64,000 nt of DNA from Vicinamibacterales bacterium (lineage in GTDB: Bacteria; Acidobacteriota; Vicinamibacteria; Vicinamibacterales; UBA2999): NCBI GenBank assembly GCA_036407095.1, contig DASWZV010000065.1, positions 27,262 to 91,261 on the forward strand, in the 5' to 3' direction. Positions within the stretch are counted from its first letter, which is position 1. Each line of letters opens with the position of its first letter. This document shows, piece by piece, positions 1 through 64,000 of this stretch. The notes under the pieces were generated by a model. The model made no database searches. It was not told the origin of the DNA and saw only the letters and a list, made by a program, of their open reading frames with translations. The position numbers and the translations under genes were made by a program.

Positions 1-7
1 CAGCGGC

Positions 8-3000
8 ATGCACCGCTCTGCACTGCGAAATGCCATCAAGTTCATTCGCGCGTGGCACACGTGCTCGGGTGACGACAAAGAGGGCCTTGACGTTCTCGGG
101 CCGACATTCTCCGGCTCGACGCTCTCGATGGCTCTCACGCTGGGCGATCCAGATGACCGGTTCGCAGGGGCTTTCAAAAGGACCCGTGTCATCACCGGCT
201 CTGCCAGCGCGGACGACAACCTCGAAACCTTTCAGAGGTTTGCTCCCAGCGCCGAGTTCCACGCGACGGTTCAACCCACGTTGAAAACCTTGCCGGTCAT
301 GGCCGCGTTTCTCGAGGGGATGAACTCGTCGTGGCGCTGCGGGACGCATGTCGCCATTCTGAGGGAGAGCAACACCGCGTACGGGCAAGCCGCGGACAGG
401 CAAGCCCTGAAGAAGAGCAAAGGTTTGTCCCCCGTGCAAGGTTCGACGCGCAGACCAGACGATTGCAAACCCCTCGCAGAGGCGGAGGTCTTCGCTTTTC
501 CGCTGCATGTGTCGCAGCTCCGAAGCGACAGTCCCGAGACGACGAGAGACACTGTCACTGTGCTGCCCTCGCCCGCCATTCCCCTCAACATGCGCGAGAC
601 GACGCCGCCTGCCGATCAGATCCCGGCTCTTCGACCGCAGCTCACCTCCCCGGTCGTCAATGCCACGGTTGACACCATTCTCGACACGATCCGGCACGAA
701 CGGCTGACGGCGGTCGGGATTCAAGCGACGGACGACCGGGACGTGTTGTTTCTGGCGCGCGAAGTCAAACGCGCGGTGCCCGACGTGCAACTGTTCCTGA
801 TTGGCGCGCACGCGTTGTATCTCCACCAGGACTACATCCCGTATCTTCGAGGCACGCTGGTCGCCTCGACTTACCCCCTGTCGCTGACGGCGCAGAGCAG
901 GGCCACCAGCGATCCGCACACGCGCGAGCCGTTCCAGAGCTGGGCCGCGGAGGGGCTTTTCAACGCGACTCTGCTTCTGATGGACTCGAAGTCCGCGCTG
1001 CGGGACTACTGCGATCCGAGCACGGTAGGGGACCAGCAAGATCGTCATCTTGAATCAATCACTCAGTGCGTGCCGCGCGTGTCGGTCAGCGTGATCGGCG
1101 AGGACGGCTTCTGGCCGTTGCCTGGAGATCACGCCCAGGGCACCGACAACGCCGGGTATGTTCAACCAGCGGGCACGCCGGAGGACTTCAGCCCGATCCC
1201 TTTGCCGCCGCTTCCCACGCAGGCCCGAATCGTCTTCACCGTGGTCGGCCTCTTTGTGTTGGCGCAGGTACTGATGCTCCTCTTCATGCGCCACCGCCTG
1301 CGGAAGGGTGAGAGACCGGGCACATTTCTGAAGTGGCCGGTCCTTCGAGTGCTTGCGCCGCCGATGACGCACAAGACCGCCGCGCGTCTACACCGCATCA
1401 GTCTGGTGATTTGCTTCGCCGTGTTGGCTGCGATCTCTGCGTGGGTCACCGTCGTCCTGACTCCCTTCCTGTTGTCGAGTCCGTCCGGTGTACTCGTCGG
1501 TGTCACGCTGGTGACGATCGGTGTCATGCTTCCAGCCCTTTTGCCCAGGACATCCAGAGAGGCACAGCATGTGTACTGGGGTCCGGAGGCGGCACGAAGG
1601 AGAACGAGATGGTTGCTGTCGCCAGTGATCGCGCTGCTGGCGCTCGGCCTGTGTGCCTTTATCGTCTACCTCGTCGGGCTCGTGTCGGGCGACACCCCTG
1701 CAGATGTCCAGCTGACACTGGCGCGTCTGGTTGGAGGGGGCATCATCTCGCCTGCAACCGCCACGCTGTGTCTGTTTGCCGCGCTTTACGCGGGCATCTT
1801 CGGCGGGATGCGGCGGCTATCCCTGGTCGGATGGGGATACGCCCAACTCGAAAAGAAATCGCGGGCGTTCGACTTGCTGAACAGACCACCGACCTGGTCG
1901 CCAAATGATCGGCGTCCGCAGGCGTGCGCGCGCTTGAGCGATGTGCTGGACATGCCAGCGCAGAATCTCCCTGTGTCATATACCGCCGGAATCCTGCTGG
2001 TCCTGGTGGTCGCTGTTCTCAGCATTGGGGGGATCTCTACCATCGAAGGAAAGGCATTTACGTGGTTCTTCGGCGCGACCTCCGCCACCGTGCTCATGCT
2101 GGGGCTCCTGAACCTCGCCCAAGGCCTCACGATCTGGAACACCGCACGTGCCCATCTGAAATGGCTTGCGCAATCGCCGATTGAAGGATCGTTCACGGCG
2201 ATCGCCAACCTGGTGCCGTGGAACCTGTCGCTGACACCACCACGGTTGATGGAGCTCCTGCCCGTCGCGCGCAGGGCGGACCAGATTGCGTTGGAGTTTC
2301 GCGTGCTCAGAGATCGCACCGAGGTCAGCGGGTGCGGACGGTCCCGCATCGATGACGAACCGCGCGGGGAACCTCTCGATCAGGACGACAGAGTCGAGAC
2401 GAAGCTCACCATCCGGAAGAGGGACTTCGGTGGGATCGGGAGGAACGTCGCAGTCGCGTCTCATGTCTCCAGCCTCGAACAGGAGATCGTGGAGCAGCAG
2501 CACGCGCCGTTCACGCAGAGCTCGAGCTGGATGCGCCTGTGGGAGGTCTCTGATGCCATCGTCCTGTTGTTGCAAAGGACGGCCTGGTGCCGGTTGGTTC
2601 CCAATCGCCAGAGCGCTCCTCCGAGCGGAATCCCGGTTGCGACGACCGTCGGCGGCCCGACAGATGTTGGTCAGGCGGATATCGCTATATCGCAGCGAAT
2701 GAGAATGGCAGCCGCACTGGAACTGGACTCGGACTCCATCCGTCACCGAAACATGGCGCACGAGCACGCTGGGCTGTTGCGTCGCTGCGAAGAACTCATC
2801 GCCCTTCAGTTCGGGTTCGTTCTCCGGGACATCGTGGCCCGCACGATCGCCGCGCTCTTCACCGCGATGCTCTGCCTCATGTTTCTGACAGCGGCGCACC
2901 TGCTGTACTCGTTCAACGGCCGCTCGGCGATGCTGACCGTCGACCTCCTTGCGGTCGCTGGTGCGTCGTTGGCGTCGATCTGGATCCTGGTCGGGATGGA

Positions 3001-3190
3001 ACGCGAGACCGTTCTGAGCCGTCTCCGCAACACCACGCCGGGACAACTGGACATCAACTGGGCTTTCGTACAGCGTGTGGCGGTGTACGGCGTGTTGCCA
3101 CTGCTCGTCGTGATCGCGTCGGTGTTCCCTGAGATCGGCAACTCGATCTTCGGCTGGCTCGAACCGTTGCGGAAGCTCTCGAGCGTCTGA
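8..3190 (+). CDS. Large polytopic membrane protein. It has an N-terminal soluble (periplasmic-binding-protein-like) region followed by many TM helices. Family not recognised. The 5' end may lie outside the window.
   Basis: 1060-aa ORF that is open to the window edge, with no in-frame stop before position 8. Long hydrophobic segments include IVFTVVGLFVLAQVLMLLF, ISLVICFAVLAAISAWVTVVL and GILLVLVVAVLSIGG. Confidence 0.6.
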   Translation: MHRSALRNAIKFIRAWHTCSGDDKEGLDVLGPTFSGSTLSMALTLGDPDDRFAGAFKRTRVITGSASADDNLETFQRFAPSAEFHATVQPTLKTLPVMAAFLEGMNSSWRCGTHVAILRESNTAYGQAADRQALKKSKGLSPVQGSTRRPDDCKPLAEAEVFAFPLHVSQLRSDSPETTRDTVTVLPSPAIPLNMRETTPPADQIPALRPQLTSPVVNATVDTILDTIRHERLTAVGIQATDDRDVLFLAREVKRAVPDVQLFLIGAHALYLHQDYIPYLRGTLVASTYPLSLTAQSRATSDPHTREPFQSWAAEGLFNATLLLMDSKSALRDYCDPSTVGDQQDRHLESITQCVPRVSVSVIGEDGFWPLPGDHAQGTDNAGYVQPAGTPEDFSPIPLPPLPTQARIVFTVVGLFVLAQVLMLLFMRHRLRKGERPGTFLKWPVLRVLAPPMTHKTAARLHRISLVICFAVLAAISAWVTVVLTPFLLSSPSGVLVGVTLVTIGVMLPALLPRTSREAQHVYWGPEAARRRTRWLLSPVIALLALGLCAFIVYLVGLVSGDTPADVQLTLARLVGGGIISPATATLCLFAALYAGIFGGMRRLSLVGWGYAQLEKKSRAFDLLNRPPTWSPNDRRPQACARLSDVLDMPAQNLPVSYTAGILLVLVVAVLSIGGISTIEGKAFTWFFGATSATVLMLGLLNLAQGLTIWNTARAHLKWLAQSPIEGSFTAIANLVPWNLSLTPPRLMELLPVARRADQIALEFRVLRDRTEVSGCGRSRIDDEPRGEPLDQDDRVETKLTIRKRDFGGIGRNVAVASHVSSLEQEIVEQQHAPFTQSSSWMRLWEVSDAIVLLLQRTAWCRLVPNRQSAPPSGIPVATTVGGPTDVGQADIAISQRMRMAAALELDSDSIRHRNMAHEHAGLLRRCEELIALQFGFVLRDIVARTIAALFTAMLCLMFLTAAHLLYSFNGRSAMLTVDLLAVAGASLASIWILVGMERETVLSRLRNTTPGQLDINWAFVQRVAVYGVLPLLVVIASVFPEIGNSIFGWLEPLRKLSSV

Positions 3191-3298
3191 TGACAGGGCG
3201 TACTCGATCTCGCGATCGAATCGTCCTAATCGGGCGAATCCGCTCGCTTCAGCCTTCGCACGGGCAGTCGATCTGACCCGACGGGGGCGTGCTAGTCT

Positions 3299-3865
3299 TT
3301 GTGGCACAACCGGCCGCCCGGCAGCTTGACGATCGTGACACCACCACAGAATTTCGACGCAAGGGCTATCACTGAGCCGCACGAGCGGCTCCTTACGTAC
3401 TACTTCATCGTTGCGCTGCTTTCCCTCGTGGCGTTTCCGGTCACGATGACCGTGTTGTATATCAAGTACCGCACCATGCGGTTCCGCTTTGACGATGAGG
3501 GCGTGTGGAAGCGGCAGGGCCTGCTGTGGCGCAGTGAAGTGAACGTCACGTATCGACGCATTCAGGACATTCACTTGACCAACGGCATCGTTCAACGGTG
3601 GCTGGGTTTGGCGACGGTGAGCATCCAAACCGCGGCGGGTTCGTCAACGGCGGAAGTGACCATCGAGGGGGTGCTCGAGGCGGAAGCCTTGCGCGACTAC
3701 CTGTACACGAAGATGCGAGGCGTGCGCGAAGGTACGTCTGTTGTGGCTCACGCGACCGACAGTGGATCGCACGCTGGCGCGACTGATGACGAAGCGCTTG
3801 CGCTGCTCGCGGACATCCGCGACTCGCTTCGCCGTCTCGAGACCCGTTTGAGCGGTCGGCCGTGA
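3299..3865 (+). CDS. Bacterial PH domain (bPH_2 / YdbS-like) membrane protein
   Basis: Two N-terminal TM helices, then a typical bPH_2 core: RFRFDDEGVWKRQGLLWRSEVNVTYRRIQDIHLTNGIVQRWLGLATVSIQTAAG. The track start is TTG, so the exact start is uncertain. Confidence 0.75.
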   Translation: MWHNRPPGSLTIVTPPQNFDARAITEPHERLLTYYFIVALLSLVAFPVTMTVLYIKYRTMRFRFDDEGVWKRQGLLWRSEVNVTYRRIQDIHLTNGIVQRWLGLATVSIQTAAGSSTAEVTIEGVLEAEALRDYLYTKMRGVREGTSVVAHATDSGSHAGATDDEALALLADIRDSLRRLETRLSGRP

Positions 3866-4626
3866 GCCACACTGTCGACGCCGCGGCCGAATGGATCTAT
3901 CGAGGCATCTGGGCAGGCATCGTCGCACTGTTCAAAGTCCCGCCGGAGCCTCCAACGCTTCCGTCGTCGGGCGAGGCGGTCCGCTCGATCAGGCCATCGG
4001 CCGGTTATCTTCGTTATCTGAAATTCCTTTTCTGGGTGGCATTCCTCCCGGGAGACATTGTCCCGCTCATCCTCTGGATTGCTGTCTTTGTCGCCCTTCC
4101 CATTGTGGGCGTCATTCTGATCGGTCCGCTCGTGATCGTGCTGATCGCACCAGATGTGATCGCGTACGTCGGCCTTCACCTCAAATACGACACCACTTGG
4201 TACGTGCTGACCGATCGGAGCCTTCGCATCAGACGCGGCATCTGGGTGATTCACGAGACGACGATCACGTTCGAGAATGTTCAAAACGTCGAAGTCGCGC
4301 AGGGTCCCGTGCAGCGTTTCTTTGGCATCGCCGACGTGATCGTGCAGACGGCGGGGGGCGCCTCGAGGAGAACGAGCCATGGAGGGGAGAAGACAACTGG
4401 CGCGCACGTGGGCGTCCTGCAGGGCCTGGACAATGCCGCAGAAGTGCGCGACCTGATTATCGACCGCGTCAGGCGAAGTCGAACGACAGGCCTCGGCGAC
4501 GAGCATGCGATGCTGTCGGCTCATGCGAACCACGCGCCTCGGCCGGAGTATTCGACAGCCCACTTGGCCGTGCTGCGTGAGATTCGCGACGCAACGCGCC
4601 GCCTCGCAGAAGCGGCTCCGCTATGA
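3862..4626 (+). CDS. Bacterial PH domain (bPH_2 / YdbT-like) membrane protein
   Basis: GTGA start/stop overlap with the upstream gene at 3862-3865. Motif YVLTDRSLRIRRGIWVIHETTITFENVQNVEVAQGPVQRFFGIADVIVQTAGG. Confidence 0.75.
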   Translation: MSHTVDAAAEWIYRGIWAGIVALFKVPPEPPTLPSSGEAVRSIRPSAGYLRYLKFLFWVAFLPGDIVPLILWIAVFVALPIVGVILIGPLVIVLIAPDVIAYVGLHLKYDTTWYVLTDRSLRIRRGIWVIHETTITFENVQNVEVAQGPVQRFFGIADVIVQTAGGASRRTSHGGEKTTGAHVGVLQGLDNAAEVRDLIIDRVRRSRTTGLGDEHAMLSAHANHAPRPEYSTAHLAVLREIRDATRRLAEAAPL

Positions 4627-4693
4627 CACCGTGTCACAGCCCTGAGGCAAGGGCCGATGCAGACGCGCACCGTAGTCAAGGAAGAGGAGTAAC

Positions 4694-5104
4694 GTGATGA
4701 GGATTTACTGGTTGCGTGTGCTGCTCGGCGGTTTTCTCATCGAGGTCGTTCTCGCGATCGTGCTCCTTGGCGGATTTGCGGCGGCGGGTGTGGACATCGC
4801 CAGCGGAGTCTCGCCCGCGTCCGCGGTGATCATCGGCGTCGGCTGTTTCGCGGCGGCATTCCTGATCGTGCTGTGGCTGGGCCGGGGCATCGACAGTCAT
4901 CTCGTACTGCATGGCTTTCTCATGGGACTCGTCGCGACGCTGATCTACGTCGGCCTGGTCGGGGGGTCCGGCCAGATGTCGTCGGCCCTTGCTGCCTACG
5001 GGCCCGCGACCTTCGTGACCCTCAACTTGGTGCGGATTGCGGGGGCCGTGTGTGGCGGCGTCGTCTGCGAGCGCGGGAGAGCGGCGCATCCTGCCATGCT
5101 GTGA
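4694..5104 (+). CDS. Small 4-TM membrane protein, unknown family
   Basis: 136-aa hydrophobic ORF preceded by GGAAGAGGAG (Shine-Dalgarno-like) about 8 nt upstream. Confidence 0.55.
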   Translation: MMRIYWLRVLLGGFLIEVVLAIVLLGGFAAAGVDIASGVSPASAVIIGVGCFAAAFLIVLWLGRGIDSHLVLHGFLMGLVATLIYVGLVGGSGQMSSALAAYGPATFVTLNLVRIAGAVCGGVVCERGRAAHPAML

Positions 5105-5142
5105 AGCGCGCGATCGGCGCTGACCTGCCCGCAATGCGCGTA

Positions 5143-6414
5143 TTACACCGTCCGTCCGCGCTCGCCTGATGTGACGGGAACCGATCCGGCCGCCACGCTT
5201 TCGGCCTGGCAGTCAGTCGTCGCGGCGCGCGTGTCCGTCCGCCGGAGTTTCCGTCCGGCAATCTTGTTGTGAATGCTTTCGAGTGGGCCTGGTCCAGGGC
5301 GGCCCAGTCTTCGTTCGAGCGCGGAGAGCGGCGACAGTTCCCCGGAAAGGATCTGCAGGGCCCATGCGCTGTCGATTCGAGCCTGTGCCTCTTCGTTCGC
5401 TCCCGCAGCCTCGTCGCTGTCCAATCGCGCGCTCACGACGAACACCTTTCCGCTGAGCTCGCGCAGCTCGAGCACGTGACCCGACCGCTCCAGGTCCTGT
5501 TCCTCGGTGTCGAAGCGATGGACGAAATGGACGTCGTGCGCTGCTCGCGAGCCTTCGTCGCTGGGAGTCGGAGTCTCGGAATGGCCGTTGGCCGATTCGA
5601 GCCGCTCGATCAGCGATTCGACCGCTTTCAGCATCTGCGACCACGTCTCCTGCTGGCCCACTGAGCTGGTCTCTCCCTGAAGACGTGTGTCGAGCTCTTC
5701 CCAGACCTTTGCGAACGCCTCCGTAGCAGACTCCCGTGCAGCGAACATCGCCAGCGGCTTCCGGTGAACTGTCATCTGCTCGACGACGCTCGCGTAGGGG
5801 ATTTGTGCACGCATGAAGATCTGCGGGTTTGCTGCCGACCATTCGGTGGCGTGCCGATGCAGCGTCTTTCGGCGATCGACCATGCTGAAGAACGCCGCGA
5901 CCTTGCACCGTGTCTCTGAACGGTCGGCCCACTGGATCAGATGTGCGAGCGTTCGCAACGAGAGCACGGTGGGGATCGTGGGCACGATGATGGCATCAGC
6001 CGCTGCGAAGATCCCCTCGATCAACAGCGAGAAGCCTGCCGGGCAGTCGAGAAACACCACGTCGAAGTCGCGGCCGAGCGTCTCCAGAAGTGACGTCACC
6101 GAGCGTTCAGGTTTGCCAATCGAATCGAGAAGCCGCTCGAACTTCCGGTAGGCGAAGTCTGCCGGCAGTAAATGCAGGTTGTTGTAATCAGTCTCTCTGA
6201 TGGCCGCGCCGAGCGCATGGCCGTCCTCGAGGCTCTTCTTGCCGAACCCTTCGACATGCGGCTGCACTCGGAACGCAAACGTTGCGGCTCCCTGTGGGTC
6301 GAGATCCCATAACAACGTCCGCGCTCCTGCTGCCGCGGCGAGATACGACAGGTTGACCGCGCCGGTTGTTTTCCCGACCCCGCCTTTCATGTTGTAGATG
6401 GCAACGGTCTTCAT
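5143..6414 (-). CDS. ParA/MinD-family P-loop ATPase with a ~170-aa C-terminal extension
   Basis: Deviant Walker A: MKTVAIYNMKGGVGKTTGAVNLSY. Also DLDPQGAAT and DVVFLDCPAG. The start was moved to the internal ATG at 6414, which forms an ATGA overlap with the stop of the upstream CHAD gene. Confidence 0.85.
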   Translation of the reverse strand: MKTVAIYNMKGGVGKTTGAVNLSYLAAAAGARTLLWDLDPQGAATFAFRVQPHVEGFGKKSLEDGHALGAAIRETDYNNLHLLPADFAYRKFERLLDSIGKPERSVTSLLETLGRDFDVVFLDCPAGFSLLIEGIFAAADAIIVPTIPTVLSLRTLAHLIQWADRSETRCKVAAFFSMVDRRKTLHRHATEWSAANPQIFMRAQIPYASVVEQMTVHRKPLAMFAARESATEAFAKVWEELDTRLQGETSSVGQQETWSQMLKAVESLIERLESANGHSETPTPSDEGSRAAHDVHFVHRFDTEEQDLERSGHVLELRELSGKVFVVSARLDSDEAAGANEEAQARIDSAWALQILSGELSPLSALERRLGRPGPGPLESIHNKIAGRKLRRTDTRAATTDCQAESVAAGSVPVTSGERGRTV

Positions 6415-8003
6415 CGCGCTCGCTCCTCTGACTTCGATCGCCTGAACGCGCGCCGGCACGCCGTCCGTGTCTCAGGGGCCCGAAAGCGTTCGAGTGTCGC
6501 GACGACCTCGTCGCGCAACCGTTCCCGACGCTGGCAGCTCTGCTCGACAAGCCGCCCGAGCGCGAGCAGGGCGCCAGGCGGGCCACCAGCGGCGCCCAGC
6601 TCGAGCCCGCAGTTCAGCAGCCGCTTTTCCTGCACTTCGGCGTCGTTGAAGTCGCCGAGTACTCGCTGCAGCTTCTTCACGGCGCCAACGACGCACCCCA
6701 GATCGGCGGCATCGCAAAACGCTGGCGTGACGTCGATCAGATAGCGCAGCTTCTTCGCATCGATGCGGATTTCGTGGAGTCGCGCTGCCGATGTCTGGCC
6801 GTCGATGATCCTGGCGGTGTCGGCGATTCGTTGGCTCAGTCGCCACGCCCGCCTCGCAACGACATGTGCCAGACGGTCTCCCGCGTTGACCGCTTCGGGT
6901 GTGGTCAACACCGGCCGTTGCAGAAATGCCTTCCAGTCTGAAATGAGACGTCGATACCGCTGGCTGTCCAGCGCTTCGATGAGCCGGTCGTGTTCCTGCT
7001 GCTGGGCCTGAGTGAGGATCTCCCGCAGCACCTGCATGTCGGCAGCGGAAAATTCGGCGCCACGTTCTCTGAGTGCCAGGACGAGTACGTCCAGGTCGCG
7101 AGGCGCACCAGTCAAACGTCCGATCCACGAGAACTCCGTCGAGAAGTGCTCGACCGCCTCTGCTGGGAACACGCGTCGGATCTGACCGAGGAGCGAGCGC
7201 GTTCGCCTCACGGTCACACGAAAATCGTGGAGGAATTCCGTGTCCAGATTGGCGCGGAGGCCAGGTTCGTTGGCTTCGAGAATGCCGACGAGCGCCAGAT
7301 GAATCTGCCGCGCTCCGATGTCTGCGCGGACCGTCGATGCGAGATCCACGCGAGGCGACGATACGTCGCCCCGCATCGGCGCGCCAGCCCCCGACAGCAT
7401 CACGTCAAGCGAACCCTCAGGGCACGGCTGAACGCCGGGACGACTCTCGATCACCGGCACGAGTCGCGAATAGGTGTCCTCGTACCCGCGCAGTGCCGTC
7501 AATGTGACCATCGTCGGCAACGGGCGCCACGCAGCTCGTGGCGACGGCAGCCGGGCCTGGCCAGACGCAATCCGGAGACGTGCCACGGTCTTGCCGCGAT
7601 CGTCGAGCACTTCGAGCAGCGATCCGTACTCCTCGGCGTCGGCCTGTTCGAGAAGCCGCCGCGGACCGATGACCGAGGCCAGCGTTTGCTGCAGTCGCCC
7701 GGTGGGAAAGTCCCACGCAAAATTCGCCGGCTGCTTCAACCGGACCTTCAAGTGGCTTGAAGTCCCGCGCGTCTGCCACGCCACCGTGGAGTCGTCGGCG
7801 CCGCCGCGCGTCAGGCGGGCGCCGGCCCGACGGACGCGCTCGTCGAAGGTGTCGAGGACGGTGAACCGGTGCCGGGCAATCGCATGATGCCGGGTCGGCA
7901 GGAGCGCCTGCAGGCTCCTCGTAATGGCCTCTCCTGAGACTTCTCGTGGAACGACGTAAACCGATTCGGTTGCGGCAGCCACACCGTGCTTCATTTCCGT
8001 CAT
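6411..8003 (-). CDS. CYTH-like N-terminal domain + CHAD domain protein
   Basis: CHAD helices with conserved basic/His motifs: HDFRVTVRRTRSLL, LHEIRIDAKKLRYLIDV and LGDFNDAEVQ. The N-terminal ~200 aa has the CYTH-like pattern FTVLDTFDERVRRAGARLTR...WQTRG...LKVRLKQP. A clean ExExK motif is not visible. Confidence 0.8.
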   Translation of the reverse strand: MTEMKHGVAAATESVYVVPREVSGEAITRSLQALLPTRHHAIARHRFTVLDTFDERVRRAGARLTRGGADDSTVAWQTRGTSSHLKVRLKQPANFAWDFPTGRLQQTLASVIGPRRLLEQADAEEYGSLLEVLDDRGKTVARLRIASGQARLPSPRAAWRPLPTMVTLTALRGYEDTYSRLVPVIESRPGVQPCPEGSLDVMLSGAGAPMRGDVSSPRVDLASTVRADIGARQIHLALVGILEANEPGLRANLDTEFLHDFRVTVRRTRSLLGQIRRVFPAEAVEHFSTEFSWIGRLTGAPRDLDVLVLALRERGAEFSAADMQVLREILTQAQQQEHDRLIEALDSQRYRRLISDWKAFLQRPVLTTPEAVNAGDRLAHVVARRAWRLSQRIADTARIIDGQTSAARLHEIRIDAKKLRYLIDVTPAFCDAADLGCVVGAVKKLQRVLGDFNDAEVQEKRLLNCGLELGAAGGPPGALLALGRLVEQSCQRRERLRDEVVATLERFRAPETRTACRRAFRRSKSEERAR

Positions 8004-8006
8004 CGC

Positions 8007-8411
8007 TCACGAGTTCAGTTGGACGTCGAGGTGATGGATCAGCCGCTGCAGTTCTTCGCGCAGACAGTCCGCTGCGTCGGGAATGCGCATCCAGCGTCGC
8101 CGCCGCACGTCATCCTCGAGCCAACGGTCCGCGACGTTCGTGACGCGCATGGCGAAAACATCAACCCGCCGGCGATCGTTACCCTTGACGTGGTGGTACC
8201 ACCCGAGTGGTTTCCGCCACACCACGCCGCGCAGTCCGGCTTCTTCCTCGGCTTCCCGGATCGCCGCGTCGCGTGGCCGCTCGCCCTCGTACACAGACCC
8301 TTTCGGCACGATCCAGCCCTTCCCTCCGGACGTCGTCACGAGGGCCACCTCGACGCGCTCGTTGCGGATCCGATACGGGATCACGGCAGCCTGCTGAAGT
8401 ACACGCGGCAT
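8007..8411 (-). CDS. Nudix hydrolase
   Basis: Nudix box: GKGWIVPKGSVYEGERPRDAAIREAEEEAGLRG. The start was trimmed to MPRVLQQAAVIPYR at 8411. Only 3 nt separate its stop from the CHAD gene start. Confidence 0.8.
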   Translation of the reverse strand: MPRVLQQAAVIPYRIRNERVEVALVTTSGGKGWIVPKGSVYEGERPRDAAIREAEEEAGLRGVVWRKPLGWYHHVKGNDRRRVDVFAMRVTNVADRWLEDDVRRRRWMRIPDAADCLREELQRLIHHLDVQLNS

Positions 8412-8623
8412 CTGTCCTCCAGTCGCGGTTTCAGAACTGGGTGCTGGGAGCTCGGGTTCTGAGGGTTTGAACAGAAAGTAACAAAGTCGCGTTGGATGAA
8501 CAAGAGGCTTCAATGAATGGTGAGTCGCCAAACGAGATTCGATGCAACTACATGAACGTGAGGGCGACGATGGCACGAGCACGAACGGTATCGGACGGTT
8601 CACCGTCTAAGCCGGCGTCCACC

Positions 8624-11050
8624 ATGACTTCCTTCCTTCACGACCTCCGATATGCGGTCCGTTCGCTGTTCAGCAGTCCCGCTTTCGCGATCGTCGCCGC
8701 GCTGACGCTGGCGCTCGGGGTTGGCGCCAACACGGCGATCTTCAGCGTGCTGCAAGCGGTCGTCCTGCGCGACCTGCCGTACCACGATCCAGGCCGCATT
8801 GCGGTCATGTGGACGTGGAACCGGCAACAGAATCTTTCCGACGGTTCCTCCTACTTGAACTTCCGCGACTGGAAGGCGCAGAGCCGCGAGTTCGAGCAGA
8901 TGGCCGCCTATCTGCGTCCCGAGTTCACCCGCGGGACGTTGACCAGTGACGGCGAACCAGAGCGCGTCAACGTCGGACTGGTCGGGCCGGATTTCTTCGA
9001 GCTGCTGGGCACGGCACCCATCGCTGGCCGCGCGTTCACCGCCGACGACTTCAAGGAACAGTCGACGGCCGTTCTCATCAGCTACGGCCTCTGGCAGCAG
9101 CGCTTCGGCGGCGATCCCAAGACAATCGGCCGGACGATTCAAGTGGACGGGGCCGGTGTGGAACTGATCGGAGTGATGCCCCCCGGCTTCGAGCTGCCGA
9201 CCGCGGGGGTGCAGTTGTGGCGCCCGCTCTTCTTCGGATCGAACTGGCAGCAGCCAAACAGCCGCGGCGCGGACGCGTTGATCGTACTCGGTCGACTCAG
9301 GCCGGGCGCGACGATCACGTCGGCGCGAACCGAGATGGATGCCATTGCCGCGCGTCTGCGAACCGAGTACCCGACCAGCAACGCGAGCTTCGGCGTTACC
9401 ACGGACGCGCTCGTGGACCGCGTGATCGGCCCCACGACGGAGCGGTCGCTCTGGCTCCTCTTTGGCTCCGTCGGATTCGTCCTCCTCATCGCGTGCGCCA
9501 ACGTCGCGAATCTGATGCTCGCGCGGGTCACGGCCCGCAGTCGTGAGTTTTCGCTCCGAACAGCCCTCGGCGCGAGCCGGATGCGGCTCATCAGACAAGC
9601 GCTCGCGGAAAACGTCGTGCTGTCGCTGCTCGCCGGCACCATCGGCGGGCTCTTTGCCTGGCTCGGAATGCTTGCTCTTCGCACGTGGGCAGCCGGCGTG
9701 CTGCCCCGGGCCAACACGATCGTTCTCGATGCGCGCGTGTTGTCATTCGCGTTGATGGCATCGCTCGGCTGCGGACTGATTGCTGGTCTGCTGCCCGCGC
9801 TCCAACTATCGATTGGAAGCACGGCCAACGCGCTTCGCGACGCCGGGCCGCGCCTGCTCGGCGGACGCAGCGGAAGACGACTGCACCAGGGTCTAGTGGT
9901 GACAGAGATCGCGCTCGCGGTCATCCTGCTCTCGGGAGCGGGTTTGCTGATTCGCAGCTTGGTTCGCGTGCAGTCCACGGATCGTGGGTTCGATTCCGCG
10001 AACGTGCTCCTGCTCCAGATCGATCTACCCAGTACCTACAACGACCGTCCGAAGGTCGCGGCCTTCTTCACCGACGCCTTGCAGCGCATCCGCGCGCTGC
10101 CGGGAGTCTTCGCAGCGGGCGCCATCAGCGACTTCTTCATCCATCGGCAACCAGACTACCGGATCGCGCTCGAGGGGCAGCCGCCGCGGCGGCCGTCCGA
10201 TGCGTCGCCGCCGCTCACCGAGGACAATGTGGTCCCCGGTTACTTCGAAGCAATGCGCATCCCGCTGCTGCGCGGTCGTCTGCTCGAGGAGCGCGACCTT
10301 GCGCCTAATGCCCCGCCCGTCGTGGTCATCAACGACGAGATGGCGCGCCGGTTCTGGCCGGGTGACGATCCGGTCGGCAAGCGGTTCAAGTACGGACTCG
10401 ATCCGGCCGCGAATTTCCCGTGGAAGACCGTCGTCGGCGTCGTGGCAAACCAAAGGAGGCAGCGGCTCGACGAGGCCGCGATCCCGTACATGTTCCAACC
10501 GGGAGTAATTCCCCAGATGGACATCGCGGTGCGCACGACCGGCGACCCCGAAGCGCTGCGCGCGGCCATTCGCGATCAGTTGCAGGCGCTCGATCCCGCG
10601 GCGCCGCCTTACGGCATCGTCACCGTCGAACAGCGCATGCAGCAGAGCGTCGCACTGCGCCGTTTCCAGACGCTGATGCTCGCGACGCTGGCGGCCGTGG
10701 CACTGCTGCTGGCCGTGGTTGGCGCGTACGGCATCATTCATCGATCGGTCGCGTCGCGGACGCAGGAGATCGGCATCCGCACCGCACTCGGCGCGAGTGC
10801 CTCGTCGGTGTTGCGGATGGTGCTGGCGAGCGGTCTCTCGCTCGGCTTGATCGGGCTCGCGCTCGGTTTCGTGGGATCGCTGGCCCTCAGCCGCACGGTC
10901 GCGTCGTTTCTCTATCAAACGAGCCCGCTCGATCCGCTCACATACGTGGCCGTGACCGTTGTGTTGTTCGCGGTCACCGCCGCGGCGACGCTGACCCCGG
11001 CGCGTCGAGCCGCCCGCATCGACCCGATGGCGGCGCTGCGCGAACAATAG
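8624..11050 (+). CDS. ADOP-family permease (duplicated MacB_PCD + FtsX). No adjacent ATPase.
   Basis: The N-terminus LRYAVRSLFSSPAFAIVAALTLALGVGANTAIFSV is typical of the family. There are two FtsX-like 3-TM blocks and the C-terminus is PARRAARIDPMAALREQ. The start was trimmed to MTSFLHD. Confidence 0.85.
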   Translation: MTSFLHDLRYAVRSLFSSPAFAIVAALTLALGVGANTAIFSVLQAVVLRDLPYHDPGRIAVMWTWNRQQNLSDGSSYLNFRDWKAQSREFEQMAAYLRPEFTRGTLTSDGEPERVNVGLVGPDFFELLGTAPIAGRAFTADDFKEQSTAVLISYGLWQQRFGGDPKTIGRTIQVDGAGVELIGVMPPGFELPTAGVQLWRPLFFGSNWQQPNSRGADALIVLGRLRPGATITSARTEMDAIAARLRTEYPTSNASFGVTTDALVDRVIGPTTERSLWLLFGSVGFVLLIACANVANLMLARVTARSREFSLRTALGASRMRLIRQALAENVVLSLLAGTIGGLFAWLGMLALRTWAAGVLPRANTIVLDARVLSFALMASLGCGLIAGLLPALQLSIGSTANALRDAGPRLLGGRSGRRLHQGLVVTEIALAVILLSGAGLLIRSLVRVQSTDRGFDSANVLLLQIDLPSTYNDRPKVAAFFTDALQRIRALPGVFAAGAISDFFIHRQPDYRIALEGQPPRRPSDASPPLTEDNVVPGYFEAMRIPLLRGRLLEERDLAPNAPPVVVINDEMARRFWPGDDPVGKRFKYGLDPAANFPWKTVVGVVANQRRQRLDEAAIPYMFQPGVIPQMDIAVRTTGDPEALRAAIRDQLQALDPAAPPYGIVTVEQRMQQSVALRRFQTLMLATLAAVALLLAVVGAYGIIHRSVASRTQEIGIRTALGASASSVLRMVLASGLSLGLIGLALGFVGSLALSRTVASFLYQTSPLDPLTYVAVTVVLFAVTAAATLTPARRAARIDPMAALREQ

Positions 11051-11316
11051 GCGCCGACGTCGCGACGCGTGGGCTTAAAGCGCGCGCGCTACTCCACGTC
11101 GCGGCTGCCTTGGTGATCTCAGCGGTCTTGCCATCGAGCCGCCGTGACAATTTCGGACAATTGCCCGTCTCGACGTGGGAGCGGCGCGTCCCAGCCGTGC
11201 TGTGAGGAACTTGCATGACAATCTGCTGTCCGCCGTGAGACATAACGACGACACTTCGCACCCGGCTCGATAGCGCGCACGATTCGAAAGTAAGCTGGCA
11301 GAATCGTGAGCTGATT

Positions 11317-12315
11317 ATGAATAGAACCTCGATCGCGACAGCCGTGAGATGTCTTTCGTACGCCGGTGTGATGGCACTCGTGTCAATCCGGGCGGTTGCG
11401 CAAACGCCTGCGCCCCCCACCCGATCCGCTCTACCGCATGAGGCTGCGCCGGGTGCTTCCATCCTGGCCACGCCGATCGGGCATGAAGTGAACGTCAGCT
11501 TTGGCGGCTACCGCTATAACGAGCCCGGCACGCAAAGCATCTCGATTCACGGCGGCAAGATCGGGGGCGGGTACACGGGCACGCTGGCGCTCAACGAGCG
11601 CCAGCGCTGGTTTGCTCAGGCCGATGTCCGCGGCACGGTCGGTAACACCACATACGATGGCTGGTGTTCACCTTTTCTGATCACGCCCGACAGTTCCTCG
11701 CCAAACGGCTACGCGCTCGATATCGGTGATGCGTCGCCATGCAGCGAGGCCGGCGACAAAGACTGGTATGTGGAAGCCCGGGGTCTCGTCGGCAAAGATT
11801 TCATCGGCCACGCATGGGGCCTGTCGCCAGAAACCGGATTAGGCTTCCGCCACCTGTCGAACGGCATCGGCGGGGCCGCCGGATATCGCACCGACGACTA
11901 CCTCTATCTTCCGCTCGGTCTCACCGCGCGCACCCGGGCTGCTTCGCACGGGCTCAGCTTCAACGTCGAATACGATCGCCTGCTCCATGGCTGGCAAACG
12001 ACCCGCGATTCGTACCTGGGTGGCGGCGATATTCCACCAACGGCGACGGCGCCTGGTTTCACCATCGATGGCTTCAGCGATATCTCGTTCGCCCAGCATG
12101 AGGGGTGGGGCCTGCGCGCAAGCGGGAGATATCAGGTGACCAGGCACTGGTCGGTTGAGCCGTCGTATGTCCATTGGAGCATCAACTCCTCGCCGGTGAA
12201 CTACGAGACGGCGACGTTTACAGTCAACGACGTGACGGCGGAACAGCAGCTCGGCGCCTACGAGCCCGTGAATACCACGAACGAGTTCGTCGTGAAACTC
12301 GGTTTCAGGTTCTGA
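11317..12315 (+). CDS. Outer-membrane beta-barrel protein (putative)
   Basis: Signal peptide ending AVAQTP. Alternating Gly/aromatic-rich strands. C-terminal FVVKLGFRF with a terminal Phe. Confidence 0.65.
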   Translation: MNRTSIATAVRCLSYAGVMALVSIRAVAQTPAPPTRSALPHEAAPGASILATPIGHEVNVSFGGYRYNEPGTQSISIHGGKIGGGYTGTLALNERQRWFAQADVRGTVGNTTYDGWCSPFLITPDSSSPNGYALDIGDASPCSEAGDKDWYVEARGLVGKDFIGHAWGLSPETGLGFRHLSNGIGGAAGYRTDDYLYLPLGLTARTRAASHGLSFNVEYDRLLHGWQTTRDSYLGGGDIPPTATAPGFTIDGFSDISFAQHEGWGLRASGRYQVTRHWSVEPSYVHWSINSSPVNYETATFTVNDVTAEQQLGAYEPVNTTNEFVVKLGFRF

Positions 12316-12331
12316 AGAAGACACTGTTCGT

Positions 12332-12712
12332 CTAGCTGTCCTCGGACCGTGGTGAACTCGCCCTGGGAAACGGTGCGCTGTCGAAGTAGATGTCGAACGA
12401 GACGATCAAGCCATCCCGTACGCCGAACACCTCAGCCACATCGCAGGCGAACGGCCGCCCCGACGGCGGGTGCAGTTCGTAACGAGTCAGCGCGCAGGCT
12501 CGTGTGGCTTCGACGATCAGATCTTTGACGTCGACGGCACGAATCATCGAGTAGAAGCCTTTGGTCGCCTCGACGACTGCCGCTCGTCCGCTGATACGTC
12601 TCATCGGAGTGGTGAAGCTGGTGAAGACGACGTCATCGGATAGCGACGCGTCCCAGTTCCTCTTCTGCTGCAACGCGTCGAAGTAGCCCTGAACAATCTC
12701 TCTGGTTGTCAT
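12332..12712 (-). CDS. SnoaL-like / NTF2-fold protein
   Basis: 126 aa. The N-terminal TTREIVQGYFDALQQKRNWDA is typical of the SnoaL_2 family. Confidence 0.7.
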   Translation of the reverse strand: MTTREIVQGYFDALQQKRNWDASLSDDVVFTSFTTPMRRISGRAAVVEATKGFYSMIRAVDVKDLIVEATRACALTRYELHPPSGRPFACDVAEVFGVRDGLIVSFDIYFDSAPFPRASSPRSEDS

Positions 12713-12970
12713 GTGTCGCTCCGTCGGACTTGCGCCTCACGCAGGCGCGAAGCCCATGCGTCGCCTCCGACGCGGTGATGAACGTAGAAGAGCCGGGTTG
12801 GATCGTACGTCGCCTTGATGCACCGCAGACGGTCACCTATCCTCGTGCGAAGCGTCTACGATGCGCCCCTTCCACCGCCCACTAGTTCAGCCGTTGAGAT
12901 CTCCTCGGCCACGAATGCAGGCGAGGCACCGATCGGGCCAGCGTTTCCCATCCACGAGTCGAGGTTCGAC

Positions 12971-14371
12971 ATGGAGTTGCTCACACACTATTTTGCTTCT
13001 GACGCCTTCATGCCCCATGGGTATTGCTATCTGTGGAAGCCAGGCATGGTCTGGCTGCACGTCATCTCCGATTCGCTGATTGCCCTCGCGTATCTGTCGA
13101 TTCCGCTCACGCTCGTCTACTTCGTTCGAAAGCGGCATGACCTCCCCTTTCACTGGATGTTTCTGTGCTTCGGCGCCTTCATCGTGTCCTGCGGTGCCAC
13201 CCACGCCATGGAAGTGTGGAATCTGTGGCACGCGGACTACTGGTTTGCAGGGGCGGTGAAGGTTGTGACGGCCCTCGCGTCAGTCGCAACCGCGCTTCTG
13301 CTGATTCCGCTGGTTCCCGTGGCGCTCGCCATTCCAAGTCCGAGCGACCTCCGGCGATCGGAACAGAAGTTTCGCGGGCTTCTCGAGGCGGCCCCTGATG
13401 CGATTGTGATCGTCAACCAGCGAGGCGAAATTGCCCTCGTCAATGCACAGGCCGAACGGCTGTTCGGGTACCGTCGAGAGCAGCTGCTGAATCAGCCTAT
13501 TGAGACTGTCATTCCGCAGCGCTTGCGGAGCAGCCACGTTGCCCGCCGCACCGGTTTCCTCACCGATCCGCGTGTGCGCGCGATGGGCGCGGGCCTGGAG
13601 CTGTTTGGCCTGCGCAAGGACGGGACTGAGTTTCCAGTGGAGATCAGTCTCAGCCCGCTTGAAACGCAGGAAGGAATTCTCGTCTCGAGTGCGATCCGCG
13701 ACATCACGGTGCGCAAGCAGACGGAGGAGGCACTGGCCAGTGTCAACCGCCGGTTGATCGAGGCACAGGAGAAGGAACGTGCCCGCATTGCCAGAGACCT
13801 GCACGATCATACGAACCAGCGTCTCTCGCTCCTGGCCATCGGCTTGGAGGAAGTCAAACGAGAGCTGCCGACGCAGGCCTCGGTCGTGGGCGAACGGCTG
13901 GACGAATTGCGAGCGCAGACTATGGAGGTCTTGAGCGATCTCCAGGCCTTGTCGCACGAGTTGCACACCTCAAAACTGGAGTATGTCGGACTCGTTGCGG
14001 CGGCCCGCGGATTCTGCAGAGAGTTCAGCGAGCAGCGGAAACTGAAGGTCAACTTCGAGAGCCACGATCTTCCACTCATCCTCCCCTCCGACGTCTCGCT
14101 CTGTCTCTTCAGGGTTCTGCAGGAAGCCTTGCACAACGCGGCTCAACACAGTGGAGCCGCCGAGTTCGACGTCGCGTTGTGGGGCACGCCGCAAGAGATT
14201 CATCTCCGGGTTCGCGACGCCGGTGCGGGCTTCGACGTCGACGCCGCGAAAAAGGGTGAAGGGCTCGGCCTCGTCAGCATGCAAGAAAGGATGCAACTGG
14301 TCAAAGGCAGGTTGTCGATTGAGTCCCGCCCGCAACACGGTTCAACGATTCATGCCCGCGTGCCGTGTTGA
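12971..14371 (+). CDS. Sensor histidine kinase: ethylene-binding-domain-like 3-TM N-terminus, PAS, HisKA_3, HATPase_c
   Basis: EBD-like region: [55 protein letters not shown]. The PAS region begins near [19 protein letters not shown]-box: [22 protein letters not shown] boxes: [18 protein letters not shown] and [11 protein letters not shown]. The start was trimmed to MELLTHYF. Confidence 0.85.
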
Positions 14372-15985
14372 CGACAGAGATCTTGCCTTCAGTACTTCGC
14401 CGAACATATTCCGTCCCAGGATCGTCGACGCGGTCGCGAGCGCGCCCGACAACGCGCCCATCACGCCACACGTCCCGACGTCCTGGCCAGTCAGAAACAG
14501 ATTGCCAACAGCCGTGCGAGGCCCGAGGTCGCGCGACTGAAAGCGCATCGGCGTGTGCGCGAGGCCGTACATCTCGCCATGTGGTGCACCCGCGAAGTGT
14601 TGCGTGGACAGCGGCGTCGAGAACTCCGAGCGTATGACCGCGCCAGAGACAGCCGGCACGTGCCGATACAGCTCGCGCAGAAGACGTTCGGCCAGTCGCG
14701 CCTTGATCGCCGCGTACGCATCGGGTCGTCGTTTCCAATCTGATCCGGCCCACTGCGCGAAGTGTTTATACGACACCGCCGTCAGGACTTCGATCGTGTG
14801 CCGATTGGAGTAGCGCGCCGCAAACGATGGATCCTTCGCAGATGGAAAAGAGATGTACAGAAACGGGAATGGGGCCTCGAGGTCTCGGTCGAAGGCCGAC
14901 AGATTGCCATCGAAATCAAGACTCGGGTGGATCCACAGGTTTGCGGCATCCAGCGTCGGCGCCGCAGAGGGGAACGTCGCCCCGACATAGAGACACAGAT
15001 GTCCACCCGCGGGGGGGAGACGTCTTGTCCGCTCTGCAGCGCGTCTTGCCGCCTCCGGCGCACCATCCCCTAACAAGCGATCCATCGTCGTCCGAATTCC
15101 GGCGTCGCTGACGATGAGATTCGCGCGGAACTCCCGGCCATCGGCCATACGAACGCCAACGGCGCGGACACCATCGACCAGGATTCGGTCGACCTCGGCG
15201 CTCACCGCCACGGTCCCTCCGGATCGCTCGATGACGGGGAGCACTCCTGCGGCGATTTGGCTCGCGCCGCCGATCGGATACGCGGCACCGTCGAAATAGT
15301 GCTCGGCGATCACGGCGTGCATGCCAAAGCTGCTCTGCCCGGGCGGAAGGCCATAGTCACCCCATTGAGCAGTCAGCACTCCTCTCAGCTCTCGACTGGC
15401 TCCAAGAGCATCCAAGACGTCAGCCGTCGTTCGCCTCGCAAATTTCAAGAACGGCGCGCGCAGACCGCGGCCGAAAATGCTGCCCAGGAAACGGGGCAGT
15501 GATTTCTCGACGTAGTAAAACGGAACACGCTGCACACACTGCTGGATCGTCGTGAAGTAGCGATCGATCGCAGTCCGCTCACGAGGGAAGGTCTGGACGA
15601 GCGCCTCACGCAGACGATCCCGGCCACTCACGTAGTCGAAGCGGAGCCCGTCGATGTTCACACGGTCGTAGACATCGGGCATCGCGTTCCACACGAGACG
15701 GCCTTCAGTCAAGTACTCAAAAAGGGCGTGCGCCGGCGAGCCCGGCTTGTGGACCTGGCCGACGTAGTGCACGCCCACGTCCCACTCGAAGCCGGGACGA
15801 TGGAATACATGAGTGAATCCACCGGCCGTGTAGTGCTTCTCCAGGACCAGCACGCGCCGGTGGGCCGCCTTGGCCAGGAAGGCGGCGATCCCGAGTCCGC
15901 CGATACCCGAGCCGATCACGATGGCATCAAATGATCCGCTGCTGCGCAGTTGGTTGTAGGGTGTGCCGACAAAGCGACTCGTCAT
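14342..15985 (-). CDS. FAD/NAD(P)-dependent oxidoreductase of the phytoene-desaturase/CrtI-like family
   Basis: Dinucleotide-binding motif [38 protein letters not shown]. The 3' end overlaps the convergent kinase gene by 30 nt. Confidence 0.8.
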
Positions 15986-16170
15986 CTCCCGACGTTCCTC
16001 GCTCGAGTGTCCGCGATGTCATCACGTCGGCGGGGTCCTGATTCCTTCCAACCCACGGTCACGGGAATGAGAAAGGTGAGCGCGTAGTACAGATACACAT
16101 CTAACTTGTAGTAACCATCGGCCGGCTTCAAGGCCTTGACGATGAAGAGGTAGACGAGTGGTCGGCTCAT
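15982..16170 (-). CDS. Small hydrophobic protein translationally coupled to the oxidoreductase (putative)
   Basis: 62-aa ORF. Its stop forms an ATGA overlap with the oxidoreductase start at 15982-15985. G/C is enriched at third codon positions in the first half. Confidence 0.4.
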   Translation of the reverse strand: MSRPLVYLFIVKALKPADGYYKLDVYLYYALTFLIPVTVGWKESGPRRRDDIADTRARNVGR

Positions 16171-16851
16171 CGCACGTCCCTCTTTCCATCACCGGATTCC
16201 GCAGTTGCGAACGCAGGAATCCTGCCGGAGTCAGATGCGAGAAATGGCCGGTCATTCGGGGGCCGACGTTCCATCAGTCGCGAGGAAAAACCAACGTGAT
16301 GGTGAATTTCGCGCAGTTGCGACTCGCGCCGGATGCGTGAGCGTGCCGTCCAGAAGCGTGGGTTTTTGACCTCCTTCGTTCAATGCGCCACCAAACCCGC
16401 CTTCAGTTCTTCAAGGGGCTGTTCGATGGCCGCGGCATGATATGGAGCGAACGCACCGTCACGACGGAAGCGGCGTACGGCACCTGCGTCGGGCAGCGCA
16501 TGTGCGGGGATCGTGATGACCTGAGCGGATCACGGCTGTTCTTCCTGATCGACTGGAACCCGTGCGCGAAAGCGCCTGTCTCGATTCGTCAAGAAGAGCG
16601 ACTCGATCGCCGCGTTGCGCTGGGCTGCGGATCTCGAATACGGGCATCGCGCGTTTCTCGAAGCCGGCGGCGAACGGTTGATTGACAGCGCGCTGGAACG
16701 CACCGCTGCCGGACAGCTGCGATATGGAGCCAGACTCGACGAAGTACTGGGCAACAGGCCGCGCTCGCGTTTCTGCAAGCCGTACTGCGCATCACGAGCG
16801 AAGGGATGCAACAACGTCCGCTCTGTACCAACGACGCGGGCGCGCCTACCG

Positions 16852-17349
16852 TTACTTCAACGAAAGCTGGCTGCTCGCGGTCGCGTCGATGGACCTGGCC
16901 AACCGTGCACTGATGAAGCACGAGCCGTTCGCGACGGCGTCCATTGCGAAGAACAGTTCGCGTCCGGCCTCCGACTTCAGGAGGTAGCCGCCGGCCGCGG
17001 TCGCCAACGCCGCGTCGACGATGTCGGGGGACTGATGTTCGCTGACGAAGAGGATTCTGGAGTCACGGTGAAGCGAGAGGATTTGTCGAGCTGCCTGGAT
17101 GCCGTCAAGTCGCGGCAACCCGATATCGAGCAGAATGAGATCCAGTTCGAGCGCCTGAGCTTTCTGAACCGCCTCGACCCCATCCACGGCTTCGCCGACG
17201 ATTCGCCAATGAGGAGATGTCTGGATGGCTGAACGAATGTGGCGTCGCCAAGGTTCGTAGTCGTCGACGACCAGAACCCGGTACACGACTGACCTGCCGC
17301 TTGGTATTTCCAAGGGTGCATCTTGAGGGAGACAGCCACGACGAGTCAA
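16852..17349 (-). CDS. Response regulator, receiver domain only (no recognisable output domain)
   Basis: RVLVVDDYEPWR, LILLDIGLPRLDG, ILFVSEH and GGYLLKSEAG. The protein is 165 aa. Confidence 0.8.
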   Translation of the reverse strand: MTRRGCLPQDAPLEIPSGRSVVYRVLVVDDYEPWRRHIRSAIQTSPHWRIVGEAVDGVEAVQKAQALELDLILLDIGLPRLDGIQAARQILSLHRDSRILFVSEHQSPDIVDAALATAAGGYLLKSEAGRELFFAMDAVANGSCFISARLARSIDATASSQLSLK

Positions 17350-17430
17350 CCTCTCGCGTCACGATCGTTCTTTACAATGATTTTCTACGACGGGCCAACA
17401 GCCGCCCGTGCCCGCTGCCATCCGGGACGA

Positions 17431-17766
17431 TCAGATCGAGCGAGTCTCCCGCGATGGTTCCCGTGTGATCGGATAGGGCTTCAGGTTCTTCCGGGTCACT
17501 TCGGCGACCCACTCGCCGGTGAGATCCACGGGACGAGCCGGCAGCGCTTCGCCTGTGGTTGTCGCGAGCACCTCTGCGACGAATCGCTTCAGGCTCTTGT
17601 AGAGCGGCGCGTTGCGGTCGGGCGGCTTGCAGATGCTGACGTGGTCCTCATCCAGCGGATCGCGACCTCGCCCGGCACGTGCGGCTCGGCGCTCGTCTGA
17701 TCGACCACGAGGAGGCCCTTCGGGAGCGAGAGTCCGGTGCGATAGTGTTGGATGCATGCCGATCAA
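17431..17766 (-). CDS. Hypothetical protein. Only the C-terminal ~70 codons look coding and the start is unresolved.
   Basis: G/C-rich third codon positions over 17431-17650 (ICKPPDRNAPLYKSLKRFVAEVLATTTGEALPARPVDLTGEWVAEVTRKNLKPY). The annotated start would overlap the divergent TerB-like start. Confidence 0.3.
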   Translation of the reverse strand: MIGMHPTLSHRTLAPEGPPRGRSDERRAARAGRGRDPLDEDHVSICKPPDRNAPLYKSLKRFVAEVLATTTGEALPARPVDLTGEWVAEVTRKNLKPYPITREPSRETRSI

Positions 17767-18274
17767 GTCGATTCGTGCGTGGTTGGGTCTCGAGACACCG
17801 AACGAGCCTGAATTCGCGCCGCTTCGTGCGACGCTCGAGGCGCTGGACCATCTCGAGCCAGACCGTGCCCGTTTTCTGGCCGCGTTCGCCTATCTGCTCG
17901 GGCGTGTCGCGAACGCCGACCTGAACGTGTCGCCGGATGAGACGCGTGCCATGGAGGGGCTTGTCCGGGATCAGGGGCAGCTCTCACAGGAACAGGCGAT
18001 GGTCGTCGTTCAACTGGCGAAGACAAGCAATCTGCTGTTTGGTGGATCGGCGAATTACCTCGTGGCCAGGCAGTTTTCAGCGTTGGCTACTTACGAGCAG
18101 AAGCTGGCCTTGATGCGATGCCTCTTCACTGTGTCGGCGACGGATGACGCGATCTCGATGGCCGAGGAGGGCGAAATCCACCGGATTGCCACAGAGCTTC
18201 GCATCGAGCAGAAGGATCTGGTGGCACTGCGCCTGTTGCACAAGCGGCACCTCCCGGGCATGTCTCGCGAGTAG
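17756..18274 (+). CDS. TerB-like (tellurite-resistance TerB family) protein
   Basis: FLAAFAYLLGRVANADLNVSPDETRAMEGLV ... LALMRCLFTVSATDDAISMAEEGEIHRIATELRI. The start was trimmed to MPIKSIRAW. Confidence 0.7.
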   Translation: MPIKSIRAWLGLETPNEPEFAPLRATLEALDHLEPDRARFLAAFAYLLGRVANADLNVSPDETRAMEGLVRDQGQLSQEQAMVVVQLAKTSNLLFGGSANYLVARQFSALATYEQKLALMRCLFTVSATDDAISMAEEGEIHRIATELRIEQKDLVALRLLHKRHLPGMSRE

Positions 18275-18313
18275 CACCCCGACACTTAGGGCGCATTTCA
18301 TATAAGGACCAGG

Positions 18314-18571
18314 TTAGGTCTTCGCCTGCTGCGAGCGGAGGCGATCGGCCATCGCCTCGATCCTCACGATCGTCTCGAAGTTGTCCGGCGTGACGTCATC
18401 GTCAGGCACACGGACTCCGGCGCGTTCCTCCAGGAACAATACGATCTGCATCAATCCCATGGAGTCGATCAGGCCATCCTCGATGAGGGCGGTCGTGTCT
18501 CCGACCGTGATTCGTCGATCGTCACCAAGCAGGTTCTTTTCGATGAACGTGGCGAGTTCCTGTTTCAGCAT
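18314..18571 (-). CDS. Acyl/peptidyl carrier protein
   Basis: 85 aa. Phosphopantetheine attachment motif GLIDSMGLMQIVLFLE. Confidence 0.85.
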   Translation of the reverse strand: MLKQELATFIEKNLLGDDRRITVGDTTALIEDGLIDSMGLMQIVLFLEERAGVRVPDDDVTPDNFETIVRIEAMADRLRSQQAKT

Positions 18572-18573
18572 GG

Positions 18574-20160
18574 CTATGTCTCGACCTTCTCGCGGAGCGA
18601 GGCGAGGAGTGCCTGGCGGTCGGTCTTGCCGGTTGAAGTCTTGGGCAGCTCGTTCAGTACCTCGAACGATTCCGGAACCATGTAGACCGGCAGCCGTCCC
18701 AGACAGAACGATGGGAGATCGTCCGATTCGAGCGATTGTCCGTCATGGGGCGCCACAAACGCCCGGAGTCGCGCCCCGACTTCGTCGTCGGGAACGGGAA
18801 TGACTGCCGCTTCCCTGACCTTGTCGTGCTGGTGCAGCACCTGTTCGATCTCGCCGGGCTCGATTCGATACCCTCGCGACTTGACCATGAGGTCCCGACG
18901 CCCGACGAAGGAGTAGTTGCCATCGCGCTCCTGCCGGACGATGTCTCCAGTCCTGTAGATGCGATCGGTGAAAGCGGTTTGGAACGGGTTGCTGCCGAGG
19001 ACCTGCGAGGATTTCTCGGGGAGGCCCCAGTAGCCGGCCATCACCGTGCCGCCGCGCACCAGCAGTTCGCCTTCCTCGCCCACGTCAGCGATCCGCCCGT
19101 CGGCGCTCACCGCAAACACTTCGGTGTTCGCGCAGGCGATGCCGATTGGAATGGATGTCGCGCACGGATCGAGATCGCGGGGAACATGGAAATACGTACA
19201 GACGTTGGTTTCGGTCGGTCCGTAAAGGTTGAAGAACTCGGCTCCCGACAGGATGCCCATGACGTCTCGAAGGTACTTCTGAGGAAAGACCTCGCCGGCA
19301 AACAGCACGACGCGCAGGTCCGGGTACTCCAGGTTGCGCAGGCGCCCGTGTAGCAGCATGCGTACGAGCGCCGACGGAACCGAGTACCAGATGCTGATGC
19401 GCTGCGCCTTGATCCACTTCGTCAGCTCGGTCGGGAAGATCGAGACCTGGTCCGGAACCATGACGACGCATGCCCCGGCGGTGAGGGCGGCATAGACGTC
19501 GAGCACGGACAGATCGAAATGAAGCGGCGCGTGGCTGGACAGCCGATCTTGCGGGCGAACCGCAAACGTCTCCACTGCCCAATCGACGAAAGTCAACGCA
19601 TTCCGATGCGTGATGATCACGCCTTTCGGTGTTCCCGTGGATCCGGATGTGTAGAGCAGATACGCAGGATCGGTCTCGACAGCAGCGGTCGGTGCGCATG
19701 GCGCGGCGGCACCAAGGTCCTGCCACGCGCATTGTTCGACCCACCCACTGCTGGACGACCGGTCACGATCGACGACGATGGCCAGTTTCAAAGACGGGAG
19801 GGACGCAGAATGCTCATGCAGCGACTCGAGGTGATCGTCGCTCGCGACCACGGCGGAAACGGCGCAGTCGCTGAGAATATACGCCGCTCTGAGCGCAGGT
19901 CCGTGGGGATCGATTGGGACGTACACCGCCCCCGCTTTCGAGATCCCGAGCATCGCGACCAGACTCTTGTGCGTCTTCGGCATGTACAGTCCGACGCGAT
20001 GCCCGCGGCCGATGCCTGCAGCGGAGAGCGTGGCAGCCACAGCGTCACTGAGAGCGTCGAGCTCGCGGTATGTGAGGGTGTCATTCCGCCATTGGACGGC
20101 GGACCTGTCGGGACATGCCTTCGCGGAATGTCGGAAACCGTGCCAGAGGAGAAAACTCAT
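18574..20160 (-). CDS. Stand-alone adenylation (AMP-forming) enzyme, amino-acid-activating type
   Basis: Core motifs: LLYTSGSTGTPKGV (A3), HFDLSV (A4, Asp present), NLYGPTETNV (A5), YRTGDIV (A7), GRRDLMVKSRGYRIEPGEIE (A8) and PKTSTGKTDR (A10). There is a 2-nt gap to the carrier protein gene. Confidence 0.9.
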   Translation of the reverse strand: MSFLLWHGFRHSAKACPDRSAVQWRNDTLTYRELDALSDAVAATLSAAGIGRGHRVGLYMPKTHKSLVAMLGISKAGAVYVPIDPHGPALRAAYILSDCAVSAVVASDDHLESLHEHSASLPSLKLAIVVDRDRSSSSGWVEQCAWQDLGAAAPCAPTAAVETDPAYLLYTSGSTGTPKGVIITHRNALTFVDWAVETFAVRPQDRLSSHAPLHFDLSVLDVYAALTAGACVVMVPDQVSIFPTELTKWIKAQRISIWYSVPSALVRMLLHGRLRNLEYPDLRVVLFAGEVFPQKYLRDVMGILSGAEFFNLYGPTETNVCTYFHVPRDLDPCATSIPIGIACANTEVFAVSADGRIADVGEEGELLVRGGTVMAGYWGLPEKSSQVLGSNPFQTAFTDRIYRTGDIVRQERDGNYSFVGRRDLMVKSRGYRIEPGEIEQVLHQHDKVREAAVIPVPDDEVGARLRAFVAPHDGQSLESDDLPSFCLGRLPVYMVPESFEVLNELPKTSTGKTDRQALLASLREKVET

Positions 20161-20186
20161 GGAACCGACTCGGCGAACCGTACCAA

Positions 20187-21344
20187 TTACGTGCCGGGCG
20201 ACAGGCCAAGATGCCGAGCGACGATGAGGCGCTGGATTTCAGAAGTGCCGGAATAGAGCCGGGAGGCGACGTTGTCGCGCAGGTGACGTTCGACGTTGTA
20301 TTCGCGCATGTAGCCATAGCCTCCGTGAATCTGGATCGCATCGAGCGCTGATGCGACGGCCGCTTCGCTGATCGTGAGCTTCGCGATGGCGCCCTCGAGC
20401 GCGTTCGGCTCCCCGCACCCGTGCGCCCACGCGGCGCGATACAGCATCATGCGGCAGGTTTCGAGCCTCACCTTCATATCGGCGAGCTTGCCCGCGATCA
20501 GCTGGTAGCTGCCGATGGGCTTGCCGAACTGCTTTCGAGTCTTCGCGTACTCGACACATGTTTCGAGCTCATGCTCCATCGCGCCGACGGTGCTGCCGAG
20601 GATGCAGCTTCGTTCCCACGCCATCGAGTGGTTGAAGATCGCGGCGCCCTGTCCCGCCTTCCCGAGCCGATTCTCGACCGGGATCTCGCAGTCTTCGAGG
20701 AACACTTCCGCGGTCGGCGACGTGGTGAGCCCGAGCTTGTCCAGCTTCTGTCCGACAGTGAGGCCCTTCGTTCCTTTCTCGACAAGGAAACCGGTGATCC
20801 CCCACATGCCCTTGCGCGGGTCAACCGTGGCAAAGACGAGGAAGAGATCGCCGACGGGCGCGTTGGTGACGAAGGTCTTCGAGCCATTGAGCACGTAGCG
20901 GTCGCCTCGGGGATCGGCGGTGGTGCGCAGGGAAAACGCGTCGGTGCCGGTCTGCGGTTCGGTCATCGCGTGCGCGCCGATGAGTGTCCCGTCGCACAGT
21001 CGCGGCAGGTATCGCGTCTTCTGCCCGGGCGTGCCAAAGCGCAACAGCGGCGTTTCTATCGCCCACATGTGGGCATGCAGACAGAAGAGCAATCCCTGAT
21101 CGAGGCAGGCGTATCCGAGCGCCTCCATCACGAGCATGGTCGTCATCACGTCATAACCAGCGCCGCCGAACTCCTCCGGCATGGGCATGCCCTGGACGCC
21201 GAATCTCGCGCACTGCCGCCACAGCTCGCGTGAAAACTCGCCGGCCCGCTCGCGGGCGTGAAAATCGGCATTCAGCGTCTGGCGCGCGAACGCAATCGCG
21301 CCGGCGCGAAGTTCCCGTTGCTGTTCATTCCAGCTGAAATCCAT
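20187..21344 (-). CDS. Acyl-CoA dehydrogenase-family flavoprotein
   Basis: 385 aa. LIGAHAMTEPQTGTDA, FVTNAPVGDLFLVFA and QIHGGYGYMREYNVERHLRD. Confidence 0.9.
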   Translation of the reverse strand: MDFSWNEQQRELRAGAIAFARQTLNADFHARERAGEFSRELWRQCARFGVQGMPMPEEFGGAGYDVMTTMLVMEALGYACLDQGLLFCLHAHMWAIETPLLRFGTPGQKTRYLPRLCDGTLIGAHAMTEPQTGTDAFSLRTTADPRGDRYVLNGSKTFVTNAPVGDLFLVFATVDPRKGMWGITGFLVEKGTKGLTVGQKLDKLGLTTSPTAEVFLEDCEIPVENRLGKAGQGAAIFNHSMAWERSCILGSTVGAMEHELETCVEYAKTRKQFGKPIGSYQLIAGKLADMKVRLETCRMMLYRAAWAHGCGEPNALEGAIAKLTISEAAVASALDAIQIHGGYGYMREYNVERHLRDNVASRLYSGTSEIQRLIVARHLGLSPGT

Positions 21345-21362
21345 CGCGATCCGCGTCAGGAC

Positions 21363-22139
21363 CTAGCGGGTCGATTCCGGCACCGAGCCGGGGCTGCTGA
21401 CCGCTGACTTTGAACGGACGCGCCAGACCACGCGCGCAGGGTTCCCGAAGACCACACAGTCCGCGGGTACGTTCGACGCGACGACTGCGCCGGCGCCCAC
21501 GACTGCGTTGGCGCCGATGCGCACGCCTTTGAGCACAATCGAACCAGCACCGATCCAGCTATTGATGCCGATATAGACAGGCTTCGAGCGGCCGGCAGTG
21601 TTGTACCTCGGACGAGCGGAGACCTCGATCGAATGGAAATCGGAGTCCATGATCAACGCCTCGGCCAGTCCCGCATCGTCGCCGACTTCGATCCGCGTCA
21701 CGCAGCCGAGTCTCGTTCGAGTGAGCATCACTCGATTGCCGAACCTGATGACGGCATCAGGTGAATGCGTGTACGGCGTGGTCGGGCGGAGCCGCGTCGA
21801 CATGACCGTGCAGAAGTCGCCGAATTCCACCCGGCCGGGACCGCGAATGTCCAATGGTCCCGTCACCCGGAAGAACCGTCCGATTACCACGCGCCGGCCA
21901 AGGAGTTTGAATTTCCACCGGTAGTACTGTCCCCGCAGCAAGCCGCGGACGACATCGAAGGCCAGACGCGGGTTGGCCAAGGTCCGGCGGAGAGCGTATT
22001 CGAGACTGAGGCCGCCTGATGAGGCCTCGCTCGACGAACGGGACAAGGGTTCATCGCGTTCGGCGCGCGGACGAGAGAACGGACTTGCGTGATGTTCTGA
22101 AGACCAGTCGTGTGACACGCTGTTCGCCACCTCCGACAC
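21363..22139 (-). CDS. Left-handed beta-helix (hexapeptide-repeat) acyl/acetyltransferase
   Basis: The C-terminal half has hexapeptide repeats: IGINSWIGAGSIVLKGVRIGANAVVGAGAVVASNVPADCVVFGNPARVV. The N-terminal ~60 aa and the exact start are uncertain. Confidence 0.75.
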   Translation of the reverse strand: MSEVANSVSHDWSSEHHASPFSRPRAERDEPLSRSSSEASSGGLSLEYALRRTLANPRLAFDVVRGLLRGQYYRWKFKLLGRRVVIGRFFRVTGPLDIRGPGRVEFGDFCTVMSTRLRPTTPYTHSPDAVIRFGNRVMLTRTRLGCVTRIEVGDDAGLAEALIMDSDFHSIEVSARPRYNTAGRSKPVYIGINSWIGAGSIVLKGVRIGANAVVGAGAVVASNVPADCVVFGNPARVVWRVRSKSAVSSPGSVPESTR

Positions 22140-22546
22140 AGCCGTGCATCAACCCCGCCCCGGCGCGGATCATCGCGCCCTGGCACAGGCCAGTCGACTG
22201 CGATTGCTTGCACGATCCGCTCCGTCGACGTACGGAGATCACAGGATGAGCTGGGACACGTGCATGACGGACCAACGCGCGTCAGCACTTGCCGCGAACG
22301 ATCCGGCGCGTTCATCGGCGCGTCGCTCGTGCTCATATTCGTGAGTGCTCGCGATATGCGACGCCAGGATCCCGGAGATTCCGTACAAGAAAAGAGCGAT
22401 TGGGACACCTTAAGGTAGCCTCTACGTTTGGTCGAATGCGTACTCGGTCTCGCAATCGAGATCGTCCTCGGCCCACGGAGGGGGTCGCGTCACGAACCGT
22501 CCATCGGGAAGGCAGGTCGATGTAAAGCCTGTGATACATGAGAGAC

Positions 22547-22578
22547 GACCGTCCTGCACGTAGGTACGTGCAGCGGTC
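22547..22578. promoter_or_regulatory. Imperfect palindrome / hairpin in the long treS upstream region
   Basis: CTGCACGTA-GG-TACGTGCAG (22554-22573) is flanked by GACCG/CGGTC, with a 2-nt bulge on the left arm. Confidence 0.3.
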
Positions 22579-22779
22579 AACGGAAGCACGGCCAACCCGT
22601 CACGTGATCGACGCCGTGGGGCAACCGTGTGCACGACTCCGGAACATTCGCAGCCGCTGCGTTCGTCCGACCGCGTCGGGTGCGCCGCATTGGTTGATGC
22701 GTTCTGGACACGCCTTCACGCTGGTGCCTGAGCTTTGCTGTCGGAGACCTTACACTAGAGGAGGCATGACGACACCTCG

Positions 22780-24426
22780 ATGCCAACACTGAGACGCCCG
22801 GACCCGCTGTGGTACATGGACGCCGTGTTCTACCAGCTCCACGTCAAGTCGTTCGCAGACAGCAACGGTGACGGCGTCGGCGATTTCCCCGGACTCACGT
22901 CGAAGCTCGATCACCTCGCGTCACTCGGCGTGGACTGCCTGTGGCTCCAGCCCATGTACCCGTCGCCGTTCAAGGACGACGGGTACGACATCTCGGACTA
23001 CACCAACGTGCATCCGAGCTACGGCACGCTGAAGGACTTCGAGCTCTTTCTCCATGAAGCGCACAACCGCGGTCTGCGCGTCATCATCGAGCTGGTGTTG
23101 AATCACACGTCGGATCAGCACGTGTGGTTCCAGGAAGCGCGCAGTGCCACAGACAATCCGCGCCGTGATTGGTACGTGTGGAGTGACACCGACGAGAAGT
23201 ATCGCGGCGTGCGAATCATCTTCATCGACACCGAGCTGTCGAACTGGGCATGGGACCCGGTCTCGAAGGCATATTACTGGCACCGGTTCTTCAGTCATCA
23301 ACCCGATCTCAACTACGACAATCCCGCGGTCCGCGAAGAGATCTGGAACGTGATGAAGTTCTGGCTCGACCTCGGGGTCGACGGGTTTCGCGTCGATGCC
23401 GTGCCCTATCTCGTCGAGCGCGAAGGCACGTCATGCGAGAACCTGCCGGAAACGCACGCCATTCTGAAGGATCTGCGCACCCGTCTCGACGCGCATTTCA
23501 ACGACAAGGTACTGCTGGCCGAAGCGAACATGTGGCCGGAGGACGTCGGCCCCTATTTTGGGAACGGCGACGAATTCCACATGTCGTTCCACTTTCCGAT
23601 CATGCCGCGGATGTTCATGGCCGTCCGGCTCGAGGATCGCAAGCCGCTCATCGACATCATCGAACGCACGCCGCCGATTCCCGAGGGATGTCAGTGGGGT
23701 CTGTTCCTGCGCAACCACGACGAACTGACGCTCGAGATGGTGACCGAGTTCGAGCGGCAGTACATGCTGGACGAGTATGCGAAGGACCCGCGGGCGCGTA
23801 TCAACCTTGGCATCAGGCGACGGCTGGCGCCGCTCATGGACGGCGATCGCCGTCGGGTCGAGCTCATGAGCGCCCTGTTGATGTCGCTGCCCGGCAGTCC
23901 CATCCTCTATTACGGCGACGAGATCGGCATGGGCGATAACGTCTTCCTCGGCGATCGCAACAGCGTGCGCACACCGATGCAGTGGAACGGCGGCGTCAAT
24001 GGCGGCTTCTCGACGGCCGACCCCGAGCGTCTCTGGCTGCCGCTCATCTCGAATGCCGTGTACGGATACCAGTCGATCAACGTGGCGTCTCAGGAACGGA
24101 ATCCGACGTCGCTCCTGAACTGGACGCGGCGTCTCATCGAAGTGCGTCGCTCGACGCGCGCGTTCGGTCGCGGATCGATCGAGTTCGTCAGGCCAGCCAA
24201 CCATCGGGTGCTGGCGTTCACGCGAACCCTGAATCGCGAAACGATATTGGTGGTCAGCAATCTGGCGGGCACGGCACAAGCGGTCGAGCTCGAGCTCGCG
24301 GGGCTCGCCGGCGCCATCCCGATCGAGATGTTCGGTCACAGCGTCTTTCCGCGCATCGGACGCGAGCCGTACATCATGATGATGGGGCCATACGACTTCT
24401 ACTGGTTCCGGCTGCGCTGGCTGTAG
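22780..24426 (+). CDS. treS: Trehalose synthase / maltose alpha-D-glucosyltransferase (GH13)
   Basis: [69 protein letters not shown]13 regions: [21 protein letters not shown] and FLRNHDEL. Confidence 0.85.
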
Positions 24427-24479
24427 GCGCGGCCTTCGCGCGGCAGGCACCCGAACGGTGCCGGGCGGCGCCGAGCATC

Positions 24480-25751
24480 GTGGAGCACGAGAGCACACTT
24501 TCTGACGCGTTACTTCGTCAGCTGATTGCCGTGGGCCAGGTGGACATCCTGGTCGGGCTGCCGACGTTGAACAACGCCGCGACCATCGTCGACGTCCTCC
24601 GGGCCGTCCACCAGTCGTTCACGCGCGACTTCCCACGACTGCGCACGGTCATGATCAACTCCGATGGCGGCTCGACCGACGGCACGCCGGATCTCGTTCG
24701 CTCCGCGTCATTTCTCGAGTCGGAGATGGTGCAGACGTCGCATCCGCTGCGGACGCTGCATCGGGTCATGGCGCCGTATCACGGCCTGCCGGGCAAACAC
24801 ACCGCGTTGCGCGCCATCTTCGCGGCCAGCGAGTTGACGCAGGCGAAGGTCGTGGCGGTGATCGATCCGAGCGGCCCCGCAACCACCGCAGAGCGCGTGA
24901 CCGAGCTGATCGCGATCATCGCGGAATCGAAAGTCGAGTTCCTGACGCCGCGTTACCGGCGGCATCCGCGCGACGGCGTGCTCATCACCCAGCTGGTCCG
25001 CCCGCTCGTGCGCACGCTGTACGCGATTGGCCTCGACGAGCCGCTCGGCGTCGAGTTCGGCTGCTCCGGACGCTTCGCGTCGCACTGCCTCGAGCAGGAG
25101 ATCTGGAACTACGAGTCGGCGCGGTTCGCGATCGATCTGTGGCTGCGCACCGAGGCCGCCACGCAGCGGTTCAGCGTCGGCCAGATCTGGCGTCCTGCAT
25201 CGTCGCCAGCACCAGGGAGCGTCACGCTCCGCGAAGTCATTCACCAGGTCGTGTTGTCGCTCGTCGAGAGCATGCGGGCGCACGAATCGTTCTGGCTGAC
25301 CGCCAACAACTTCACCGAGCTTCCGACGTGGGGCAACGATCCGGCGACCGCATCGGACCCGGCGCCATGGGATTTCCAGAGCCTTGCGGAGCAGGCCCGG
25401 CACGACATCACCGAGATCACGCCGCTGCTCAAGGAGGTTCTGGAGCCGGGCGTGGGTGCGGGTGTCGTCGCCATCGCCAACGGTTCGAAGCCCCGGTTCG
25501 ATGACGAATTATGGGTGAGGACGGTCTACGGATTTGCCGCCGCGATCCGGCACGGCCGGGTGAGCCTCGATCACCTGGCCGACATGTTCGCCCCCGTCTA
25601 CATGTGGCGCGCGGCCGCATTCATGGCACAGACCGTCAGAGAAAGGCCCGCGACGGTTCAAAAGCGGCTCGACTCCCTCTGCGATACCTTCCTGCGGTTG
25701 AAGCCGGCACTCGTTGCCAGTTGGTCGGATGAAACTGTGAGGTCCCGATGA
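24480..25751 (+). CDS. GT-A-fold glycosyltransferase-like protein (distant GpgS/MpgS-like pattern)
   Basis: VDILVGLPTLNNAATIVDVLRAV...VMINSDGGSTDGTPDLV...GKHTALRAIF...VVAVIDPSG...DGVLITQLVRPLVRTLY. The track ORF starts at 23982 inside treS, so I trimmed to the in-frame GTG at 24480. The exact start is uncertain. Confidence 0.55.
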   Translation: MEHESTLSDALLRQLIAVGQVDILVGLPTLNNAATIVDVLRAVHQSFTRDFPRLRTVMINSDGGSTDGTPDLVRSASFLESEMVQTSHPLRTLHRVMAPYHGLPGKHTALRAIFAASELTQAKVVAVIDPSGPATTAERVTELIAIIAESKVEFLTPRYRRHPRDGVLITQLVRPLVRTLYAIGLDEPLGVEFGCSGRFASHCLEQEIWNYESARFAIDLWLRTEAATQRFSVGQIWRPASSPAPGSVTLREVIHQVVLSLVESMRAHESFWLTANNFTELPTWGNDPATASDPAPWDFQSLAEQARHDITEITPLLKEVLEPGVGAGVVAIANGSKPRFDDELWVRTVYGFAAAIRHGRVSLDHLADMFAPVYMWRAAAFMAQTVRERPATVQKRLDSLCDTFLRLKPALVASWSDETVRSR

Positions 25752-26449
25752 TTCAAGAAATCGCGGATGCGCTCGCTCAGTCCTGGCATAACTTCGCCAC
25801 CGCGTTCGTCCTGTTCGTCCCTCGTCTCGTCGCCGCGACGATCATCTTCGCCGTCGGATTCGTCGTCGCACTCGTGGCGAGACGTGTGATCCAGCGCGGT
25901 CTCACCTGGCTGCAGTTCGATCGGCTGTCGATGCGCAGCGGTGCGAGCGAGATGCTGCGTACCGCTGACATGCCGGCCGCCGAGGTCCTCATCGCCAAGG
26001 TCATCTTCTGGATCGTGTGGCTTGGCTTCATGGTGTCGGCAGTCGACACGCTCCAGTTCGGGCCGTTTCGCGGACTCGTCGAGGAGTTCTTCCGGCTGGT
26101 GCCGCGCTTCCTGGTGGCGCTGCTCGTGCTGGTGCTCGGATTTCTCGTCGCCAACTTCCTGTGGCGGGCGACGCTGCTCGCGTCGGTGAACGCGGGACTG
26201 CCGGGGGCGCGGCTGTTGAGCGGCTCCTTGCGCGTCCTGGTCATCGCGCTCGGTGTCGTCATGGCGCTCGAGCAGATCGGACTCGCCACCTCGGTCGTAC
26301 TGACTGCGTTCGCGATCACGTTCGGCGCCCTGATGCTGGGCCTGGCGATCGCCTTCGGACTCGGCGGGCAGGAGGCGGCCAAAGAACTGCTCGAAGAACA
26401 GCTCCGTTCCAAGCGGGAACGTAGCAGCGACGCCGCACCGCACCTGTAA
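25748..26449 (+). CDS. Membrane protein with conserved TM-helix repeats (mechanosensitive-channel-associated type)
   Basis: ATGA overlap with the upstream gene at 25748-25751. The unit NF..A...F.PRL..A..I...GF..A is repeated (AFVLFVPRLVAATIIFAVGFVVA, FFRLVPRFLVALLVLVLGFLVA). Confidence 0.65.
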   Translation: MIQEIADALAQSWHNFATAFVLFVPRLVAATIIFAVGFVVALVARRVIQRGLTWLQFDRLSMRSGASEMLRTADMPAAEVLIAKVIFWIVWLGFMVSAVDTLQFGPFRGLVEEFFRLVPRFLVALLVLVLGFLVANFLWRATLLASVNAGLPGARLLSGSLRVLVIALGVVMALEQIGLATSVVLTAFAITFGALMLGLAIAFGLGGQEAAKELLEEQLRSKRERSSDAAPHL

Positions 26450-26486
26450 TCCGCCTCCGCCGAAGGCTTCGGCGAGACAGGGTCTT

Positions 26487-28019
26487 ATGCGTCGTTCGAG
26501 TGGCGTGCTGCTGCATCCGACGTCGCTGCCAGGCGGCGTCGGTATCGGCGATCTCGGGCCCAGCGCCTTTGCATTCGTGGACAGTCTTGCAGCGGCACGC
26601 CAGCGCCTCTGGCAGGTATTGCCGCTCGGACCCACCGGCTACGGCGATTCGCCGTATCAATGTTTCTCTGCGTTCGCGGGCAACCCGCTGCTCGTCAGCC
26701 CCGAGCGATTGATCGAAAGCGGGTTGCTCACCGAGTCGGACGCCGGCGGGCTCCCGCCCGAACCGGCACCACGTTCCGGGAACGTCGACTTTCCCTCTGT
26801 CATTGCCCATCGACGTGCGATCTGGCCGATTGTCCGCGATCGCTTCGACGCCGACGGCTCCACGCCAATGCACGATCGATTCGATCGCTTCTGCAGTGCG
26901 CAGGCAGGCTGGCTGGACGACTACGCGTTGTTCATGGCCGTCAAGGAGGCGCACGCGGACGCCCCGTGGATCGAATGGGAGCCCGACATCGCCAGGAAGT
27001 ATCCATCGGCGGTGGCGCGCTGGTCGGCGCAGTGCAGCGCCGAGATCAGGATGCACAAGGTGGTTCAGTTCCTCTTCTTCGAGCAGTGGGCGCGTTTACG
27101 TGACGCGTGCCACGCGCGCGACATCGAGATCATGGGCGACCTGCCCATCTTCGTCGCGCATGACAGTGCCGATGTCTGGGCGCATCGCGAGTTGTTCCAG
27201 CTCGATGAACACGGCGACCCGACAGTGCTCACGGGCGTGCCGCCAGACTACTTCAGCGCCGCCGGTCAGCTGTGGGGCAACCCACACTATCGGTGGGACG
27301 TCCTGCACGAGACCGGATATGCGTGGTGGATCGATCGATTCCGCGCGCTGCTCACGCTCGTCGATCGCATTCGCGTCGATCACTTCCGCGGATTCGAGGC
27401 ATCGTGGGAAATACCGGCGGGCGCGACGACCGCCGTGCGTGGCCGATGGGTGAAGGGGCCTGGCGCATCACTCTTCGAGGCGGTCCGCGGAGCCCTGAAG
27501 CTCGATCGCCTGCCGCTCGTGGCCGAGAACCTTGGAGTCATCACGCCCGAAGTCGAGACGCTGCGCCAGCGATTCGATCTTCCCGGGATGGCGATTCTCC
27601 AGTTTGGGTTCGGCACCGATCCGCAGGCACCCACGTTCCGGCCGCACAACTATCGTCGCGATCTGGTCGTGTACACCGGCACTCACGACAACGACACGAT
27701 CGTCGGGTGGTGGACAGGTGACAGCGGGCACAGCACTCGTTCGGAGGTGGAGATCGCAGAGGAACGCGACTACGCGCGGCGCTATCTCGATCTCGACGGT
27801 CGCGAGGTCCACTGGGCCTTCGTGCGCGCGGTTCTCGCATCGGTCGCGGAAACGGCAATCGTACCGGTGCCGGATCTGCTTGGTCTGGGCAGCGAAGCAC
27901 GGCTGAATCGACCAGGCACCGCCAGCGGCAACTGGCGTTGGCGAATACGCGAAGGGGAACTGACCGCCGAGGTGATGCAGAGACTCGGCATGTTGACCGA
28001 GACGTACGAGCGCGCGTGA
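26487..28019 (+). CDS. malQ: 4-alpha-glucanotransferase (amylomaltase, GH77)
   Basis: RSSGVLLHPTSLPGGVGIGDLG...WQVLPLGPTGYGDSPYQCFSAFAGNPLLVS, RVDHFRGF and GTHDNDT. Confidence 0.9.
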   Translation: MRRSSGVLLHPTSLPGGVGIGDLGPSAFAFVDSLAAARQRLWQVLPLGPTGYGDSPYQCFSAFAGNPLLVSPERLIESGLLTESDAGGLPPEPAPRSGNVDFPSVIAHRRAIWPIVRDRFDADGSTPMHDRFDRFCSAQAGWLDDYALFMAVKEAHADAPWIEWEPDIARKYPSAVARWSAQCSAEIRMHKVVQFLFFEQWARLRDACHARDIEIMGDLPIFVAHDSADVWAHRELFQLDEHGDPTVLTGVPPDYFSAAGQLWGNPHYRWDVLHETGYAWWIDRFRALLTLVDRIRVDHFRGFEASWEIPAGATTAVRGRWVKGPGASLFEAVRGALKLDRLPLVAENLGVITPEVETLRQRFDLPGMAILQFGFGTDPQAPTFRPHNYRRDLVVYTGTHDNDTIVGWWTGDSGHSTRSEVEIAEERDYARRYLDLDGREVHWAFVRAVLASVAETAIVPVPDLLGLGSEARLNRPGTASGNWRWRIREGELTAEVMQRLGMLTETYERA

Positions 28020-28052
28020 CCGACCAGAGCGCGCACGCTTCGGTGTAACGCG

Positions 28053-28103
28053 CGTCCTTGGTCCTTCGTGCTTGGTTCTTCGTGTGACCAAGTCCCAAGG
28101 ACG
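28053..28103. terminator. Nested inverted repeat between the convergent malQ and yqaA-like genes (candidate bidirectional terminator)
   Basis: Outer stem CGTCCTTGG (28053-61) / CCAAGGACG (28095-103). Inner stem CTTGGT (28071-76) / ACCAAG (28087-92). There is no clear U-tract. Confidence 0.4.
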
Positions 28104-28143
28104 AGGGATGGCAGCTACACGGAAACGAAAACTGCTCTCTAGA

Positions 28144-28668
28144 TTAGGCCGCCTGCGGACGCAGCATGCGGCGCCACAGTAGGAACGCTGACGCGATCGT
28201 CCCTGCGCACGCCACCAGGACGAGCATCATCACCCCGCGCTGCAATTGGTCCGACTGGAGGACCTGCAGCACGCGATCGCCGTAGTGCCTGGCCAGCACT
28301 GCCTCGGTACCGAAGCGAATCAGCCGCATCACTCCGAACACCAGGAAGAACCGCCATCGATCGAAGTCCAGTGCACCGCACGTCAACACGAACGGCGTCA
28401 ATGGAAACGGCGGTGGCATGACGGCGGCAGCCGCCAGGGCACCGGCGCCGCTCTTCTCCAGGCGTTTCTTCATGCGCTCGAGGTGGCTCGGCGATACCAG
28501 CCGCGTCAAGCCCGCACCTCCCGCACTGTGTCCCACCCAGTACGTCAACGCGGCGCCGACAAGCGAGCCCGCTGTCACGAGTGGCGGAAATATCCAGAAG
28601 ATCCCGCCATACTTCGAGGCGAGCACGATCACGAGCGCATCAACTCCAAATGGCACAACACCCACCAA
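28144..28668 (-). CDS. YqaA/DedA-like (SNARE-associated) membrane protein
   Basis: VVPFGVDALVIVLASKYGGIFWIFPPLVTAGSLVGAALTYWVGHSAG. The start is TTG or GTG. The N-terminus looks short for the family. Confidence 0.6.
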   Translation of the reverse strand: MVGVVPFGVDALVIVLASKYGGIFWIFPPLVTAGSLVGAALTYWVGHSAGGAGLTRLVSPSHLERMKKRLEKSGAGALAAAAVMPPPFPLTPFVLTCGALDFDRWRFFLVFGVMRLIRFGTEAVLARHYGDRVLQVLQSDQLQRGVMMLVLVACAGTIASAFLLWRRMLRPQAA

Positions 28669-28957
28669 AGAGACGAGTCAGCTCTCGCCAGGGAACGACG
28701 CCCATTAGGAGATCGACCGTCGAAGAGGAACCACCGCAAGGCCGCAAAAAAACCCGATGCCGCGAGCGCGACCGTTCCGCACCTTCGCAATGTCGATGCC
28801 ACGTGAAGACTCCCTGAAAATCTGTGTGCCGCGATGCGCGAAAGAGGCACGCAGCGAGCACAAGGAAGTGTTTTTGACCCGGTTACACGGTGCCGCCGAT
28901 GCCGCGATGCTGCGCGACCCCCCACCACGGATTGAAGCTGGAAGGAGCGAGCTCATC

Positions 28958-29233
28958 GTGCGCCGGTCGACTGCTGGACCACGCGCGAGTACCTTTGAAG
29001 ACATTCTTCAAAGGCGAGGCGATGTCGTGCAACGCCGCATCATTGGATTCCATCAGGACGAGGAGCAGCACTGGGTTGCCGATCTCGAGTGCGGCCACAC
29101 CCAGCACGTCAGACATGATCCCCCGTGGCAGATCCGGCCCTGGGTCCTGTCGGAGAAATCACGCGCCGGATTCATCGGTGTGACGCTCAACTGCGTGAAG
29201 TGCGACGCCCTTCCCGAGGGAAACGCACGCTGA
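28958..29233 (+). CDS. DUF3565-like small protein
   Basis: IIGFHQDEEQHWVADLECGHTQHVRHDPPWQIRPWVLSEKSRAGFIGVTLNCVKCD. I chose the GTG at 28958 because GAAGGAG lies ~10 nt upstream. An ATG at 28907 is an alternative start. Confidence 0.6.
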   Translation: MRRSTAGPRASTFEDILQRRGDVVQRRIIGFHQDEEQHWVADLECGHTQHVRHDPPWQIRPWVLSEKSRAGFIGVTLNCVKCDALPEGNAR

Positions 29234-29240
29234 GATTGTC

Positions 29241-29302
29241 GGTCTCATGGCGGGCGGACATTCGAAGCCAAAAATCTCGCGCCCGCCCAAAAAAAAGAGA
29301 CC
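29241..29302 (+). other. GC-rich stem-loop followed by an A8 run, closed by an outer GGTCTC/GAGACC pair
   Basis: GGCGGGCG (29249-56) pairs with CGCCCGCC (29280-87). CAAAAAAAA follows, then GAGACC (29297-302) pairs with GGTCTC (29241-46). Confidence 0.3.
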
Positions 29303-29385
29303 GGCGTGTCGATTTGCGGGGTCGCCGTCCGACGTCTCAATGAGAGCGACGATTTTGGGCCACTCGGCCGCAAGGAGTAAAGACG

Positions 29386-29787
29386 ATGCGATTTCTATCG
29401 GTTTACAAGACGGTTGAACGCAGTACCCCGCCGACGCGTGAAGAGATCGACCGGATGGGACAGCTTATCGAGGAAGGGATGAAGTCGGGTTGGCTGGTGT
29501 CGACCGAGGGGTGCCTGCCGAGCGCCAAAGGTGCGAGAGTGCAGAGGACAGGCACGAAAGTCACGGTCACTGACGGACCCTTTGCCGAGGCGAAGGAGCT
29601 GATCGGCGGATTCGCGATCCTGGAGGCGAAATCGAAGGAAGAGGCGATCGCGCTAACCAAACGGTTTCTCGAAGTGGCAGGCGAAGGCGAGTGCGAAATC
29701 CGGCAGCTCTTCACGGCTGAGGGCGCAAAGGGCGGCGACACCGCCGCTCGTCACACAGAGCTCAGCGAGCAGTACGCGCAGCGCTGA
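29386..29787 (+). CDS. YciI-like (DGPF-motif) protein
   Basis: VTDGPFAEAKELIGGFAILEAKSKEEAIALTKRF. AAGGAG lies ~8 nt upstream of the ATG. Confidence 0.75.
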   Translation: MRFLSVYKTVERSTPPTREEIDRMGQLIEEGMKSGWLVSTEGCLPSAKGARVQRTGTKVTVTDGPFAEAKELIGGFAILEAKSKEEAIALTKRFLEVAGEGECEIRQLFTAEGAKGGDTAARHTELSEQYAQR

Positions 29788-29817
29788 TCGTCTGTTGTTC
29801 CTGCAGACACGCAGGTG

Positions 29818-30270
29818 TCAGTGTTTCCAGGCGAACCCCAGCGGCCGCCCCGTTTCGAGGTACGTCTTGACGCTGCTCAGGATTTCGGGCCACGCTCGCG
29901 CACAGCCGGCCATCAGCTGGCTGCCGTCGGCGAACCCCGACTGCGTGAGGCGAAGTTGCACGACCTGAGAGCCCGGTGCCGTCGGCGAGGCCGGCGGCCC
30001 GATCTCGACGGTGACGTCAGTCGCCGGCTCGTTGATGCCGATCACGTCGAACGTGTACGAGAGCACACGCGGAGGCTCGCTGCGCCGGACCTCTCCCCTC
30101 CACAAGACTCTGCCGGACTCGTCGACCTCGCTGACGGGTGCACCTTTCGTCCACGTCGATTCGATCCGGCCCCAATTCTTCGCGAGCGCCTCGGCGCTCG
30201 TCATCGCGTTCCAGAGCTGCTCCGATGTCGCAGCCACATGGATGACGTAGGTAATGGCGGCGTTGCTCAT
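29818..30270 (-). CDS. SRPBCC / AHSA1-like protein
   Basis: ITYVIHVAATSEQLWNAMTSAEALAKNWG. The length (~150 aa) is typical. The start was trimmed to MSNAAITY. Confidence 0.7.
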   Translation of the reverse strand: MSNAAITYVIHVAATSEQLWNAMTSAEALAKNWGRIESTWTKGAPVSEVDESGRVLWRGEVRRSEPPRVLSYTFDVIGINEPATDVTVEIGPPASPTAPGSQVVQLRLTQSGFADGSQLMAGCARAWPEILSSVKTYLETGRPLGFAWKH

Positions 30271-30585
30271 GCGTGAATCGTGATGCAAGGAACGCAGCAC
30301 TTTCGGTCACAGCGCTGATTTGTCTTCCGACTCCGACGATCCGATTCCAGTGATGCGCCCCTCACGCGAAATCGGCAGCCGAACACCAGGGATTGGTCAC
30401 TCGAATATCAGCGTCCGGCGCCACCCATCGCTGCGGCGCGCGGTGAACGGGACTTCAAGAATCCGCTTGCCCATGCTCAAATCATCGCCCGGGCGACGCT
30501 CATCTGTATCAGAATATTTCTGTTTGCGGCCTGGACTGAGCGTCGTCAATGTGGCAAGGTGATTCCTAAGGACGGCAACGGAGCA

Positions 30586-30795
30586 ATGAGCTTCTGCGAT
30601 CACTGCCAAGGGCAGCGGTTCGACCGCGCCCAGGTTCTGCGAGTGCTGCGCGACACCCGTCGGCAACTACGGGAGTCTCACAATTCGAAGACAGTCGACC
30701 ACGCGCTCGCGCTCGTGATTGAGTCAGTGCGACGCCTGGAGATCCCGCACCTCGAAATCGACGACGAGAATGTGAACGAAGCGTCGATTCACTGA
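30586..30795 (+). CDS. Small hypothetical protein (weak call)
   Basis: ORF MSFCDHCQGQRFDRAQVLRVLRDTRRQLRES... lies in a relatively A/T-rich intergenic patch. An alternative GTG start is at 30559. There is no convincing RBS. Confidence 0.3.
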   Translation: MSFCDHCQGQRFDRAQVLRVLRDTRRQLRESHNSKTVDHALALVIESVRRLEIPHLEIDDENVNEASIH

Positions 30796-30835
30796 GTCGA
30801 GAACCCTTGTGCCACGATCGCCAGGCACAAGGGAA

Positions 30836-32668
30836 CTAGCCTTTCTGGTAAAGCGCAGTGACTGTCAAAATGACCGGCACCGGTACGTTGTTCAGTAGCG
30901 TCGGCGTGAACTCCCACTGCTGCACCGCGTCGACCGCTGGCTGGTCGAACGGCGGGACCGAGCGAAGCACTGTGACGACACTTACCTTTCCGTCGGGGCC
31001 GACAAACCCCTCGAGGATGACGACCGCGCCTGATGCCGGCAGCGGAGCCGTCGGGCACACCGGAGAAGCGTCCCTCACCTTCTGGGGCGCCCTGATAACT
31101 CCGCCCACCCGCACCGGCTGAATCGGCGTCGCGGGCCGATCCTGCGCCGCGGGGGCTGCCGGCAACATCGTAAAGAGCGGCGTCGCCGCTGGCCGCTCGC
31201 GCGCCATTACTCCGCGTGTCATTGCGGGCGGCGCGGCACCGACAGTCCCACAGCGAACCGTAATCGTTTCGACGATCGCCCCCATTCGCATCGAGAGCCT
31301 GCGCTCTACGCTTTCGCCCGCTGCGAGCGTCAGATCAACCGTCACGTTCGCAAAGCCAGGAAGTACGGCCACGAGCTGGTAGCGTCCCGGCGGCAGGTCG
31401 GCGAACGCGAAAAAGCCTGCTCCATCGCTGCTACGTGAGTGCACGACGCCGCTTGCCGTTTCAGTCAATGTCACGCCGACACCGGGAAGTACACCGCCCG
31501 ATAGGTCTGTCATGACACCTGAGATCGAGCCGGGCTCTTGCTGCGCCGGGACAACGGGCGCGGCCGAACGCGAGCGCCGGGCTGCGGGGTCTGCCGGGCG
31601 CAGCGCGTTGGGTGCACTCGTCTCGACGGGGATGGACGCTGCCAACACGACATCGACATCAGCGACGCTCATCGCGGACTCTCGAGCGGGCCCGGTGATT
31701 GCGATCGCCGCTATTGGAGCGGCCGCGATGATCGCAGCGGCTACGACACACACACGCGCGCGGCGTGAGAGCGGCTCTCGATTTCGCGTCTGACTCAGCA
31801 TGGCCGAGACTCTCCTTTCGAGCGTTGATGGATTCGCTACAGCGAGACCCGAAGTCCTCAAGTGGCGATACCCCGCGGCGTGCCGCGCCACATCCAGCAG
31901 ATGTGTGGCGTAATCAGTGGCCTCGATTCCTGCCAAGAGCACCGCGTCGTCGCACGCGTATTCGCTTTCGTGGCGCAGCTGTCGGCAGGCGATCCATACG
32001 AGCGGATTGAACCAGTAGAGGGCGCGCACAGTTTCACCGGCGAGCTGCAACGCCCAGTCGCCCCGGCGGATGTGCGCGAGCTCGTGAGCGAGAATGGCGA
32101 CCCGCCGTTCGGCGGTCCAGGACTCGGCGCCTGACGGGAGGAGGACCTTCGGGCGGAAGAAGCCCCACGTCAACAGAAGCGAGGGATTGTGGCTTTCGAG
32201 AAGAGTCACGGGCTGGAGCGACAATCTGTCCGCGAGCTCGCGCCAAGGACCGGAACGAATGACCGTGCAGCGCCGCGTCTCGCGCGCGAGCCGCGCGAAG
32301 CCGGTGATCAAGCCTGCCAGAACGACGAGTGCGCCCGCCATCCAGGCCATCCGAATCGCATCCACCCAGGAAACCCCTTTCGGTGGGGGAACTGCGGTCG
32401 ATGCGCCGCCGCCATCGGTTACAGCCCGTGAGGTCATCGCCAACGTCAACGCCGAAGAGGCGTCCTGCGCGGGCGATCCCCACGCAATCGGCACCTCCCA
32501 GGCGGGAACGATCATCTCGAGCGCGGGAGCAGCAGCCGCGGCCAGCAGCCCCGCGCCGAGCACCGCGTGCCGCACTGATGCCGAGCGCTGTCTCAGCGCT
32601 ACCGAGATGCCGAGCGCGAGAGCCAGGACGATGGTGACGTCGGCCAGCGCCGAGAGCGCGAGACTCAT
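30836..32668 (-). CDS. BlaR1/MecR1-like M56 peptidase sensor fused to CarboxypepD_reg-like and TonB C-terminal domains
   Basis: M56 zinc motif AILAHELAHIRRGDW. CarboxypepD_reg region: SISGVMTDLSGGVLPGVGVTLTE...GRYQLVAVLPGFANV. TonB_C-like region: DGKVSVVTVLRSVPPFDQPAVDAVQQWEFTP. ATGA overlap with the blaI-like gene. Confidence 0.85.
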   Translation of the reverse strand: MSLALSALADVTIVLALALGISVALRQRSASVRHAVLGAGLLAAAAAPALEMIVPAWEVPIAWGSPAQDASSALTLAMTSRAVTDGGGASTAVPPPKGVSWVDAIRMAWMAGALVVLAGLITGFARLARETRRCTVIRSGPWRELADRLSLQPVTLLESHNPSLLLTWGFFRPKVLLPSGAESWTAERRVAILAHELAHIRRGDWALQLAGETVRALYWFNPLVWIACRQLRHESEYACDDAVLLAGIEATDYATHLLDVARHAAGYRHLRTSGLAVANPSTLERRVSAMLSQTRNREPLSRRARVCVVAAAIIAAAPIAAIAITGPARESAMSVADVDVVLAASIPVETSAPNALRPADPAARRSRSAAPVVPAQQEPGSISGVMTDLSGGVLPGVGVTLTETASGVVHSRSSDGAGFFAFADLPPGRYQLVAVLPGFANVTVDLTLAAGESVERRLSMRMGAIVETITVRCGTVGAAPPAMTRGVMARERPAATPLFTMLPAAPAAQDRPATPIQPVRVGGVIRAPQKVRDASPVCPTAPLPASGAVVILEGFVGPDGKVSVVTVLRSVPPFDQPAVDAVQQWEFTPTLLNNVPVPVILTVTALYQKG

Positions 32669-33066
32669 CGCGACGCCTCTTTCCTTTCTTTCCTCGCCTT
32701 CTCGATCTGGTCCGCGATGCGCTCGAGCTGCTCGGCCGAAAGCTTCGATGCCTCGCCACCAAGCAGGGCGGCCATCGCTTTCTCCGGCGAGCCGTCGAAG
32801 AACGTGTCGATCAGATGCCTCACGGCCGATTTCCGTGCGGCGTGACGCGGCACCGCCGGCGCGTACACGAACCTCACCCCGTCGTCTTGGTGACGGACGT
32901 GCCCTTTCTCCTCGAGCACTCGGAGCTGTGTGCGGACAGTGGAATAGCCAGCCTCGCCGGGCAGTTCGTCCATCACTTCGGCGGCCGTAGCGCGGCCAAG
33001 GCGGAAGAGGATGTCCATGATCTGCCGCTCGCGTCGACTCAACAGAGCATCGAGCGGTTTCGCCAT
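32665..33066 (-). CDS. BlaI/MecI/CopY-family winged-helix repressor
   Basis: LSRRERQIMDILFRLGRATAAEVMDELPGEAGYSTVRTQLRVLEEKGHVRH. The protein is 133 aa. Confidence 0.85.
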   Translation of the reverse strand: MAKPLDALLSRRERQIMDILFRLGRATAAEVMDELPGEAGYSTVRTQLRVLEEKGHVRHQDDGVRFVYAPAVPRHAARKSAVRHLIDTFFDGSPEKAMAALLGGEASKLSAEQLERIADQIEKARKERKEASR

Positions 33067-33067
33067 C

Positions 33068-33101
33068 TGTTATTTTTCTCGCACGTGCGAGAAAAATAAC
33101 A
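33068..33101. promoter_or_regulatory. 34-bp perfect palindrome, candidate BlaI-family operator
   Basis: TGTTATTTTTCTCGCAC|GTGCGAGAAAAATAACA, with 17/17 positions complementary. It begins 2 nt upstream of the blaI-like ATG and is strikingly A/T-rich for this sequence. Confidence 0.6.
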
Positions 33102-33248
33102 CCAGCGGGCGCCTGATGTCAACCTGACGGGCCGCGGACCGGAGGCGGTGTCGAGGAGAGTCGACGACACCGACCACGACGAGCTATTTCGTCAACGCGC
33201 TCCGCTGTACAATCCTGGCCAATTCCTTTTCGAGAAAGGTCATCTCTC

Positions 33249-35396
33249 ATGCGCAGAGCGGGTGGAATCGTCTCGCTGACTGGAATCGCGGTCGCAATCG
33301 CGCTGGCGACGCCCTTCGACTCGCCCTTTGGGCTCGCTCAGGGCAAGCAGGGCGGCACCAGTCGTGCGTCGGCAAAGCCGTACACGACCTGGCAGTCTTA
33401 CGCGGGCGGTGCGCACTCCTCGCAATACTCCGCGCTCGATCAGATCAACAAGAAGAACGTCGCCAAGCTCGATGTGGCCTGGAGCTTCCCCATCACCGGC
33501 AACAGCATCTTCAATCCCGTCGTCGTCGACGGCGTGATGTATGCCCCGGTTGGGGGCGGCGCGCTCGCCGCGATCGATGCGGCGACCGGCAAGGAGATCT
33601 GGCGCAAGGAAGGCGTGGCGCCCACCGGCGCGCGCGGGATGAATTACTGGGAGAGTCCCGATCGCTCCGACCGCCGGTTCATCTTCCTGCAGCGCGGCGA
33701 CGTCATCGCGGTCAACGCGCAGAATGGTGAGCCGATCACCTCCTTCGGCAACAACGGTCGTGTCGATCTACGCGACGCGATGGAGCGGAAGCCGGCAGGT
33801 CCTGTCGGCACCAGCAATCCCGGGCGAATCTTCGAGAACCTCTTCATCATCCCGCTGCCAGGTGGACCGAATTACGGCGGCCCGCCCTCCGACGTCCACG
33901 CCTACGACGTGCGGACCGGAAAGCTCGCCTGGATCTTTCATGTCATTCCGCACGAAGGCGAGTTCGGCTACGACACGTGGCCCGAAGGCCACTACAAGGT
34001 CGGCGGTGGCGTGCACAACTGGAGCGAGTTCACCGTCGACGAGGAGAACGGCATTGCGTTCATCGGATTCGGCACCGCGCGTTACGACTTTTACGGCGGC
34101 GATCGCAAGGGCAACAACCTGTACGCCAACTCGCTGGTCGCGATCGACGCTCGCACCGGCAAGCGGATCTGGCATCAGCAGCTGATTCACCACGATCTCT
34201 GGGACTGGGACATCCCGCAGTCGGCCAAGCTGCTGACGATCCGTCAGAACGGCAAGCCGCGACAGGTTGTCGCGCAGGCCACGAAGCAGGGGTTCCTGTT
34301 CGTCTTCGATCGGAAGACCGGTCAGCCGATCTGGCCGATCGAGGAACGAAAGGTTCCTCAGACCGATGTGCCCGGCGAGTGGACCTCTCCGACGCAACCC
34401 TTCCCGACGAAGCCGGCGCCGTTTGCCAAGCAGTCGCTTACCGAGAAGGACATCAACCCGTACCTGCCGAAAGAGGCGCAGGACGAGTTGCGCGCGCGGC
34501 TGAAGACGTATCGCAACGACGGGCTCTTCACGCCGCCAAGTTTCGAAGGGTCGATCGAGATGCCGGGACACAACGGCGGCGCCAACTTCGGGACCAGCGC
34601 GGTCGATCCCGATCGCGGCGAGTTCTACGTCGTCCACAAGTCGCTGCCGACGATGATCAGGCTCTCGCTGCCGGCGCCTCCGCGCGGGGCTGGACCTGGC
34701 GCGCGCGGCGGCGGCGGGGGTGGCGGCGGTCGGGGCGGCGGCAACACAATCGTCACGCCGGAGCAGAAAGCGGAGCTGATGGCGAAGGCGAAAGAGCTGG
34801 TCGACGCGGTTGCCAAGGGCGAGCGGGTCGAGTTCACATCGCCAGTCAACTTCCTGAACATCAACTTCCCGGGTGGATCGATGACCGCGGCGGCGCCGCC
34901 GTGGTCGGAGATCGTGAAGTACGACCTCAACACCGGAGACATCGTGTGGCGGGTTCCCGCGGGCGTGCAGGAAGCGCCGCCCGAGTACAACATCCCGAAC
35001 AACACCGGCGTGCAGTTTCCGCGGAACGCACCGCTCGTGACCGCTGGCGGATTGATCTTCCTCGCGACCGGTCCAGAACGAAAGGTGCACGCCTATGATC
35101 GCGACACCGGTAAGGAGCTTTGGCAGCACGGTCTTCCCAACGGTGCTGAGGGGATGCCGGCCACTTATCAGGTGAACGGGCGGCAGTTCGTCGTACTGCC
35201 AGTGGCACAGGCGACCGGCACATTCCCGGCTTCGTTCAACAACGCGGGCGCACGAGCCGCAGGGCCAGCGTCCGCTGGTCCCCCGGAGGCGGTTGCCGCG
35301 CAGGCCGGCCAACCCGGAGCCGGCGGCCGTCAAGGCCGGGGCGGTGGCGGACCGGCGTTGCCGAGCGCGTACATCGCGTTCGCCTTGCCGCAGTAA
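33249..35396 (+). CDS. PQQ-dependent dehydrogenase (quinoprotein, 8-bladed propeller type)
   Basis: Signal peptide, then WQSYAGGAHSSQYSALDQINKKNVAKLDVAWSF, QQLIHHDLWDWDIP and repeated propeller-blade patterns. Contains a Gly/Arg-rich insert and an Ala/Gly/Pro-rich tail. Confidence 0.85.
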   Translation: MRRAGGIVSLTGIAVAIALATPFDSPFGLAQGKQGGTSRASAKPYTTWQSYAGGAHSSQYSALDQINKKNVAKLDVAWSFPITGNSIFNPVVVDGVMYAPVGGGALAAIDAATGKEIWRKEGVAPTGARGMNYWESPDRSDRRFIFLQRGDVIAVNAQNGEPITSFGNNGRVDLRDAMERKPAGPVGTSNPGRIFENLFIIPLPGGPNYGGPPSDVHAYDVRTGKLAWIFHVIPHEGEFGYDTWPEGHYKVGGGVHNWSEFTVDEENGIAFIGFGTARYDFYGGDRKGNNLYANSLVAIDARTGKRIWHQQLIHHDLWDWDIPQSAKLLTIRQNGKPRQVVAQATKQGFLFVFDRKTGQPIWPIEERKVPQTDVPGEWTSPTQPFPTKPAPFAKQSLTEKDINPYLPKEAQDELRARLKTYRNDGLFTPPSFEGSIEMPGHNGGANFGTSAVDPDRGEFYVVHKSLPTMIRLSLPAPPRGAGPGARGGGGGGGGRGGGNTIVTPEQKAELMAKAKELVDAVAKGERVEFTSPVNFLNINFPGGSMTAAAPPWSEIVKYDLNTGDIVWRVPAGVQEAPPEYNIPNNTGVQFPRNAPLVTAGGLIFLATGPERKVHAYDRDTGKELWQHGLPNGAEGMPATYQVNGRQFVVLPVAQATGTFPASFNNAGARAAGPASAGPPEAVAAQAGQPGAGGRQGRGGGGPALPSAYIAFALPQ

Positions 35397-35409
35397 CGGT
35401 GCGTTCGGC

Positions 35410-36990
35410 TCAGCGACGCTCTTCTGGGGGTTGCCGACTCTCTTCGGGAGGTTGTCGACTCTCCTCTGCGGGTTGTCGACTCTCCTCTGGGGGTTGTGAG
35501 GGACCGGCTGCAACAGTGCCCCGGATGGTGACGCCCAACTCGTCTACGCCTTGCTTGAACAGATCCAGAATCCGTCCGCTGGTGCGGAACTCTTCGAGGA
35601 TCGCCGCTCGGCGGCTGGTGCGTAGATCGCTGATCACGTACGCGAGCGTCGTCGCCATCACCGACCCCTCTTCGGTTCGTGTCGCCTCGAAACGGTTCTG
35701 GAACGCCCGCAGCGTCGTTTCGAATGACGCCTCGTGCCACCGCTCGATACCGCTCTCAACGTGCAGGAAGTCGTTGAGCACCGCAGCATATTGCGGCGTC
35801 GGTGGACGATGCCAGAACGAGACGTCGGGGCCGAACGCCTTTACGTAGATGGGCAGGTAGAGATTTGCATGCGCGGGAACTCGCTTGCCGAGCGCCGGGT
35901 TGAAGCGTTTCACGACATCGAGCTTGAGACCGCTCCGGGCGGTGATGTCGACCGCAGGGCGCGCTGTCGACAGCCGCATCGCGAAAATCGCCGACTGCTG
36001 GTACTCGGCGGTCAATCGCTTCACGTTGACCATGTTGCCGAACACCATTTCGGCATACAGAGACGATTTGTATCCGTACGTCCGGAACAGGTCCGAATAT
36101 CGCTCAGCGGAAATCTCCCGAAGACGCCCAGCGAAGTCCGACCCGAGGAAGTACTGCTCGCGCGAGCCGACACCACCGAGTCGCTCGCCGTTGATCACCG
36201 TCCGACCCACGTTGACGCCGCCGGCGTGATGTTCCGAGAGCGCTGGAATGTAGCTCCCGTACATCGTGGCGAGGATCGTCAGGTAGGCAGCGCAGTACGG
36301 CGCCTGGGTCGTCTGGTTGTAGGCCTCGAGCACGGCCGGCGACAGTTTGTTCAGAAACGCCCAGTTGCTGCTCAGGAACTGACAGAAGCCGACGGCTCGC
36401 GCGCGGGAGCGGGCCCGCCCATCGAGACCTGATTCAAGGATGGCCTGGGCCAATCCTATTTCTGCCGGCACGCCAAACCGCTCGTAGATCTTCCCCCATT
36501 CCTGGAGGAAACCGCCGTAACGCCGCGCGTTCGGCGTGAGGAACTCCCCGCGGGTCGGGTTGTGCACCAGCGGGCCGGTCACCGGCGTGAGCAGACGAAC
36601 GACCTCGTCGCGCCGCGCATCCAAATCCCTGGGAAGTGTTCGTCCATTCAGGAGCTCATTCAGCCCCTGCTCTTCCCAGACACCATCTCGCGCCCAGTCG
36701 CCGGCGTTTGGAAAGATCGCCAATAACCGTCCGTCCTGGGCGCTGCCGAACGCGATTCGTCCGTCGGGAATCGTGAAAATGTACCGCCAGAAGGGGTATT
36801 CCGGCCGGAACATCTGAATCGCTGCGAGATCCTGGTCCAGACGGGCGCGGGAGTACTCGGTGGCGGCCTGGGCGGCAGCCGGTTCCGAAGCGTTCGCGAG
36901 CGGAAGGCCTGTGGGAGTCCCTTGTGCGCGAACCGACGATCCGACGCTCACAAGCGTCGCGAGTCCGAGCAGCAGGCTCAGATGTTTCAT
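35410..36990 (-). CDS. Secreted protein with an SLT-like lytic transglycosylase motif and C-terminal heptad peptide repeats
   Basis: Signal peptide MKHLSLLLGLATLVSVGSSVRAQG. LAQAILESGLDGRARSRARAVGFCQFL has the E-S...G.xQ pattern. The C-terminus is PPEESRQPAEESRQPPEESRQPPEERR. Confidence 0.7.
   Translation of the reverse strand: MKHLSLLLGLATLVSVGSSVRAQGTPTGLPLANASEPAAAQAATEYSRARLDQDLAAIQMFRPEYPFWRYIFTIPDGRIAFGSAQDGRLLAIFPNAGDWARDGVWEEQGLNELLNGRTLPRDLDARRDEVVRLLTPVTGPLVHNPTRGEFLTPNARRYGGFLQEWGKIYERFGVPAEIGLAQAILESGLDGRARSRARAVGFCQFLSSNWAFLNKLSPAVLEAYNQTTQAPYCAAYLTILATMYGSYIPALSEHHAGGVNVGRTVINGERLGGVGSREQYFLGSDFAGRLREISAERYSDLFRTYGYKSSLYAEMVFGNMVNVKRLTAEYQQSAIFAMRLSTARPAVDITARSGLKLDVVKRFNPALGKRVPAHANLYLPIYVKAFGPDVSFWHRPPTPQYAAVLNDFLHVESGIERWHEASFETTLRAFQNRFEATRTEEGSVMATTLAYVISDLRTSRRAAILEEFRTSGRILDLFKQGVDELGVTIRGTVAAGPSQPPEESRQPAEESRQPPEESRQPPEERR
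35414..35500. repeat. About 4 tandem copies of a 21-bp unit inside the 3' end of the SLT-like CDS
   Basis: GGTTGCCGACTCTCTTCGGGA (35429-49), GGTTGTCGACTCTCCTCTGCG (35450-70) and GGTTGTCGACTCTCCTCTGGG (35471-91), plus partial flanking copies. Each unit encodes the 7-aa repeat EESRQPP. Confidence 0.8.
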
Positions 36991-37228
36991 AGGGGGGCGC
37001 GGTGATTATCGATCAATTTGACCGCAGCTGCGTCGTGATCCGTCTTCATCGACCGGAACGGCTCGAAAATTCACATGAACGGAGGAGATATGAACCCCAG
37101 AGAGACATCGTGTGCAGGAGTTGACCGCGATGGTGCTGGCGAGATCGTAGGCACGGACACGCCCTGTTGTCCGTGCCTCGAGCTCAAGAAGACGGTTCAT
37201 TCACGCACGTTCCGCGGTCTATACCGAA

Positions 37229-37708
37229 TCAGAAGTCGATCGTTCCGGTGAGATGTCCGAGGACGCCGGAGGGCGGCAGGACACTGCCCTCGGCGCTGAT
37301 GACCCCGTCACCCGACGCGGCGGAAAACCGTCCTGTGCCGCCGGTGATCGTAAAGAGGCCGGCTGCCTTCACCTCATTGGCTGGGAAATTGATTTGCGCG
37401 ATCGTCGTGTACGTGCCGGTCACCTGCTCACCGGTGGCGGACGTCATGACGATCTGTCCGTGAACGATCGTGTCCGGGCCGCACGCATCGACGGACTCCG
37501 ACGACTGCCAGGTAATCGTGCCCATGTGGGTGGCATAGCCGGTCCCGGTTTCGGTGTTTTGAATGGTGCACCCAGTGACGACCGGTTGGGCGTTACCATC
37601 GAGGACAACCGTGAACGGGCGCGATTGAGAGCTGGCCGCTACCGTGGCGGCGGTCAATGCCATCAGCGCACCGAGTGTCCCAAGACGAAGAGAACGTGCT
37701 GTTCGCAT
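37229..37708 (-). CDS. Secreted hypothetical protein
   Basis: The internal start MRTARSLRLGTLGALMALTAATVAASSQ gives a signal peptide. The mature part is Thr/Gly-rich and looks like a beta-sandwich. Confidence 0.55.
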   Translation of the reverse strand: MRTARSLRLGTLGALMALTAATVAASSQSRPFTVVLDGNAQPVVTGCTIQNTETGTGYATHMGTITWQSSESVDACGPDTIVHGQIVMTSATGEQVTGTYTTIAQINFPANEVKAAGLFTITGGTGRFSAASGDGVISAEGSVLPPSGVLGHLTGTIDF

Positions 37709-37822
37709 ACCGACCTCCCGGGGCAAGCCAATGCCCCTCACTCGATACGGCGCTCTCTGTCCGCAAAAGGGCTCACTCCCCACACCAGTCCAATCGAAAT
37801 GTAGAATCGCTCGTCGACGCGC

Positions 37823-38401
37823 ATGGACATGGCTTCCTCACGCTCGCAGATCTCTGCGGTCCTTGCGGATTGGGCGAATCGGGACAAGGCGGACCGCGAT
37901 CGACTTCTGCCGCTCCTGTACGAAGAGCTGCGCCGACTCGCGCACCACTACATGCGAGGTGAGCGCGCCGGACACACGCTCCAGACGACTGCACTCGTGA
38001 ACGAGGTTTACGTCAAGCTGGCCGGTCTCGAGCGGATGCGGTGGCGTGACCGCTCGCACTTCATGGCCACCGTTGCGACGCTGATGCGCCGCATCCTCGT
38101 CGACTATGCGAGGAGCCGCCTGCGCGACAAGCGGGGCGGCGATCTGTCAATCACCTCGTTCGATGAAGAGCAGCACGACTGCTCCGATGAGAGACGTGGG
38201 CTCACGCTGCTCGCCCTCGATGAGGCGCTGACGATGCTCGCGGTGGTCGATTCGCGCCAGGCGCAGATCGTCGAGATGCGATTCTTCGGCGGTCTGACCG
38301 TCGAAGAGACGGGACAGGCGCTCGGGGTATCGGTGGCAACCGTCAAACGTGATTGGGCCACCGCCAAGGCGTGGCTGTATCGCGCGGTCAGCCAGCCGTG
38401 A
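37823..38401 (+). CDS. ECF-type sigma-70 factor (TIGR02999-like, kinase-associated group)
   Basis: LLPLLYEELRRLAHHYMRGERAGHTLQTTALVNEVYVKL (region 2). LTVEETGQALGVSVATVKRDWATAKAWL (region 4). Confidence 0.85.
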   Translation: MDMASSRSQISAVLADWANRDKADRDRLLPLLYEELRRLAHHYMRGERAGHTLQTTALVNEVYVKLAGLERMRWRDRSHFMATVATLMRRILVDYARSRLRDKRGGDLSITSFDEEQHDCSDERRGLTLLALDEALTMLAVVDSRQAQIVEMRFFGGLTVEETGQALGVSVATVKRDWATAKAWLYRAVSQP

Positions 38402-38416
38402 CAGAGTGAGGCGGTC

Positions 38417-40939
38417 GTGCACTCCGAACAGTGGGCACTAATCAAGGACCTGCTCGCAACCGCATTGGCGTTGCCTGCCAACGCGCGCCCTGGCTATCTC
38501 TCGCACGCGTGTGCCGGCGACATCTCATTGCAGCGCGAGGTGGAAGATCTGCTCGCGGCATCCAATCGGACGGATGACTTTCTCGAACAGCGAGCGAACG
38601 ATCTGCTCACGGAACAGGCAGGGCCGGAGGCGGATCTCGCCGGACGATCGATCGGGCACTACAACGTCGTGTCTCGAATCGGCAGCGGAGCAACCGGCGA
38701 CGTCTATCTCGCCCGCGACGATCGGCTGGATCGCCGCGTCGCGTTGAAGCGATTGGCGATTCACCTCGCGCTGGAACCGCAAAATCTGTTTCGGTTCCGC
38801 ACCGAAGCGCGCGCCGCATCGGGCCTGAATCATCCCAACATCCTGATCATTCACGACGTTGGCGATCTCGACGGCCGGCCGTTCATCGTCAGCGAATTCG
38901 TGGAAGGCGAAACGCTGCGCGCACGCCTGACGCGCGGGCGGCTTGCAGTCCACGAAGCCGTGCGCATCGCGGCACAGATCGCCGACGCCCTGGCCGCCGC
39001 GCATGAGCGCGGGATCCTGCACCGCGACATCAAGCCCGAGAACGTGATGGTGAGGCCGGATGGGCACGTGAAGATTCTCGACTTCGGTCTGGCGAAGCTG
39101 CTGCAGCCGGCCGAACCGCACGAGGCGTCAGTCGTGCGAACGCTGCCGGGTCTGCTGCTCGGGACTCCGCGCTACATGTCGCCTGAACAGGCACGTGGCC
39201 TCGACGTCGACGCGCGCTCCGACATCTGGAGCGTCGGTGTCGTTCTCTATGAGATGCTCGCGGCTCGTCCCCCGTTTGAGGGCGGGACACCGAGCGACGT
39301 CATCGCCGCCATTCTGCACTTCGAGCCGCAGCCGCTCGATGACGATCTGGCGATCCCGCGAGCGGTCACCGACATCCTGACTCGAACGCTCGAGAAGGAT
39401 CTCGGGCGCAGGTTTGGAAGCGTTCGGGAGCTGTACGCGGCGCTCGAGTGCGTGCGCACCACGCTCGAGTCGGGTGGAACGCTTCCCACGAGCGCGTCCG
39501 AATCGCCTGGACCAGCAGCCTCCGGCGTGCTCGTAGGCCGGGTGCGATTGATGGTGCTGCCGTTTCGACTGCTCGCGTCTGATCCCGGCCTCGATTTCCT
39601 GCGGTTCAGCCTCGCGGACGCCATCGTCTCCGCTCTCAGCGAGATCTCCGCGCTCACTGTCAGGTCCAGCCTGCTGGCCAGCCGGTTCGGTGCCGGCGAA
39701 ATCGATTTGACTCGCATAGCTGCGGAAGCCGATGTCAACGTGGTGTTGAACGGCACGATCATGCCGTCTGGCGATCGTGTTCGCGTCGGCAGCGAACTGA
39801 TCGAGGCCCCCGGCGGCCGTATCGTCTGGGCGACTTCGTCGGAAACAGAGGCCGGCGATTTCTTCCAACTGCAGGATCGCGTCGTCACCCGGATCGTCGA
39901 GTCTCTTGCCAGGCCGTTGACCGTGCCCGATCAGATCGCAGTACGGCGCGACGTTCCGTCGAGCACCGCCGCGTACGAGTCGTACCTGCGAGCCAACGAG
40001 CTGGCGCGGCACCCGGCAGGATTCGAGGAGGCGCTCGGTCTGTATCGGAAGTGCCTCGATGCCGACCCTCGGTTCGCGCCGGCCTGGGCGCGCCTCGGCC
40101 GTCTCTACCGGGTGATCGGCAAGTACAGCGGTCAGGACGTTGCCCGATGGTTCCGGCAGGCCGACGAGGCATTCGAGCGGGCGATGTCGCTCAACCCCGA
40201 GCTCTCGGTCGCGCAGAACAACTACGCGTATCTGCAGGTGGATATGGGCCGGGCAGTCGCCTCGATGGTCAGGCTGCTGACGAGGGCGAGGCGACGTCCA
40301 ACTGATGCCGACCTCTACGCAGGCCTGGTCCACGCCTGCCGCTATGCGGGGCTGCTCGATGCGTCCGCCGCTGCACATCGATGCGCGATCGCGATCGATC
40401 CGTTGATCCCGACCACAGCGCTGCAGACGTATTTCATGCGTGGGGAGCTGGACGTCGCGCTCGACGAAAGCCGAAAGATCGCCGGTGGCTCGCTGCGGGC
40501 GATGGTGCTGTCGCTTCTCGACCGTGAAGCCGAGGCGATCGCGTATCTGAAAGAACAGGAGCAGCGTCTTTCGCACTTCACGATTCGCCAATACAGCGTC
40601 GCGCTTCGTACACTGCTCGAAGGCGATCGGCAGGAATGCCTTGCGGCAATCGATCATCTGCTGACGATCGACTTCCCTGATCCGGAAGGGCTGTACTGGC
40701 TCGCTCGCTACCTCTCCAGGCTCGACGACCCGCGCGCGCAGGAGACGCTCGACGCAGCCATCGATGGGGGCTTCAACGCCGTGCGGATGATGCGCTGGGA
40801 TCCGTGGCTGGAGCGGCTCCGTGGCACGCCATCGTTTGACGTCACTGCGCGCAAGGCGGGCGTGCAGTATCGTGCCGCAGTGTCTGCGTTCGTCGACGCG
40901 GGAGGCACCCACGTTCTGGGTCCGGCCAGCGCGGCCTGA
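38417..40939 (+). CDS. Ser/Thr protein kinase with a C-terminal TolB-N-like/TPR-like region
   Basis: IGSGATGDVYLARD...VALKRL, HRDIKPENVMV, DFGLAKL and GTPRYMSPEQ. The start lies 16 nt downstream of the sigma gene stop. Confidence 0.9.
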   Translation: MHSEQWALIKDLLATALALPANARPGYLSHACAGDISLQREVEDLLAASNRTDDFLEQRANDLLTEQAGPEADLAGRSIGHYNVVSRIGSGATGDVYLARDDRLDRRVALKRLAIHLALEPQNLFRFRTEARAASGLNHPNILIIHDVGDLDGRPFIVSEFVEGETLRARLTRGRLAVHEAVRIAAQIADALAAAHERGILHRDIKPENVMVRPDGHVKILDFGLAKLLQPAEPHEASVVRTLPGLLLGTPRYMSPEQARGLDVDARSDIWSVGVVLYEMLAARPPFEGGTPSDVIAAILHFEPQPLDDDLAIPRAVTDILTRTLEKDLGRRFGSVRELYAALECVRTTLESGGTLPTSASESPGPAASGVLVGRVRLMVLPFRLLASDPGLDFLRFSLADAIVSALSEISALTVRSSLLASRFGAGEIDLTRIAAEADVNVVLNGTIMPSGDRVRVGSELIEAPGGRIVWATSSETEAGDFFQLQDRVVTRIVESLARPLTVPDQIAVRRDVPSSTAAYESYLRANELARHPAGFEEALGLYRKCLDADPRFAPAWARLGRLYRVIGKYSGQDVARWFRQADEAFERAMSLNPELSVAQNNYAYLQVDMGRAVASMVRLLTRARRRPTDADLYAGLVHACRYAGLLDASAAAHRCAIAIDPLIPTTALQTYFMRGELDVALDESRKIAGGSLRAMVLSLLDREAEAIAYLKEQEQRLSHFTIRQYSVALRTLLEGDRQECLAAIDHLLTIDFPDPEGLYWLARYLSRLDDPRAQETLDAAIDGGFNAVRMMRWDPWLERLRGTPSFDVTARKAGVQYRAAVSAFVDAGGTHVLGPASAA

Positions 40940-40974
40940 CCGTCCGTGACAAGAGCGTGTTAGGATTCGCACCT

Positions 40975-41991
40975 ATGAAACTGGCCTCAATCCGTCTTGC
41001 ATTCGCGACCACGGCGATCGGCATGCTCGGGTGCATGGCCCTCGCGGCCCAAGGGGCGGCGCAGCAGCCACCAGCCGGCACGAACAACGGCGTCCAGGTA
41101 GCGGTGCCGCAAGGGGGTGCCGCGGATCAAGCCCAGGATGCTGCACGTCAGAATCGGCAACAGGCGGCCAGAGGCCGGCTGGCCAACCAACCAGCGCCTC
41201 GCGACCCGAGCGGTCACATCGTATTGGGCAACACTGCAACGCTCAAAGGAGTCTGGGTCGGAGGAAACCTCGGTTTCTGCAACGGCAACGCCGCGGCCGC
41301 TCCCCCATCGCTCAACCCGGGCGCTGGGCCGCAAGGCGGTCGCGCTGCCGGCGGCGGCGCGGCACCCGGTAGAGCCGGCGGCTTCGGTCGTGGCGCGGCC
41401 GGCCCGTGCACCGCGATTCCGTACATGGAGTGGACACGCGCGGTGTCCGACGATCGCCGCCGGATGCAACTCGAGCCGCACACCCGTTGCAAGCCGTCGG
41501 GAGGCCCGCGCCAGTGGCTGACACCTTACGGTGCGGAATTCCTGGAACTGCCCGACGCGAAGGTCGCCTATATCTTCGACATCGGCGGCCCGCACACCTA
41601 CCGCACGATCTACATGGACCGCCGCAAGCATCCGGATACGCTCACGCCGAGCTTCTACGGCGACTCGATCGGCTGGTGGGAAGGCGACACGCTGGTCGTC
41701 GATACGGTCGGCTTCAACGAGGGCTTCTGGATCGATCGCGGCCAGCTTCCGCACACGTCGCAGCTGCACCTGATCGAGAAGTACACGCGCACCGCGCTCG
41801 ACTCGATGAAATACGAGCTGACCATCGACGATCCGGGGGCCTACACGTCGACGTTCACCGGCGTCTCGAACCTGCGCTGGGAGAACGGGACGGAGCTGTT
41901 CGAATACATTTGCCAGCAGCAGAACTATGCGCCCACCCTGATGGTCGGCGAAGGCACGAAGGTGGACCGCTCGAGTCCGATCGTTCCCTAG
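40975..41991 (+). CDS. Secreted hypothetical protein with a Gly/Ala/Arg-rich linker
   Basis: Signal peptide MKLASIRLAFATTAIGMLGCMALAAQG. Conserved-looking C-terminal domain (FYGDSIGWWEGDTLVVDTVGFNEGFWID). Confidence 0.65.
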   Translation: MKLASIRLAFATTAIGMLGCMALAAQGAAQQPPAGTNNGVQVAVPQGGAADQAQDAARQNRQQAARGRLANQPAPRDPSGHIVLGNTATLKGVWVGGNLGFCNGNAAAAPPSLNPGAGPQGGRAAGGGAAPGRAGGFGRGAAGPCTAIPYMEWTRAVSDDRRRMQLEPHTRCKPSGGPRQWLTPYGAEFLELPDAKVAYIFDIGGPHTYRTIYMDRRKHPDTLTPSFYGDSIGWWEGDTLVVDTVGFNEGFWIDRGQLPHTSQLHLIEKYTRTALDSMKYELTIDDPGAYTSTFTGVSNLRWENGTELFEYICQQQNYAPTLMVGEGTKVDRSSPIVP

Positions 41992-42056
41992 ATCAGCGGC
42001 CTGGCGGCTCGGCGTGTTGCAACCATCGGCCTGAGGGCGGCGGGTTCCGAGACACG

Positions 42057-42683
42057 ATGTATCTCGCGATCGCTGTGAACTGGCGTGCGTGTGCGCTCTG
42101 CGTGCTGCTGTGCGCGACGTCAACCCCTTCTGCTCTTGCGCAGACGCAACCTCGCACGGAACTGGGCGTTCAATTCGTGACGGCGGCCTCCTCGGAATTC
42201 CATTCCACCGATATAGGCGTCAGTATCAGCGCTTCGTGGCGTCCGAACGAGAGCTTCGGTCCCGAAGGTGAGGTCGCGTTCTACTTGAAGGATTTTCCCG
42301 AGGCCCCCGCGTTCAGCAGCAGCCGGATCGAGGTACTGGGCGGCGTCTCCGGGGGACCACAGGTTCGGAACGTGAGGCCGTTCGCCAAGGCGCGCGCGGG
42401 GTTCGTCAGCTTTCGCGAGGCTCCGGGGCCGTTTCCCTGCATCGCGATCTTTCCGCCGCCGCTTCAATGTGTGCTTGCCGCCGGCAAAACAGTGCTCGCG
42501 ATCGATCTCGGGGGCGGAATCGAGATCTATCCGACCGGCCGCACATTCGTGCGAGTTGATGTGAGCGATCGCGCGCTCCGCTATCCCGGCACGGTGTTGG
42601 ACGCGAATAGCCAGGTTCGAAATGACCCGTTTTTCAGCCACGACTTCCGCTTCGCGATCGGCGGTGGCATGCGCTTCCGATGA
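42057..42683 (+). CDS. Small outer-membrane beta-barrel protein (putative)
   Basis: The internal start MYLAIAVNWRACALCVLLCATSTPSALAQ gives a signal peptide. The C-terminus is DFRFAIGGGMRFR. The track ORF extends upstream into the previous gene. Confidence 0.6.
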   Translation: MYLAIAVNWRACALCVLLCATSTPSALAQTQPRTELGVQFVTAASSEFHSTDIGVSISASWRPNESFGPEGEVAFYLKDFPEAPAFSSSRIEVLGGVSGGPQVRNVRPFAKARAGFVSFREAPGPFPCIAIFPPPLQCVLAAGKTVLAIDLGGGIEIYPTGRTFVRVDVSDRALRYPGTVLDANSQVRNDPFFSHDFRFAIGGGMRFR

Positions 42684-42965
42684 TCGCGAATAGACAAGAT
42701 AGGGACCAGCGTCGCCGGCGCTCTAGTGATCCTCCGCCGGCATGACCGCGAACGCCGTGGCCGGCTCGAACTTGTAGCGCTACCACGAAACTCAACTGTG
42801 CCGATTCGGCTCGTTTGGAGCAGTGGACCTGCTCTCTCGCAACCGGTGACGAGCGAACGTTCAACATCGCTCTCGGAAGGAAGAGGCATGCGGACCTCCC
42901 CTTGACACTGCGCATCGAAGGCCAGCACACTCCGTCGCGCACGTCGAGTAGGCAAGGAGTCCGGA

Positions 42966-45434
42966 ATGCGAGCCTGTGTCGGTATCTTGTTGGGCATTGC
43001 CACCGCGATTGTGGCGGCAGCTTCGAGCAGCGTGCCGGCCGGAGCTGCCGCTCGGGGTGAGGTACGGACGGCCGCGTCACTGTCGCAGGCCCAGACGATT
43101 CGCGAGTTCACAAAGCAGTACTGCATCACGTGTCATAACGCGCGCCTGAAGACCGGCGGCCTTGTGCTCGAGTCGCGGGATGTCGATCACCCGGCAACGG
43201 ACGCTGACGTATGGGAAAAGGTCATCCGCAAAGTACAAGTCGGCATGATGCCGCCCGGCGGAGTTCCTCAACCGGACGCTGCGACGCGGCGCGCACTCGT
43301 GACGGCGTTGTCGGGAGCGCTCGATGACGCGGCTCGGGCCAACCCGGACCCGGGTCGTCCGGCACTGCATCGCCTGAACCGCACCGAGTACGCCTACGCG
43401 ATCCGCGATCTGCTGGATCTCGAAGTCGACCCCACCACCTTGCTGCCGCCTGACGACTCGGCATATGGGTTCGACAACGTTGCCGACGTCTTGGGTGTGA
43501 ACGCGACGCTGATGGAACAGTACGTGAGCGCAGCGGGCAAGGTCAGCTCGCTCGCGGTGGGCGATCCCGACGTCAGTCCGGCCGCGGAGGTCTACACCAT
43601 TCCACAGGACGCCTCGCAGGACAGACACGTGGAGGGACTCCCGTTCGGAACAATTGGCGGCGTTCTCGCCTTACCCACCATCCAGGTCGCGGGCCAGTAC
43701 GAGCTGTCCTCCAAGTTCTTCCGCACGAACCTGGGCGTGCTTCGCGGTCTCGAGTACGAACACGTCCTGGAATACGCCGTGGACGGCGTCCGCGTCCATC
43801 TCACCAAACTGGGCGGACCGGACGATTGGGCCGCGAATCTGGAGAACAACACGCTCATCGCGGATCAGATCGAGGAGCGCGCCAAGGCTCGGGTGTCGTT
43901 GACGGCCGGGCCGCACGAGATCACGGCCGCCTGGATCAAGAAAAGCGACGCGAGCGATCCCGTGAGAACGACGCGACCGATCCGCAGCTCGCATGACACC
44001 CGAGATCCTCTCGGCATTCCGCACCTGTCGACGTTCACGATCACCGGGCCGTTCACACCAACCGGTCCGGGCGATACGCCGAGTCGACGCAGGATATTCA
44101 CGTGCAAACCAGCGGTGGGCGCTGAGGAGCGGTGCGCCAGACAGATCGTGGCGGCCCTGATGCGCCGCGCCTATCGCGGACAAGGGACCGATGACGACGT
44201 CGAGCGGTTGATGGGTTTCTTCAGAGCGGGCCGGCAACAGCGCGATTTCGACCGCGGCATTCAAGTGGCCCTGCAGCGCGTACTCGCCAGCCCGAAATTC
44301 GTCTTCCGCGCCGAACGCGAACCCGAGCGGGTTGCTAGAGGGCGTGTCTACCGCCTCAGCGATCTCGAGCTGGCATCACGCCTGTCTTTCTTCCTCTGGA
44401 GCAGCATTCCGGACGATGAACTGATCAAAGTGGCCGCGGAGGGCCGGTTACATGAGCCGGCCGTCCTCGACCGCGAAGTGCGTCGCATGCTGGCCGACCA
44501 GAAGTCGGAGCGCTTCGTCACCAACTTCGCCGGCCAGTGGCTGTATCTGCGGAACCTCACGAATCATCAGCCGAATTCGATGATGTTCCCCGATTTCGAC
44601 GACAACCTCCGCCAGGCCTTCCGTCGCGAGGCGGAGCTGTTCTTCGACAGCATCGTGCGCGAGGATCACAACGTGCTCGACCTGATGACGGCCGACTACA
44701 CGTTCGTCGACGAACGGCTTGCCCGCCACTACGGGATTCCGAATGTGTACGGAAGCCAGTTCCGCCGCGTGACGCTGACCGATGATGCGCGCAAGGGGCT
44801 GCTCGGCAAGGGTGCGATCCTGATGGTGACGTCGCAAGCCACGCGAACCTCGCCTGTGGTGCGCGGCAAGTGGATTCTGGACAACATCCTGAACGCACCG
44901 CCGCCACCGCCGCCGGGCGTCGTGCCGCCGCTTCCGGAGCCCGATGAATCAGGTGGTCACGTGTTGTCGATGCGGCAGCGCATGGAAACGCACCGCAGGA
45001 ATCCGGTGTGTGCGAATTGTCATCGGCTGTTCGATCCGATCGGCCTCGCCATGGAGAACTTCGATGCCGTCGGCCGATGGCGCGCCCGAGACGGCGGTTC
45101 GCTGGGAGTGCCCATCGACGCGTCGGGCGAGCTGCTGGACGGCACAAAGGTGGACGGGGTGGTTTCGCTTCGGCGCGCGCTGCTGCACCAGCCCGAACTC
45201 TTCGTCGGAACTGTCGTCGAGAAGCTGATGACCTACGCGCTGGGCCGAGGCGTGGCGGCCGACGACATGCCCTCAGTGCGGACCATCATCCGCGAGGCGG
45301 CGACTCACGACTATCGATTCTCGACCCTCGTGCTCGGCATCGTGAAGAGCACGCCATTTACGATGCGCATCAAGGCATCGCCCGAGCGTGAGGCTCGGGT
45401 CAACGTGCTAGGATCGGGGCGCAACGGCCCGTAG
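42966..45434 (+). CDS. PSCyt/PSD multi-domain protein (DUF1587/1592/1595/1588/1585 type) with cytochrome c motifs
   Basis: CITCHNARLKTGGL (CxxCH). Second motif PVCANCHRLFDPIGL. Family-typical segments: LASRLSFFLWSSIPDDEL and RMLADQKSERFVTNFAGQWL. Confidence 0.85.
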   Translation: MRACVGILLGIATAIVAAASSSVPAGAAARGEVRTAASLSQAQTIREFTKQYCITCHNARLKTGGLVLESRDVDHPATDADVWEKVIRKVQVGMMPPGGVPQPDAATRRALVTALSGALDDAARANPDPGRPALHRLNRTEYAYAIRDLLDLEVDPTTLLPPDDSAYGFDNVADVLGVNATLMEQYVSAAGKVSSLAVGDPDVSPAAEVYTIPQDASQDRHVEGLPFGTIGGVLALPTIQVAGQYELSSKFFRTNLGVLRGLEYEHVLEYAVDGVRVHLTKLGGPDDWAANLENNTLIADQIEERAKARVSLTAGPHEITAAWIKKSDASDPVRTTRPIRSSHDTRDPLGIPHLSTFTITGPFTPTGPGDTPSRRRIFTCKPAVGAEERCARQIVAALMRRAYRGQGTDDDVERLMGFFRAGRQQRDFDRGIQVALQRVLASPKFVFRAEREPERVARGRVYRLSDLELASRLSFFLWSSIPDDELIKVAAEGRLHEPAVLDREVRRMLADQKSERFVTNFAGQWLYLRNLTNHQPNSMMFPDFDDNLRQAFRREAELFFDSIVREDHNVLDLMTADYTFVDERLARHYGIPNVYGSQFRRVTLTDDARKGLLGKGAILMVTSQATRTSPVVRGKWILDNILNAPPPPPPGVVPPLPEPDESGGHVLSMRQRMETHRRNPVCANCHRLFDPIGLAMENFDAVGRWRARDGGSLGVPIDASGELLDGTKVDGVVSLRRALLHQPELFVGTVVEKLMTYALGRGVAADDMPSVRTIIREAATHDYRFSTLVLGIVKSTPFTMRIKASPEREARVNVLGSGRNGP

Positions 45435-45447
45435 AAAGGAGCGACCG

Positions 45448-46764
45448 ATGTTCGTCTCCAAGAAGGCGTTAGCGCGTCGGACGGTTCTCCGTGGGATGGG
45501 CGCCACGTTGGCGCTGCCGCTCCTCGAAGCGATGATTCCGGCCCTGACGCCAACCGTCAAGACCGCCGCGAACCCACCTCGCCGGTTTGGAGCCGTGTTC
45601 GTGCCGCTCGGCGAGCGGCCCGGCTACTGGACGCCCGCCACCGTGGGATCGAACTTCGAATTCACTCCGATCCTCAAACCGATCGAGAAATTCCGCCAGC
45701 ACGTCACCGTCGTCTCGGAGTTGTGTGATCCGCTCGACGGACACGCGACGACCGTGTCGGCGTGGCTGAGCGGCGCCGTCCCGAAGAAGACGTTCGCCGA
45801 AGATGTCTACAGCGGGGAAACCGTCGATCAGGTCATCGCGCGCAAGATCGGACAGGAAACGCCGCTGCCCTCGCTCGAGCTCGCCACCGAGGACTTTACC
45901 GGCTACATCGGCGGCTGCGACACGCAGTACAGCTGCGCGTACATGAACACGATCTCATGGTCGTCGGCGACGACGCCGGTGCCGATGGAGATCAACCCGC
46001 GTGTCGTCTTCGAGCGTCTGTTCGGACGGCCCGGTACGGCCGTGCAGCGGAAACAGCGGAAGCAGACCGACAAGAGCATCCTCGATTCGCTCACTGACGA
46101 CGTGAAGGATCTGGAGCGCGGGCTTGGCGCTCGCGATCTCGGGCGTCTGCACGAGTACCTGGAACACGTCCGCGAGGTGGAGCGCCGCATTCAGTTGTCG
46201 GAGAAGACCGCCGCAAAGTCGCTACAGGACGTGGATGCGCCGTTCGGGATTCCCGAATCGTGGGAGGAACACGCACGACTGATGTTCGAGCTGGCGGCGC
46301 TGGCCTACCAGGCAGATATTACGCGTGTGTCGACGTTCATGATGGCGAAGGACGCCAGCATGATCTCGTACACCAACCTCGGTATTTCCGAACCGCATCA
46401 CTCGACCACGCACCACCTCGAGCTACCTGAGAGCATTCCGAACCTGGTGAAGATCAACACCTATCACATGAGCCTGTTCGCTGATTTTCTCGAGCGGCTC
46501 AGCACCACACCGGACGGCGATGGTTCGCTGCTCGATCACTCGCTGCTTCTCTTCGGCAGCGGGATGAGCGAGGCGAACACGCATTCACGGCTCAACATCC
46601 CCACGCTGCTGGTCGGTGGCGGGAGCGTCGGTTTCAAGAGCAACCGTCACATACAGACAGCACCCGAGACGCCGTTTGCGAACTGCCTGCTGTCGGTTGC
46701 CAACCTGTTCGGCTGCGATCTCGAGCGCTTCGGAACGCTGAGCACCGGCGAGGTTTCGATCTGA
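45448..46764 (+). CDS. DUF1552 family protein with a Tat-like signal
   Basis: RRTVLRGMGATLALPLLEAM. HHSTTHH and LLFGSGMSEANTHS are typical of the family. The start lies 13 nt after the PSCyt gene. Confidence 0.85.
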   Translation: MFVSKKALARRTVLRGMGATLALPLLEAMIPALTPTVKTAANPPRRFGAVFVPLGERPGYWTPATVGSNFEFTPILKPIEKFRQHVTVVSELCDPLDGHATTVSAWLSGAVPKKTFAEDVYSGETVDQVIARKIGQETPLPSLELATEDFTGYIGGCDTQYSCAYMNTISWSSATTPVPMEINPRVVFERLFGRPGTAVQRKQRKQTDKSILDSLTDDVKDLERGLGARDLGRLHEYLEHVREVERRIQLSEKTAAKSLQDVDAPFGIPESWEEHARLMFELAALAYQADITRVSTFMMAKDASMISYTNLGISEPHHSTTHHLELPESIPNLVKINTYHMSLFADFLERLSTTPDGDGSLLDHSLLLFGSGMSEANTHSRLNIPTLLVGGGSVGFKSNRHIQTAPETPFANCLLSVANLFGCDLERFGTLSTGEVSI

Positions 46765-46776
46765 TCGAGACGCGCC

Positions 46777-48336
46777 ATGACATCTGATCGAGGGCGCGCG
46801 AGCGCGATCTGGATTGTCGTCGTCGCGGCGGTGGTCGGTTTGACCGCCGCCGGCAATACTTCTCCGCTGATCGAAGCCATCAAGAGCGGCAATGTCGCAA
46901 GTGTGCGCGCGCTCATCAAACAGCACGTCGACGTCAACGCCGCTCTGCCTGATGGCACGACCGCCCTGCACTGGGCCGTTGATGCGAACGCCAGCGAGAT
47001 GGCGCAGCTCCTGATCGCTGCGGGCGCGAAGGCCAACGCCGCCAATCGCTACGGCGTGACACCGCTCACCCTTGCCGCCACCAATGGTAACGCCGCGCTT
47101 GTCGAAGCGCTGCTCAAGGCCGGTGCCAAACCGAACGTCACTGTGGGGGAAGGCGAAACGATCCTCATGACCGCCGCGCGGACGGGGAACGTCGCGACGA
47201 TCAAGGCACTCGTGGCCCACGACGCCGACGTGAACGCCGCCGAACAGTGGCAGGGAGAGACGGCGCTGATGTACGCGGCGATCGAAAACCACGCCGACGC
47301 TGTGAAGCTGCTCGTGGAGCTGGGCGCCAACGTCAACGCGCGATCGAAGAAGCTCGAGTTCCCTGACTTCGTCTTCAAGACGGCGGGCATGATCTACGCC
47401 GTGCAGCCGGTTGGAAGCTGGACGCCGTTGATGTACGCCGCTCGCGACGGCTCGATCGACGCTGCTCGCGCGTTGGCCGCCAGCGGCGCCGATCTGAATC
47501 TGGTCGATCCCGATGGAACGACGGCGTTGACGCTGGCAATCATCAACGGCCACTTCGATACCGCGGTGGCTTTGCTGGAGAAGGGCGCCAATCCGAACGT
47601 GGCCGACAAGAACGGCATGACTCCGCTCTATGCGGCCGTCGACATGAACACCATTCAGACCGTGTGGGGGCGTCCGATGCCCCTGCTCGAGGACGCCCTC
47701 GATCCCGCCGGCATGGTGCGGTCGCTGCTCGGGCATGGAGCGGATCCGAACGTGCCGCTCAAGCGCCCGATCATCGGGCGGCACACGCGGAACACGGGCG
47801 ATCCCTCGCTCAGCCTCGGCACGACAGCGCTCGCGCGTGCGGCCAAGAGTGGCGATGCGAGATTGATGAAGCTGCTGCTCGATGGCGGCGCGAATCCGAA
47901 CCTCACACAAGCCGACTTGACGACCGCGGCGATGATTGCCGCCACCGGCGGCGGGCAGCGTGTCTATCCCGGATCCGCGTCGGTGAGCGTTCCGGCGACC
48001 GAAGCGGATTCACTCGCTGCGATCAAACTGCTCGTGGAAGCGGGCGTCGATCTCGACGCCTTCAACGTGAACGGAGAGACGGCCATCCACCGTGCGGCCG
48101 CTCGTGGAGCCGATTCGATCGTGGCATATCTCGCTGAGCATGGCGCCAGGCTCGATCAGAAGGATCGCCGCGGGCGCACGCCCCTCGACGTGGCGATGGG
48201 TCTCGGTGGTGGTGGTGGCCGCGGAGGCCCCCCTCAGGTGCGCAAGACTACAGCCGATCTGCTGCGCCGGTTGATGCAGGAGCGCGGAATCACTGTGTCG
48301 GCGCAGGCGGCTAACAACGCTGCATCTCCTCAGTAG
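46777..48336 (+). CDS. Secreted ankyrin-repeat protein
   Basis: At least 9 ANK units (TALHWAVDANASEMAQLLIAAGAKANAANRYGVTPLTLAA etc.), an N-terminal signal/TM segment and a Gly-rich GLGGGGGRGGPP near the C-terminus. Confidence 0.85.
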   Translation: MTSDRGRASAIWIVVVAAVVGLTAAGNTSPLIEAIKSGNVASVRALIKQHVDVNAALPDGTTALHWAVDANASEMAQLLIAAGAKANAANRYGVTPLTLAATNGNAALVEALLKAGAKPNVTVGEGETILMTAARTGNVATIKALVAHDADVNAAEQWQGETALMYAAIENHADAVKLLVELGANVNARSKKLEFPDFVFKTAGMIYAVQPVGSWTPLMYAARDGSIDAARALAASGADLNLVDPDGTTALTLAIINGHFDTAVALLEKGANPNVADKNGMTPLYAAVDMNTIQTVWGRPMPLLEDALDPAGMVRSLLGHGADPNVPLKRPIIGRHTRNTGDPSLSLGTTALARAAKSGDARLMKLLLDGGANPNLTQADLTTAAMIAATGGGQRVYPGSASVSVPATEADSLAAIKLLVEAGVDLDAFNVNGETAIHRAAARGADSIVAYLAEHGARLDQKDRRGRTPLDVAMGLGGGGGRGGPPQVRKTTADLLRRLMQERGITVSAQAANNAASPQ

Positions 48337-48360
48337 GTCAAAGGTCAAAGGTCAACCAGG

Positions 48361-49119
48361 TTACCGCGCGCAGGTATCTGCAACTGTCTCCAGCGCGGTG
48401 ACGTTCAATCGGTAGTCGCCTGGCTGTCGATACAGCAGGCCCTTCGCAGCCACTTTGTGGCCCTGGCGCTTCGCAGGAGCGAAGGGCGTTGCGCTGACGA
48501 GCGTGAACGTATCCTCTCCCAACGCGCGGGCCCGTGCGCGTTCGACCTCCCCGGCAGAGACGACGCGCGCGCGGTTGCCGGGGCGGGCACTCGAATGAGT
48601 CAGTACCCATCGATTGTCGGGGCCTGGTTCGAGGCAACCGACGACCTGCACGAACGACAGGTTCTGCAGACCTGGCGCCGTTCCCTTGCGAAGGACTTGT
48701 ATCGTGTCGAGCTTGGCGCCGTTCGTCGTCAACTCGGTGGTGCCAGTCGGAAAGCTGTTGCGCTGGAGGATGTAGGCAAGAATGTCGGCCTTGCTCTCAT
48801 CGCTCACGATGTTCGCGCTGCCCTGCGGCATCTGGTCCCTGATGAAGCTGAAGAGCGCGTCGAGGCTGCCGTCCAGCCAGTTCGACAAGAACTTGTCGCC
48901 GACCAGCGTCGGCCCGCGCTCCGATCCGCTCAGATCCGAGTTGTGACAGCGCGAGCAACTGACATCGAAGGTGGCCTTGCCGCGCCCGGCTTGCGTCGTT
49001 GTATAGACACCATCCCAGACGCTGACGAGCGAGTCGCCGTCCTGCGCGTGCAACAGCGATGCGTTCATCGCTGCGGTCAGTGCTGCCGACGCGAGACAGA
49101 TTGGAAGCGTCCTGCGCAC
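48361..49119 (-). CDS. Secreted c-type cytochrome domain protein
   Basis: CSRCH haem motif. I trimmed the start to the GTG at 49119, which has GAGGAGGG about 9 nt upstream and gives the signal peptide VRRTLPICLASAALTAAMNASLLHAQ. The longer track ORF overlaps the PNPOx-like gene. Confidence 0.7.
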   Translation of the reverse strand: MRRTLPICLASAALTAAMNASLLHAQDGDSLVSVWDGVYTTTQAGRGKATFDVSCSRCHNSDLSGSERGPTLVGDKFLSNWLDGSLDALFSFIRDQMPQGSANIVSDESKADILAYILQRNSFPTGTTELTTNGAKLDTIQVLRKGTAPGLQNLSFVQVVGCLEPGPDNRWVLTHSSARPGNRARVVSAGEVERARARALGEDTFTLVSATPFAPAKRQGHKVAAKGLLYRQPGDYRLNVTALETVADTCAR

Positions 49120-49296
49120 GTCCGAATGCCCTCCTCGGCCCGGCCTAACGGAATGGGCAGGCAGAGTATCACACGCCACTTCGTCGAGCGGCCTTCGGGT
49201 TAAATTAGCACCATGCCGAATCTCCGCGACGCGCGGAAACTGATCGAGTTTGCGTGCGGCGAGGGCAATCTCAGCGCGGCGCTCGCGGGACACTGA

Positions 49297-49755
49297 ATGA
49301 CTCGCAAGGAACTGCTGTCGTTCATGCGCAGCGAGCGCTGGGCGACCCAGGCGAGCGTGACACCCTATCACGGCGTCCAGGCCGCCGTGGTGGGCATCGC
49401 CGTCTCGGACGACTTCGAGATTGTCTTCGACACGCTGACCGATTCGCGCAAGGCGAAGAACCTGCGCGCGAATCCCTCGATCGCGTTCGTCATCGGCGCC
49501 ATCGGGGAAGGCGTCGAACGCACCGTGCAGTACGAGGGAATCGCCGACATGCCGTCTGGCGACGAGCTGAGGCGCATCCGCGAGGTCTACTTCGACGTGT
49601 TCCCGGACGGGCGCGAGCGCCTCACCTGGGCCGGCCTGATCCACGTGCGCGTGAAGCCGACGTGGATCCGCTACAGCAACTACGCTCCGCAACCGCCGCT
49701 CATCGTCGAGTTCGACGGCTCGGCCCTGCGGGCTCTGGTGAACCAATTTCCATGA
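49297..49755 (+). CDS. Pyridoxamine 5'-phosphate oxidase-like FMN-binding split-barrel protein
   Basis: LLSFMRSERWATQASV...VVGIAVSDDFEIVFDTLTDSRKAKNLRANPSIAFVIG. Confidence 0.75.
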   Translation: MTRKELLSFMRSERWATQASVTPYHGVQAAVVGIAVSDDFEIVFDTLTDSRKAKNLRANPSIAFVIGAIGEGVERTVQYEGIADMPSGDELRRIREVYFDVFPDGRERLTWAGLIHVRVKPTWIRYSNYAPQPPLIVEFDGSALRALVNQFP

Positions 49756-49820
49756 TCGGTACGTCTTCCCACACCAGAGAAGAGGCTCGGAGGCTCGCCT
49801 GAGATTGCGAGGGCACTCGC

Positions 49821-50867
49821 ATGAAGGTAGCGATCAATTTGCCCTGGCTGGTGCGCATCAAGCCTGGCGCACTGCAGCGCCTGGGACTTTACTTAGCGCG
49901 CTTTCGCCTGACACCCGTCGCTCTGTTTTACAGCGACGGCCTGTTGCACTCCATCCTCGACGTGGCTCGACAGAGCCTTCGGGAGCACGGCATCGATCCG
50001 GCTTTGTTCCATGAAGTGAAGGAGGCCAGCGTAGAAGAGGCGGTGCGCCTGCTGGGCGCAGTGCCTTCTTCGTGCAAGACGATAATCGGAGTCGGTGGCG
50101 GCAAGGCGCTCGACGTGGCGAAATATACGGCCTCGCTGGCTGGACTGCCCTTCTTCGCTGTGCCGACTTCCCTTTCCAACGACGGTTTCTGCTCGCCACA
50201 GGCGAGTTTGACACTGGAGGGCAACCGCCGATCCGTGCCCACCAGTCTTCCTGAAGCGGTCGTGGTCGATCTCGCCATCTGTCAACGGGCACCGTTGACG
50301 GTCTGGCATTCTGGGGTTGGCGATTTGTCTTCCAAGTTCACAGCCGTTTCGGACTGGAAGCTCGCGTTTCACAGGCGGGGTGTTCCAGTAAACGATCTGG
50401 CTGCGTTGATGTCCGATGCCAGCGTCTTTCAGTTCATCGCATATCCCGTGTCGGACGAACAGGGAATTCGGCTTCTGGCGACGGCGCTCATGCTGAACGG
50501 CATTGCCATGGAGATCGCCGGGTCGTCGCGACCAGCAAGTGGAAGTGAGCACCTCATTTCTCATGCGCTTGATTTGACCGGGGCGAGGCAGCGGCTCCAT
50601 GGCCTGCAGACCGGGATGGCCGCCTATCTCGTCAGCAGCCTGCAGATCGGCAGGCACCACCAGACAATCGGGGAGTTGTTCGCGCGAACAGGCTTCTGGA
50701 AATCCATCCGAACGCAGCCCTTCTCCAAAGAGGAATGGAGGATCGCCGTGGAACGAGCGCCCTCGATGAAAGAGGACTTTTACACAATCCTCTCCGGGCG
50801 AGAGGTGTGGCGAGAGTTCGCCAGGATGATCGCGCACGACGCAGCCCTCGTTGGATGCTTTGAATGA
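49821..50867 (+). CDS. sn-Glycerol-1-phosphate dehydrogenase-like (EgsA/AraM family, iron-ADH superfamily)
   Basis: GVGGGKALDVAKY, FFAVPTSLSNDGFCSPQASL (PT..S.DG..SP.AS pattern) and SGSEHLISHALD. Confidence 0.75.
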   Translation: MKVAINLPWLVRIKPGALQRLGLYLARFRLTPVALFYSDGLLHSILDVARQSLREHGIDPALFHEVKEASVEEAVRLLGAVPSSCKTIIGVGGGKALDVAKYTASLAGLPFFAVPTSLSNDGFCSPQASLTLEGNRRSVPTSLPEAVVVDLAICQRAPLTVWHSGVGDLSSKFTAVSDWKLAFHRRGVPVNDLAALMSDASVFQFIAYPVSDEQGIRLLATALMLNGIAMEIAGSSRPASGSEHLISHALDLTGARQRLHGLQTGMAAYLVSSLQIGRHHQTIGELFARTGFWKSIRTQPFSKEEWRIAVERAPSMKEDFYTILSGREVWREFARMIAHDAALVGCFE

Positions 50868-50870
50868 GGG

Positions 50871-51218
50871 CTAGAGGATTTCTTTGAGTCTCTCCGCTGG
50901 ACGCGCGAGGATCGCGCGCGCGCCTTTCTCGACGATTGGCCGCTGAATCAGATCGGGGTTCTTCACCATCAGATCGACGATCTCATCGTCGGTGAGTTCG
51001 CGCTCGGCGAGGCGAAGCGCCTTGTAGACAGGCTCCCTGGTGCGCAGCTGCTCACGCGGTGATACGCCCATCTTGCGAAGCAGGTCGAGCAGCTTCTTCT
51101 TGGGAATCGGATCGACGTAATAGTCGACGGCGTCGAAGTCGACACCGCTCTCGACGAGCGCCGCGTGAACCTGCCGGCATGTCGTGCAGGTCGGCTTCTG
51201 ATAAATGACGATCTTCAT
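50871..51218 (-). CDS. ArsC/Spx/YffB-family thioredoxin-fold protein
   Basis: MKIVIYQKPTCTTCRQVHAALVESGVDFDAVDY...LIQRPIV. The start was trimmed and forms an ATGA overlap with the upstream gene. Confidence 0.8.
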   Translation of the reverse strand: MKIVIYQKPTCTTCRQVHAALVESGVDFDAVDYYVDPIPKKKLLDLLRKMGVSPREQLRTREPVYKALRLAERELTDDEIVDLMVKNPDLIQRPIVEKGARAILARPAERLKEIL

Positions 51219-51826
51219 CGGTGCTGAAGCGCGCGGCACGCCGCGATGAATTCTTCGCGCGATCCGTAGCGCAAGGTGACCTGCGCGGTGCCGGCGTCCG
51301 CCGTCGAGGTGACACGGCGGATCTCCCCGGCAGGCGTGAATACGGTCGTGAACGAGTTGTCGGTGTGGAGCTCGAGCGCCGGGCCATGCCATGCGCCACG
51401 CAGCGCGACGACCCAACCGGACGGCAGCCGCACGGGTGTGCCGCCAGTCAGACCGATCGTCGTCTGCGCGCCCTCTGTGGCCCACCAGCTGTCGACGATG
51501 CCGGTCAGCTTGAATTTATGTGTGCCGCCCGAGGCAGTGCACAGCTCGGCGGTGCCGCGTAAGTTGTCGGACCTGCCATGGGCGCCGGCGCTGCGGTAAT
51601 TCGCCGGCATCTCGCCGGTGAGCATGTTGCCCATCAGGTGCGCGAACAGGACGTACCGCCCGCCGTTGCTCGCCTGCACCCCGCCGTAGCCGTCCCATTG
51701 CTGGTCCCAGGTCGATCGGCCTCCGATGTGCAGCGCCCAGGGCGTTCCGCCCGCGTACATGCCGCCGATCACCACGATCATGAGTACGAGAAACGCGAGC
51801 CCGCTAGCCTTGGGTCCGAGTGGCAT
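51215..51826 (-). CDS. Membrane-anchored hypothetical protein
   Basis: N-terminal TM segment GLAFLVLMIVVIGGMYAGG. Translationally coupled (ATGA) to the ArsC-like gene. Confidence 0.55.
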   Translation of the reverse strand: MPLGPKASGLAFLVLMIVVIGGMYAGGTPWALHIGGRSTWDQQWDGYGGVQASNGGRYVLFAHLMGNMLTGEMPANYRSAGAHGRSDNLRGTAELCTASGGTHKFKLTGIVDSWWATEGAQTTIGLTGGTPVRLPSGWVVALRGAWHGPALELHTDNSFTTVFTPAGEIRRVTSTADAGTAQVTLRYGSREEFIAACRALQHR

Positions 51827-52081
51827 CGCGACCGATTATAGGTGCCCTGCCTTGTCGCAGTGCTCCTCGGGCTTCTGGTCAGCACCCCCGCGCCCAGGAG
51901 GCGCTTACGACGAAGCAGCGTATCGTCAATCACGCGATGACGCACTCGAACGTAACGCGGAATTGCGTGCGCGAGCGGCCTGCGTCGTTCTCATCCAGCC
52001 GCCCGCAAAGAAGTTTCATATCGATCCGCTCGTCGTCATGCGCGGGAATTCAACGCGCTTCGTGAGCTCGAGCGATCGATT

Positions 52082-52444
52082 ATGTGGACATGCAGCAAGT
52101 GCCGGGAATCGGGAGACGATTTCCTGAATGTGTGCTGGAACTGCGGCACATCGCAGGACGGTGTGGAAGACCCGACGTTTCGACCTGTGGCTGCGGAACG
52201 CGCCGCATCCCAAACGAGTGACGTGAAGGGTCAGCCTACTGAACGGCATCCGATCGCGTGTCCCCGCTGCGAGCGAAAGCTCGAGCATGTCGGCACGAGG
52301 CGCTTCCACGAAGGTACGAATTGGGGAGTGCTCGGCGAGCTCGGCGAGCTGTTCGTGAAACGCGAACGCTTTGACGTGTACGTGTGCCCGCGCTGCGGCC
52401 GGGTGGAATTCTTCGTCGACGGCATCGGTGAGGAATACCGCTAG
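52082..52444 (+). CDS. Double zinc-ribbon small protein
   Basis: Four CxxC pairs: CSKC...CWNC and CPRC...CPRC. Third codon positions are G/C-rich. Confidence 0.6.
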   Translation: MWTCSKCRESGDDFLNVCWNCGTSQDGVEDPTFRPVAAERAASQTSDVKGQPTERHPIACPRCERKLEHVGTRRFHEGTNWGVLGELGELFVKRERFDVYVCPRCGRVEFFVDGIGEEYR

Positions 52445-52509
52445 CGATCCGGCGACTCCGACGAGTTCAATCATCAGCCGCGAGCGTCGCCCGTAGTCTT
52501 CAGCCGGAC

Positions 52510-55142
52510 CTATTCGTACCGCAGCGCGCGCACGGGATCGATGCGCATGGCGCGCCGTGCCGGCACGTAGCTCGCCGCGCACGCGGCTGCGGCGAACACC
52601 AGCATGACGCCGCCATAGGCGATCGGGTCGAGCGGGCTCACGCCGAAGAGCGCGCTGCGGAGCACGAGCGATGCGGCCATCGCCCCGATGCCACCAACGC
52701 ACAGACCGGCTATCACTGCCTTCGAGTTCGACACCAGGACGAGACCAATCACCTCGCGTGCGCTCGCGCCGAGCGCGATCCGGATTCCGATCTCGCGCGT
52801 CCGCTGGCGGACGGCGAACGAGAACACGCCCAGCATGCCGACAGTGGCCACGCCGAGCGCGAACCCGCCGAGCGTCGACGCCATCAGCGGCGCCAGGCTG
52901 AGGCCTCCAAGCCAGTCTTCCAGCCGGTCGCGAAGCGCCGTGATCTCGACGCGAATACCCGGGTCGATCCGCTGGGCCGCTGTGGCGACGGTCGCAACCG
53001 CCGACGGATCGTCGGTGGAGAACAGCAGTCGCGGCAGACGGCCGTCCTGCTGCGGGTGCTCTCCGGGCGGGAGAAACATGAGCGGCTGAATCGCCCGCAT
53101 CTCGGCAACGTGCGAGTCGGCAACGACGCCGACGATCTCCAACACCGTGTGATCGCCCGTGCCGTAGAACGTCTGACCGACGACGCGTCCATCCGGCCAG
53201 TTCTGGCGGGCCATCGTTTGATTCACGATCACGACGTTCCGCCGTTCGTCGCCGTCGACGAAGTCGCGGCCATCGAGAATCGGGATGCCGAGCGTGGCGA
53301 AATATCCCGGTGAGATCCTCAGGAACTCGATCGTTCGCGTCTGCTGCACGCTCTCGTTGGGAAGGCGCATGCCGGAGAAGCTGCTGCTGTCTCCGAAAGG
53401 CTCGTTGGTAACGAAGCCGAACCGCGACACGCGCGCACGACGGAGCTCCGCGGTCAGATCGGCAAGCAGGGCCCGCGAACGAGCCTCATCGTACGTTGTC
53501 TCCTCCTCTATGCTCGCGATGGCGACGGCGTCGACGCGAAAACCGGGATCGAGGACGCGAGCCTGCGTCACGCCGCGCAGCAGCAATCCAGCGCTCGCCA
53601 GCAGCACGACGATACGGCCACCTGCACGGCGAGCAGCGCGCTTCTCAGTGGAAACCTCGACTTGAGCAGTCGCGCATCGTCTTTCAACGCGGCGGCGATG
53701 TCCAGCCTCGTGGCGTGGAGGGCCGGCGCCAGCGCGAACGCGATGCAGGAAATCGCGGCCAGCATCAACACGTACAGGAAGACCCATCGGTCGACATCGA
53801 TGTCGAACGGCCGTGCCTCGCCCGACAGCAACCGGAGCGCGATCGGCGGCAGCCAGATCGCCATGAGCATCCCTACCAGGCCAGCGACGAGGGCGAGCAC
53901 GAAGCCTTCCGTCAGGAGCTGGCGAACGATTCGCGCCCGGTCCGCGCCAAGCGAAAGGCGGACCCCGATCTCGCCAAGCCGCGCCGCCGCGCGCGCGAGC
54001 AGGAGGTTCCCGACGTTGGCACAGGCGATCAGCAGCACGAGGACAACGCCAAGGAACAACGCACCGAGAATCGCGAGCGCCGTGCCGGCCGCACGGCGTC
54101 CAGTCAGGAACTGCGTGCCGCCGAGCACGAGCGGCCGCCCCGGCAGGTTCATGCTCGCGCGAAACCGGCGGCCCAGCACGTCAACTTCCGCTCGCGCCTC
54201 GTCGTCTGTCACATCGCGCGCGAGCCGCCCGGTCACAGTCACGCAACAATCCTGCGGCCGATCGAGGATGCCGGCCGCGAACCCATCGTTCGGCCGCACC
54301 AGCGGCATCGCGGAGATCGGCAGCCAGATGCGCTGCGCCGCGCCCGCGGGGCCGACGAACGCTGGCGGAGCTACGCCGACGATCGTGAATGCGATCCCGT
54401 TTATGCGCGTGTCCCGTCCGACGACAGCGGGATCGCTGCCGAATCGCGTTCGCCAAAGCGCGTCGCTCAGAATCGCGACGGTCTGCACCGATCCGCGGCC
54501 GTCTTCGCCCGGCAGGAATCCGCGCCCATGCGCCATCCGGACGCCAAGCACGTCGAAGTAATTGGCGGTCACGAAGTACGACGTCGTCGATCGGCCGGTG
54601 CCGCCGGTTTCGAGACGCACCGACATCGGGTGAGCGGCGGCAAGTCCAGCAAACGTCTTCGACTGCGCGGCGAGAAACGCGTACTCCGGAAACGACAGGC
54701 CGCTGGTGCCGCCGATGCGCGGAGGATTGACACTGGACACGATGACCACGCGGTCGGGATCGATCAGTCCGGCCATCGGTCGAAACGCGAGGCCGGCGAA
54801 CACCGTGAACAGGCTCGCGTTGAAGCCGATAGCCACGCCGAGCACGACCAGCGCCGTCAGCGTGAACGCAGGCTGGCGTGTGAGGCTGCGAACGGTGTAG
54901 CTGACATCCTGCCGCGCGCTCCCGAGCCACGGCCAGATCCACACTGCCCGCGCGTCCTCACGCGCACGCGTCATGTTGCCGATCTCGCGGCGCGCCGCGA
55001 CGCGCGCGTCGCCGGCCGTCATCCCGTCGCGCTCGAGCGCCTCCTGTTTCATCGCCAGATGAAACTCGAGCTCCTCGTCGAGTGCCGCGTCGCGCTGCCG
55101 CGATCGAATCCAGTAGAGGAGGCGACGAACGAGGCTTCGCAT
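52510..55142 (-). pseudogene. ADOP-family permease interrupted by a single-base frameshift near 53614
   Basis: The two ORFs 53568-55142 and 52510-53787 together reconstitute one full ADOP architecture. The junction falls in TM5: ...LRSALLAVQVAV | (I)VVLLASAGLLLRGV. This aligns residue-for-residue with LVVTEIALAVILLSGAGLLIRS of the intact paralogue at 8624-11050. Confidence 0.75.
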
Positions 55143-55483
55143 CACGACGCCGCCAGCACTTTGTGAATCGCCACGATGATGCGATCGAACTCCTCGCGCT
55201 CGGCGGCCAGCCGCCTGCGCCCGATCGCGGTGAGCGTGTAGAAGCGGGCCCGCCGGTTGTTCTCCGACGCGCCCCATTCGGCTTTGACGCAGCCGCTCAA
55301 CAACAAGCGCTGCAGCGCGGGATAGAGTGAGCTCTCGCCGACCTGCAGGACTTCGTCCGATGCCGCCTTGAGATGCTGCGCGATGCCGTAGCCGTGCATC
55401 GAGTCGCGCGCCAGGATCTTGAGGATCAGGAGATCGAGCGTGCCGGGCAGCAGATCGGGCGGCGGCGTGGTCTTGGCCATCAC
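55142..55483 (-). CDS. PadR-family transcriptional regulator
   Basis: GTLDLLILKILARDSMHGYGIAQHL...GESSLYPALQRLLLSGCV...RRARFYTLTAIGRRRL. Its stop overlaps the permease start (TGATG). Confidence 0.85.
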   Translation of the reverse strand: MMAKTTPPPDLLPGTLDLLILKILARDSMHGYGIAQHLKAASDEVLQVGESSLYPALQRLLLSGCVKAEWGASENNRRARFYTLTAIGRRRLAAEREEFDRIIVAIHKVLAAS

Positions 55484-55535
55484 TCTCCCATCGATAAACG
55501 ATGGGGAGCATCATCCGCGTTCCCGAGCCGCGAAG

Positions 55536-56618
55536 TCAAGCCCCATCGTCTGTCGATGGGAAAGAAGACGGGTGTGAACCCTGCGTAGCGTTGGTCGTCA
55601 TCACGATCAAATCCCGCAGCTCCTCGACGACTGCTTCCGGCACATCGTCACGCGTCAGCAGTTCGCAGAGCGCGGGCAAATCGGCCAGACGAGCGCGCAG
55701 AAACCAGTCGTCGGGCGCGTTCCAGCCACCGTCGGCAAGCCCGCGAGAAAAGTGCGGCTCGTACCGCGGCTGACCGGGACGCTCGTACCGCAGCATGTTG
55801 CCGATGTCACAGAGGATCGACCCGGCACAGGCAAACTCCCAGTCGAGAATCGCCGCCACGCGCCACCTGCCGCGGTCCTGCCGCACGAAGATGTTCGGTG
55901 AGTTGAAGTCGGCGTGGACGAGGCAGGCACCATCATGCTGCGAGGCAGACCGAAGTTCGGTCCGCCCCATGACAGCCACGAAATCGCGAATGCGCGTGAT
56001 GAGCGCCGCGTCGATCCGATGGCGAAACAACGGCGACGCCACGAAGTGTTCGACGACTTCGCCAAGACCCGCGTCTGCGAACGGGCCGTCCTGCACCTGG
56101 AGTGCCGGCGACAGCAGACCGGATCGTGGAAAGCGAAGTCGACCGAGTCGAGGCAGCAATCGGCCGGCATCGTACGAGGCCTCGCCGACGCCTGTGGCAT
56201 CGCCGCGTCGTCTCAAGTCCCTGAGCGAGATGCCGTCGATGAACTCGAGCACGCAGAACGGCGGATAGCCGTCCGCACCGTTCACTTCGGCGTGCAGCAC
56301 CTCTGGCACCGGCACGTCGCCGCGCACGAGCGCAAGGATCCGCACTTCCTTCGCACAGGATGCCGGCGCGCGATCGTAGAAGCGCAGGACACATCGCTCC
56401 GCCGATCCGGACAACCGGACGGCGTAATTCCAGTTCATGATGCCGCCGTGGAGCGGATCGACTGAGACGACGTGCTGCGCGCCGCGCCACGTCGCGAGGA
56501 GCGCATCGGCCGTCGCCGCAGCCAATCGCGGCGGAGGCGAGACCACCTTCCAAGTCGCCTTCTCCACTGCGGCAGGATCCTTCACGAGGACAACGACAGC
56601 GCGCTGCGCCTCTTGCAA
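55536..56618 (-). CDS. Aminoglycoside-phosphotransferase-like (APH/ChoK family) kinase
   Basis: Brenner motif LVHADFNSPNIFV (HxDxxxxN). Also AILDWEFA. Confidence 0.75.
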   Translation of the reverse strand: MQEAQRAVVVLVKDPAAVEKATWKVVSPPPRLAAATADALLATWRGAQHVVSVDPLHGGIMNWNYAVRLSGSAERCVLRFYDRAPASCAKEVRILALVRGDVPVPEVLHAEVNGADGYPPFCVLEFIDGISLRDLRRRGDATGVGEASYDAGRLLPRLGRLRFPRSGLLSPALQVQDGPFADAGLGEVVEHFVASPLFRHRIDAALITRIRDFVAVMGRTELRSASQHDGACLVHADFNSPNIFVRQDRGRWRVAAILDWEFACAGSILCDIGNMLRYERPGQPRYEPHFSRGLADGGWNAPDDWFLRARLADLPALCELLTRDDVPEAVVEELRDLIVMTTNATQGSHPSSFPSTDDGA

Positions 56619-56655
56619 CTGAAACGGTGATACGTCGTCCGGACCAACGAACAGA

Positions 56656-57201
56656 CTACTTGCGCCGGCGCGTTCGCGACGTGGACCGCTTTTTCGCCTT
56701 CGACGCCTTCCTGTTTTTCAGCGTCGGCGCCTTCCTGGTCGCTGATGGCGCCACGACCGCGTTCTCACCGAAGTCGCCCTCGACCCACGAGTGGAAGCCC
56801 ATGCACATACCATCGCCCTGGCGCAGATCGAGCTGGGCGACAGGCGCGCCGCCTCGCGTGAGCTGGACGCCAAACGACAGCTCGATCTCCACTCCACCGC
56901 CGCGGAGTCCACCAGAAACGCCGTCGATCTGCATCATGAGTGCATATGTCATCGCATCGACAGCCAGTTCGACGGCCGCGCGGGTTCCCGCGGATGCAGC
57001 TGACTCGAGGGTTGCCAGACCAGCGGCACGGACTTTTTCGAAGAAGATCAGACCGGCCGCGTGTTGCATCCAGAGGTCGAGGGCGTTTTCGCCCGGCGGA
57101 GGTCCTGCGAGTGCAAACTCGCGAAATGCCGCCGCCTGGGCGCGCAGACTTGCTTCACGGTTCAGAGGATCAATCAATGGCGAGGTGATCTTCGACGTCA
57201 C
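56656..57201 (-). CDS. Hypothetical protein with a strongly basic C-terminal tail
   Basis: 181-aa ORF ending in RKAPTLKNRKASKAKKRSTSRTRRRK. No family recognised. Confidence 0.5.
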   Translation of the reverse strand: MTSKITSPLIDPLNREASLRAQAAAFREFALAGPPPGENALDLWMQHAAGLIFFEKVRAAGLATLESAASAGTRAAVELAVDAMTYALMMQIDGVSGGLRGGGVEIELSFGVQLTRGGAPVAQLDLRQGDGMCMGFHSWVEGDFGENAVVAPSATRKAPTLKNRKASKAKKRSTSRTRRRK

Positions 57202-57245
57202 AGGTCGGTATCCTACCCTGTCGGAAGCGACCGCCCAACAAACCG

Positions 57246-59024
57246 TTGCAGGCAGGTTACTCTCGTAAGCGCGCGATGAGGCTGATGTCGGAGTCGAAAG
57301 ACGTGAAGATCAGTGTGCCGCGCGGCGTTGTGGGACGCAGCGTCCTGCTGGCGGTCTTCGCCGCCGCGGTGCTGTTCACCGCCACTCGAGTGCCGTTGGT
57401 TCGCCTGGCCGCCGACGGTGCGTCGCAGGCGCGCTGGGTACCGCTCGGGGCGTGGGCCGCCACGCAGTTTCCGGCGACTCGCGACGTCTATCGTGCCCAT
57501 TTCGCGGTGTTCCTCCAGCCCAAACGATTGCCTCTCGTCGCGCTGTTCGCGGCGCTCGTCATGGCTGCAGTGCGCTCGTTTCCCAGGAGTCTCGGCCTGT
57601 GGCTCGCCGAGCGCATGCCGCCGCTTTCGGCGCGCGCCCTCGGTGCTTACCGTTTGGCATTGGGACTTGGGTTGTTCGCTGCACTGCGCAGGGAGGTGCT
57701 TGACGCGGTCTCACCGGAGCACCAACGCTTATCATCGTGGCTGGCTCGTCTCGATTTCGTACGCACGCTGTCCGCAAGCCCGGACGCGATCGTGTGGATC
57801 TGGCACGCGGCGGCGGTCCTGCTTCTCTGCTTTGCCATCGGGCTCCTGCCGCGCCTCACGCTGGCAGCGGCCGCGGCGGCGATGACGCTGTTCGTTGGCG
57901 TCGGCCTGAGTTCGAAAGGGATGCACGACTGGGGCATTCCGCTCATCACGGTCTGGATGCTGGTCCTCGTTCCGTGGCGGGACAGCATCGGCGTGCACAC
58001 CGTGATCGCGCGATGGCGGCGGCGCGTGCCGCCGCCGGTCTCTCCATCGCTGCGTGGTCTGGCGGTGTGGCTGCCAGGGCTCACGCTGGGCATCGCGTTC
58101 CTGGCTGCCGCGTTTGCAAAGCTCGACACGAGCGGGGTTGCCTGGATCACGAGCGGCGCCGTGCGGTTTCACTTCATCGAAGACGCACGTACGGCGCCGG
58201 TGTCATGGGGTCTGCTCCTGGCTCGATCGGACGTCGCCGCCGTCGCGCTCTCGCTCGGCGCGGTCATGATCGAAGGCGCATTCTGGACAGTCGCCTTCTT
58301 CAAGCATCCAGCCGTACGCGCACTCTACGGCCTGGCGGGGTTCGCTATGCTCGCCGGGTTCTATCTCTTTCAGGGACTGTTCTGGCCCGCGTGGTGGGCG
58401 CTCTTTCTCGCGTTCCTGCCATGGTCGGTGCTCGATCGCGTCACCATTCGCGTTCGAGCGACTGACGCAGAGCGTGCGTCGCGATCGCAGGCTCACCACG
58501 AGTCTGACGAGACACCCCTCGACACGCCCGTGCCACTGCCAAGATTCACGTCGATCGCGATTGTGATGTTGACGCTTCAGCAGCCCATCGTCAGCGCGTT
58601 GCGCGTCGAATCCGAGCCGTTCTTCTCCGACTACAGCATGTATTCATACACCTGGCCGTCGAAGGAGGCGTTCGATACCCATCTGCGTGCCAAGACCGCG
58701 CGCTACGAGCTTTCGATCGGGGGCCTGACCGGCGACGAACTCGATCGACGCGTGCGTCAACTGCCCGGCGGCGTCGACACGCTGAGTGGCGCGATCGGCC
58801 TTGCCACTCGCGGCGAGCCCTGGCCGGATTCGACCCGCGCTGCCGTCGCCGCGACACGGCGCGACTATCACCAGCGCTTCGGCGAATCGCTGTCACGGAT
58901 CACCGTCCGCATCCTGCAGCGTGGGTTCGATTGGACGCGAGGGACCTTCGACGATCCGCCTCGTCTCATCGGTCAGCACGTGCTCGACCTCGATGCGGGG
59001 CGCTTCGAGCCCGAAGTTCGATGA
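57246..59024 (+). CDS. Polytopic membrane protein (possibly HTTM-like) with a C-terminal soluble domain
   Basis: At least 8 hydrophobic helices over the first ~400 aa. The start is uncertain, and an alternative ATG lies at 57276. Confidence 0.6.
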   Translation: MQAGYSRKRAMRLMSESKDVKISVPRGVVGRSVLLAVFAAAVLFTATRVPLVRLAADGASQARWVPLGAWAATQFPATRDVYRAHFAVFLQPKRLPLVALFAALVMAAVRSFPRSLGLWLAERMPPLSARALGAYRLALGLGLFAALRREVLDAVSPEHQRLSSWLARLDFVRTLSASPDAIVWIWHAAAVLLLCFAIGLLPRLTLAAAAAAMTLFVGVGLSSKGMHDWGIPLITVWMLVLVPWRDSIGVHTVIARWRRRVPPPVSPSLRGLAVWLPGLTLGIAFLAAAFAKLDTSGVAWITSGAVRFHFIEDARTAPVSWGLLLARSDVAAVALSLGAVMIEGAFWTVAFFKHPAVRALYGLAGFAMLAGFYLFQGLFWPAWWALFLAFLPWSVLDRVTIRVRATDAERASRSQAHHESDETPLDTPVPLPRFTSIAIVMLTLQQPIVSALRVESEPFFSDYSMYSYTWPSKEAFDTHLRAKTARYELSIGGLTGDELDRRVRQLPGGVDTLSGAIGLATRGEPWPDSTRAAVAATRRDYHQRFGESLSRITVRILQRGFDWTRGTFDDPPRLIGQHVLDLDAGRFEPEVR

Positions 59025-59102
59025 CAACGAGCCTCGACCGCGCTCATAGTATTCTGGTGGACGATCGTCGGTCACATCATTGATGAAGCGACGGAGGATG
59101 AC

Positions 59103-59858
59103 TTGCAGCACCGATCGCTCCTGTGGATTTGCCTCGTTCTACTTCCCGGGCAGGTGTTCGCTCAAGGATCGGTGACCGGCATCGTCAGGGACGCCGCCGG
59201 GGCCGCGCTGCCCGGTGTGACCGTCGAACTGGCGGTCACGAAGCCGGGCGCGGAACCGCTGCGTACGGCTGTCACGAACGCAACTGGACGCTATGAAATC
59301 CGTGACGTGCTGCCGGGAACCTACGCCCTTACCTTCAGACTCCCAGGTTTCAATACGCTCAGACGTGATGGCCTTGCCGTGGTTCGAGGAGCACCGATGA
59401 CCGTCGATGCGGTTCTGCTCGTCGGATCGCTTGTCGACCCGCTTCCGCCGGGTCAACAGTCCGGGCGGGGCAATTGTCTGCACGGCGACACCGAAACCGA
59501 TGCGGAATACCAGCGTCGAAGCGACGCGCTCGACGCGATGCGCCTGATCGATTTCGTCATCTCGCGGACCATATCGCGCTCCCTTGTTGTACGCATGCCG
59601 ACGTGGGGCGATCTGGCGGCCTCTCCAGTGGTGGCGAGCCTCCGAGGTATGCGCGGTCCGAGGGGTGACCTGGCACGAAGGATCGCCTGGGGAGAGAGCA
59701 CGCCGCTGCCGGGATGGGGCATCGACTATGTCGCGATGGCCACCGATGTGAGATTCGCGCTGAAGGATCTGCGCGATCCCTGCGGTTTCACCTACTCGTC
59801 GCAGGACCCGAATGTCATCCCGTTGCGCTTCACGATTCTGCCGCTTCAGGACAATTGA
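59103..59858 (+). CDS. Secreted CarboxypepD_reg-like domain protein
   Basis: Signal peptide, then GSVTGIVRDAAGAALPGVTVELAV...TNATGRYEIRDVLPGTYALTFRLPGF. Confidence 0.7.
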   Translation: MQHRSLLWICLVLLPGQVFAQGSVTGIVRDAAGAALPGVTVELAVTKPGAEPLRTAVTNATGRYEIRDVLPGTYALTFRLPGFNTLRRDGLAVVRGAPMTVDAVLLVGSLVDPLPPGQQSGRGNCLHGDTETDAEYQRRSDALDAMRLIDFVISRTISRSLVVRMPTWGDLAASPVVASLRGMRGPRGDLARRIAWGESTPLPGWGIDYVAMATDVRFALKDLRDPCGFTYSSQDPNVIPLRFTILPLQDN

Positions 59859-59875
59859 GTCCCTTGCGTCAGGTC

Positions 59876-62008
59876 ATGCTCGACCCGCTGTTTTCGTCCG
59901 CTCTGGAGCAGGCTGAACGTTCCGCACCTGCAATAAGAGCCGCAGCGCTGGTGCACCTCGCCCGGGTGGCCGCAGGTCGCGATCGGCAGCAGGCAAGAGA
60001 TCTCCTCGAGCGTGGCATCGCTGTCGCGAACGCGATCGAGGAACCGACGCGTCAGATCCTGCTCGGCGAGGCGCTCGATCCCGCAGGCGCCATCTCGCCC
60101 GATGTTGCTGTCCGCCTTCTCGGCGCGCTTGCCAACGATCCGATGCAGAGCCATCGCGTCGTGATGGCGCTGTATCGCATGTTCGAGGCCGGCCACCACG
60201 ACGCGGCCATGGACTACCTGCTGACCGGGGCGCCGGACCTTTTCTATCCGTACGACGTGGCGGCACGGGCGCCCGGCATTGTAAAGGACGGGCGAACCAG
60301 GGCAGCGCTGCTGCGACGCGCCATACAGGCGGCGCGCGCCGGGAGGCAACTGACACCAGCCCGTCTGAGCCATCACACGATTTCCGAACTCCTCACGATG
60401 TTCAACCAGCACTGGCGCGCATTGCCGCAGGAAGAGGCCGGAACCTTCGTCCGGGAAGTGGTGACGACTATCCTCGCGGTGCCCGACGAGCGCGGCTCGT
60501 TCACACGGCAAGGCGCGCACTTCTCGTCCGCCCGTCAGGATCTTCTGTTCACCCTGCTCGGGCCATGCCGACATCTCGAACCGCAGCTCGCTGACGAGCT
60601 CGTTTCACAACATTCACAACTCGCCAGAGCCGCATCACGCTTTCCATACGGATGGGAATCGATGTACCCGGGTTGGGTTGAAGGTGCCTCCCACCTCGTT
60701 CCGCCATCGATGGAAACCGACGCCGACCTCCCGCGTCCACCACGCGAGCGGGAACCGGACCTCGAGGAGCGTGCATCGCACGATTACCTGACGCTGCTCG
60801 ACACGTTCTTGCCGGTTGCGCAGGAACTGCGCACGAACTTCGACCGCGCATTCGCGTTTGCCGGCGATGCGTACGACTCAGACACGGACCCCCGTCGCCC
60901 GAACAGCGCACCCAAAGCCTGCTGGCCGTCGGCAGGCGCGTTCCGCAGCATCCTCTACAAGGCCGGTAGTTATGAAGGAACGCGTGCGGAGCGGCATCTC
61001 GAACGCATTCCCGATCCCGACTTGCGGCTGCTGGCGCAGATCGAGCTGGCCGCCGCGCTTGCCGGAGTGCGACAAGCTCCACAGACGATGATCACGCGAC
61101 TGCCGGACGCATCATTCACGGGTCCTCCGACGGCTGACGAGCCTGGCAGCAGCGCCACGCATGCGCCGTTCGAACCGGTGACGCCGATTGCCATCTTCGA
61201 GAAGCCGCCGCTCCCACCGTCGTACGAGGCACGCATCACACCGAGCCGCCATCCGCCTGACGCACCGCCGGCCGGTGGTTGCGATGCTGACTTCTGGGTC
61301 ATTGAGAACGTGCGACTGCGACCGGTGTTGACACGTCTCTTCGACACCTCTTCGAGCCGCATCGTGATCCCCGCGTCACTCGAGCAGCGACGCTACGACT
61401 TCGCACTCGTGCTTCCACACGACGAATCGCGTGAGGTGTTCCTCGACAGCATGCGTTCGAGCGTGAAACGTCATTTCCAGGTGCGGTCCGAACAGCATGC
61501 AGTGGAGGCGCAGGTCGTCACGGCTCCGCGCGGCGTGAAGGCCCGGGAACGACCGGCTGACGACATGCCCGGCTGCGGCGTCGCCTTTGGCTCATTCAGC
61601 TTCCACGAGCCGCACACCTCGCCTTCGATGCCTGACTTCAGCGACCTGATTGTCGGATCGCTCATGGACATCGACGTCGTCCCGAGCCTCTCACGACGAT
61701 CGGTTGAAGAGGAGCTTCACACAGCGAGGGAACGATTTCTGAGAATGCCCGCCCCGCCGGGCATATTGAGCGCGCTCAATCAGACGCTGACGATGAACGA
61801 GCTGTGCATCGCGCTCGAGAGCGCGACCGGTCAGCTATTCGTCGACGAAACCGGGACCAGCACGCCGTATCGAATCAACGTGAACGGCGCGATGCCGGGG
61901 AGTTCTCGGGAGTTCGTGCAACTGGTCTGCGAGGAGCTCGGCCTCGTTGTCACACCGGCGCAGCGGGTCGTGGAGATGCTGACCGTCCGGGAACCCTTGA
62001 TCGTCTGA
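59876..62008 (+). CDS. Large hypothetical protein: helical-repeat-like N-terminal two thirds and a DUF3738 (TIGR03435)-like C-terminal region
   Basis: The start was trimmed to MLDPLFSSALEQ. The C-terminal region contains FWVIENVRLRPVLTRLF...RYDFALVLPHDESREVFLDSMRSSVKRHFQV...MNELCIALESATGQLFVDETGTSTPYRINV. Confidence 0.6.
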   Translation: MLDPLFSSALEQAERSAPAIRAAALVHLARVAAGRDRQQARDLLERGIAVANAIEEPTRQILLGEALDPAGAISPDVAVRLLGALANDPMQSHRVVMALYRMFEAGHHDAAMDYLLTGAPDLFYPYDVAARAPGIVKDGRTRAALLRRAIQAARAGRQLTPARLSHHTISELLTMFNQHWRALPQEEAGTFVREVVTTILAVPDERGSFTRQGAHFSSARQDLLFTLLGPCRHLEPQLADELVSQHSQLARAASRFPYGWESMYPGWVEGASHLVPPSMETDADLPRPPREREPDLEERASHDYLTLLDTFLPVAQELRTNFDRAFAFAGDAYDSDTDPRRPNSAPKACWPSAGAFRSILYKAGSYEGTRAERHLERIPDPDLRLLAQIELAAALAGVRQAPQTMITRLPDASFTGPPTADEPGSSATHAPFEPVTPIAIFEKPPLPPSYEARITPSRHPPDAPPAGGCDADFWVIENVRLRPVLTRLFDTSSSRIVIPASLEQRRYDFALVLPHDESREVFLDSMRSSVKRHFQVRSEQHAVEAQVVTAPRGVKARERPADDMPGCGVAFGSFSFHEPHTSPSMPDFSDLIVGSLMDIDVVPSLSRRSVEEELHTARERFLRMPAPPGILSALNQTLTMNELCIALESATGQLFVDETGTSTPYRINVNGAMPGSSREFVQLVCEELGLVVTPAQRVVEMLTVREPLIV

Positions 62009-62033
62009 AAACAGAAAGGCCTGGCAACACACC

Positions 62034-63092
62034 TCAGGCTGGAGCGGTCGCGCTTCCCTTGTTCTGCCACATGCGGCGGCGATCGTCGGGTAGCTGCCGA
62101 ATCAACGTGGCGAGCGGTTCCTTGGCTGGGCCAATGTAGAACTGGTACGAGTAGCGCGCGAGCGACTCGGACGCGCTGTCCGGAATCGATGCCCCGTGCG
62201 CACCGCGAGAGTTCAGGAAGACGAGCATGCTGTTGGGCCGATACGGCACGACTTTGACCAGCGTGCAGCGCCGGCCCGCCTGCTCCGGATAGTAGGTCTG
62301 CTTGTAGTTCGAGTCCTCGTCATCGTCTACCGAAAAGATCTGCGTACCGAAGCGCTCGTCGTCGTCAGGGCGGGCAAAATAGGCGAGGCACGTCAGCATC
62401 GCGTGCTTGGGATCGCGATGCGGATCGAGGTGGTACCCGCGGCGGCGCAGCATCAGCCGCCCGCTGTTGACACTGTGAGGCATCGCGTCAGCACGCGCTC
62501 GAAAATCCTGACCGAAGATCGAATCGTAGTGATGCAGGAGAGGCGTCCGAAAACGTTCGAGCACCGCTGGACAGATCATCTGTTGAATGACGACATCGTC
62601 GAAGAAGCCCCAGACGACCGCGCTCAGCGTCGGTCCGAGCTCCATCGGGAATCTGAGATTCCGCTTGATCGGATCGTGATCGTCGAAGAAGGGCTCGGGC
62701 GGAATGGCCTCGACGAGCAGCTCGTAAACGTCTGGTGGCAGGAGACCGTCGACGACCATGTGCTCGTACGGCTCGAGCACGAGCTGCGCAGACTCGATCG
62801 CGGCGCGCACGTGATTCCCTACGCGCGTCGCGTCCAGCAGTTCGCCTACGCGCGCGACCCTGTGATGCTGCTCGCGGTTGAGCACCGCGGTCAGCTTCAC
62901 TTGTGCCGCCGTCCGGTCTGCGCTCGAGGCCAGCCGTTCGGTTCGCTCCAGCGATGCCTTGAGCTCTTCCACCTGGTTGAGCAACAGTCGCACGTCTTTC
63001 CGGACCGGTTTCACCGCCTCCTCGACGTCCGGCTTCCACAGCCGTCCCAGGTAGTCGGCCAATCCAGTTCGTGTCAGGAAGGATCGGATCAT
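62034..63092 (-). CDS. Hypothetical protein with an N-terminal coiled coil and a possible 2OG-Fe(II)-oxygenase/cupin-like core
   Basis: Candidate HxD...H triad: YHLDPHRD ... NSRGAHGASIP. The coiled coil is VRKDVRLLLNQVEELKASLERTERL. Confidence 0.6.
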   Translation of the reverse strand: MIRSFLTRTGLADYLGRLWKPDVEEAVKPVRKDVRLLLNQVEELKASLERTERLASSADRTAAQVKLTAVLNREQHHRVARVGELLDATRVGNHVRAAIESAQLVLEPYEHMVVDGLLPPDVYELLVEAIPPEPFFDDHDPIKRNLRFPMELGPTLSAVVWGFFDDVVIQQMICPAVLERFRTPLLHHYDSIFGQDFRARADAMPHSVNSGRLMLRRRGYHLDPHRDPKHAMLTCLAYFARPDDDERFGTQIFSVDDDEDSNYKQTYYPEQAGRRCTLVKVVPYRPNSMLVFLNSRGAHGASIPDSASESLARYSYQFYIGPAKEPLATLIRQLPDDRRRMWQNKGSATAPA

Positions 63093-63096
63093 CGCG

Positions 63097-63216
63097 TTAC
63101 TGGTCGAGCATCGTTGGGAGGCACGCCTGATCGCACGTCGTTCGGGCCGAGGTCGGCGTCCATCCAGCCGCCATCACGACGACCCACAGGCAAACCATCC
63201 CACCGAAACGCACCAT
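63097..63216 (-). CDS. 39-aa secreted Cys-containing peptide (putative)
   Basis: The ATG at 63216 is preceded by GGAGGGAGGAG with a 4-nt spacer. The sequence is MVRFGGMVCLWVVVMAAGWTPTSA|RTTCDQACLPTMLDQ. Its stop lies 4 nt before the next gene. Confidence 0.4.
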   Translation of the reverse strand: MVRFGGMVCLWVVVMAAGWTPTSARTTCDQACLPTMLDQ

Positions 63217-63375
63217 CGCGCTCCTCCCTCCGTTTCCACCGACACGTAAGTGTAAGCCGACTGAGAAGGTCACCTGCGATTCGGGAAAATGTCTAACACT
63301 CGAGATCGCAAAAGCGTGCTGCGTGCCCAGCATGTCCGCGGCGTATTCGATGCGGCGACTGTCAGGAGGCGTCAA

Positions 63376-63990
63376 CTAGAAAATAACGGCGATGGCGTTG
63401 ACCCACTCGAAACCATCACCCTTCTTGAGTTCGGCTGGGTCACTGCCCGCGACAACGTCGAAGCCATTTGGATAGAGCCGGATGTTCCATTCCCAGATGA
63501 CTCGATGCCAGCGGAGTGAGATCGGCCGGACTTTCACGCCGAAATTCTTGAAGGCGGCGAACTCCTTGCCGAAGACGAAGTTGGCTGTCATGCCGACGGC
63601 ATGCTCTCCCAGGGCGCTCTTGAATCCGATCATCGGGTCGACTGTTCCCATCCCGGTGTGAAAAAAGCCGAAGTCCTTTTCGTTCTCGTCCTCTCCGGAG
63701 TTCTTGGGCAGAGAAAAATATGCGCCGCCATCAAGGACGAGCCAAATTTTTCCGAGGCTAGTGGGAACGGTTTCCATCGCATCGCTCAGAAGCGTGCCTA
63801 CCGGCGTGCTCAGCGGCGACCTGGGCTTGATCGGAATGCCGAAGACGGAGCATCTGTCTACCCTGCTGGCGCTGTTCTTCTTGAAGCCGACACTACATCC
63901 GGTAGTCAGGCCAATCATCGACGGGCCGCTCATTTCCCAGATCCACTCCCCGATACCAGCACTCCCTGTGCGCGGTGTTGCAAGGACCAT
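63376..63990 (-). CDS. Hypothetical protein, possibly a beta-barrel. The 5' end may lie outside the window.
   Basis: 204-aa ORF in a visibly lower-GC stretch, with alternating aromatic/Gly pattern and a terminal AVIF. There is no signal peptide at the listed Met and no upstream stop before the window end. Confidence 0.5.
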   Translation of the reverse strand: MVLATPRTGSAGIGEWIWEMSGPSMIGLTTGCSVGFKKNSASRVDRCSVFGIPIKPRSPLSTPVGTLLSDAMETVPTSLGKIWLVLDGGAYFSLPKNSGEDENEKDFGFFHTGMGTVDPMIGFKSALGEHAVGMTANFVFGKEFAAFKNFGVKVRPISLRWHRVIWEWNIRLYPNGFDVVAGSDPAELKKGDGFEWVNAIAVIF

Positions 63991-64000
63991 TACGGCTCCG

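Follow-up and report, generated by a model that had tools for sequence, protein, structure and literature searches.

Why should a ParA/MinD-type ATPase be encoded immediately after a Nudix hydrolase and a CHAD-domain protein in a soil acidobacterium? The ORF listing and the sequence place three closely spaced genes, all on the minus strand, at positions 5143–8411 of the window (the whole stretch of DNA analysed, 64,000 nucleotides or 64 kb in length), in the order Nudix hydrolase, 530-aa CHAD protein and ATPase (Table 1). We consider it, on balance, probable that this operon encodes a two-component ParA/MinD-type cargo-positioning module for polyphosphate (polyP) granules, accompanied by a polyP-active accessory hydrolase.

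The tight packing described in the first-pass annotation of this DNA, a minus-strand trio with a 3-nt gap and an ATGA overlap, agrees with the sequence in all coordinates. The gap, between the Nudix and CHAD genes, spans 8004–8006, and the overlap suggests translational coupling of the CHAD and ParA genes; an identical 4-nt overlap of these two genes was observed in loci L001–L003 and in many further loci. Alignments with homologues place the ParA start at the ATG at 6414, rather than at an upstream GTG at 6459, and the ATG at 8411 as the Nudix start is backed by 136-aa homologues. The operon ends with the ParA-like gene, the gene beyond it being convergent, and the flanking genes are unrelated.

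Table 1. Genes, domains and signals of the Nudix–CHAD–ParA operon (positions in the window).
Feature	Position	Strand	Remarks
Nudix hydrolase gene	8007..8411	-	134 aa, DIPP-like; ATG at 8411; GGAGG at 8420-8416
CHAD protein gene	6411..8003	-	530 aa; stop codon 6411-6413
N-terminal domain of the CHAD protein, aa 1-235	7299..8003	-	β-rich, predicted degenerate CYTH/TTM-like fold without ExExK
Long-type CHAD domain, aa 236-530	6414..7298	-	Pfam CHAD 1.1e-47; predicted polyP binder
ATGA stop/start overlap, CHAD gene/ParA gene	6411..6414	-	sequence
ParA-like gene	5143..6414	-	423 aa; GAGGAG at 6428-6423
ParA/MinD-type ATPase domain, aa 1-250	5665..6414	-	deviant Walker A, signature Lys; Pfam, NCBIfam, fold
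Helix, then variable disordered linker, aa 251-294	5533..5664	-	alignment A1; pLDDT <50 at aa 278-293
C-terminal α/β domain of long-form ParA, aa 295-400	5215..5532	-	conserved in 26 homologues; pLDDT about 87-92
C-terminal tail, non-conserved, and stop codon of the ParA-like gene	5143..5214	-	alignment

The last gene product had been read as a ParA/MinD ATPase with a deviant Walker A motif, and motif, Pfam and fold all agree with this. The motif, NMKGGVGKTT, is the only one of its kind in the 64 kb; Pfam AAA_31 (3.9e-30) and CbiA (1.8e-12) both score above their cutoffs, and the predicted structure was matched by Foldseek, with probability 1.0, to Soj, MinD, FlhG and ParF. Residues K10, K15 and T16 are invariant in 25 members of the clade to which the ATPase belongs and in 52 other ParAs, and the Walker A' (D37/D39) and Walker B (D123) aspartates are also invariant. 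The closest solved relative is ParA/Soj (23–27% identity, phmmer E 5e-17; nearest structures 8ray and 2bek). In an NJ tree the ATPase falls in a separate clade, outside those of Soj and MinD, with the signature residues Y7, R49, T75, D76, Y89, T149, K183, E212, M214, R218 and W238, and it reaches no NCBIfam equivalog cutoff (72 bits with ParA_partition, cutoff 180; 46.6 bits with the MinD equivalog TIGR01968, cutoff 212.9). A MinD-like helix was not found at the C-termini of the short-form ParAs, and no min genes are present near the window operon or the reverse-sampled loci.

These results bear on the most conventional reading, that of an ordinary DNA-partition ParA, chromosomal or plasmid-borne, which stands beside a CHAD gene by chance. 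The source annotations ('ParA family protein' or 'chromosome partitioning protein') point to it, and so does the location of the Paracoccus pair on large extrachromosomal replicons. Against it, loci of the pair sit within multi-megabase chromosomal contigs. Motif scans of the 64-kb window found no ParB box motifs, no DnaA boxes and no parS within 3 mismatches, in line with the lack of parB or origin context noted at first, and no ParB was seen beside the ATPase among the related loci examined.

Adjacency to a CHAD gene is, moreover, specific to the clade. We sampled 80 genome loci with the ParA as query, comprising 28 clade members and 52 other ParAs: a same-strand gene encoding the N-terminal domain and CHAD lies directly upstream of ParA in 22/28 clade members vs 0/52 of the other loci (Fisher p=1.4e-14, a statistic inflated by kinship among the sampled genomes). 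Three further metagenome loci all have the adjacency (3/3), and sampling in the reverse direction, from the CHAD protein, gave a ParA directly downstream in 5/5 evaluable loci; several Paracoccus replicons also carry ParA directly downstream of the CHAD gene. Six clade members have no adjoining CHAD gene, and in one case, Thiodictyon, a CHAD gene of the family occurs without an adjoining ParA. The adjacency is, then, kept in related genomes and across phyla, the pair being found in Acidobacteriota, Pseudomonadota (alpha, beta), Rhodothermales, Bacteroidota, Desulfobacterota, Spirochaetota, Gemmatimonadota and Chloroflexota. Conservation of the CHAD-ParA core extends over at least seven phyla of bacteria, and the pairing is not chance; the reading as a partition ParA with a fortuitous neighbour is already contradicted by the data and is hardly credible.

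The partner protein scores as CHAD by sequence and by structure. With this, each of the three conditions that the first-pass annotation had named as fatal to its idea (adjacency lost in related genomes, an ATPase inside the Soj or MinD clades, a middle protein that does not score as CHAD) was checked, and the idea withstood all three. Pfam CHAD (PF05235) matches aa 241–462 (1.1e-47, 163 bits vs a cutoff of 25.6), and the best match of this half, in both respects, is CtCHAD of Chlorobium tepidum (Q8KE09; PDB 6qv7/6qva), with 5.6e-45 for the family profile and a TM of 0.90 between the domain model and the CtCHAD-polyP complex 6qva (Foldseek), in keeping with the paired four-helix bundles of the CHAD fold. 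Both domains are of the same long type and have in common a central pore and most polyP-contact residues. H253, R256, R260, R296, R418 and Y419 of CtCHAD, whose part in polyP binding mutation has shown, align to H259, R262, R266, R302, R420 and Y421, and alignment A2 of the Acidobacteriota shows no variation at these six positions; K441, K386 and K390 are also matched by basic residues, and R438 and R385 are not. The CHAD domain, in which most residues validated as polyP contacts in CtCHAD are retained, is predicted to bind polyP. The work on CtCHAD covered the CHAD domain only; the crystallised domain corresponds to residues 207–522 of a ~520-aa protein, so that its overall size is similar to that of the window protein. 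CHAD proteins have been found on polyP granules in vivo (Tumlirsch and Jendrossek, 2017, as cited in PMC9239181 and PMC6537752). Deletions of CHAD proteins in Ralstonia had no apparent phenotype (PMC6537752); no link of these Ralstonia proteins to ParA is known.

In the initial description of this protein as CYTH-like plus CHAD, the CHAD part was correct and the CYTH part holds weakly, the N-terminal domain being CYTH-like by predicted fold only. No Pfam model, CYTH included, matched the N-terminal 235 aa even at E<=10, a search of the PDB with the family profile matched CHAD only and no CYTH, and hhalign to the CYTH domain of YgiF, the E. coli CYTH-CHAD inorganic triphosphatase, was not significant (E 0.14); at the sequence level, no similarity of the family to YgiF is detectable. 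When the AF2 model of the domain (pLDDT 84) was compared by Foldseek with enzymes of the eight-stranded tunnel fold, it matched thiamine triphosphatase, AtTTM3 and SaTTM at a probability of 1.0, yet the E values were 1e-3 to 2e-2 and the TM was about 0.5. The full-length model aligns with full-length YgiF (E 8e-10), a two-domain protein in which CHAD follows a TTM barrel, a layout that the predicted fold would share. The catalytic motif ExExK is absent in all lineages examined: β1 varies among 14 diverse members, with ESVYVV at this position in the window protein, and the only residues invariant across phyla are DTFD(51–54), F95, R115, K138 and G173. The domain occurs in 628 clusters at 50% identity, nearly all full-length ones with 505–550 aa, and is a marker of ParA-linked CHAD proteins. 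Since ExExK is missing throughout the family, remodelling of the granule by a CYTH activity of the CHAD protein, which the first-pass annotation had included, is unlikely.

The same observations weigh on the reading offered for Acidithiobacillus (PMC6416229), in which the CHAD protein would act as an enzyme of the CYTH type, either a class IV adenylate cyclase or a tri/polyphosphatase, under the control of polyP via CHAD, with parA as an unrelated cell-cycle neighbour. The TTM/CYTH-like predicted fold and the structural alignment of the whole protein with YgiF are consistent with it, and conserved CYTH active-site residues were reported by those authors in their proteins (PMC6416229). However, besides the lack of Pfam and hhalign matches and of ExExK, YgiF, unlike the window protein, has a canonical ExExK TTM domain, a short CHAD and no parA neighbour, and Desulfosarcina ovata and Paracoccus marcusii have separate, stand-alone CYTH genes beside the pair that do carry ExExK (EIERKF). 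A CYTH-type enzyme would also leave the conserved pairing unexplained, and we regard this explanation as very unlikely.

The product of the first gene has an intact Nudix box (G-x5-E-x7-REAEEEAGL, read from the sequence) and matches Pfam NUDIX (1.6e-13). Its closest solved relatives are DIPP1/2/3 (E 6e-12 to 3e-11, aa 7–118), the next Nudix families scoring 5e-6 or worse, and its placement in a DIPP/Ddp1-like subgroup, already suspected, is supported as a prediction from similarity; its substrates would then be polyP, PP-InsP or ApnA. In most loci of Acidobacteriota, and also in L023 and L085, a Nudix gene of the same family lies on the upstream side of CHAD; in D. ovata and P. marcusii its place is downstream of the ParA gene. 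More generally, the CHAD-ParA pair recurs beside ppk1, ppx, pst/pho, Nudix and canonical CYTH genes, in arrangements such as Nudix-PPK1-CHAD-ParA-PPX (L023), PPX-CHAD-ParA (L018), PPK1 divergent from ParA (L021), a PPX-like ORF divergent from CHAD (L015, phmmer only), PPX-CHAD-ParA-CYTH-Nudix with PPK1 nearby (D. ovata), pst...CHAD-ParA-PPK1 (Gemmatimonadota), PPK1-CHAD (Caldithrix) and pstCAB-phoU-phoB...CHAD-ParA-CYTH-Nudix-CYTH (P. marcusii). An adjoining ppk1 or ppx was found in a minority of the clade loci (4/28).

Clustering with ppk1 and ppx would fit a regulatory role equally well. The ATPase could be a switch, dependent on nucleotide, for the metabolism of polyP or the nucleation of granules, and not for granule spacing; at a CHAD-coated surface, it might gate PPK1, PPX or Nudix or bring them in. 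Several ParA/MinD members are regulators or localisers (FleN, BcsQ, MipZ), the pair frequently clusters with Nudix, CYTH and pst/pho genes as well, and the Acidobacteriota long form has an additional conserved C-terminal domain. Nevertheless, what stays constant beside the ATPase is the CHAD protein and not an enzyme, as the low number of adjoining ppk1/ppx genes indicates, and the ATPase retains features that are typical of patterning ATPases, namely the signature lysine and the motifs of the sandwich dimer; a switch is, in our view, rather unlikely.

In the positioning module that we favour, the 530-aa protein would serve as adaptor for the cargo: it would coat the surface of the polyP granule with its long CHAD domain and would contact the ATPase via the degenerate TTM-like N-terminal domain and/or a conserved C-terminal F-[KR]-x-L-F helix. 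The ATPase would dimerise on ATP through its signature lysine, and its dimer, if ParA and McdA are a guide, would bind to a polyanionic matrix, for which the nucleoid is the likeliest choice. The adaptor on the granule would free the dimer by stimulating ATP hydrolysis, and a depletion gradient would then space the granules and distribute them to the two daughter cells. The DIPP-like Nudix hydrolase may trim or remodel polyP or related polyphosphorylated nucleotides; canonical CYTH, PPX and PPK1 enzymes share the cluster in other lineages. A point against the module is that the model and alignment of the adaptor show no obvious stretch of disordered, basic residues at the N-terminus, such as ParB and McdB use to stimulate their ATPases.

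Binding of the ATPase to the nucleoid is not assured, because the DNA-binding R189 of B. subtilis Soj aligns to a non-basic residue. This would suit a different role for polyP, in which polyP, and not DNA, is the polyanionic matrix of the ATPase, or in which the granule is a hub organising the nucleoid or other condensates, that is, a track or organiser instead of cargo. The clade has invariant basic residues of its own (R182/K183/H186/R218), which could serve such a reading. On the other hand, all characterised ParA-type positioning systems use, to our knowledge, DNA or membrane as matrix, and polyP binding is already provided by CHAD. Granules are described as lying in, and interacting with, the nucleoid (PMC11894788, PMC13556221), in agreement with a granule that organises it; we judge polyP as matrix or organiser to be quite improbable.

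Being conserved in at least seven phyla, and often located by polyP kinase/phosphatase genes, the CHAD-ParA pair is the best current candidate for ATP-driven granule positioning. The only even-spacing factors described, AlgP for polyP in P. aeruginosa and PhaM/PhaF/PhaH for PHB, tie granules to the nucleoid (PMC9239181, PMC13052382) and are single DNA-binding proteins without an ATPase, unlike the CHAD-ParA module. Reviews of 2025 and 2026 include no ATP-driven system for polyP granules among those described, and the ATP dependence of polyP granule positioning is given as unknown in the 2025 review; the module would, if real, provide a mechanism driven by ATP. The claim that a ParA system for polyP granules had not been described was right as far as function is concerned, no positioning role having been proposed, but the neighbourhood itself had been noted: a folD-ppk-parA-(CYTH-CHAD) cluster, conserved within the genus, was presented for Acidithiobacillus as synteny only, in papers that took ParA for a plasmid/chromosome partition protein and interpreted the CHAD protein as either an adenylate cyclase or a copper-related phosin (PMC6416229, PMC10892726). 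That this is the first ATP-driven polyP-granule partition/positioning system, built from a distinct ParA/MinD clade and a degenerate-TTM-CHAD adaptor and often set within ppk1/ppx/pho clusters, seems to us evenly balanced between right and wrong; in a bolder variant, the ATPase may pattern on polyP itself instead of DNA.

Among known systems, the proposed module resembles the carboxysome system McdA/McdB, in that a ParA-type ATPase is paired with an adjoining adaptor for a non-DNA protein or polymer cargo, there is neither centromere nor ParB, and the cargo would be granule-like and placed on the nucleoid. It differs in that the ATPase forms a separate clade that keeps the signature lysine, the adaptor (a degenerate TTM-like domain fused to CHAD) is unrelated to McdB, and the proposed cargo is an inorganic polymer granule. 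With ParABS (Soj/Spo0J) the ATPase shares fold and catalytic motifs, but its identity is low, ParB, parS and a conserved Soj R189 are lacking, and its partner gene lies upstream and encodes a predicted polyP-binding protein. A further particularity of the window ATPase is its C-terminal α/β domain, with the conserved sequence HRFDTE...LELRE...QILSGxMSPL...LRRIDSR and no sequence relative in Pfam or the PDB; the ~250-aa short-form ParAs of other phyla do not carry it, and it is limited to Acidobacteriota and one Burkholderiales locus.

The three minus-strand genes reported by the first-pass annotation were recovered in the ORF listing and in the sequence at the same coordinates (Table), and alignments with homologues favoured these starts over longer mechanical ORFs. 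In Pfam searches the encoded proteins matched NUDIX (1.6e-13), CHAD (1.1e-47, aa 241-462) and AAA_31 (3.9e-30) together with CbiA (1.8e-12), respectively. The ParA-like protein shares 100% identity with an NCBI/JGI entry from a Vicinamibacterales (Acidobacteriota) metagenome-assembled genome (MAG), the source of the window. The operon ends at the ATPase gene, since the next gene downstream is convergent. No second deviant-Walker-A ATPase is present elsewhere in the 64-kb window, and the earlier statement that a parB-like gene and an origin context are absent holds, as neither ParB box motifs, nor parS sites (<=3 mismatches), nor DnaA boxes were detected within these 64 kb. Centromere-like repeats, repeat arrays and promoter and terminator consensus sequences near the operon did not rise above chance. 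A reading of the operon as a defence system was discarded, PADLOC giving no notable match.

Features of the window and gene orders at homologous loci (L-numbers) in other genomes
Location	Feature or gene order	Coordinates	Strand	Remarks
Window	Nudix gene	8007-8411	minus	GGAGG four bases 5' of ATG
Window	CHAD protein gene, 530 aa	6411-8003	minus	starts 3 nt past Nudix stop
Window	ParA-like gene, 423 aa	5143-6414	minus	ATG overlaps CHAD stop (ATGA, 6411-6414); GAGGAG 8 nt upstream
Window	conserved α/β C-terminal domain of long-form ParA, aa 295-400 (~105 aa)	5215-5532	minus	pLDDT about 87-92, behind variable disordered linker
Window	1060-aa ORF	8-3190	plus	many predicted hydrophobic segments; no Pfam match at 1e-3
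Window	two tandem bPH_2 membrane proteins	3299-3865 and 3862-4626	plus	4-nt overlap; convergent with ParA gene
Window	MacB_PCD/FtsX permease	8492-11050	plus	duplicated, acidobacterial 'ADOP' type; divergent from Nudix gene
Window	sensor histidine kinase	12815-14371	plus	
L023	Nudix-PPK1-CHAD-ParA-PPX			
L018	PPX-CHAD-ParA			
L015	PPX-like ORF divergent from CHAD gene			phmmer only
L021	PPK1 divergent from clade ParA			CHAD neighbour absent
L084, Desulfosarcina ovata AP021879.1	PPX-CHAD-ParA-CYTH-Nudix			PPK1 2 kb away
Gemmatimonadota	pst genes...CHAD-ParA-PPK1			
Caldithrix	PPK1-CHAD			
L091, Paracoccus marcusii NZ_CP065895.1	pstCAB-phoU-phoB...CHAD-ParA-CYTH-Nudix-CYTH			
L085, 8-Mb genome	CHAD-linked ParA cut to 151 aa	7600-9417		IS3-type insertion (rve transposase + HTH_Tnp_1)
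L092, Ca. Thiodictyon syntrophicum pTs417	N-domain+CHAD gene beside pstABS	5782-7368		ParA not adjoining

The C-terminal 300 aa of the middle protein form a long-type CHAD domain. In the AF2 model (pLDDT 84) it fits the CHAD-polyphosphate (polyP) complex 6qva of Chlorobium tepidum with a TM of 0.90, and the family profile matches CtCHAD (5.6e-45). Mutation of H253, R256, R260, R296 and R418/Y419 in CtCHAD reduces polyP binding (PMC6537752); their counterparts here are H259, R262, R266, R302 and R420/Y421, none of which varies in alignment A2 of the Acidobacteriota proteins, and basic residues also occupy three of the five distal-surface positions of CtCHAD. The assignment of the middle protein to CHAD is thus upheld. 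A C-terminal F-[KR]-x-L-F helix, moderately conserved in the system, is a candidate contact with the ATPase.

The N-terminal 235 aa (N-domain) have no Pfam match even at E<=10, and a CYTH identity also failed to emerge from the family profile against the PDB and from hhalign against the CYTH domain of YgiF and the CYTH gene of D. ovata. It is in its predicted fold only that the N-domain resembles a triphosphate-tunnel (TTM) barrel: thiamine triphosphatase, AtTTM3 and SaTTM are retrieved with probability 1.0 but with E-values of 1e-3 to 2e-2 and a TM of about 0.5, and the full-length model aligns structurally with YgiF. Since a CYTH sequence match is missing, the catalytic ExExK strand is absent from every lineage examined (ESVYVV in the window) and the only invariant residues are DTFD51-54, F95, R115, K138 and G173, the N-domain is probably a degenerate, non-catalytic TTM-like module, and the catalytic CYTH activity first attributed to this protein is not borne out. 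The stand-alone CYTH genes that neighbour the pair in D. ovata and P. marcusii carry the canonical EIERKF motif, a further sign that the enzyme is to be sought there and not in the fused N-domain. That the middle protein is a CYTH enzyme beside an irrelevant ParA gene, as its barrel-like predicted fold might be taken to mean, therefore seems very improbable. Unlike most N-domain+CHAD genes described here, the canonical CYTH-CHAD gene, E. coli ygiF, has no parA neighbour. When 1.84 billion cluster representatives were searched, the N-domain occurred in 628 clusters, and because nearly all full-length members measure 505-550 aa and carry it N-terminally, N-domain+CHAD is a fixed architecture in which the N-domain marks this CHAD subfamily.

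The ATPase retains the full set of ParA/MinD catalytic features, as invariant residues of the alignments: the signature Lys10, Lys15/Thr16, Asp37/Asp39 and the Walker B Asp123. Its predicted structure (pLDDT 74.5) is best matched by Soj/ParA, followed by MinD, FlhG and ParF (15-27% identity), and by sequence its nearest solved relatives are a ParA (E 5e-17) and Thermus Soj (6e-16). These likenesses might point to an ordinary partition ParA, but none of the NCBIfam equivalog cutoffs is reached (partition ParA, 72 vs 180 bits; MinD, 47 vs 213; BcsQ, 55 vs 158), and the protein therefore belongs to the ParA/MinD superfamily but lies outside the Soj, MinD, BcsQ and plasmid partition families, as the first-pass proposal needed; we regard an ordinary partition function as the least probable alternative. 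A plasmid-partition reading was also rejected from the plasmid matches, the best of which (about 40% identity) are themselves CHAD-linked Paracoccus copies. Residues Y7, R49, T75, D76, Y89, T149, K183, E212, M214, R218 and W238 mark the clade of CHAD-linked ATPases and have no counterpart in other ParAs.

Among the sampled loci, a long form of the ATPase is restricted to Acidobacteriota and one Burkholderiales MAG (L001-L013 and L030), the protein measuring about 250 aa elsewhere. The additional C-terminal domain holds invariant H299, F301, D302, T303, E316, E319, D348, S361-P362-L363 and R392, and had no relatives in Pfam, PDB sequence or PADLOC searches. An all-against-all comparison of downstream ORFs at 14 short-form loci revealed no conserved third gene 3' of ParA, neither a split-off C-domain nor a ParB-like partner. 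In L011 and L013 the ParA frame is split over two ORFs, which may reflect a MAG frameshift or an assembly error.

Scanning the ParA alignment against one genome per species yielded 80 loci, for whose annotation HMMs of the N-domain, CHAD domain, Nudix and ParA C-domain were built locally. In a neighbour-joining tree of the ATPase domain all CHAD-linked ATPases fall within one clade, where an N-domain+CHAD gene lies directly upstream on the same strand at 22 of 28 loci, frequently with a 4-nt overlap, whereas no CHAD gene occurs within 6 kb of the 52 other ParA loci (Fisher p=1.4e-14, a value inflated by kinship among genomes). The pair also occurs at three additional metagenome loci. A reverse search with the CHAD protein of the distant locus L023 returned 4718 relatives, all of about 505-530 aa, and ParA lies directly downstream of CHAD in 5/5 evaluable contigs (D. 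ovata, an 8-Mb genome with an IS-cut ParA, two Gemmatimonadota-type genomes and an Anaerolineae MAG); a further contig, L089, ends at the CHAD gene, so that any ParA gene downstream would lie beyond it. The conserved adjacency, on which the original idea chiefly depended, is thus confirmed. The plasmid collection added pairs in several cultured Paracoccus strains and one exception, Thiodictyon syntrophicum, whose CHAD gene has no adjoining ParA; a hemolysin-III family gene lies near this CHAD gene and likewise in the Paracoccus locus. The 8-Mb genome carries a ParA disrupted by insertion, and the system is therefore dispensable in that genome at least. Five clade ParAs (L016, L017, L026, L029 and L031, from Bacteroidota, Rhodothermaceae, Maridesulfovibrio and Sphingopyxis) lie more than 6 kb from any CHAD, PPK1 or PPX gene, and their partner may be encoded elsewhere or their cargo may differ.

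The polyP genes that recur around the pair (Table) are independent links to polyphosphate. A deltaproteobacterium (D. ovata) and an alphaproteobacterium (P. marcusii) share the extended order CHAD-ParA-CYTH-Nudix; in the former a His_Phos_1 (SixA-like) gene adjoins PPK1, and in the latter the cluster is located on a 158-kb replicon directly 3' of pstCAB-phoU-phoB. Since an HMM built from the Acidobacteriota Nudix proteins matches the Nudix genes of both, Nudix is a third recurrent component beside the pair. The Nudix box is intact in the window protein. Among proteins of solved structure it is closest to the diphosphoinositol polyphosphate phosphohydrolases DIPP1/2/3, whose E-values lie six orders of magnitude ahead of the rest. 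The DIPP subgroup includes endopolyphosphatase activities (Ddp1, NUDT3).

The best-supported reading is that the trio would be a ParA-type positioning module with the polyP granule as cargo; this proposal withstood every computational attempt at refutation, and what fell was the catalytic role of the CYTH-like domain. The CHAD domain would coat the granule and the N-domain or the F-[KR]-x-L-F helix would touch the ATPase, whose ATP-bound dimer would bind a polyanionic matrix, probably the nucleoid. Hydrolysis stimulated by the adaptor would then generate a gradient that spaces and partitions granules, while the Nudix enzyme may work on the polymer or related polyphosphates, CYTH, PPX and PPK1 sharing the cluster in other lineages. 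All these dynamic steps we infer from the example of ParABS and McdAB; what the analysis establishes is limited to the make-up of the module, its conservation and its ligand-binding residues. Against positioning speak the adaptor, without an evident basic disordered N-terminal peptide, the non-basic residue aligned with Soj R189, and the few clade members uncoupled from CHAD. The same polyP gene contexts would also suit an ATPase that acts as a regulatory switch for polyP metabolism, which we consider unlikely although the foremost of the alternatives; that polyP is the matrix of the ATPase, and not its cargo, we hold to be less probable still. On the preferred reading of granule positioning, for which the support comes from comparative genomics, the module would be a cargo system of the ParA/MinD family in which the clade, the adaptor and the class of cargo are all new.

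In many bacteria polyP granules are regularly spaced or occupy defined positions, the only known factor being the DNA-binding AlgP of Pseudomonas; recent reviews describe the positioning proteins of other organisms as unidentified and ATP use as unknown (PMC13052382, PMC13556221). A 2025 review of organelle positioning lists AlgP as the sole factor for polyP and leaves the dependence on ATP as unknown, a 2026 mBio paper calls the localisation mechanism undefined in E. coli and Caulobacter, and polyP is not mentioned as cargo in a ParA/MinD review and a multi-ATPase study from the Vecchiarelli laboratory. In agreement with the first-pass annotation, a ParA system for polyP granules did not come up in full-text searches of the literature; the neighbourhood itself had already been seen, two Acidithiobacillus papers reporting a conserved folD-ppk-parA-(CYTH-CHAD) cluster in which the CHAD protein was taken for a class IV adenylate cyclase or considered copper-related, and ParA was read as a partition protein (PMC6416229, PMC10892726). 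The ParA-CHAD pair offers a concrete two-protein candidate, by which an explicitly open question becomes directly testable in cultured bacteria (P. marcusii, D. ovata and probably Acidithiobacillus). If the reading is true, an inorganic polymer condensate would join the ParA/MinD cargo list, and a role could be given to thousands of proteins now annotated as 'orphan' ParA-like or 'CHAD domain-containing'. It would also open a way to study how polyP is inherited in the phosphate-accumulating bacteria of soils and sediments, which are of environmental importance.

Around the operon, the two tandem bPH_2 genes encode bacterial PH-domain proteins of the YdbS/YdbT-like type, and the 1060-aa ORF is a large uncharacterised membrane protein. 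A MacB_PCD/FtsX permease similar to that of the window is found, together with a PadR gene, near the homologous operon in L001. The sensor histidine kinase has an N-terminal ETR1_N domain (8.6e-41), the membrane domain of the plant ethylene-receptor type, ahead of PAS, HisKA_3 and HATPase_c domains, and would represent an ethylene-receptor-like sensor of acidobacterial origin.

Follow-up and report, generated by a model that had tools for sequence, protein, structure and literature searches.

A predicted ETR1-type ethylene receptor kinase from a Vicinamibacterales-like acidobacterium

Introduction

Soils and rhizospheres commonly contain ethylene. Experimental evidence that bacteria perceive it comes only from a cyanobacterium and, since 2025, from Azospirillum, and reviews place bacterial ethylene-binding domains (EBDs), with varied output domains, in "many proteobacteria and cyanobacteria" (PMC7700396, PMC6682694). 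The Azospirillum receptor, AzoEtr1 of the soil proteobacterium Azospirillum brasilense, is an EBD-PAS-HisKA-HATPase protein with a single-domain receiver; work from 2025 showed that it binds ethylene and that both biofilm formation and root colonisation are under its control (PMC11819568).

The stretch of DNA analysed here, 64 kb in length and referred to below as the window, encodes a sensor histidine kinase whose first ~120 amino acids had been proposed, in an original prediction made from the sequence, to form an EBD of the ETR1 type. The question raised by this locus is whether the kinase is a functional ethylene receptor and, if so, what else it may sense and with which partner it may signal. 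Judging from its sequence, and by analogy with characterised receptors, the window protein probably (with a probability of about 0.75) works as a bacterial ethylene receptor like ETR1, SynEtr1 and AzoEtr1, in a Vicinamibacterales-like acidobacterium.

Results and discussion

The kinase gene and its domains

The features of the locus are collected in Table 1. The frame from 12815 to 14371 on the + strand is a single uninterrupted open frame in the window ORF list, and the reading frame and peptide quoted in the original prediction are found in the DNA at the positions given there. On two independent assemblies, JGI 3300036857 (a 1.07-Mb contig) and Logan SRR11613032, gene callers start the gene at the ATG at 12971, giving the same 466-aa product. 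Relatives of the kinase start to align at their own residues 1-3, which matches this ATG, and the sequence GAGG is found 6-9 nt 5' of it.

Table 1. Features of the kinase locus, with positions in the window.
Feature	Position	Strand	Details
Sensor histidine kinase gene	12971..14371	+	466 aa plus stop; EBD - PAS - HisKA_3 - HATPase_c
Motif P15-H16-G17-x-C19-x-x-W22	13013..13036	+	predicted periplasmic; before helix 1, outside Pfam envelope
EBD, three TM helices	13040..13330	+	PF25487; helices aa 24-54, 61-86, 90-120
Predicted EBD ligand/Cu(I) residues	D34 13070-13072; C74 13190-13192; H78 13202-13204	+	alignment with ETR1
Cytoplasmic PAS, FixL/DosP/FG214 type, candidate haem-b site	13367..13720	+	Pfam PAS_9/PAS
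Candidate haem ligands H189, M205	13535-13537; 13583-13585	+	helix F-alpha; FG loop
HisKA_3 dimerisation/phosphoacceptor domain	13775..13975	+	PF07730 E=1.2e-10
Predicted phosphoacceptor His278	13802-13804	+	DLHD motif, aa 276-279
HATPase_c catalytic domain	14105..14365	+	PF02518 E=9e-13
Probable cognate response regulator, 144-aa stand-alone receiver	16852..17286	-	PF00072 E=6e-20; NarL/FixJ class

The Pfam domains of the kinase are PF25487 (aa 26-121), PAS (133-250), HisKA_3 (269-335) and HATPase_c (379-465), and the Pfam search of the kinase gave no match to a GAF domain. This is the order of domains downstream of the EBD that had been read from the sequence. NCBIfam holds no model for the N-terminal domain, and for this reason the public annotation of relatives is only "PAS domain S-box protein".

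The ethylene-binding domain

The N-terminal domain matches PF25487 (ETR1_N, "Ethylene receptor 1-like, N-terminal domain") with E=7.2e-41, and its score of 138.8 bits compares with a cutoff of 27. The match spans profile positions 2-97 of 97, that is, 96 of the 97 positions. With residues 1-130 as the query, a HMMER scan of 1.84 billion representative proteins gave an EBD family of 8,820 clusters (50% identity) at E<=1e-3, of which 2,158 pass E<=1e-30. An origin of the likeness in chance or composition, hydrophobic helices resembling one another with no homology between them, has the generic hydrophobicity of TM segments in its favour and nothing else. It is refuted by the full-length profile match, whose score excludes a chance match, by the number of clusters at the stricter threshold and by the positional identity of polar functional residues described below, and we consider it hardly credible.

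MAFFT was used to align the window EBD with AzoEtr1, a Rhodovastum homologue and the N-terminus of ETR1. The numbering of the last of these gives D25, Y32, I35, P36, I62, C65, H69, K91 and A102; the database-derived AzoEtr1, whose sequence comes from the plasmid record of A. brasilense Sp7 (L001:2980-4557; 525 aa), serves as an independent anchor for the residue numbering, with D35, C75, H79 and K98 as published. The window EBD has 42% identity to AzoEtr1, 47% to the Rhodovastum homologue and 39% to ETR1, and the alignment has no gaps in helices 1-2. D34, Y41, I44, P45, I71, C74 and H78 correspond to ETR1 D25, Y32, I35, P36, I62, C65 and H69, all in invariant columns. The formal alignment thus bears out the seven identities that had been called by eye, and the Cys and the His occupy equivalent positions in the two proteins (C74/H78 for C65/H69). 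D34 and C74 are also the counterparts of AzoEtr1 D35 and C75. In addition, K97 aligns with ETR1 K91, A40 with A31 and A108 with A102, A31 and A102 being the sites of the etr1-3 and etr1-2 alleles.

The seven ETR1 residues are those needed for ethylene binding (PMC11819568, PMC6682694), and in current models the pairing of D25 with K91 has a role in signal output (PMC11819568). Among the best 149 family representatives (50% clustering), each of the seven is kept in 146-148 and the K97 position in all 149. Conservation of this degree indicates strong purifying selection on the seven binding residues throughout the EBD family.

The AlphaFold2 model of the EBD, built from 78 sequences, is confident (pLDDT 87.3) and has helices at 24-54, 61-86 and 90-120, followed by a linker helix. 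Basic residues are found at the junction of helices 1 and 2 (R53, K54 and R55, together with H56), and there are four K/R past helix 3. By the positive-inside rule, this spread fits a topology with the N-terminus outside. A sequence search of the PDB with the EBD gave nothing below E=1, and a fold search of the PDB with the confident EBD model gave a best E of 1.4, so that there is no solved EBD with which to compare the geometry. As no EBD structure has been solved, bacterial homologues like the window protein are reasonable structural targets. On every in-silico test of membership the window domain comes out as an ETR1-type EBD, for which binding of Cu(I) and of ethylene is predicted, in agreement with the original assignment of the first ~120 residues.

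Does the domain respond to ethylene?

A true EBD homologue could nevertheless serve another signal: copper availability, membrane redox, or another Cu(I) pi-ligand (alkenes, alkynes, CO or isocyanides). It might also be the membrane anchor or dimerisation module of a kinase driven by its PAS domain. ETR1-type Cu(I) sites are known from the pharmacology of ETR1 to take other olefins and strained alkenes as well. Some members of the subfamily lack the equivalent of P36; the more distant members of the HisKA_3 subfamily have Ser at this position, and therefore not all relatives need bind ethylene.

The conserved motif that precedes helix 1 could similarly be read as a metal-handling site. It is nearly invariant: in the best 149 representatives H16 is present in 146, G17 in 149, C19 in 148 and W22 in 149. 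C19 aligns to the Cys4/Cys6 region of ETR1, and in the AF2 model the motif forms a low-confidence hairpin. For the lone N-terminal Cys of bacterial receptors, a role as the site of disulfide dimerisation has been proposed (PMC6682694).

Against these readings, the window protein retains all the residues that ETR1 needs for ethylene, and they are almost invariant in the family. The conservation of the buried Asp, Cys and His makes a mere membrane anchor unlikely. Moreover, the tested EBDs of comparable similarity (ETR1, SynEtr1, Geitlerinema cells and AzoEtr1) all bind ethylene with high affinity (PMC11819568, PMC6682694): AzoEtr1[1-130] shows saturable binding of 14C-ethylene, with D35A and C75A designed as non-binding mutants (PMC11819568), and cyanobacterial EBDs that are ~41-43% identical to ETR1 also bind it (PMC6682694). 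A signal other than ethylene is therefore an unlikely reading of the window EBD, and we retain the ethylene receptor as the preferred one.

It is worth adding that a motif search of the 64-kb window for a copper ATPase or chaperone found none, and no DKTGT P-type ATPase motif, which is uninformative for a multi-megabase genome.

Distribution of the family

The nearest named protein has 95% identity to the window kinase and comes from a Vicinamibacterales MAG, in the phylum Acidobacteriota, in keeping with the "Acidobacteria-like" origin suggested at the outset. The EBD was detected in about two dozen related loci from species-representative genomes, and the majority of these are from Acidobacteriota, in a sample that is skewed to relatives of the query, so that the predominance of the phylum is not an unbiased census. 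The remaining loci are from a few Verrucomicrobiota, Eremiobacterota-like genomes and Alphaproteobacteria. Two architectures are found among the relatives. The first, which is that of the window protein, is a short EBD-PAS-HisKA_3-HATPase protein of about 470-520 aa, and the second is EBD-(PAS)n-HisKA-HATPase, of about 650-800 aa, usually with a small receiver gene directly downstream, like that of AzoEtr1.

Among the papers covered by a literature search, none ties EBDs to Acidobacteria. This is consistent with the earlier statement that no acidobacterial EBD has been characterised, as are the reviews, which name only proteobacteria and cyanobacteria. With its thousands of clusters, the family appears far larger than those reviews convey, and Acidobacteriota appear to make up more of it. 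An abundant and poorly cultured soil phylum thus carries predicted receptors with all the ligand-binding residues intact, which supports the idea of ethylene as a general soil signal, beyond its role as a plant hormone. What appear to be undescribed are the abundance in acidobacteria, the output through HisKA_3 and a NarL-class single-domain receiver, and the possible haem-PAS. Other aspects are already known: the EBD has its own Pfam-curated family with thousands of bacterial members, and a proteobacterial receptor of nearly the same architecture has been characterised. This corrects the earlier emphasis on novelty; taken individually, the window protein is an expected member of its family and leaves current understanding unchanged.

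The PAS domain as a candidate haem site

The PAS region is matched in NCBIfam by the models for FixL (2.4e-19) and DosP (2.8e-12). A phmmer search of the PDB with the PAS domain identified FG214 (10jx, 1e-19), BjFixL of B. japonicum (2.5e-16), RmFixL of R. meliloti (1e-12) and EcDOS/DosP (2e-10 to about 1e-9). It is striking that the nearest solved relatives are without exception haem-b sensors. The PAS domain is 38% identical to that of FG214, 29% to that of BjFixL and 18% to the PAS domain of AzoEtr1.

In a multiple alignment, H189 is equivalent to FG214 H156 and FixL H200, which are the proximal ligands, and M205 is equivalent to FG214 M172. In FG214 itself the haem has His156 as proximal ligand and His175 or Met172 as distal ligand, and Met172 ligates the iron in the reduced crystal (bioRxiv 10.64898/2026.03.15.711900). 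The full-length AF2 model, which has a pLDDT of 63 and falls below 50 in the PAS region, was used for secondary-structure placement alone; it puts H189 on the helix formed by residues 183-196 (F-alpha) and M205 in the FG loop.

These observations suggest an extension of the ethylene receptor, in which the protein would be a dual gas or redox sensor. His189 of the PAS domain would hold haem b, Met205 would be a distal ligand that can be displaced, and the domain would add O2, CO, NO or redox to ethylene as a signal. There is a precedent for a bifunctional receptor in SynEtr1, which senses ethylene and light (PMC6682694). The motif R-x2-H-x2-H-R...P-x2-R-x-M-G occurs frequently across the family, with the His in 345 of 440 copies and the Met in 319 of 440. 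When 134 EBD representatives were picked by their EBD alone, 49 were found to have a FixL/FG214-type PAS directly after the EBD, and 15 of the 134 have both the His and the Met in the PAS that follows.

Several points count against a haem site. Among the 16 orthologues of the same architecture, H189 is kept in 11 and replaced in the other five (by Q, Q, N, Y and Y), and M205 is missing from four. The positions of FG214 H159 and H175 are occupied by R192 and G208, and FixL R206, H214 and R220 (in our own numbering of BjFixL) are replaced by G, R and L. The PAS domain is also poorly modelled, as described above. Weighing both sides, we give roughly even odds that the PAS domain binds haem, and dual sensing as a whole somewhat less than an even chance.

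If haem is bound, the protein would naturally integrate two gases. As a point against the ethylene-receptor reading, the PAS domain may be a second, even the dominant, input to the kinase. The complete scheme, in which a membrane Cu(I) site for ethylene and a cytoplasmic haem-PAS (for O2, CO, NO or redox) would feed one HisKA_3 kinase and, through it, an output-less NarL-class receiver, is a more doubtful proposition. Were it true, soil Acidobacteriota could sense ethylene and hypoxia jointly, as flooded plants do.

The transmitter

The kinase has the DHp and catalytic motifs of the HisKA_3 class (NarX/DesK/MctS), with intact H, N, G1 and G2 boxes. The predicted phosphoacceptor H278 is invariant in 17 orthologues. 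In the HATPase_c domain the N box is HNAAQH (N389), the G1 box is DAGAG (416-420) and the G2 box is GEGLG (429-433), and N389, D416, G418 and G420 are invariant in the orthologue alignment. The best NCBIfam match to the kinase core is MctS, with a score of 140.7 against a cutoff of 700, and no equivalog passes its cutoff. The kinase departs from the plant and cyanobacterial layout, EBD-GAF-HisKA (PF00512), both in having no GAF domain and in having HisKA_3 (PF07730) as its DHp domain.

A probable receiver partner

The sole receiver in the 64-kb window is the 144-aa protein listed in Table 1. Its top NCBIfam matches are NarL (1.1e-21, aa 3-133 against NarL 8-138 of 216) and MctR, with UvrY receivers also matched. 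It stops before any HTH and has no GerE output domain; a full-length NarL-type regulator (REC plus GerE) was sought in the 64-kb window, and none was found. It keeps the acidic pocket (DD), a candidate phospho-acceptor Asp (LLDIG) and the conserved Lys. The kinase and the receiver are compatible at the family level, because the best match of the kinase core is MctS and those of the receiver are NarL and MctR.

In the window the receiver gene is 2.5 kb away from the kinase and on the opposite strand, and for this reason the pairing rests on synteny in relatives. In the sister genome, whose kinase is 95% identical, the orthologue of the receiver (89.6% identity) is found 60 bp past the kinase stop, in convergent orientation (L087/L088). 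Comparison of the two loci shows a 2.5-kb indel between kinase and receiver, at 14367-16843, a segment that was either inserted in the window or deleted in the sister genome. Repeats, as a mark of a mobile element, were looked for at its borders, and only short matches at chance level were found. Other kinases of the subfamily are adjoined by a REC-MEDS protein (L085) or a small REC (L086), and these neighbours of related HisKA_3 kinases are the best non-orthologous relatives of the window receiver. The 144-aa receiver is thus likely to be the cognate partner of the kinase, as judged from conserved gene proximity and family class.

The indel segment carries a CrtI-like FAD oxidoreductase (14342-15985, - strand), whose coding region runs into the 3' end of the kinase gene. 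It was examined as a possible partner because GeiEtr1 adjoins a lycopene cyclase gene (PMC6682694). It was ruled out as a functional partner: it is absent at the 95%-identical sister locus, and the gene has only one weak, distant counterpart in 88 loci, so that it is not a conserved neighbour.

Proposed mechanism

In the mechanism that we propose, the three N-terminal TM helices would create a Cu(I) site in which D34 of helix 1 positions C74 and H78 of helix 2. Ethylene would enter the membrane by diffusion and bind at this site. The signal would pass by way of K97 and helix 3 to the short linker helix, then to the cytoplasmic PAS domain and on to the HisKA_3/HATPase_c transmitter, which would autophosphorylate on H278 and transfer the phosphoryl group to the 144-aa NarL-class receiver. 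Since this receiver has no DNA-binding domain, it would have to work by protein-protein contacts or as a phosphate shuttle, and the presumed physiological output would lie downstream of it. The response would probably be one in which ethylene lowers kinase output (inverse-agonist logic), by analogy with ETR1, SynEtr1 and AzoEtr1, for which this has been argued (PMC11819568).

Comparison with known receptors and haem sensors

AzoEtr1 is the closest parallel. Like the window protein, it has an EBD with all seven residues, a single N-terminal Cys, one cytoplasmic PAS domain and a transmitter with no fused receiver, in 525 aa as against 466. The probable partner is also comparable, AzoRR(etr1) being an output-less receiver of 135 aa and the window receiver one of 144 aa. 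The differences are that AzoEtr1 has a HisKA (PF00512) DHp domain instead of HisKA_3, and a PAS_4-type PAS domain with no His/Met pair, whereas the window PAS is FixL/FG214-like. In Azospirillum the receiver gene has the same orientation as the AzoEtr1 gene and overlaps its 3' end, in contrast to the NarL-class, convergent and indel-separated receiver of the window, and the host is proteobacterial, whereas that of the window protein belongs to the Acidobacteriota. On sequence grounds, the description that fits the window protein best is that of an AzoEtr1-like receptor with another DHp class and another type of PAS domain. The contrast that the original prediction had drawn with GAF/HisKA receptors consequently stands in so far as the HisKA_3 domain and the PAS type do differ, but its novelty was overstated, since AzoEtr1 is already an EBD-PAS-HisKA-HATPase protein with a receiver.

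Arabidopsis ETR1, the founding member of PF25487, shares with the window protein the seven binding residues, the equivalents of K91, A31 and A102, the three helices and the N-terminal Cys region, in which ETR1 has two Cys and the window protein one. It differs in having GAF, HisKA, HATPase_c and a fused receiver, whereas the window protein has neither GAF nor fused receiver. ETR1 signals mainly via CTR1, independently of kinase activity. SynEtr1 (slr1212) and GeiEtr1/2 are, like the window protein, bacterial EBD kinases with phosphotransfer signalling and a single N-terminal Cys (PMC6682694), but their second sensor is a PAS/GAF cyanobacteriochrome, and they have HisKA, in place of the one FixL-like PAS and HisKA_3 found here.

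Of the haem sensors, the FixL/FixJ system resembles that of the window in the aligned proximal His, in a PAS-to-kinase helix with DIT-x-RK and in a probable partner receiver of the NarL/FixJ class. FixL has no EBD, however, and its Arg206, His214 and Arg220, numbered as above, are not conserved in the window PAS. FG214 differs in being a one-component HTH protein with bis-His ligation, whereas the haem site of the window PAS is a candidate.

At 466 aa, and with a simple partner, the predicted receptor is compact and suited to biochemistry. Among close EBD relatives, about one in ten likewise pairs an EBD with a PAS domain that has the His and Met.

N-terminal motif and binding residues

The kinase carries a P-H-G-x-C-x-x-W motif that falls outside the Pfam ETR1_N envelope. 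In the 149 representatives of the family, Gly17 and Trp22 are present in every sequence, Cys19 in 148 and His16 in 146, so that the motif is as well conserved as the ligand-binding residues. The literature treats only the single cysteine, as a possible disulfide. Because the histidine, glycine and tryptophan are also invariant, this pattern of sequence conservation suggests that the motif has a role beyond a disulfide, which might for example be that of a periplasmic copper-acquisition site.

At the position equivalent to ETR1 P36, nine relatives have serine (P0149, P0151, P0153, P0154, P0157, P0168, P0173, P0174 and P0190). They represent the more divergent half of the EBD-PAS-HisKA_3 kinases, at 55-60% identity, and their ethylene binding may be different or absent.

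Features of the kinase and of the surrounding window
Feature	Position	Strand	Remarks
332-aa protein	11317-12315	+	Syntenic with kinase in sister genome
SnoaL_2-fold protein	12332-12712	-	Divergent from kinase; syntenic with it in sister genome
P-H-G-x-C-x-x-W motif	13013-13036	+	aa 15-22 of kinase, ahead of helix 1
P45 of kinase	13103-13105	+	ETR1 P36; one of seven binding residues
CrtI/carotenoid-isomerase-like FAD oxidoreductase	14342-15985	-	547 aa; carried by 2.5-kb indel
2.5-kb indel	14367-16843		Between kinase and receiver
Receiver	16852-17286	-	NarL-class
526-aa protein	35410-36990	-

Gene neighbourhood

Comparison with the sister genome, from Vicinamibacterales and 95% identical, shows that the kinase and receiver genes of the window are split by an indel (compare positions 7397-7480 of L087, the sister locus), which holds two small ORFs in addition to the FAD oxidoreductase gene. 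The 3' ends of the oxidoreductase and kinase genes overlap by 30 bp, and no convincing flanking repeats were found at the indel borders. The two genomes differ by a further rearrangement: in the sister genome a multicopper oxidase (L087 1-739) lies approximately 5 kb upstream of the kinase, whereas the equivalent place in the window (5143-11050) has ParA-like, CHAD, NUDIX and MacB/FtsX genes instead. The syntenic 332-aa protein has no match in Pfam or NCBIfam.

The receiver matches NarL, MctR and UvrY over the receiver domain and linker and then ends (NarL positions 8-138 of 216), and by sequence it looks like a NarL-family regulator without the GerE HTH. Other subfamily kinases are arranged differently, one being paired with a REC-MEDS protein (L085 7680-8654) and another lying behind a second, EBD-less PAS-PAS-HisKA_3 kinase and a small REC protein (L086 2420-4407). 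These arrangements hint at branched or shared phosphorelays.

Elsewhere in the window, no family match was found for the 526-aa protein. Near it are an ECF sigma factor adjoining an 840-aa Ser/Thr kinase (37823-40939), and a Planctomycete-type PSCyt/PSD multidomain protein with its HXXSHH partner (42966-46764, forward strand).
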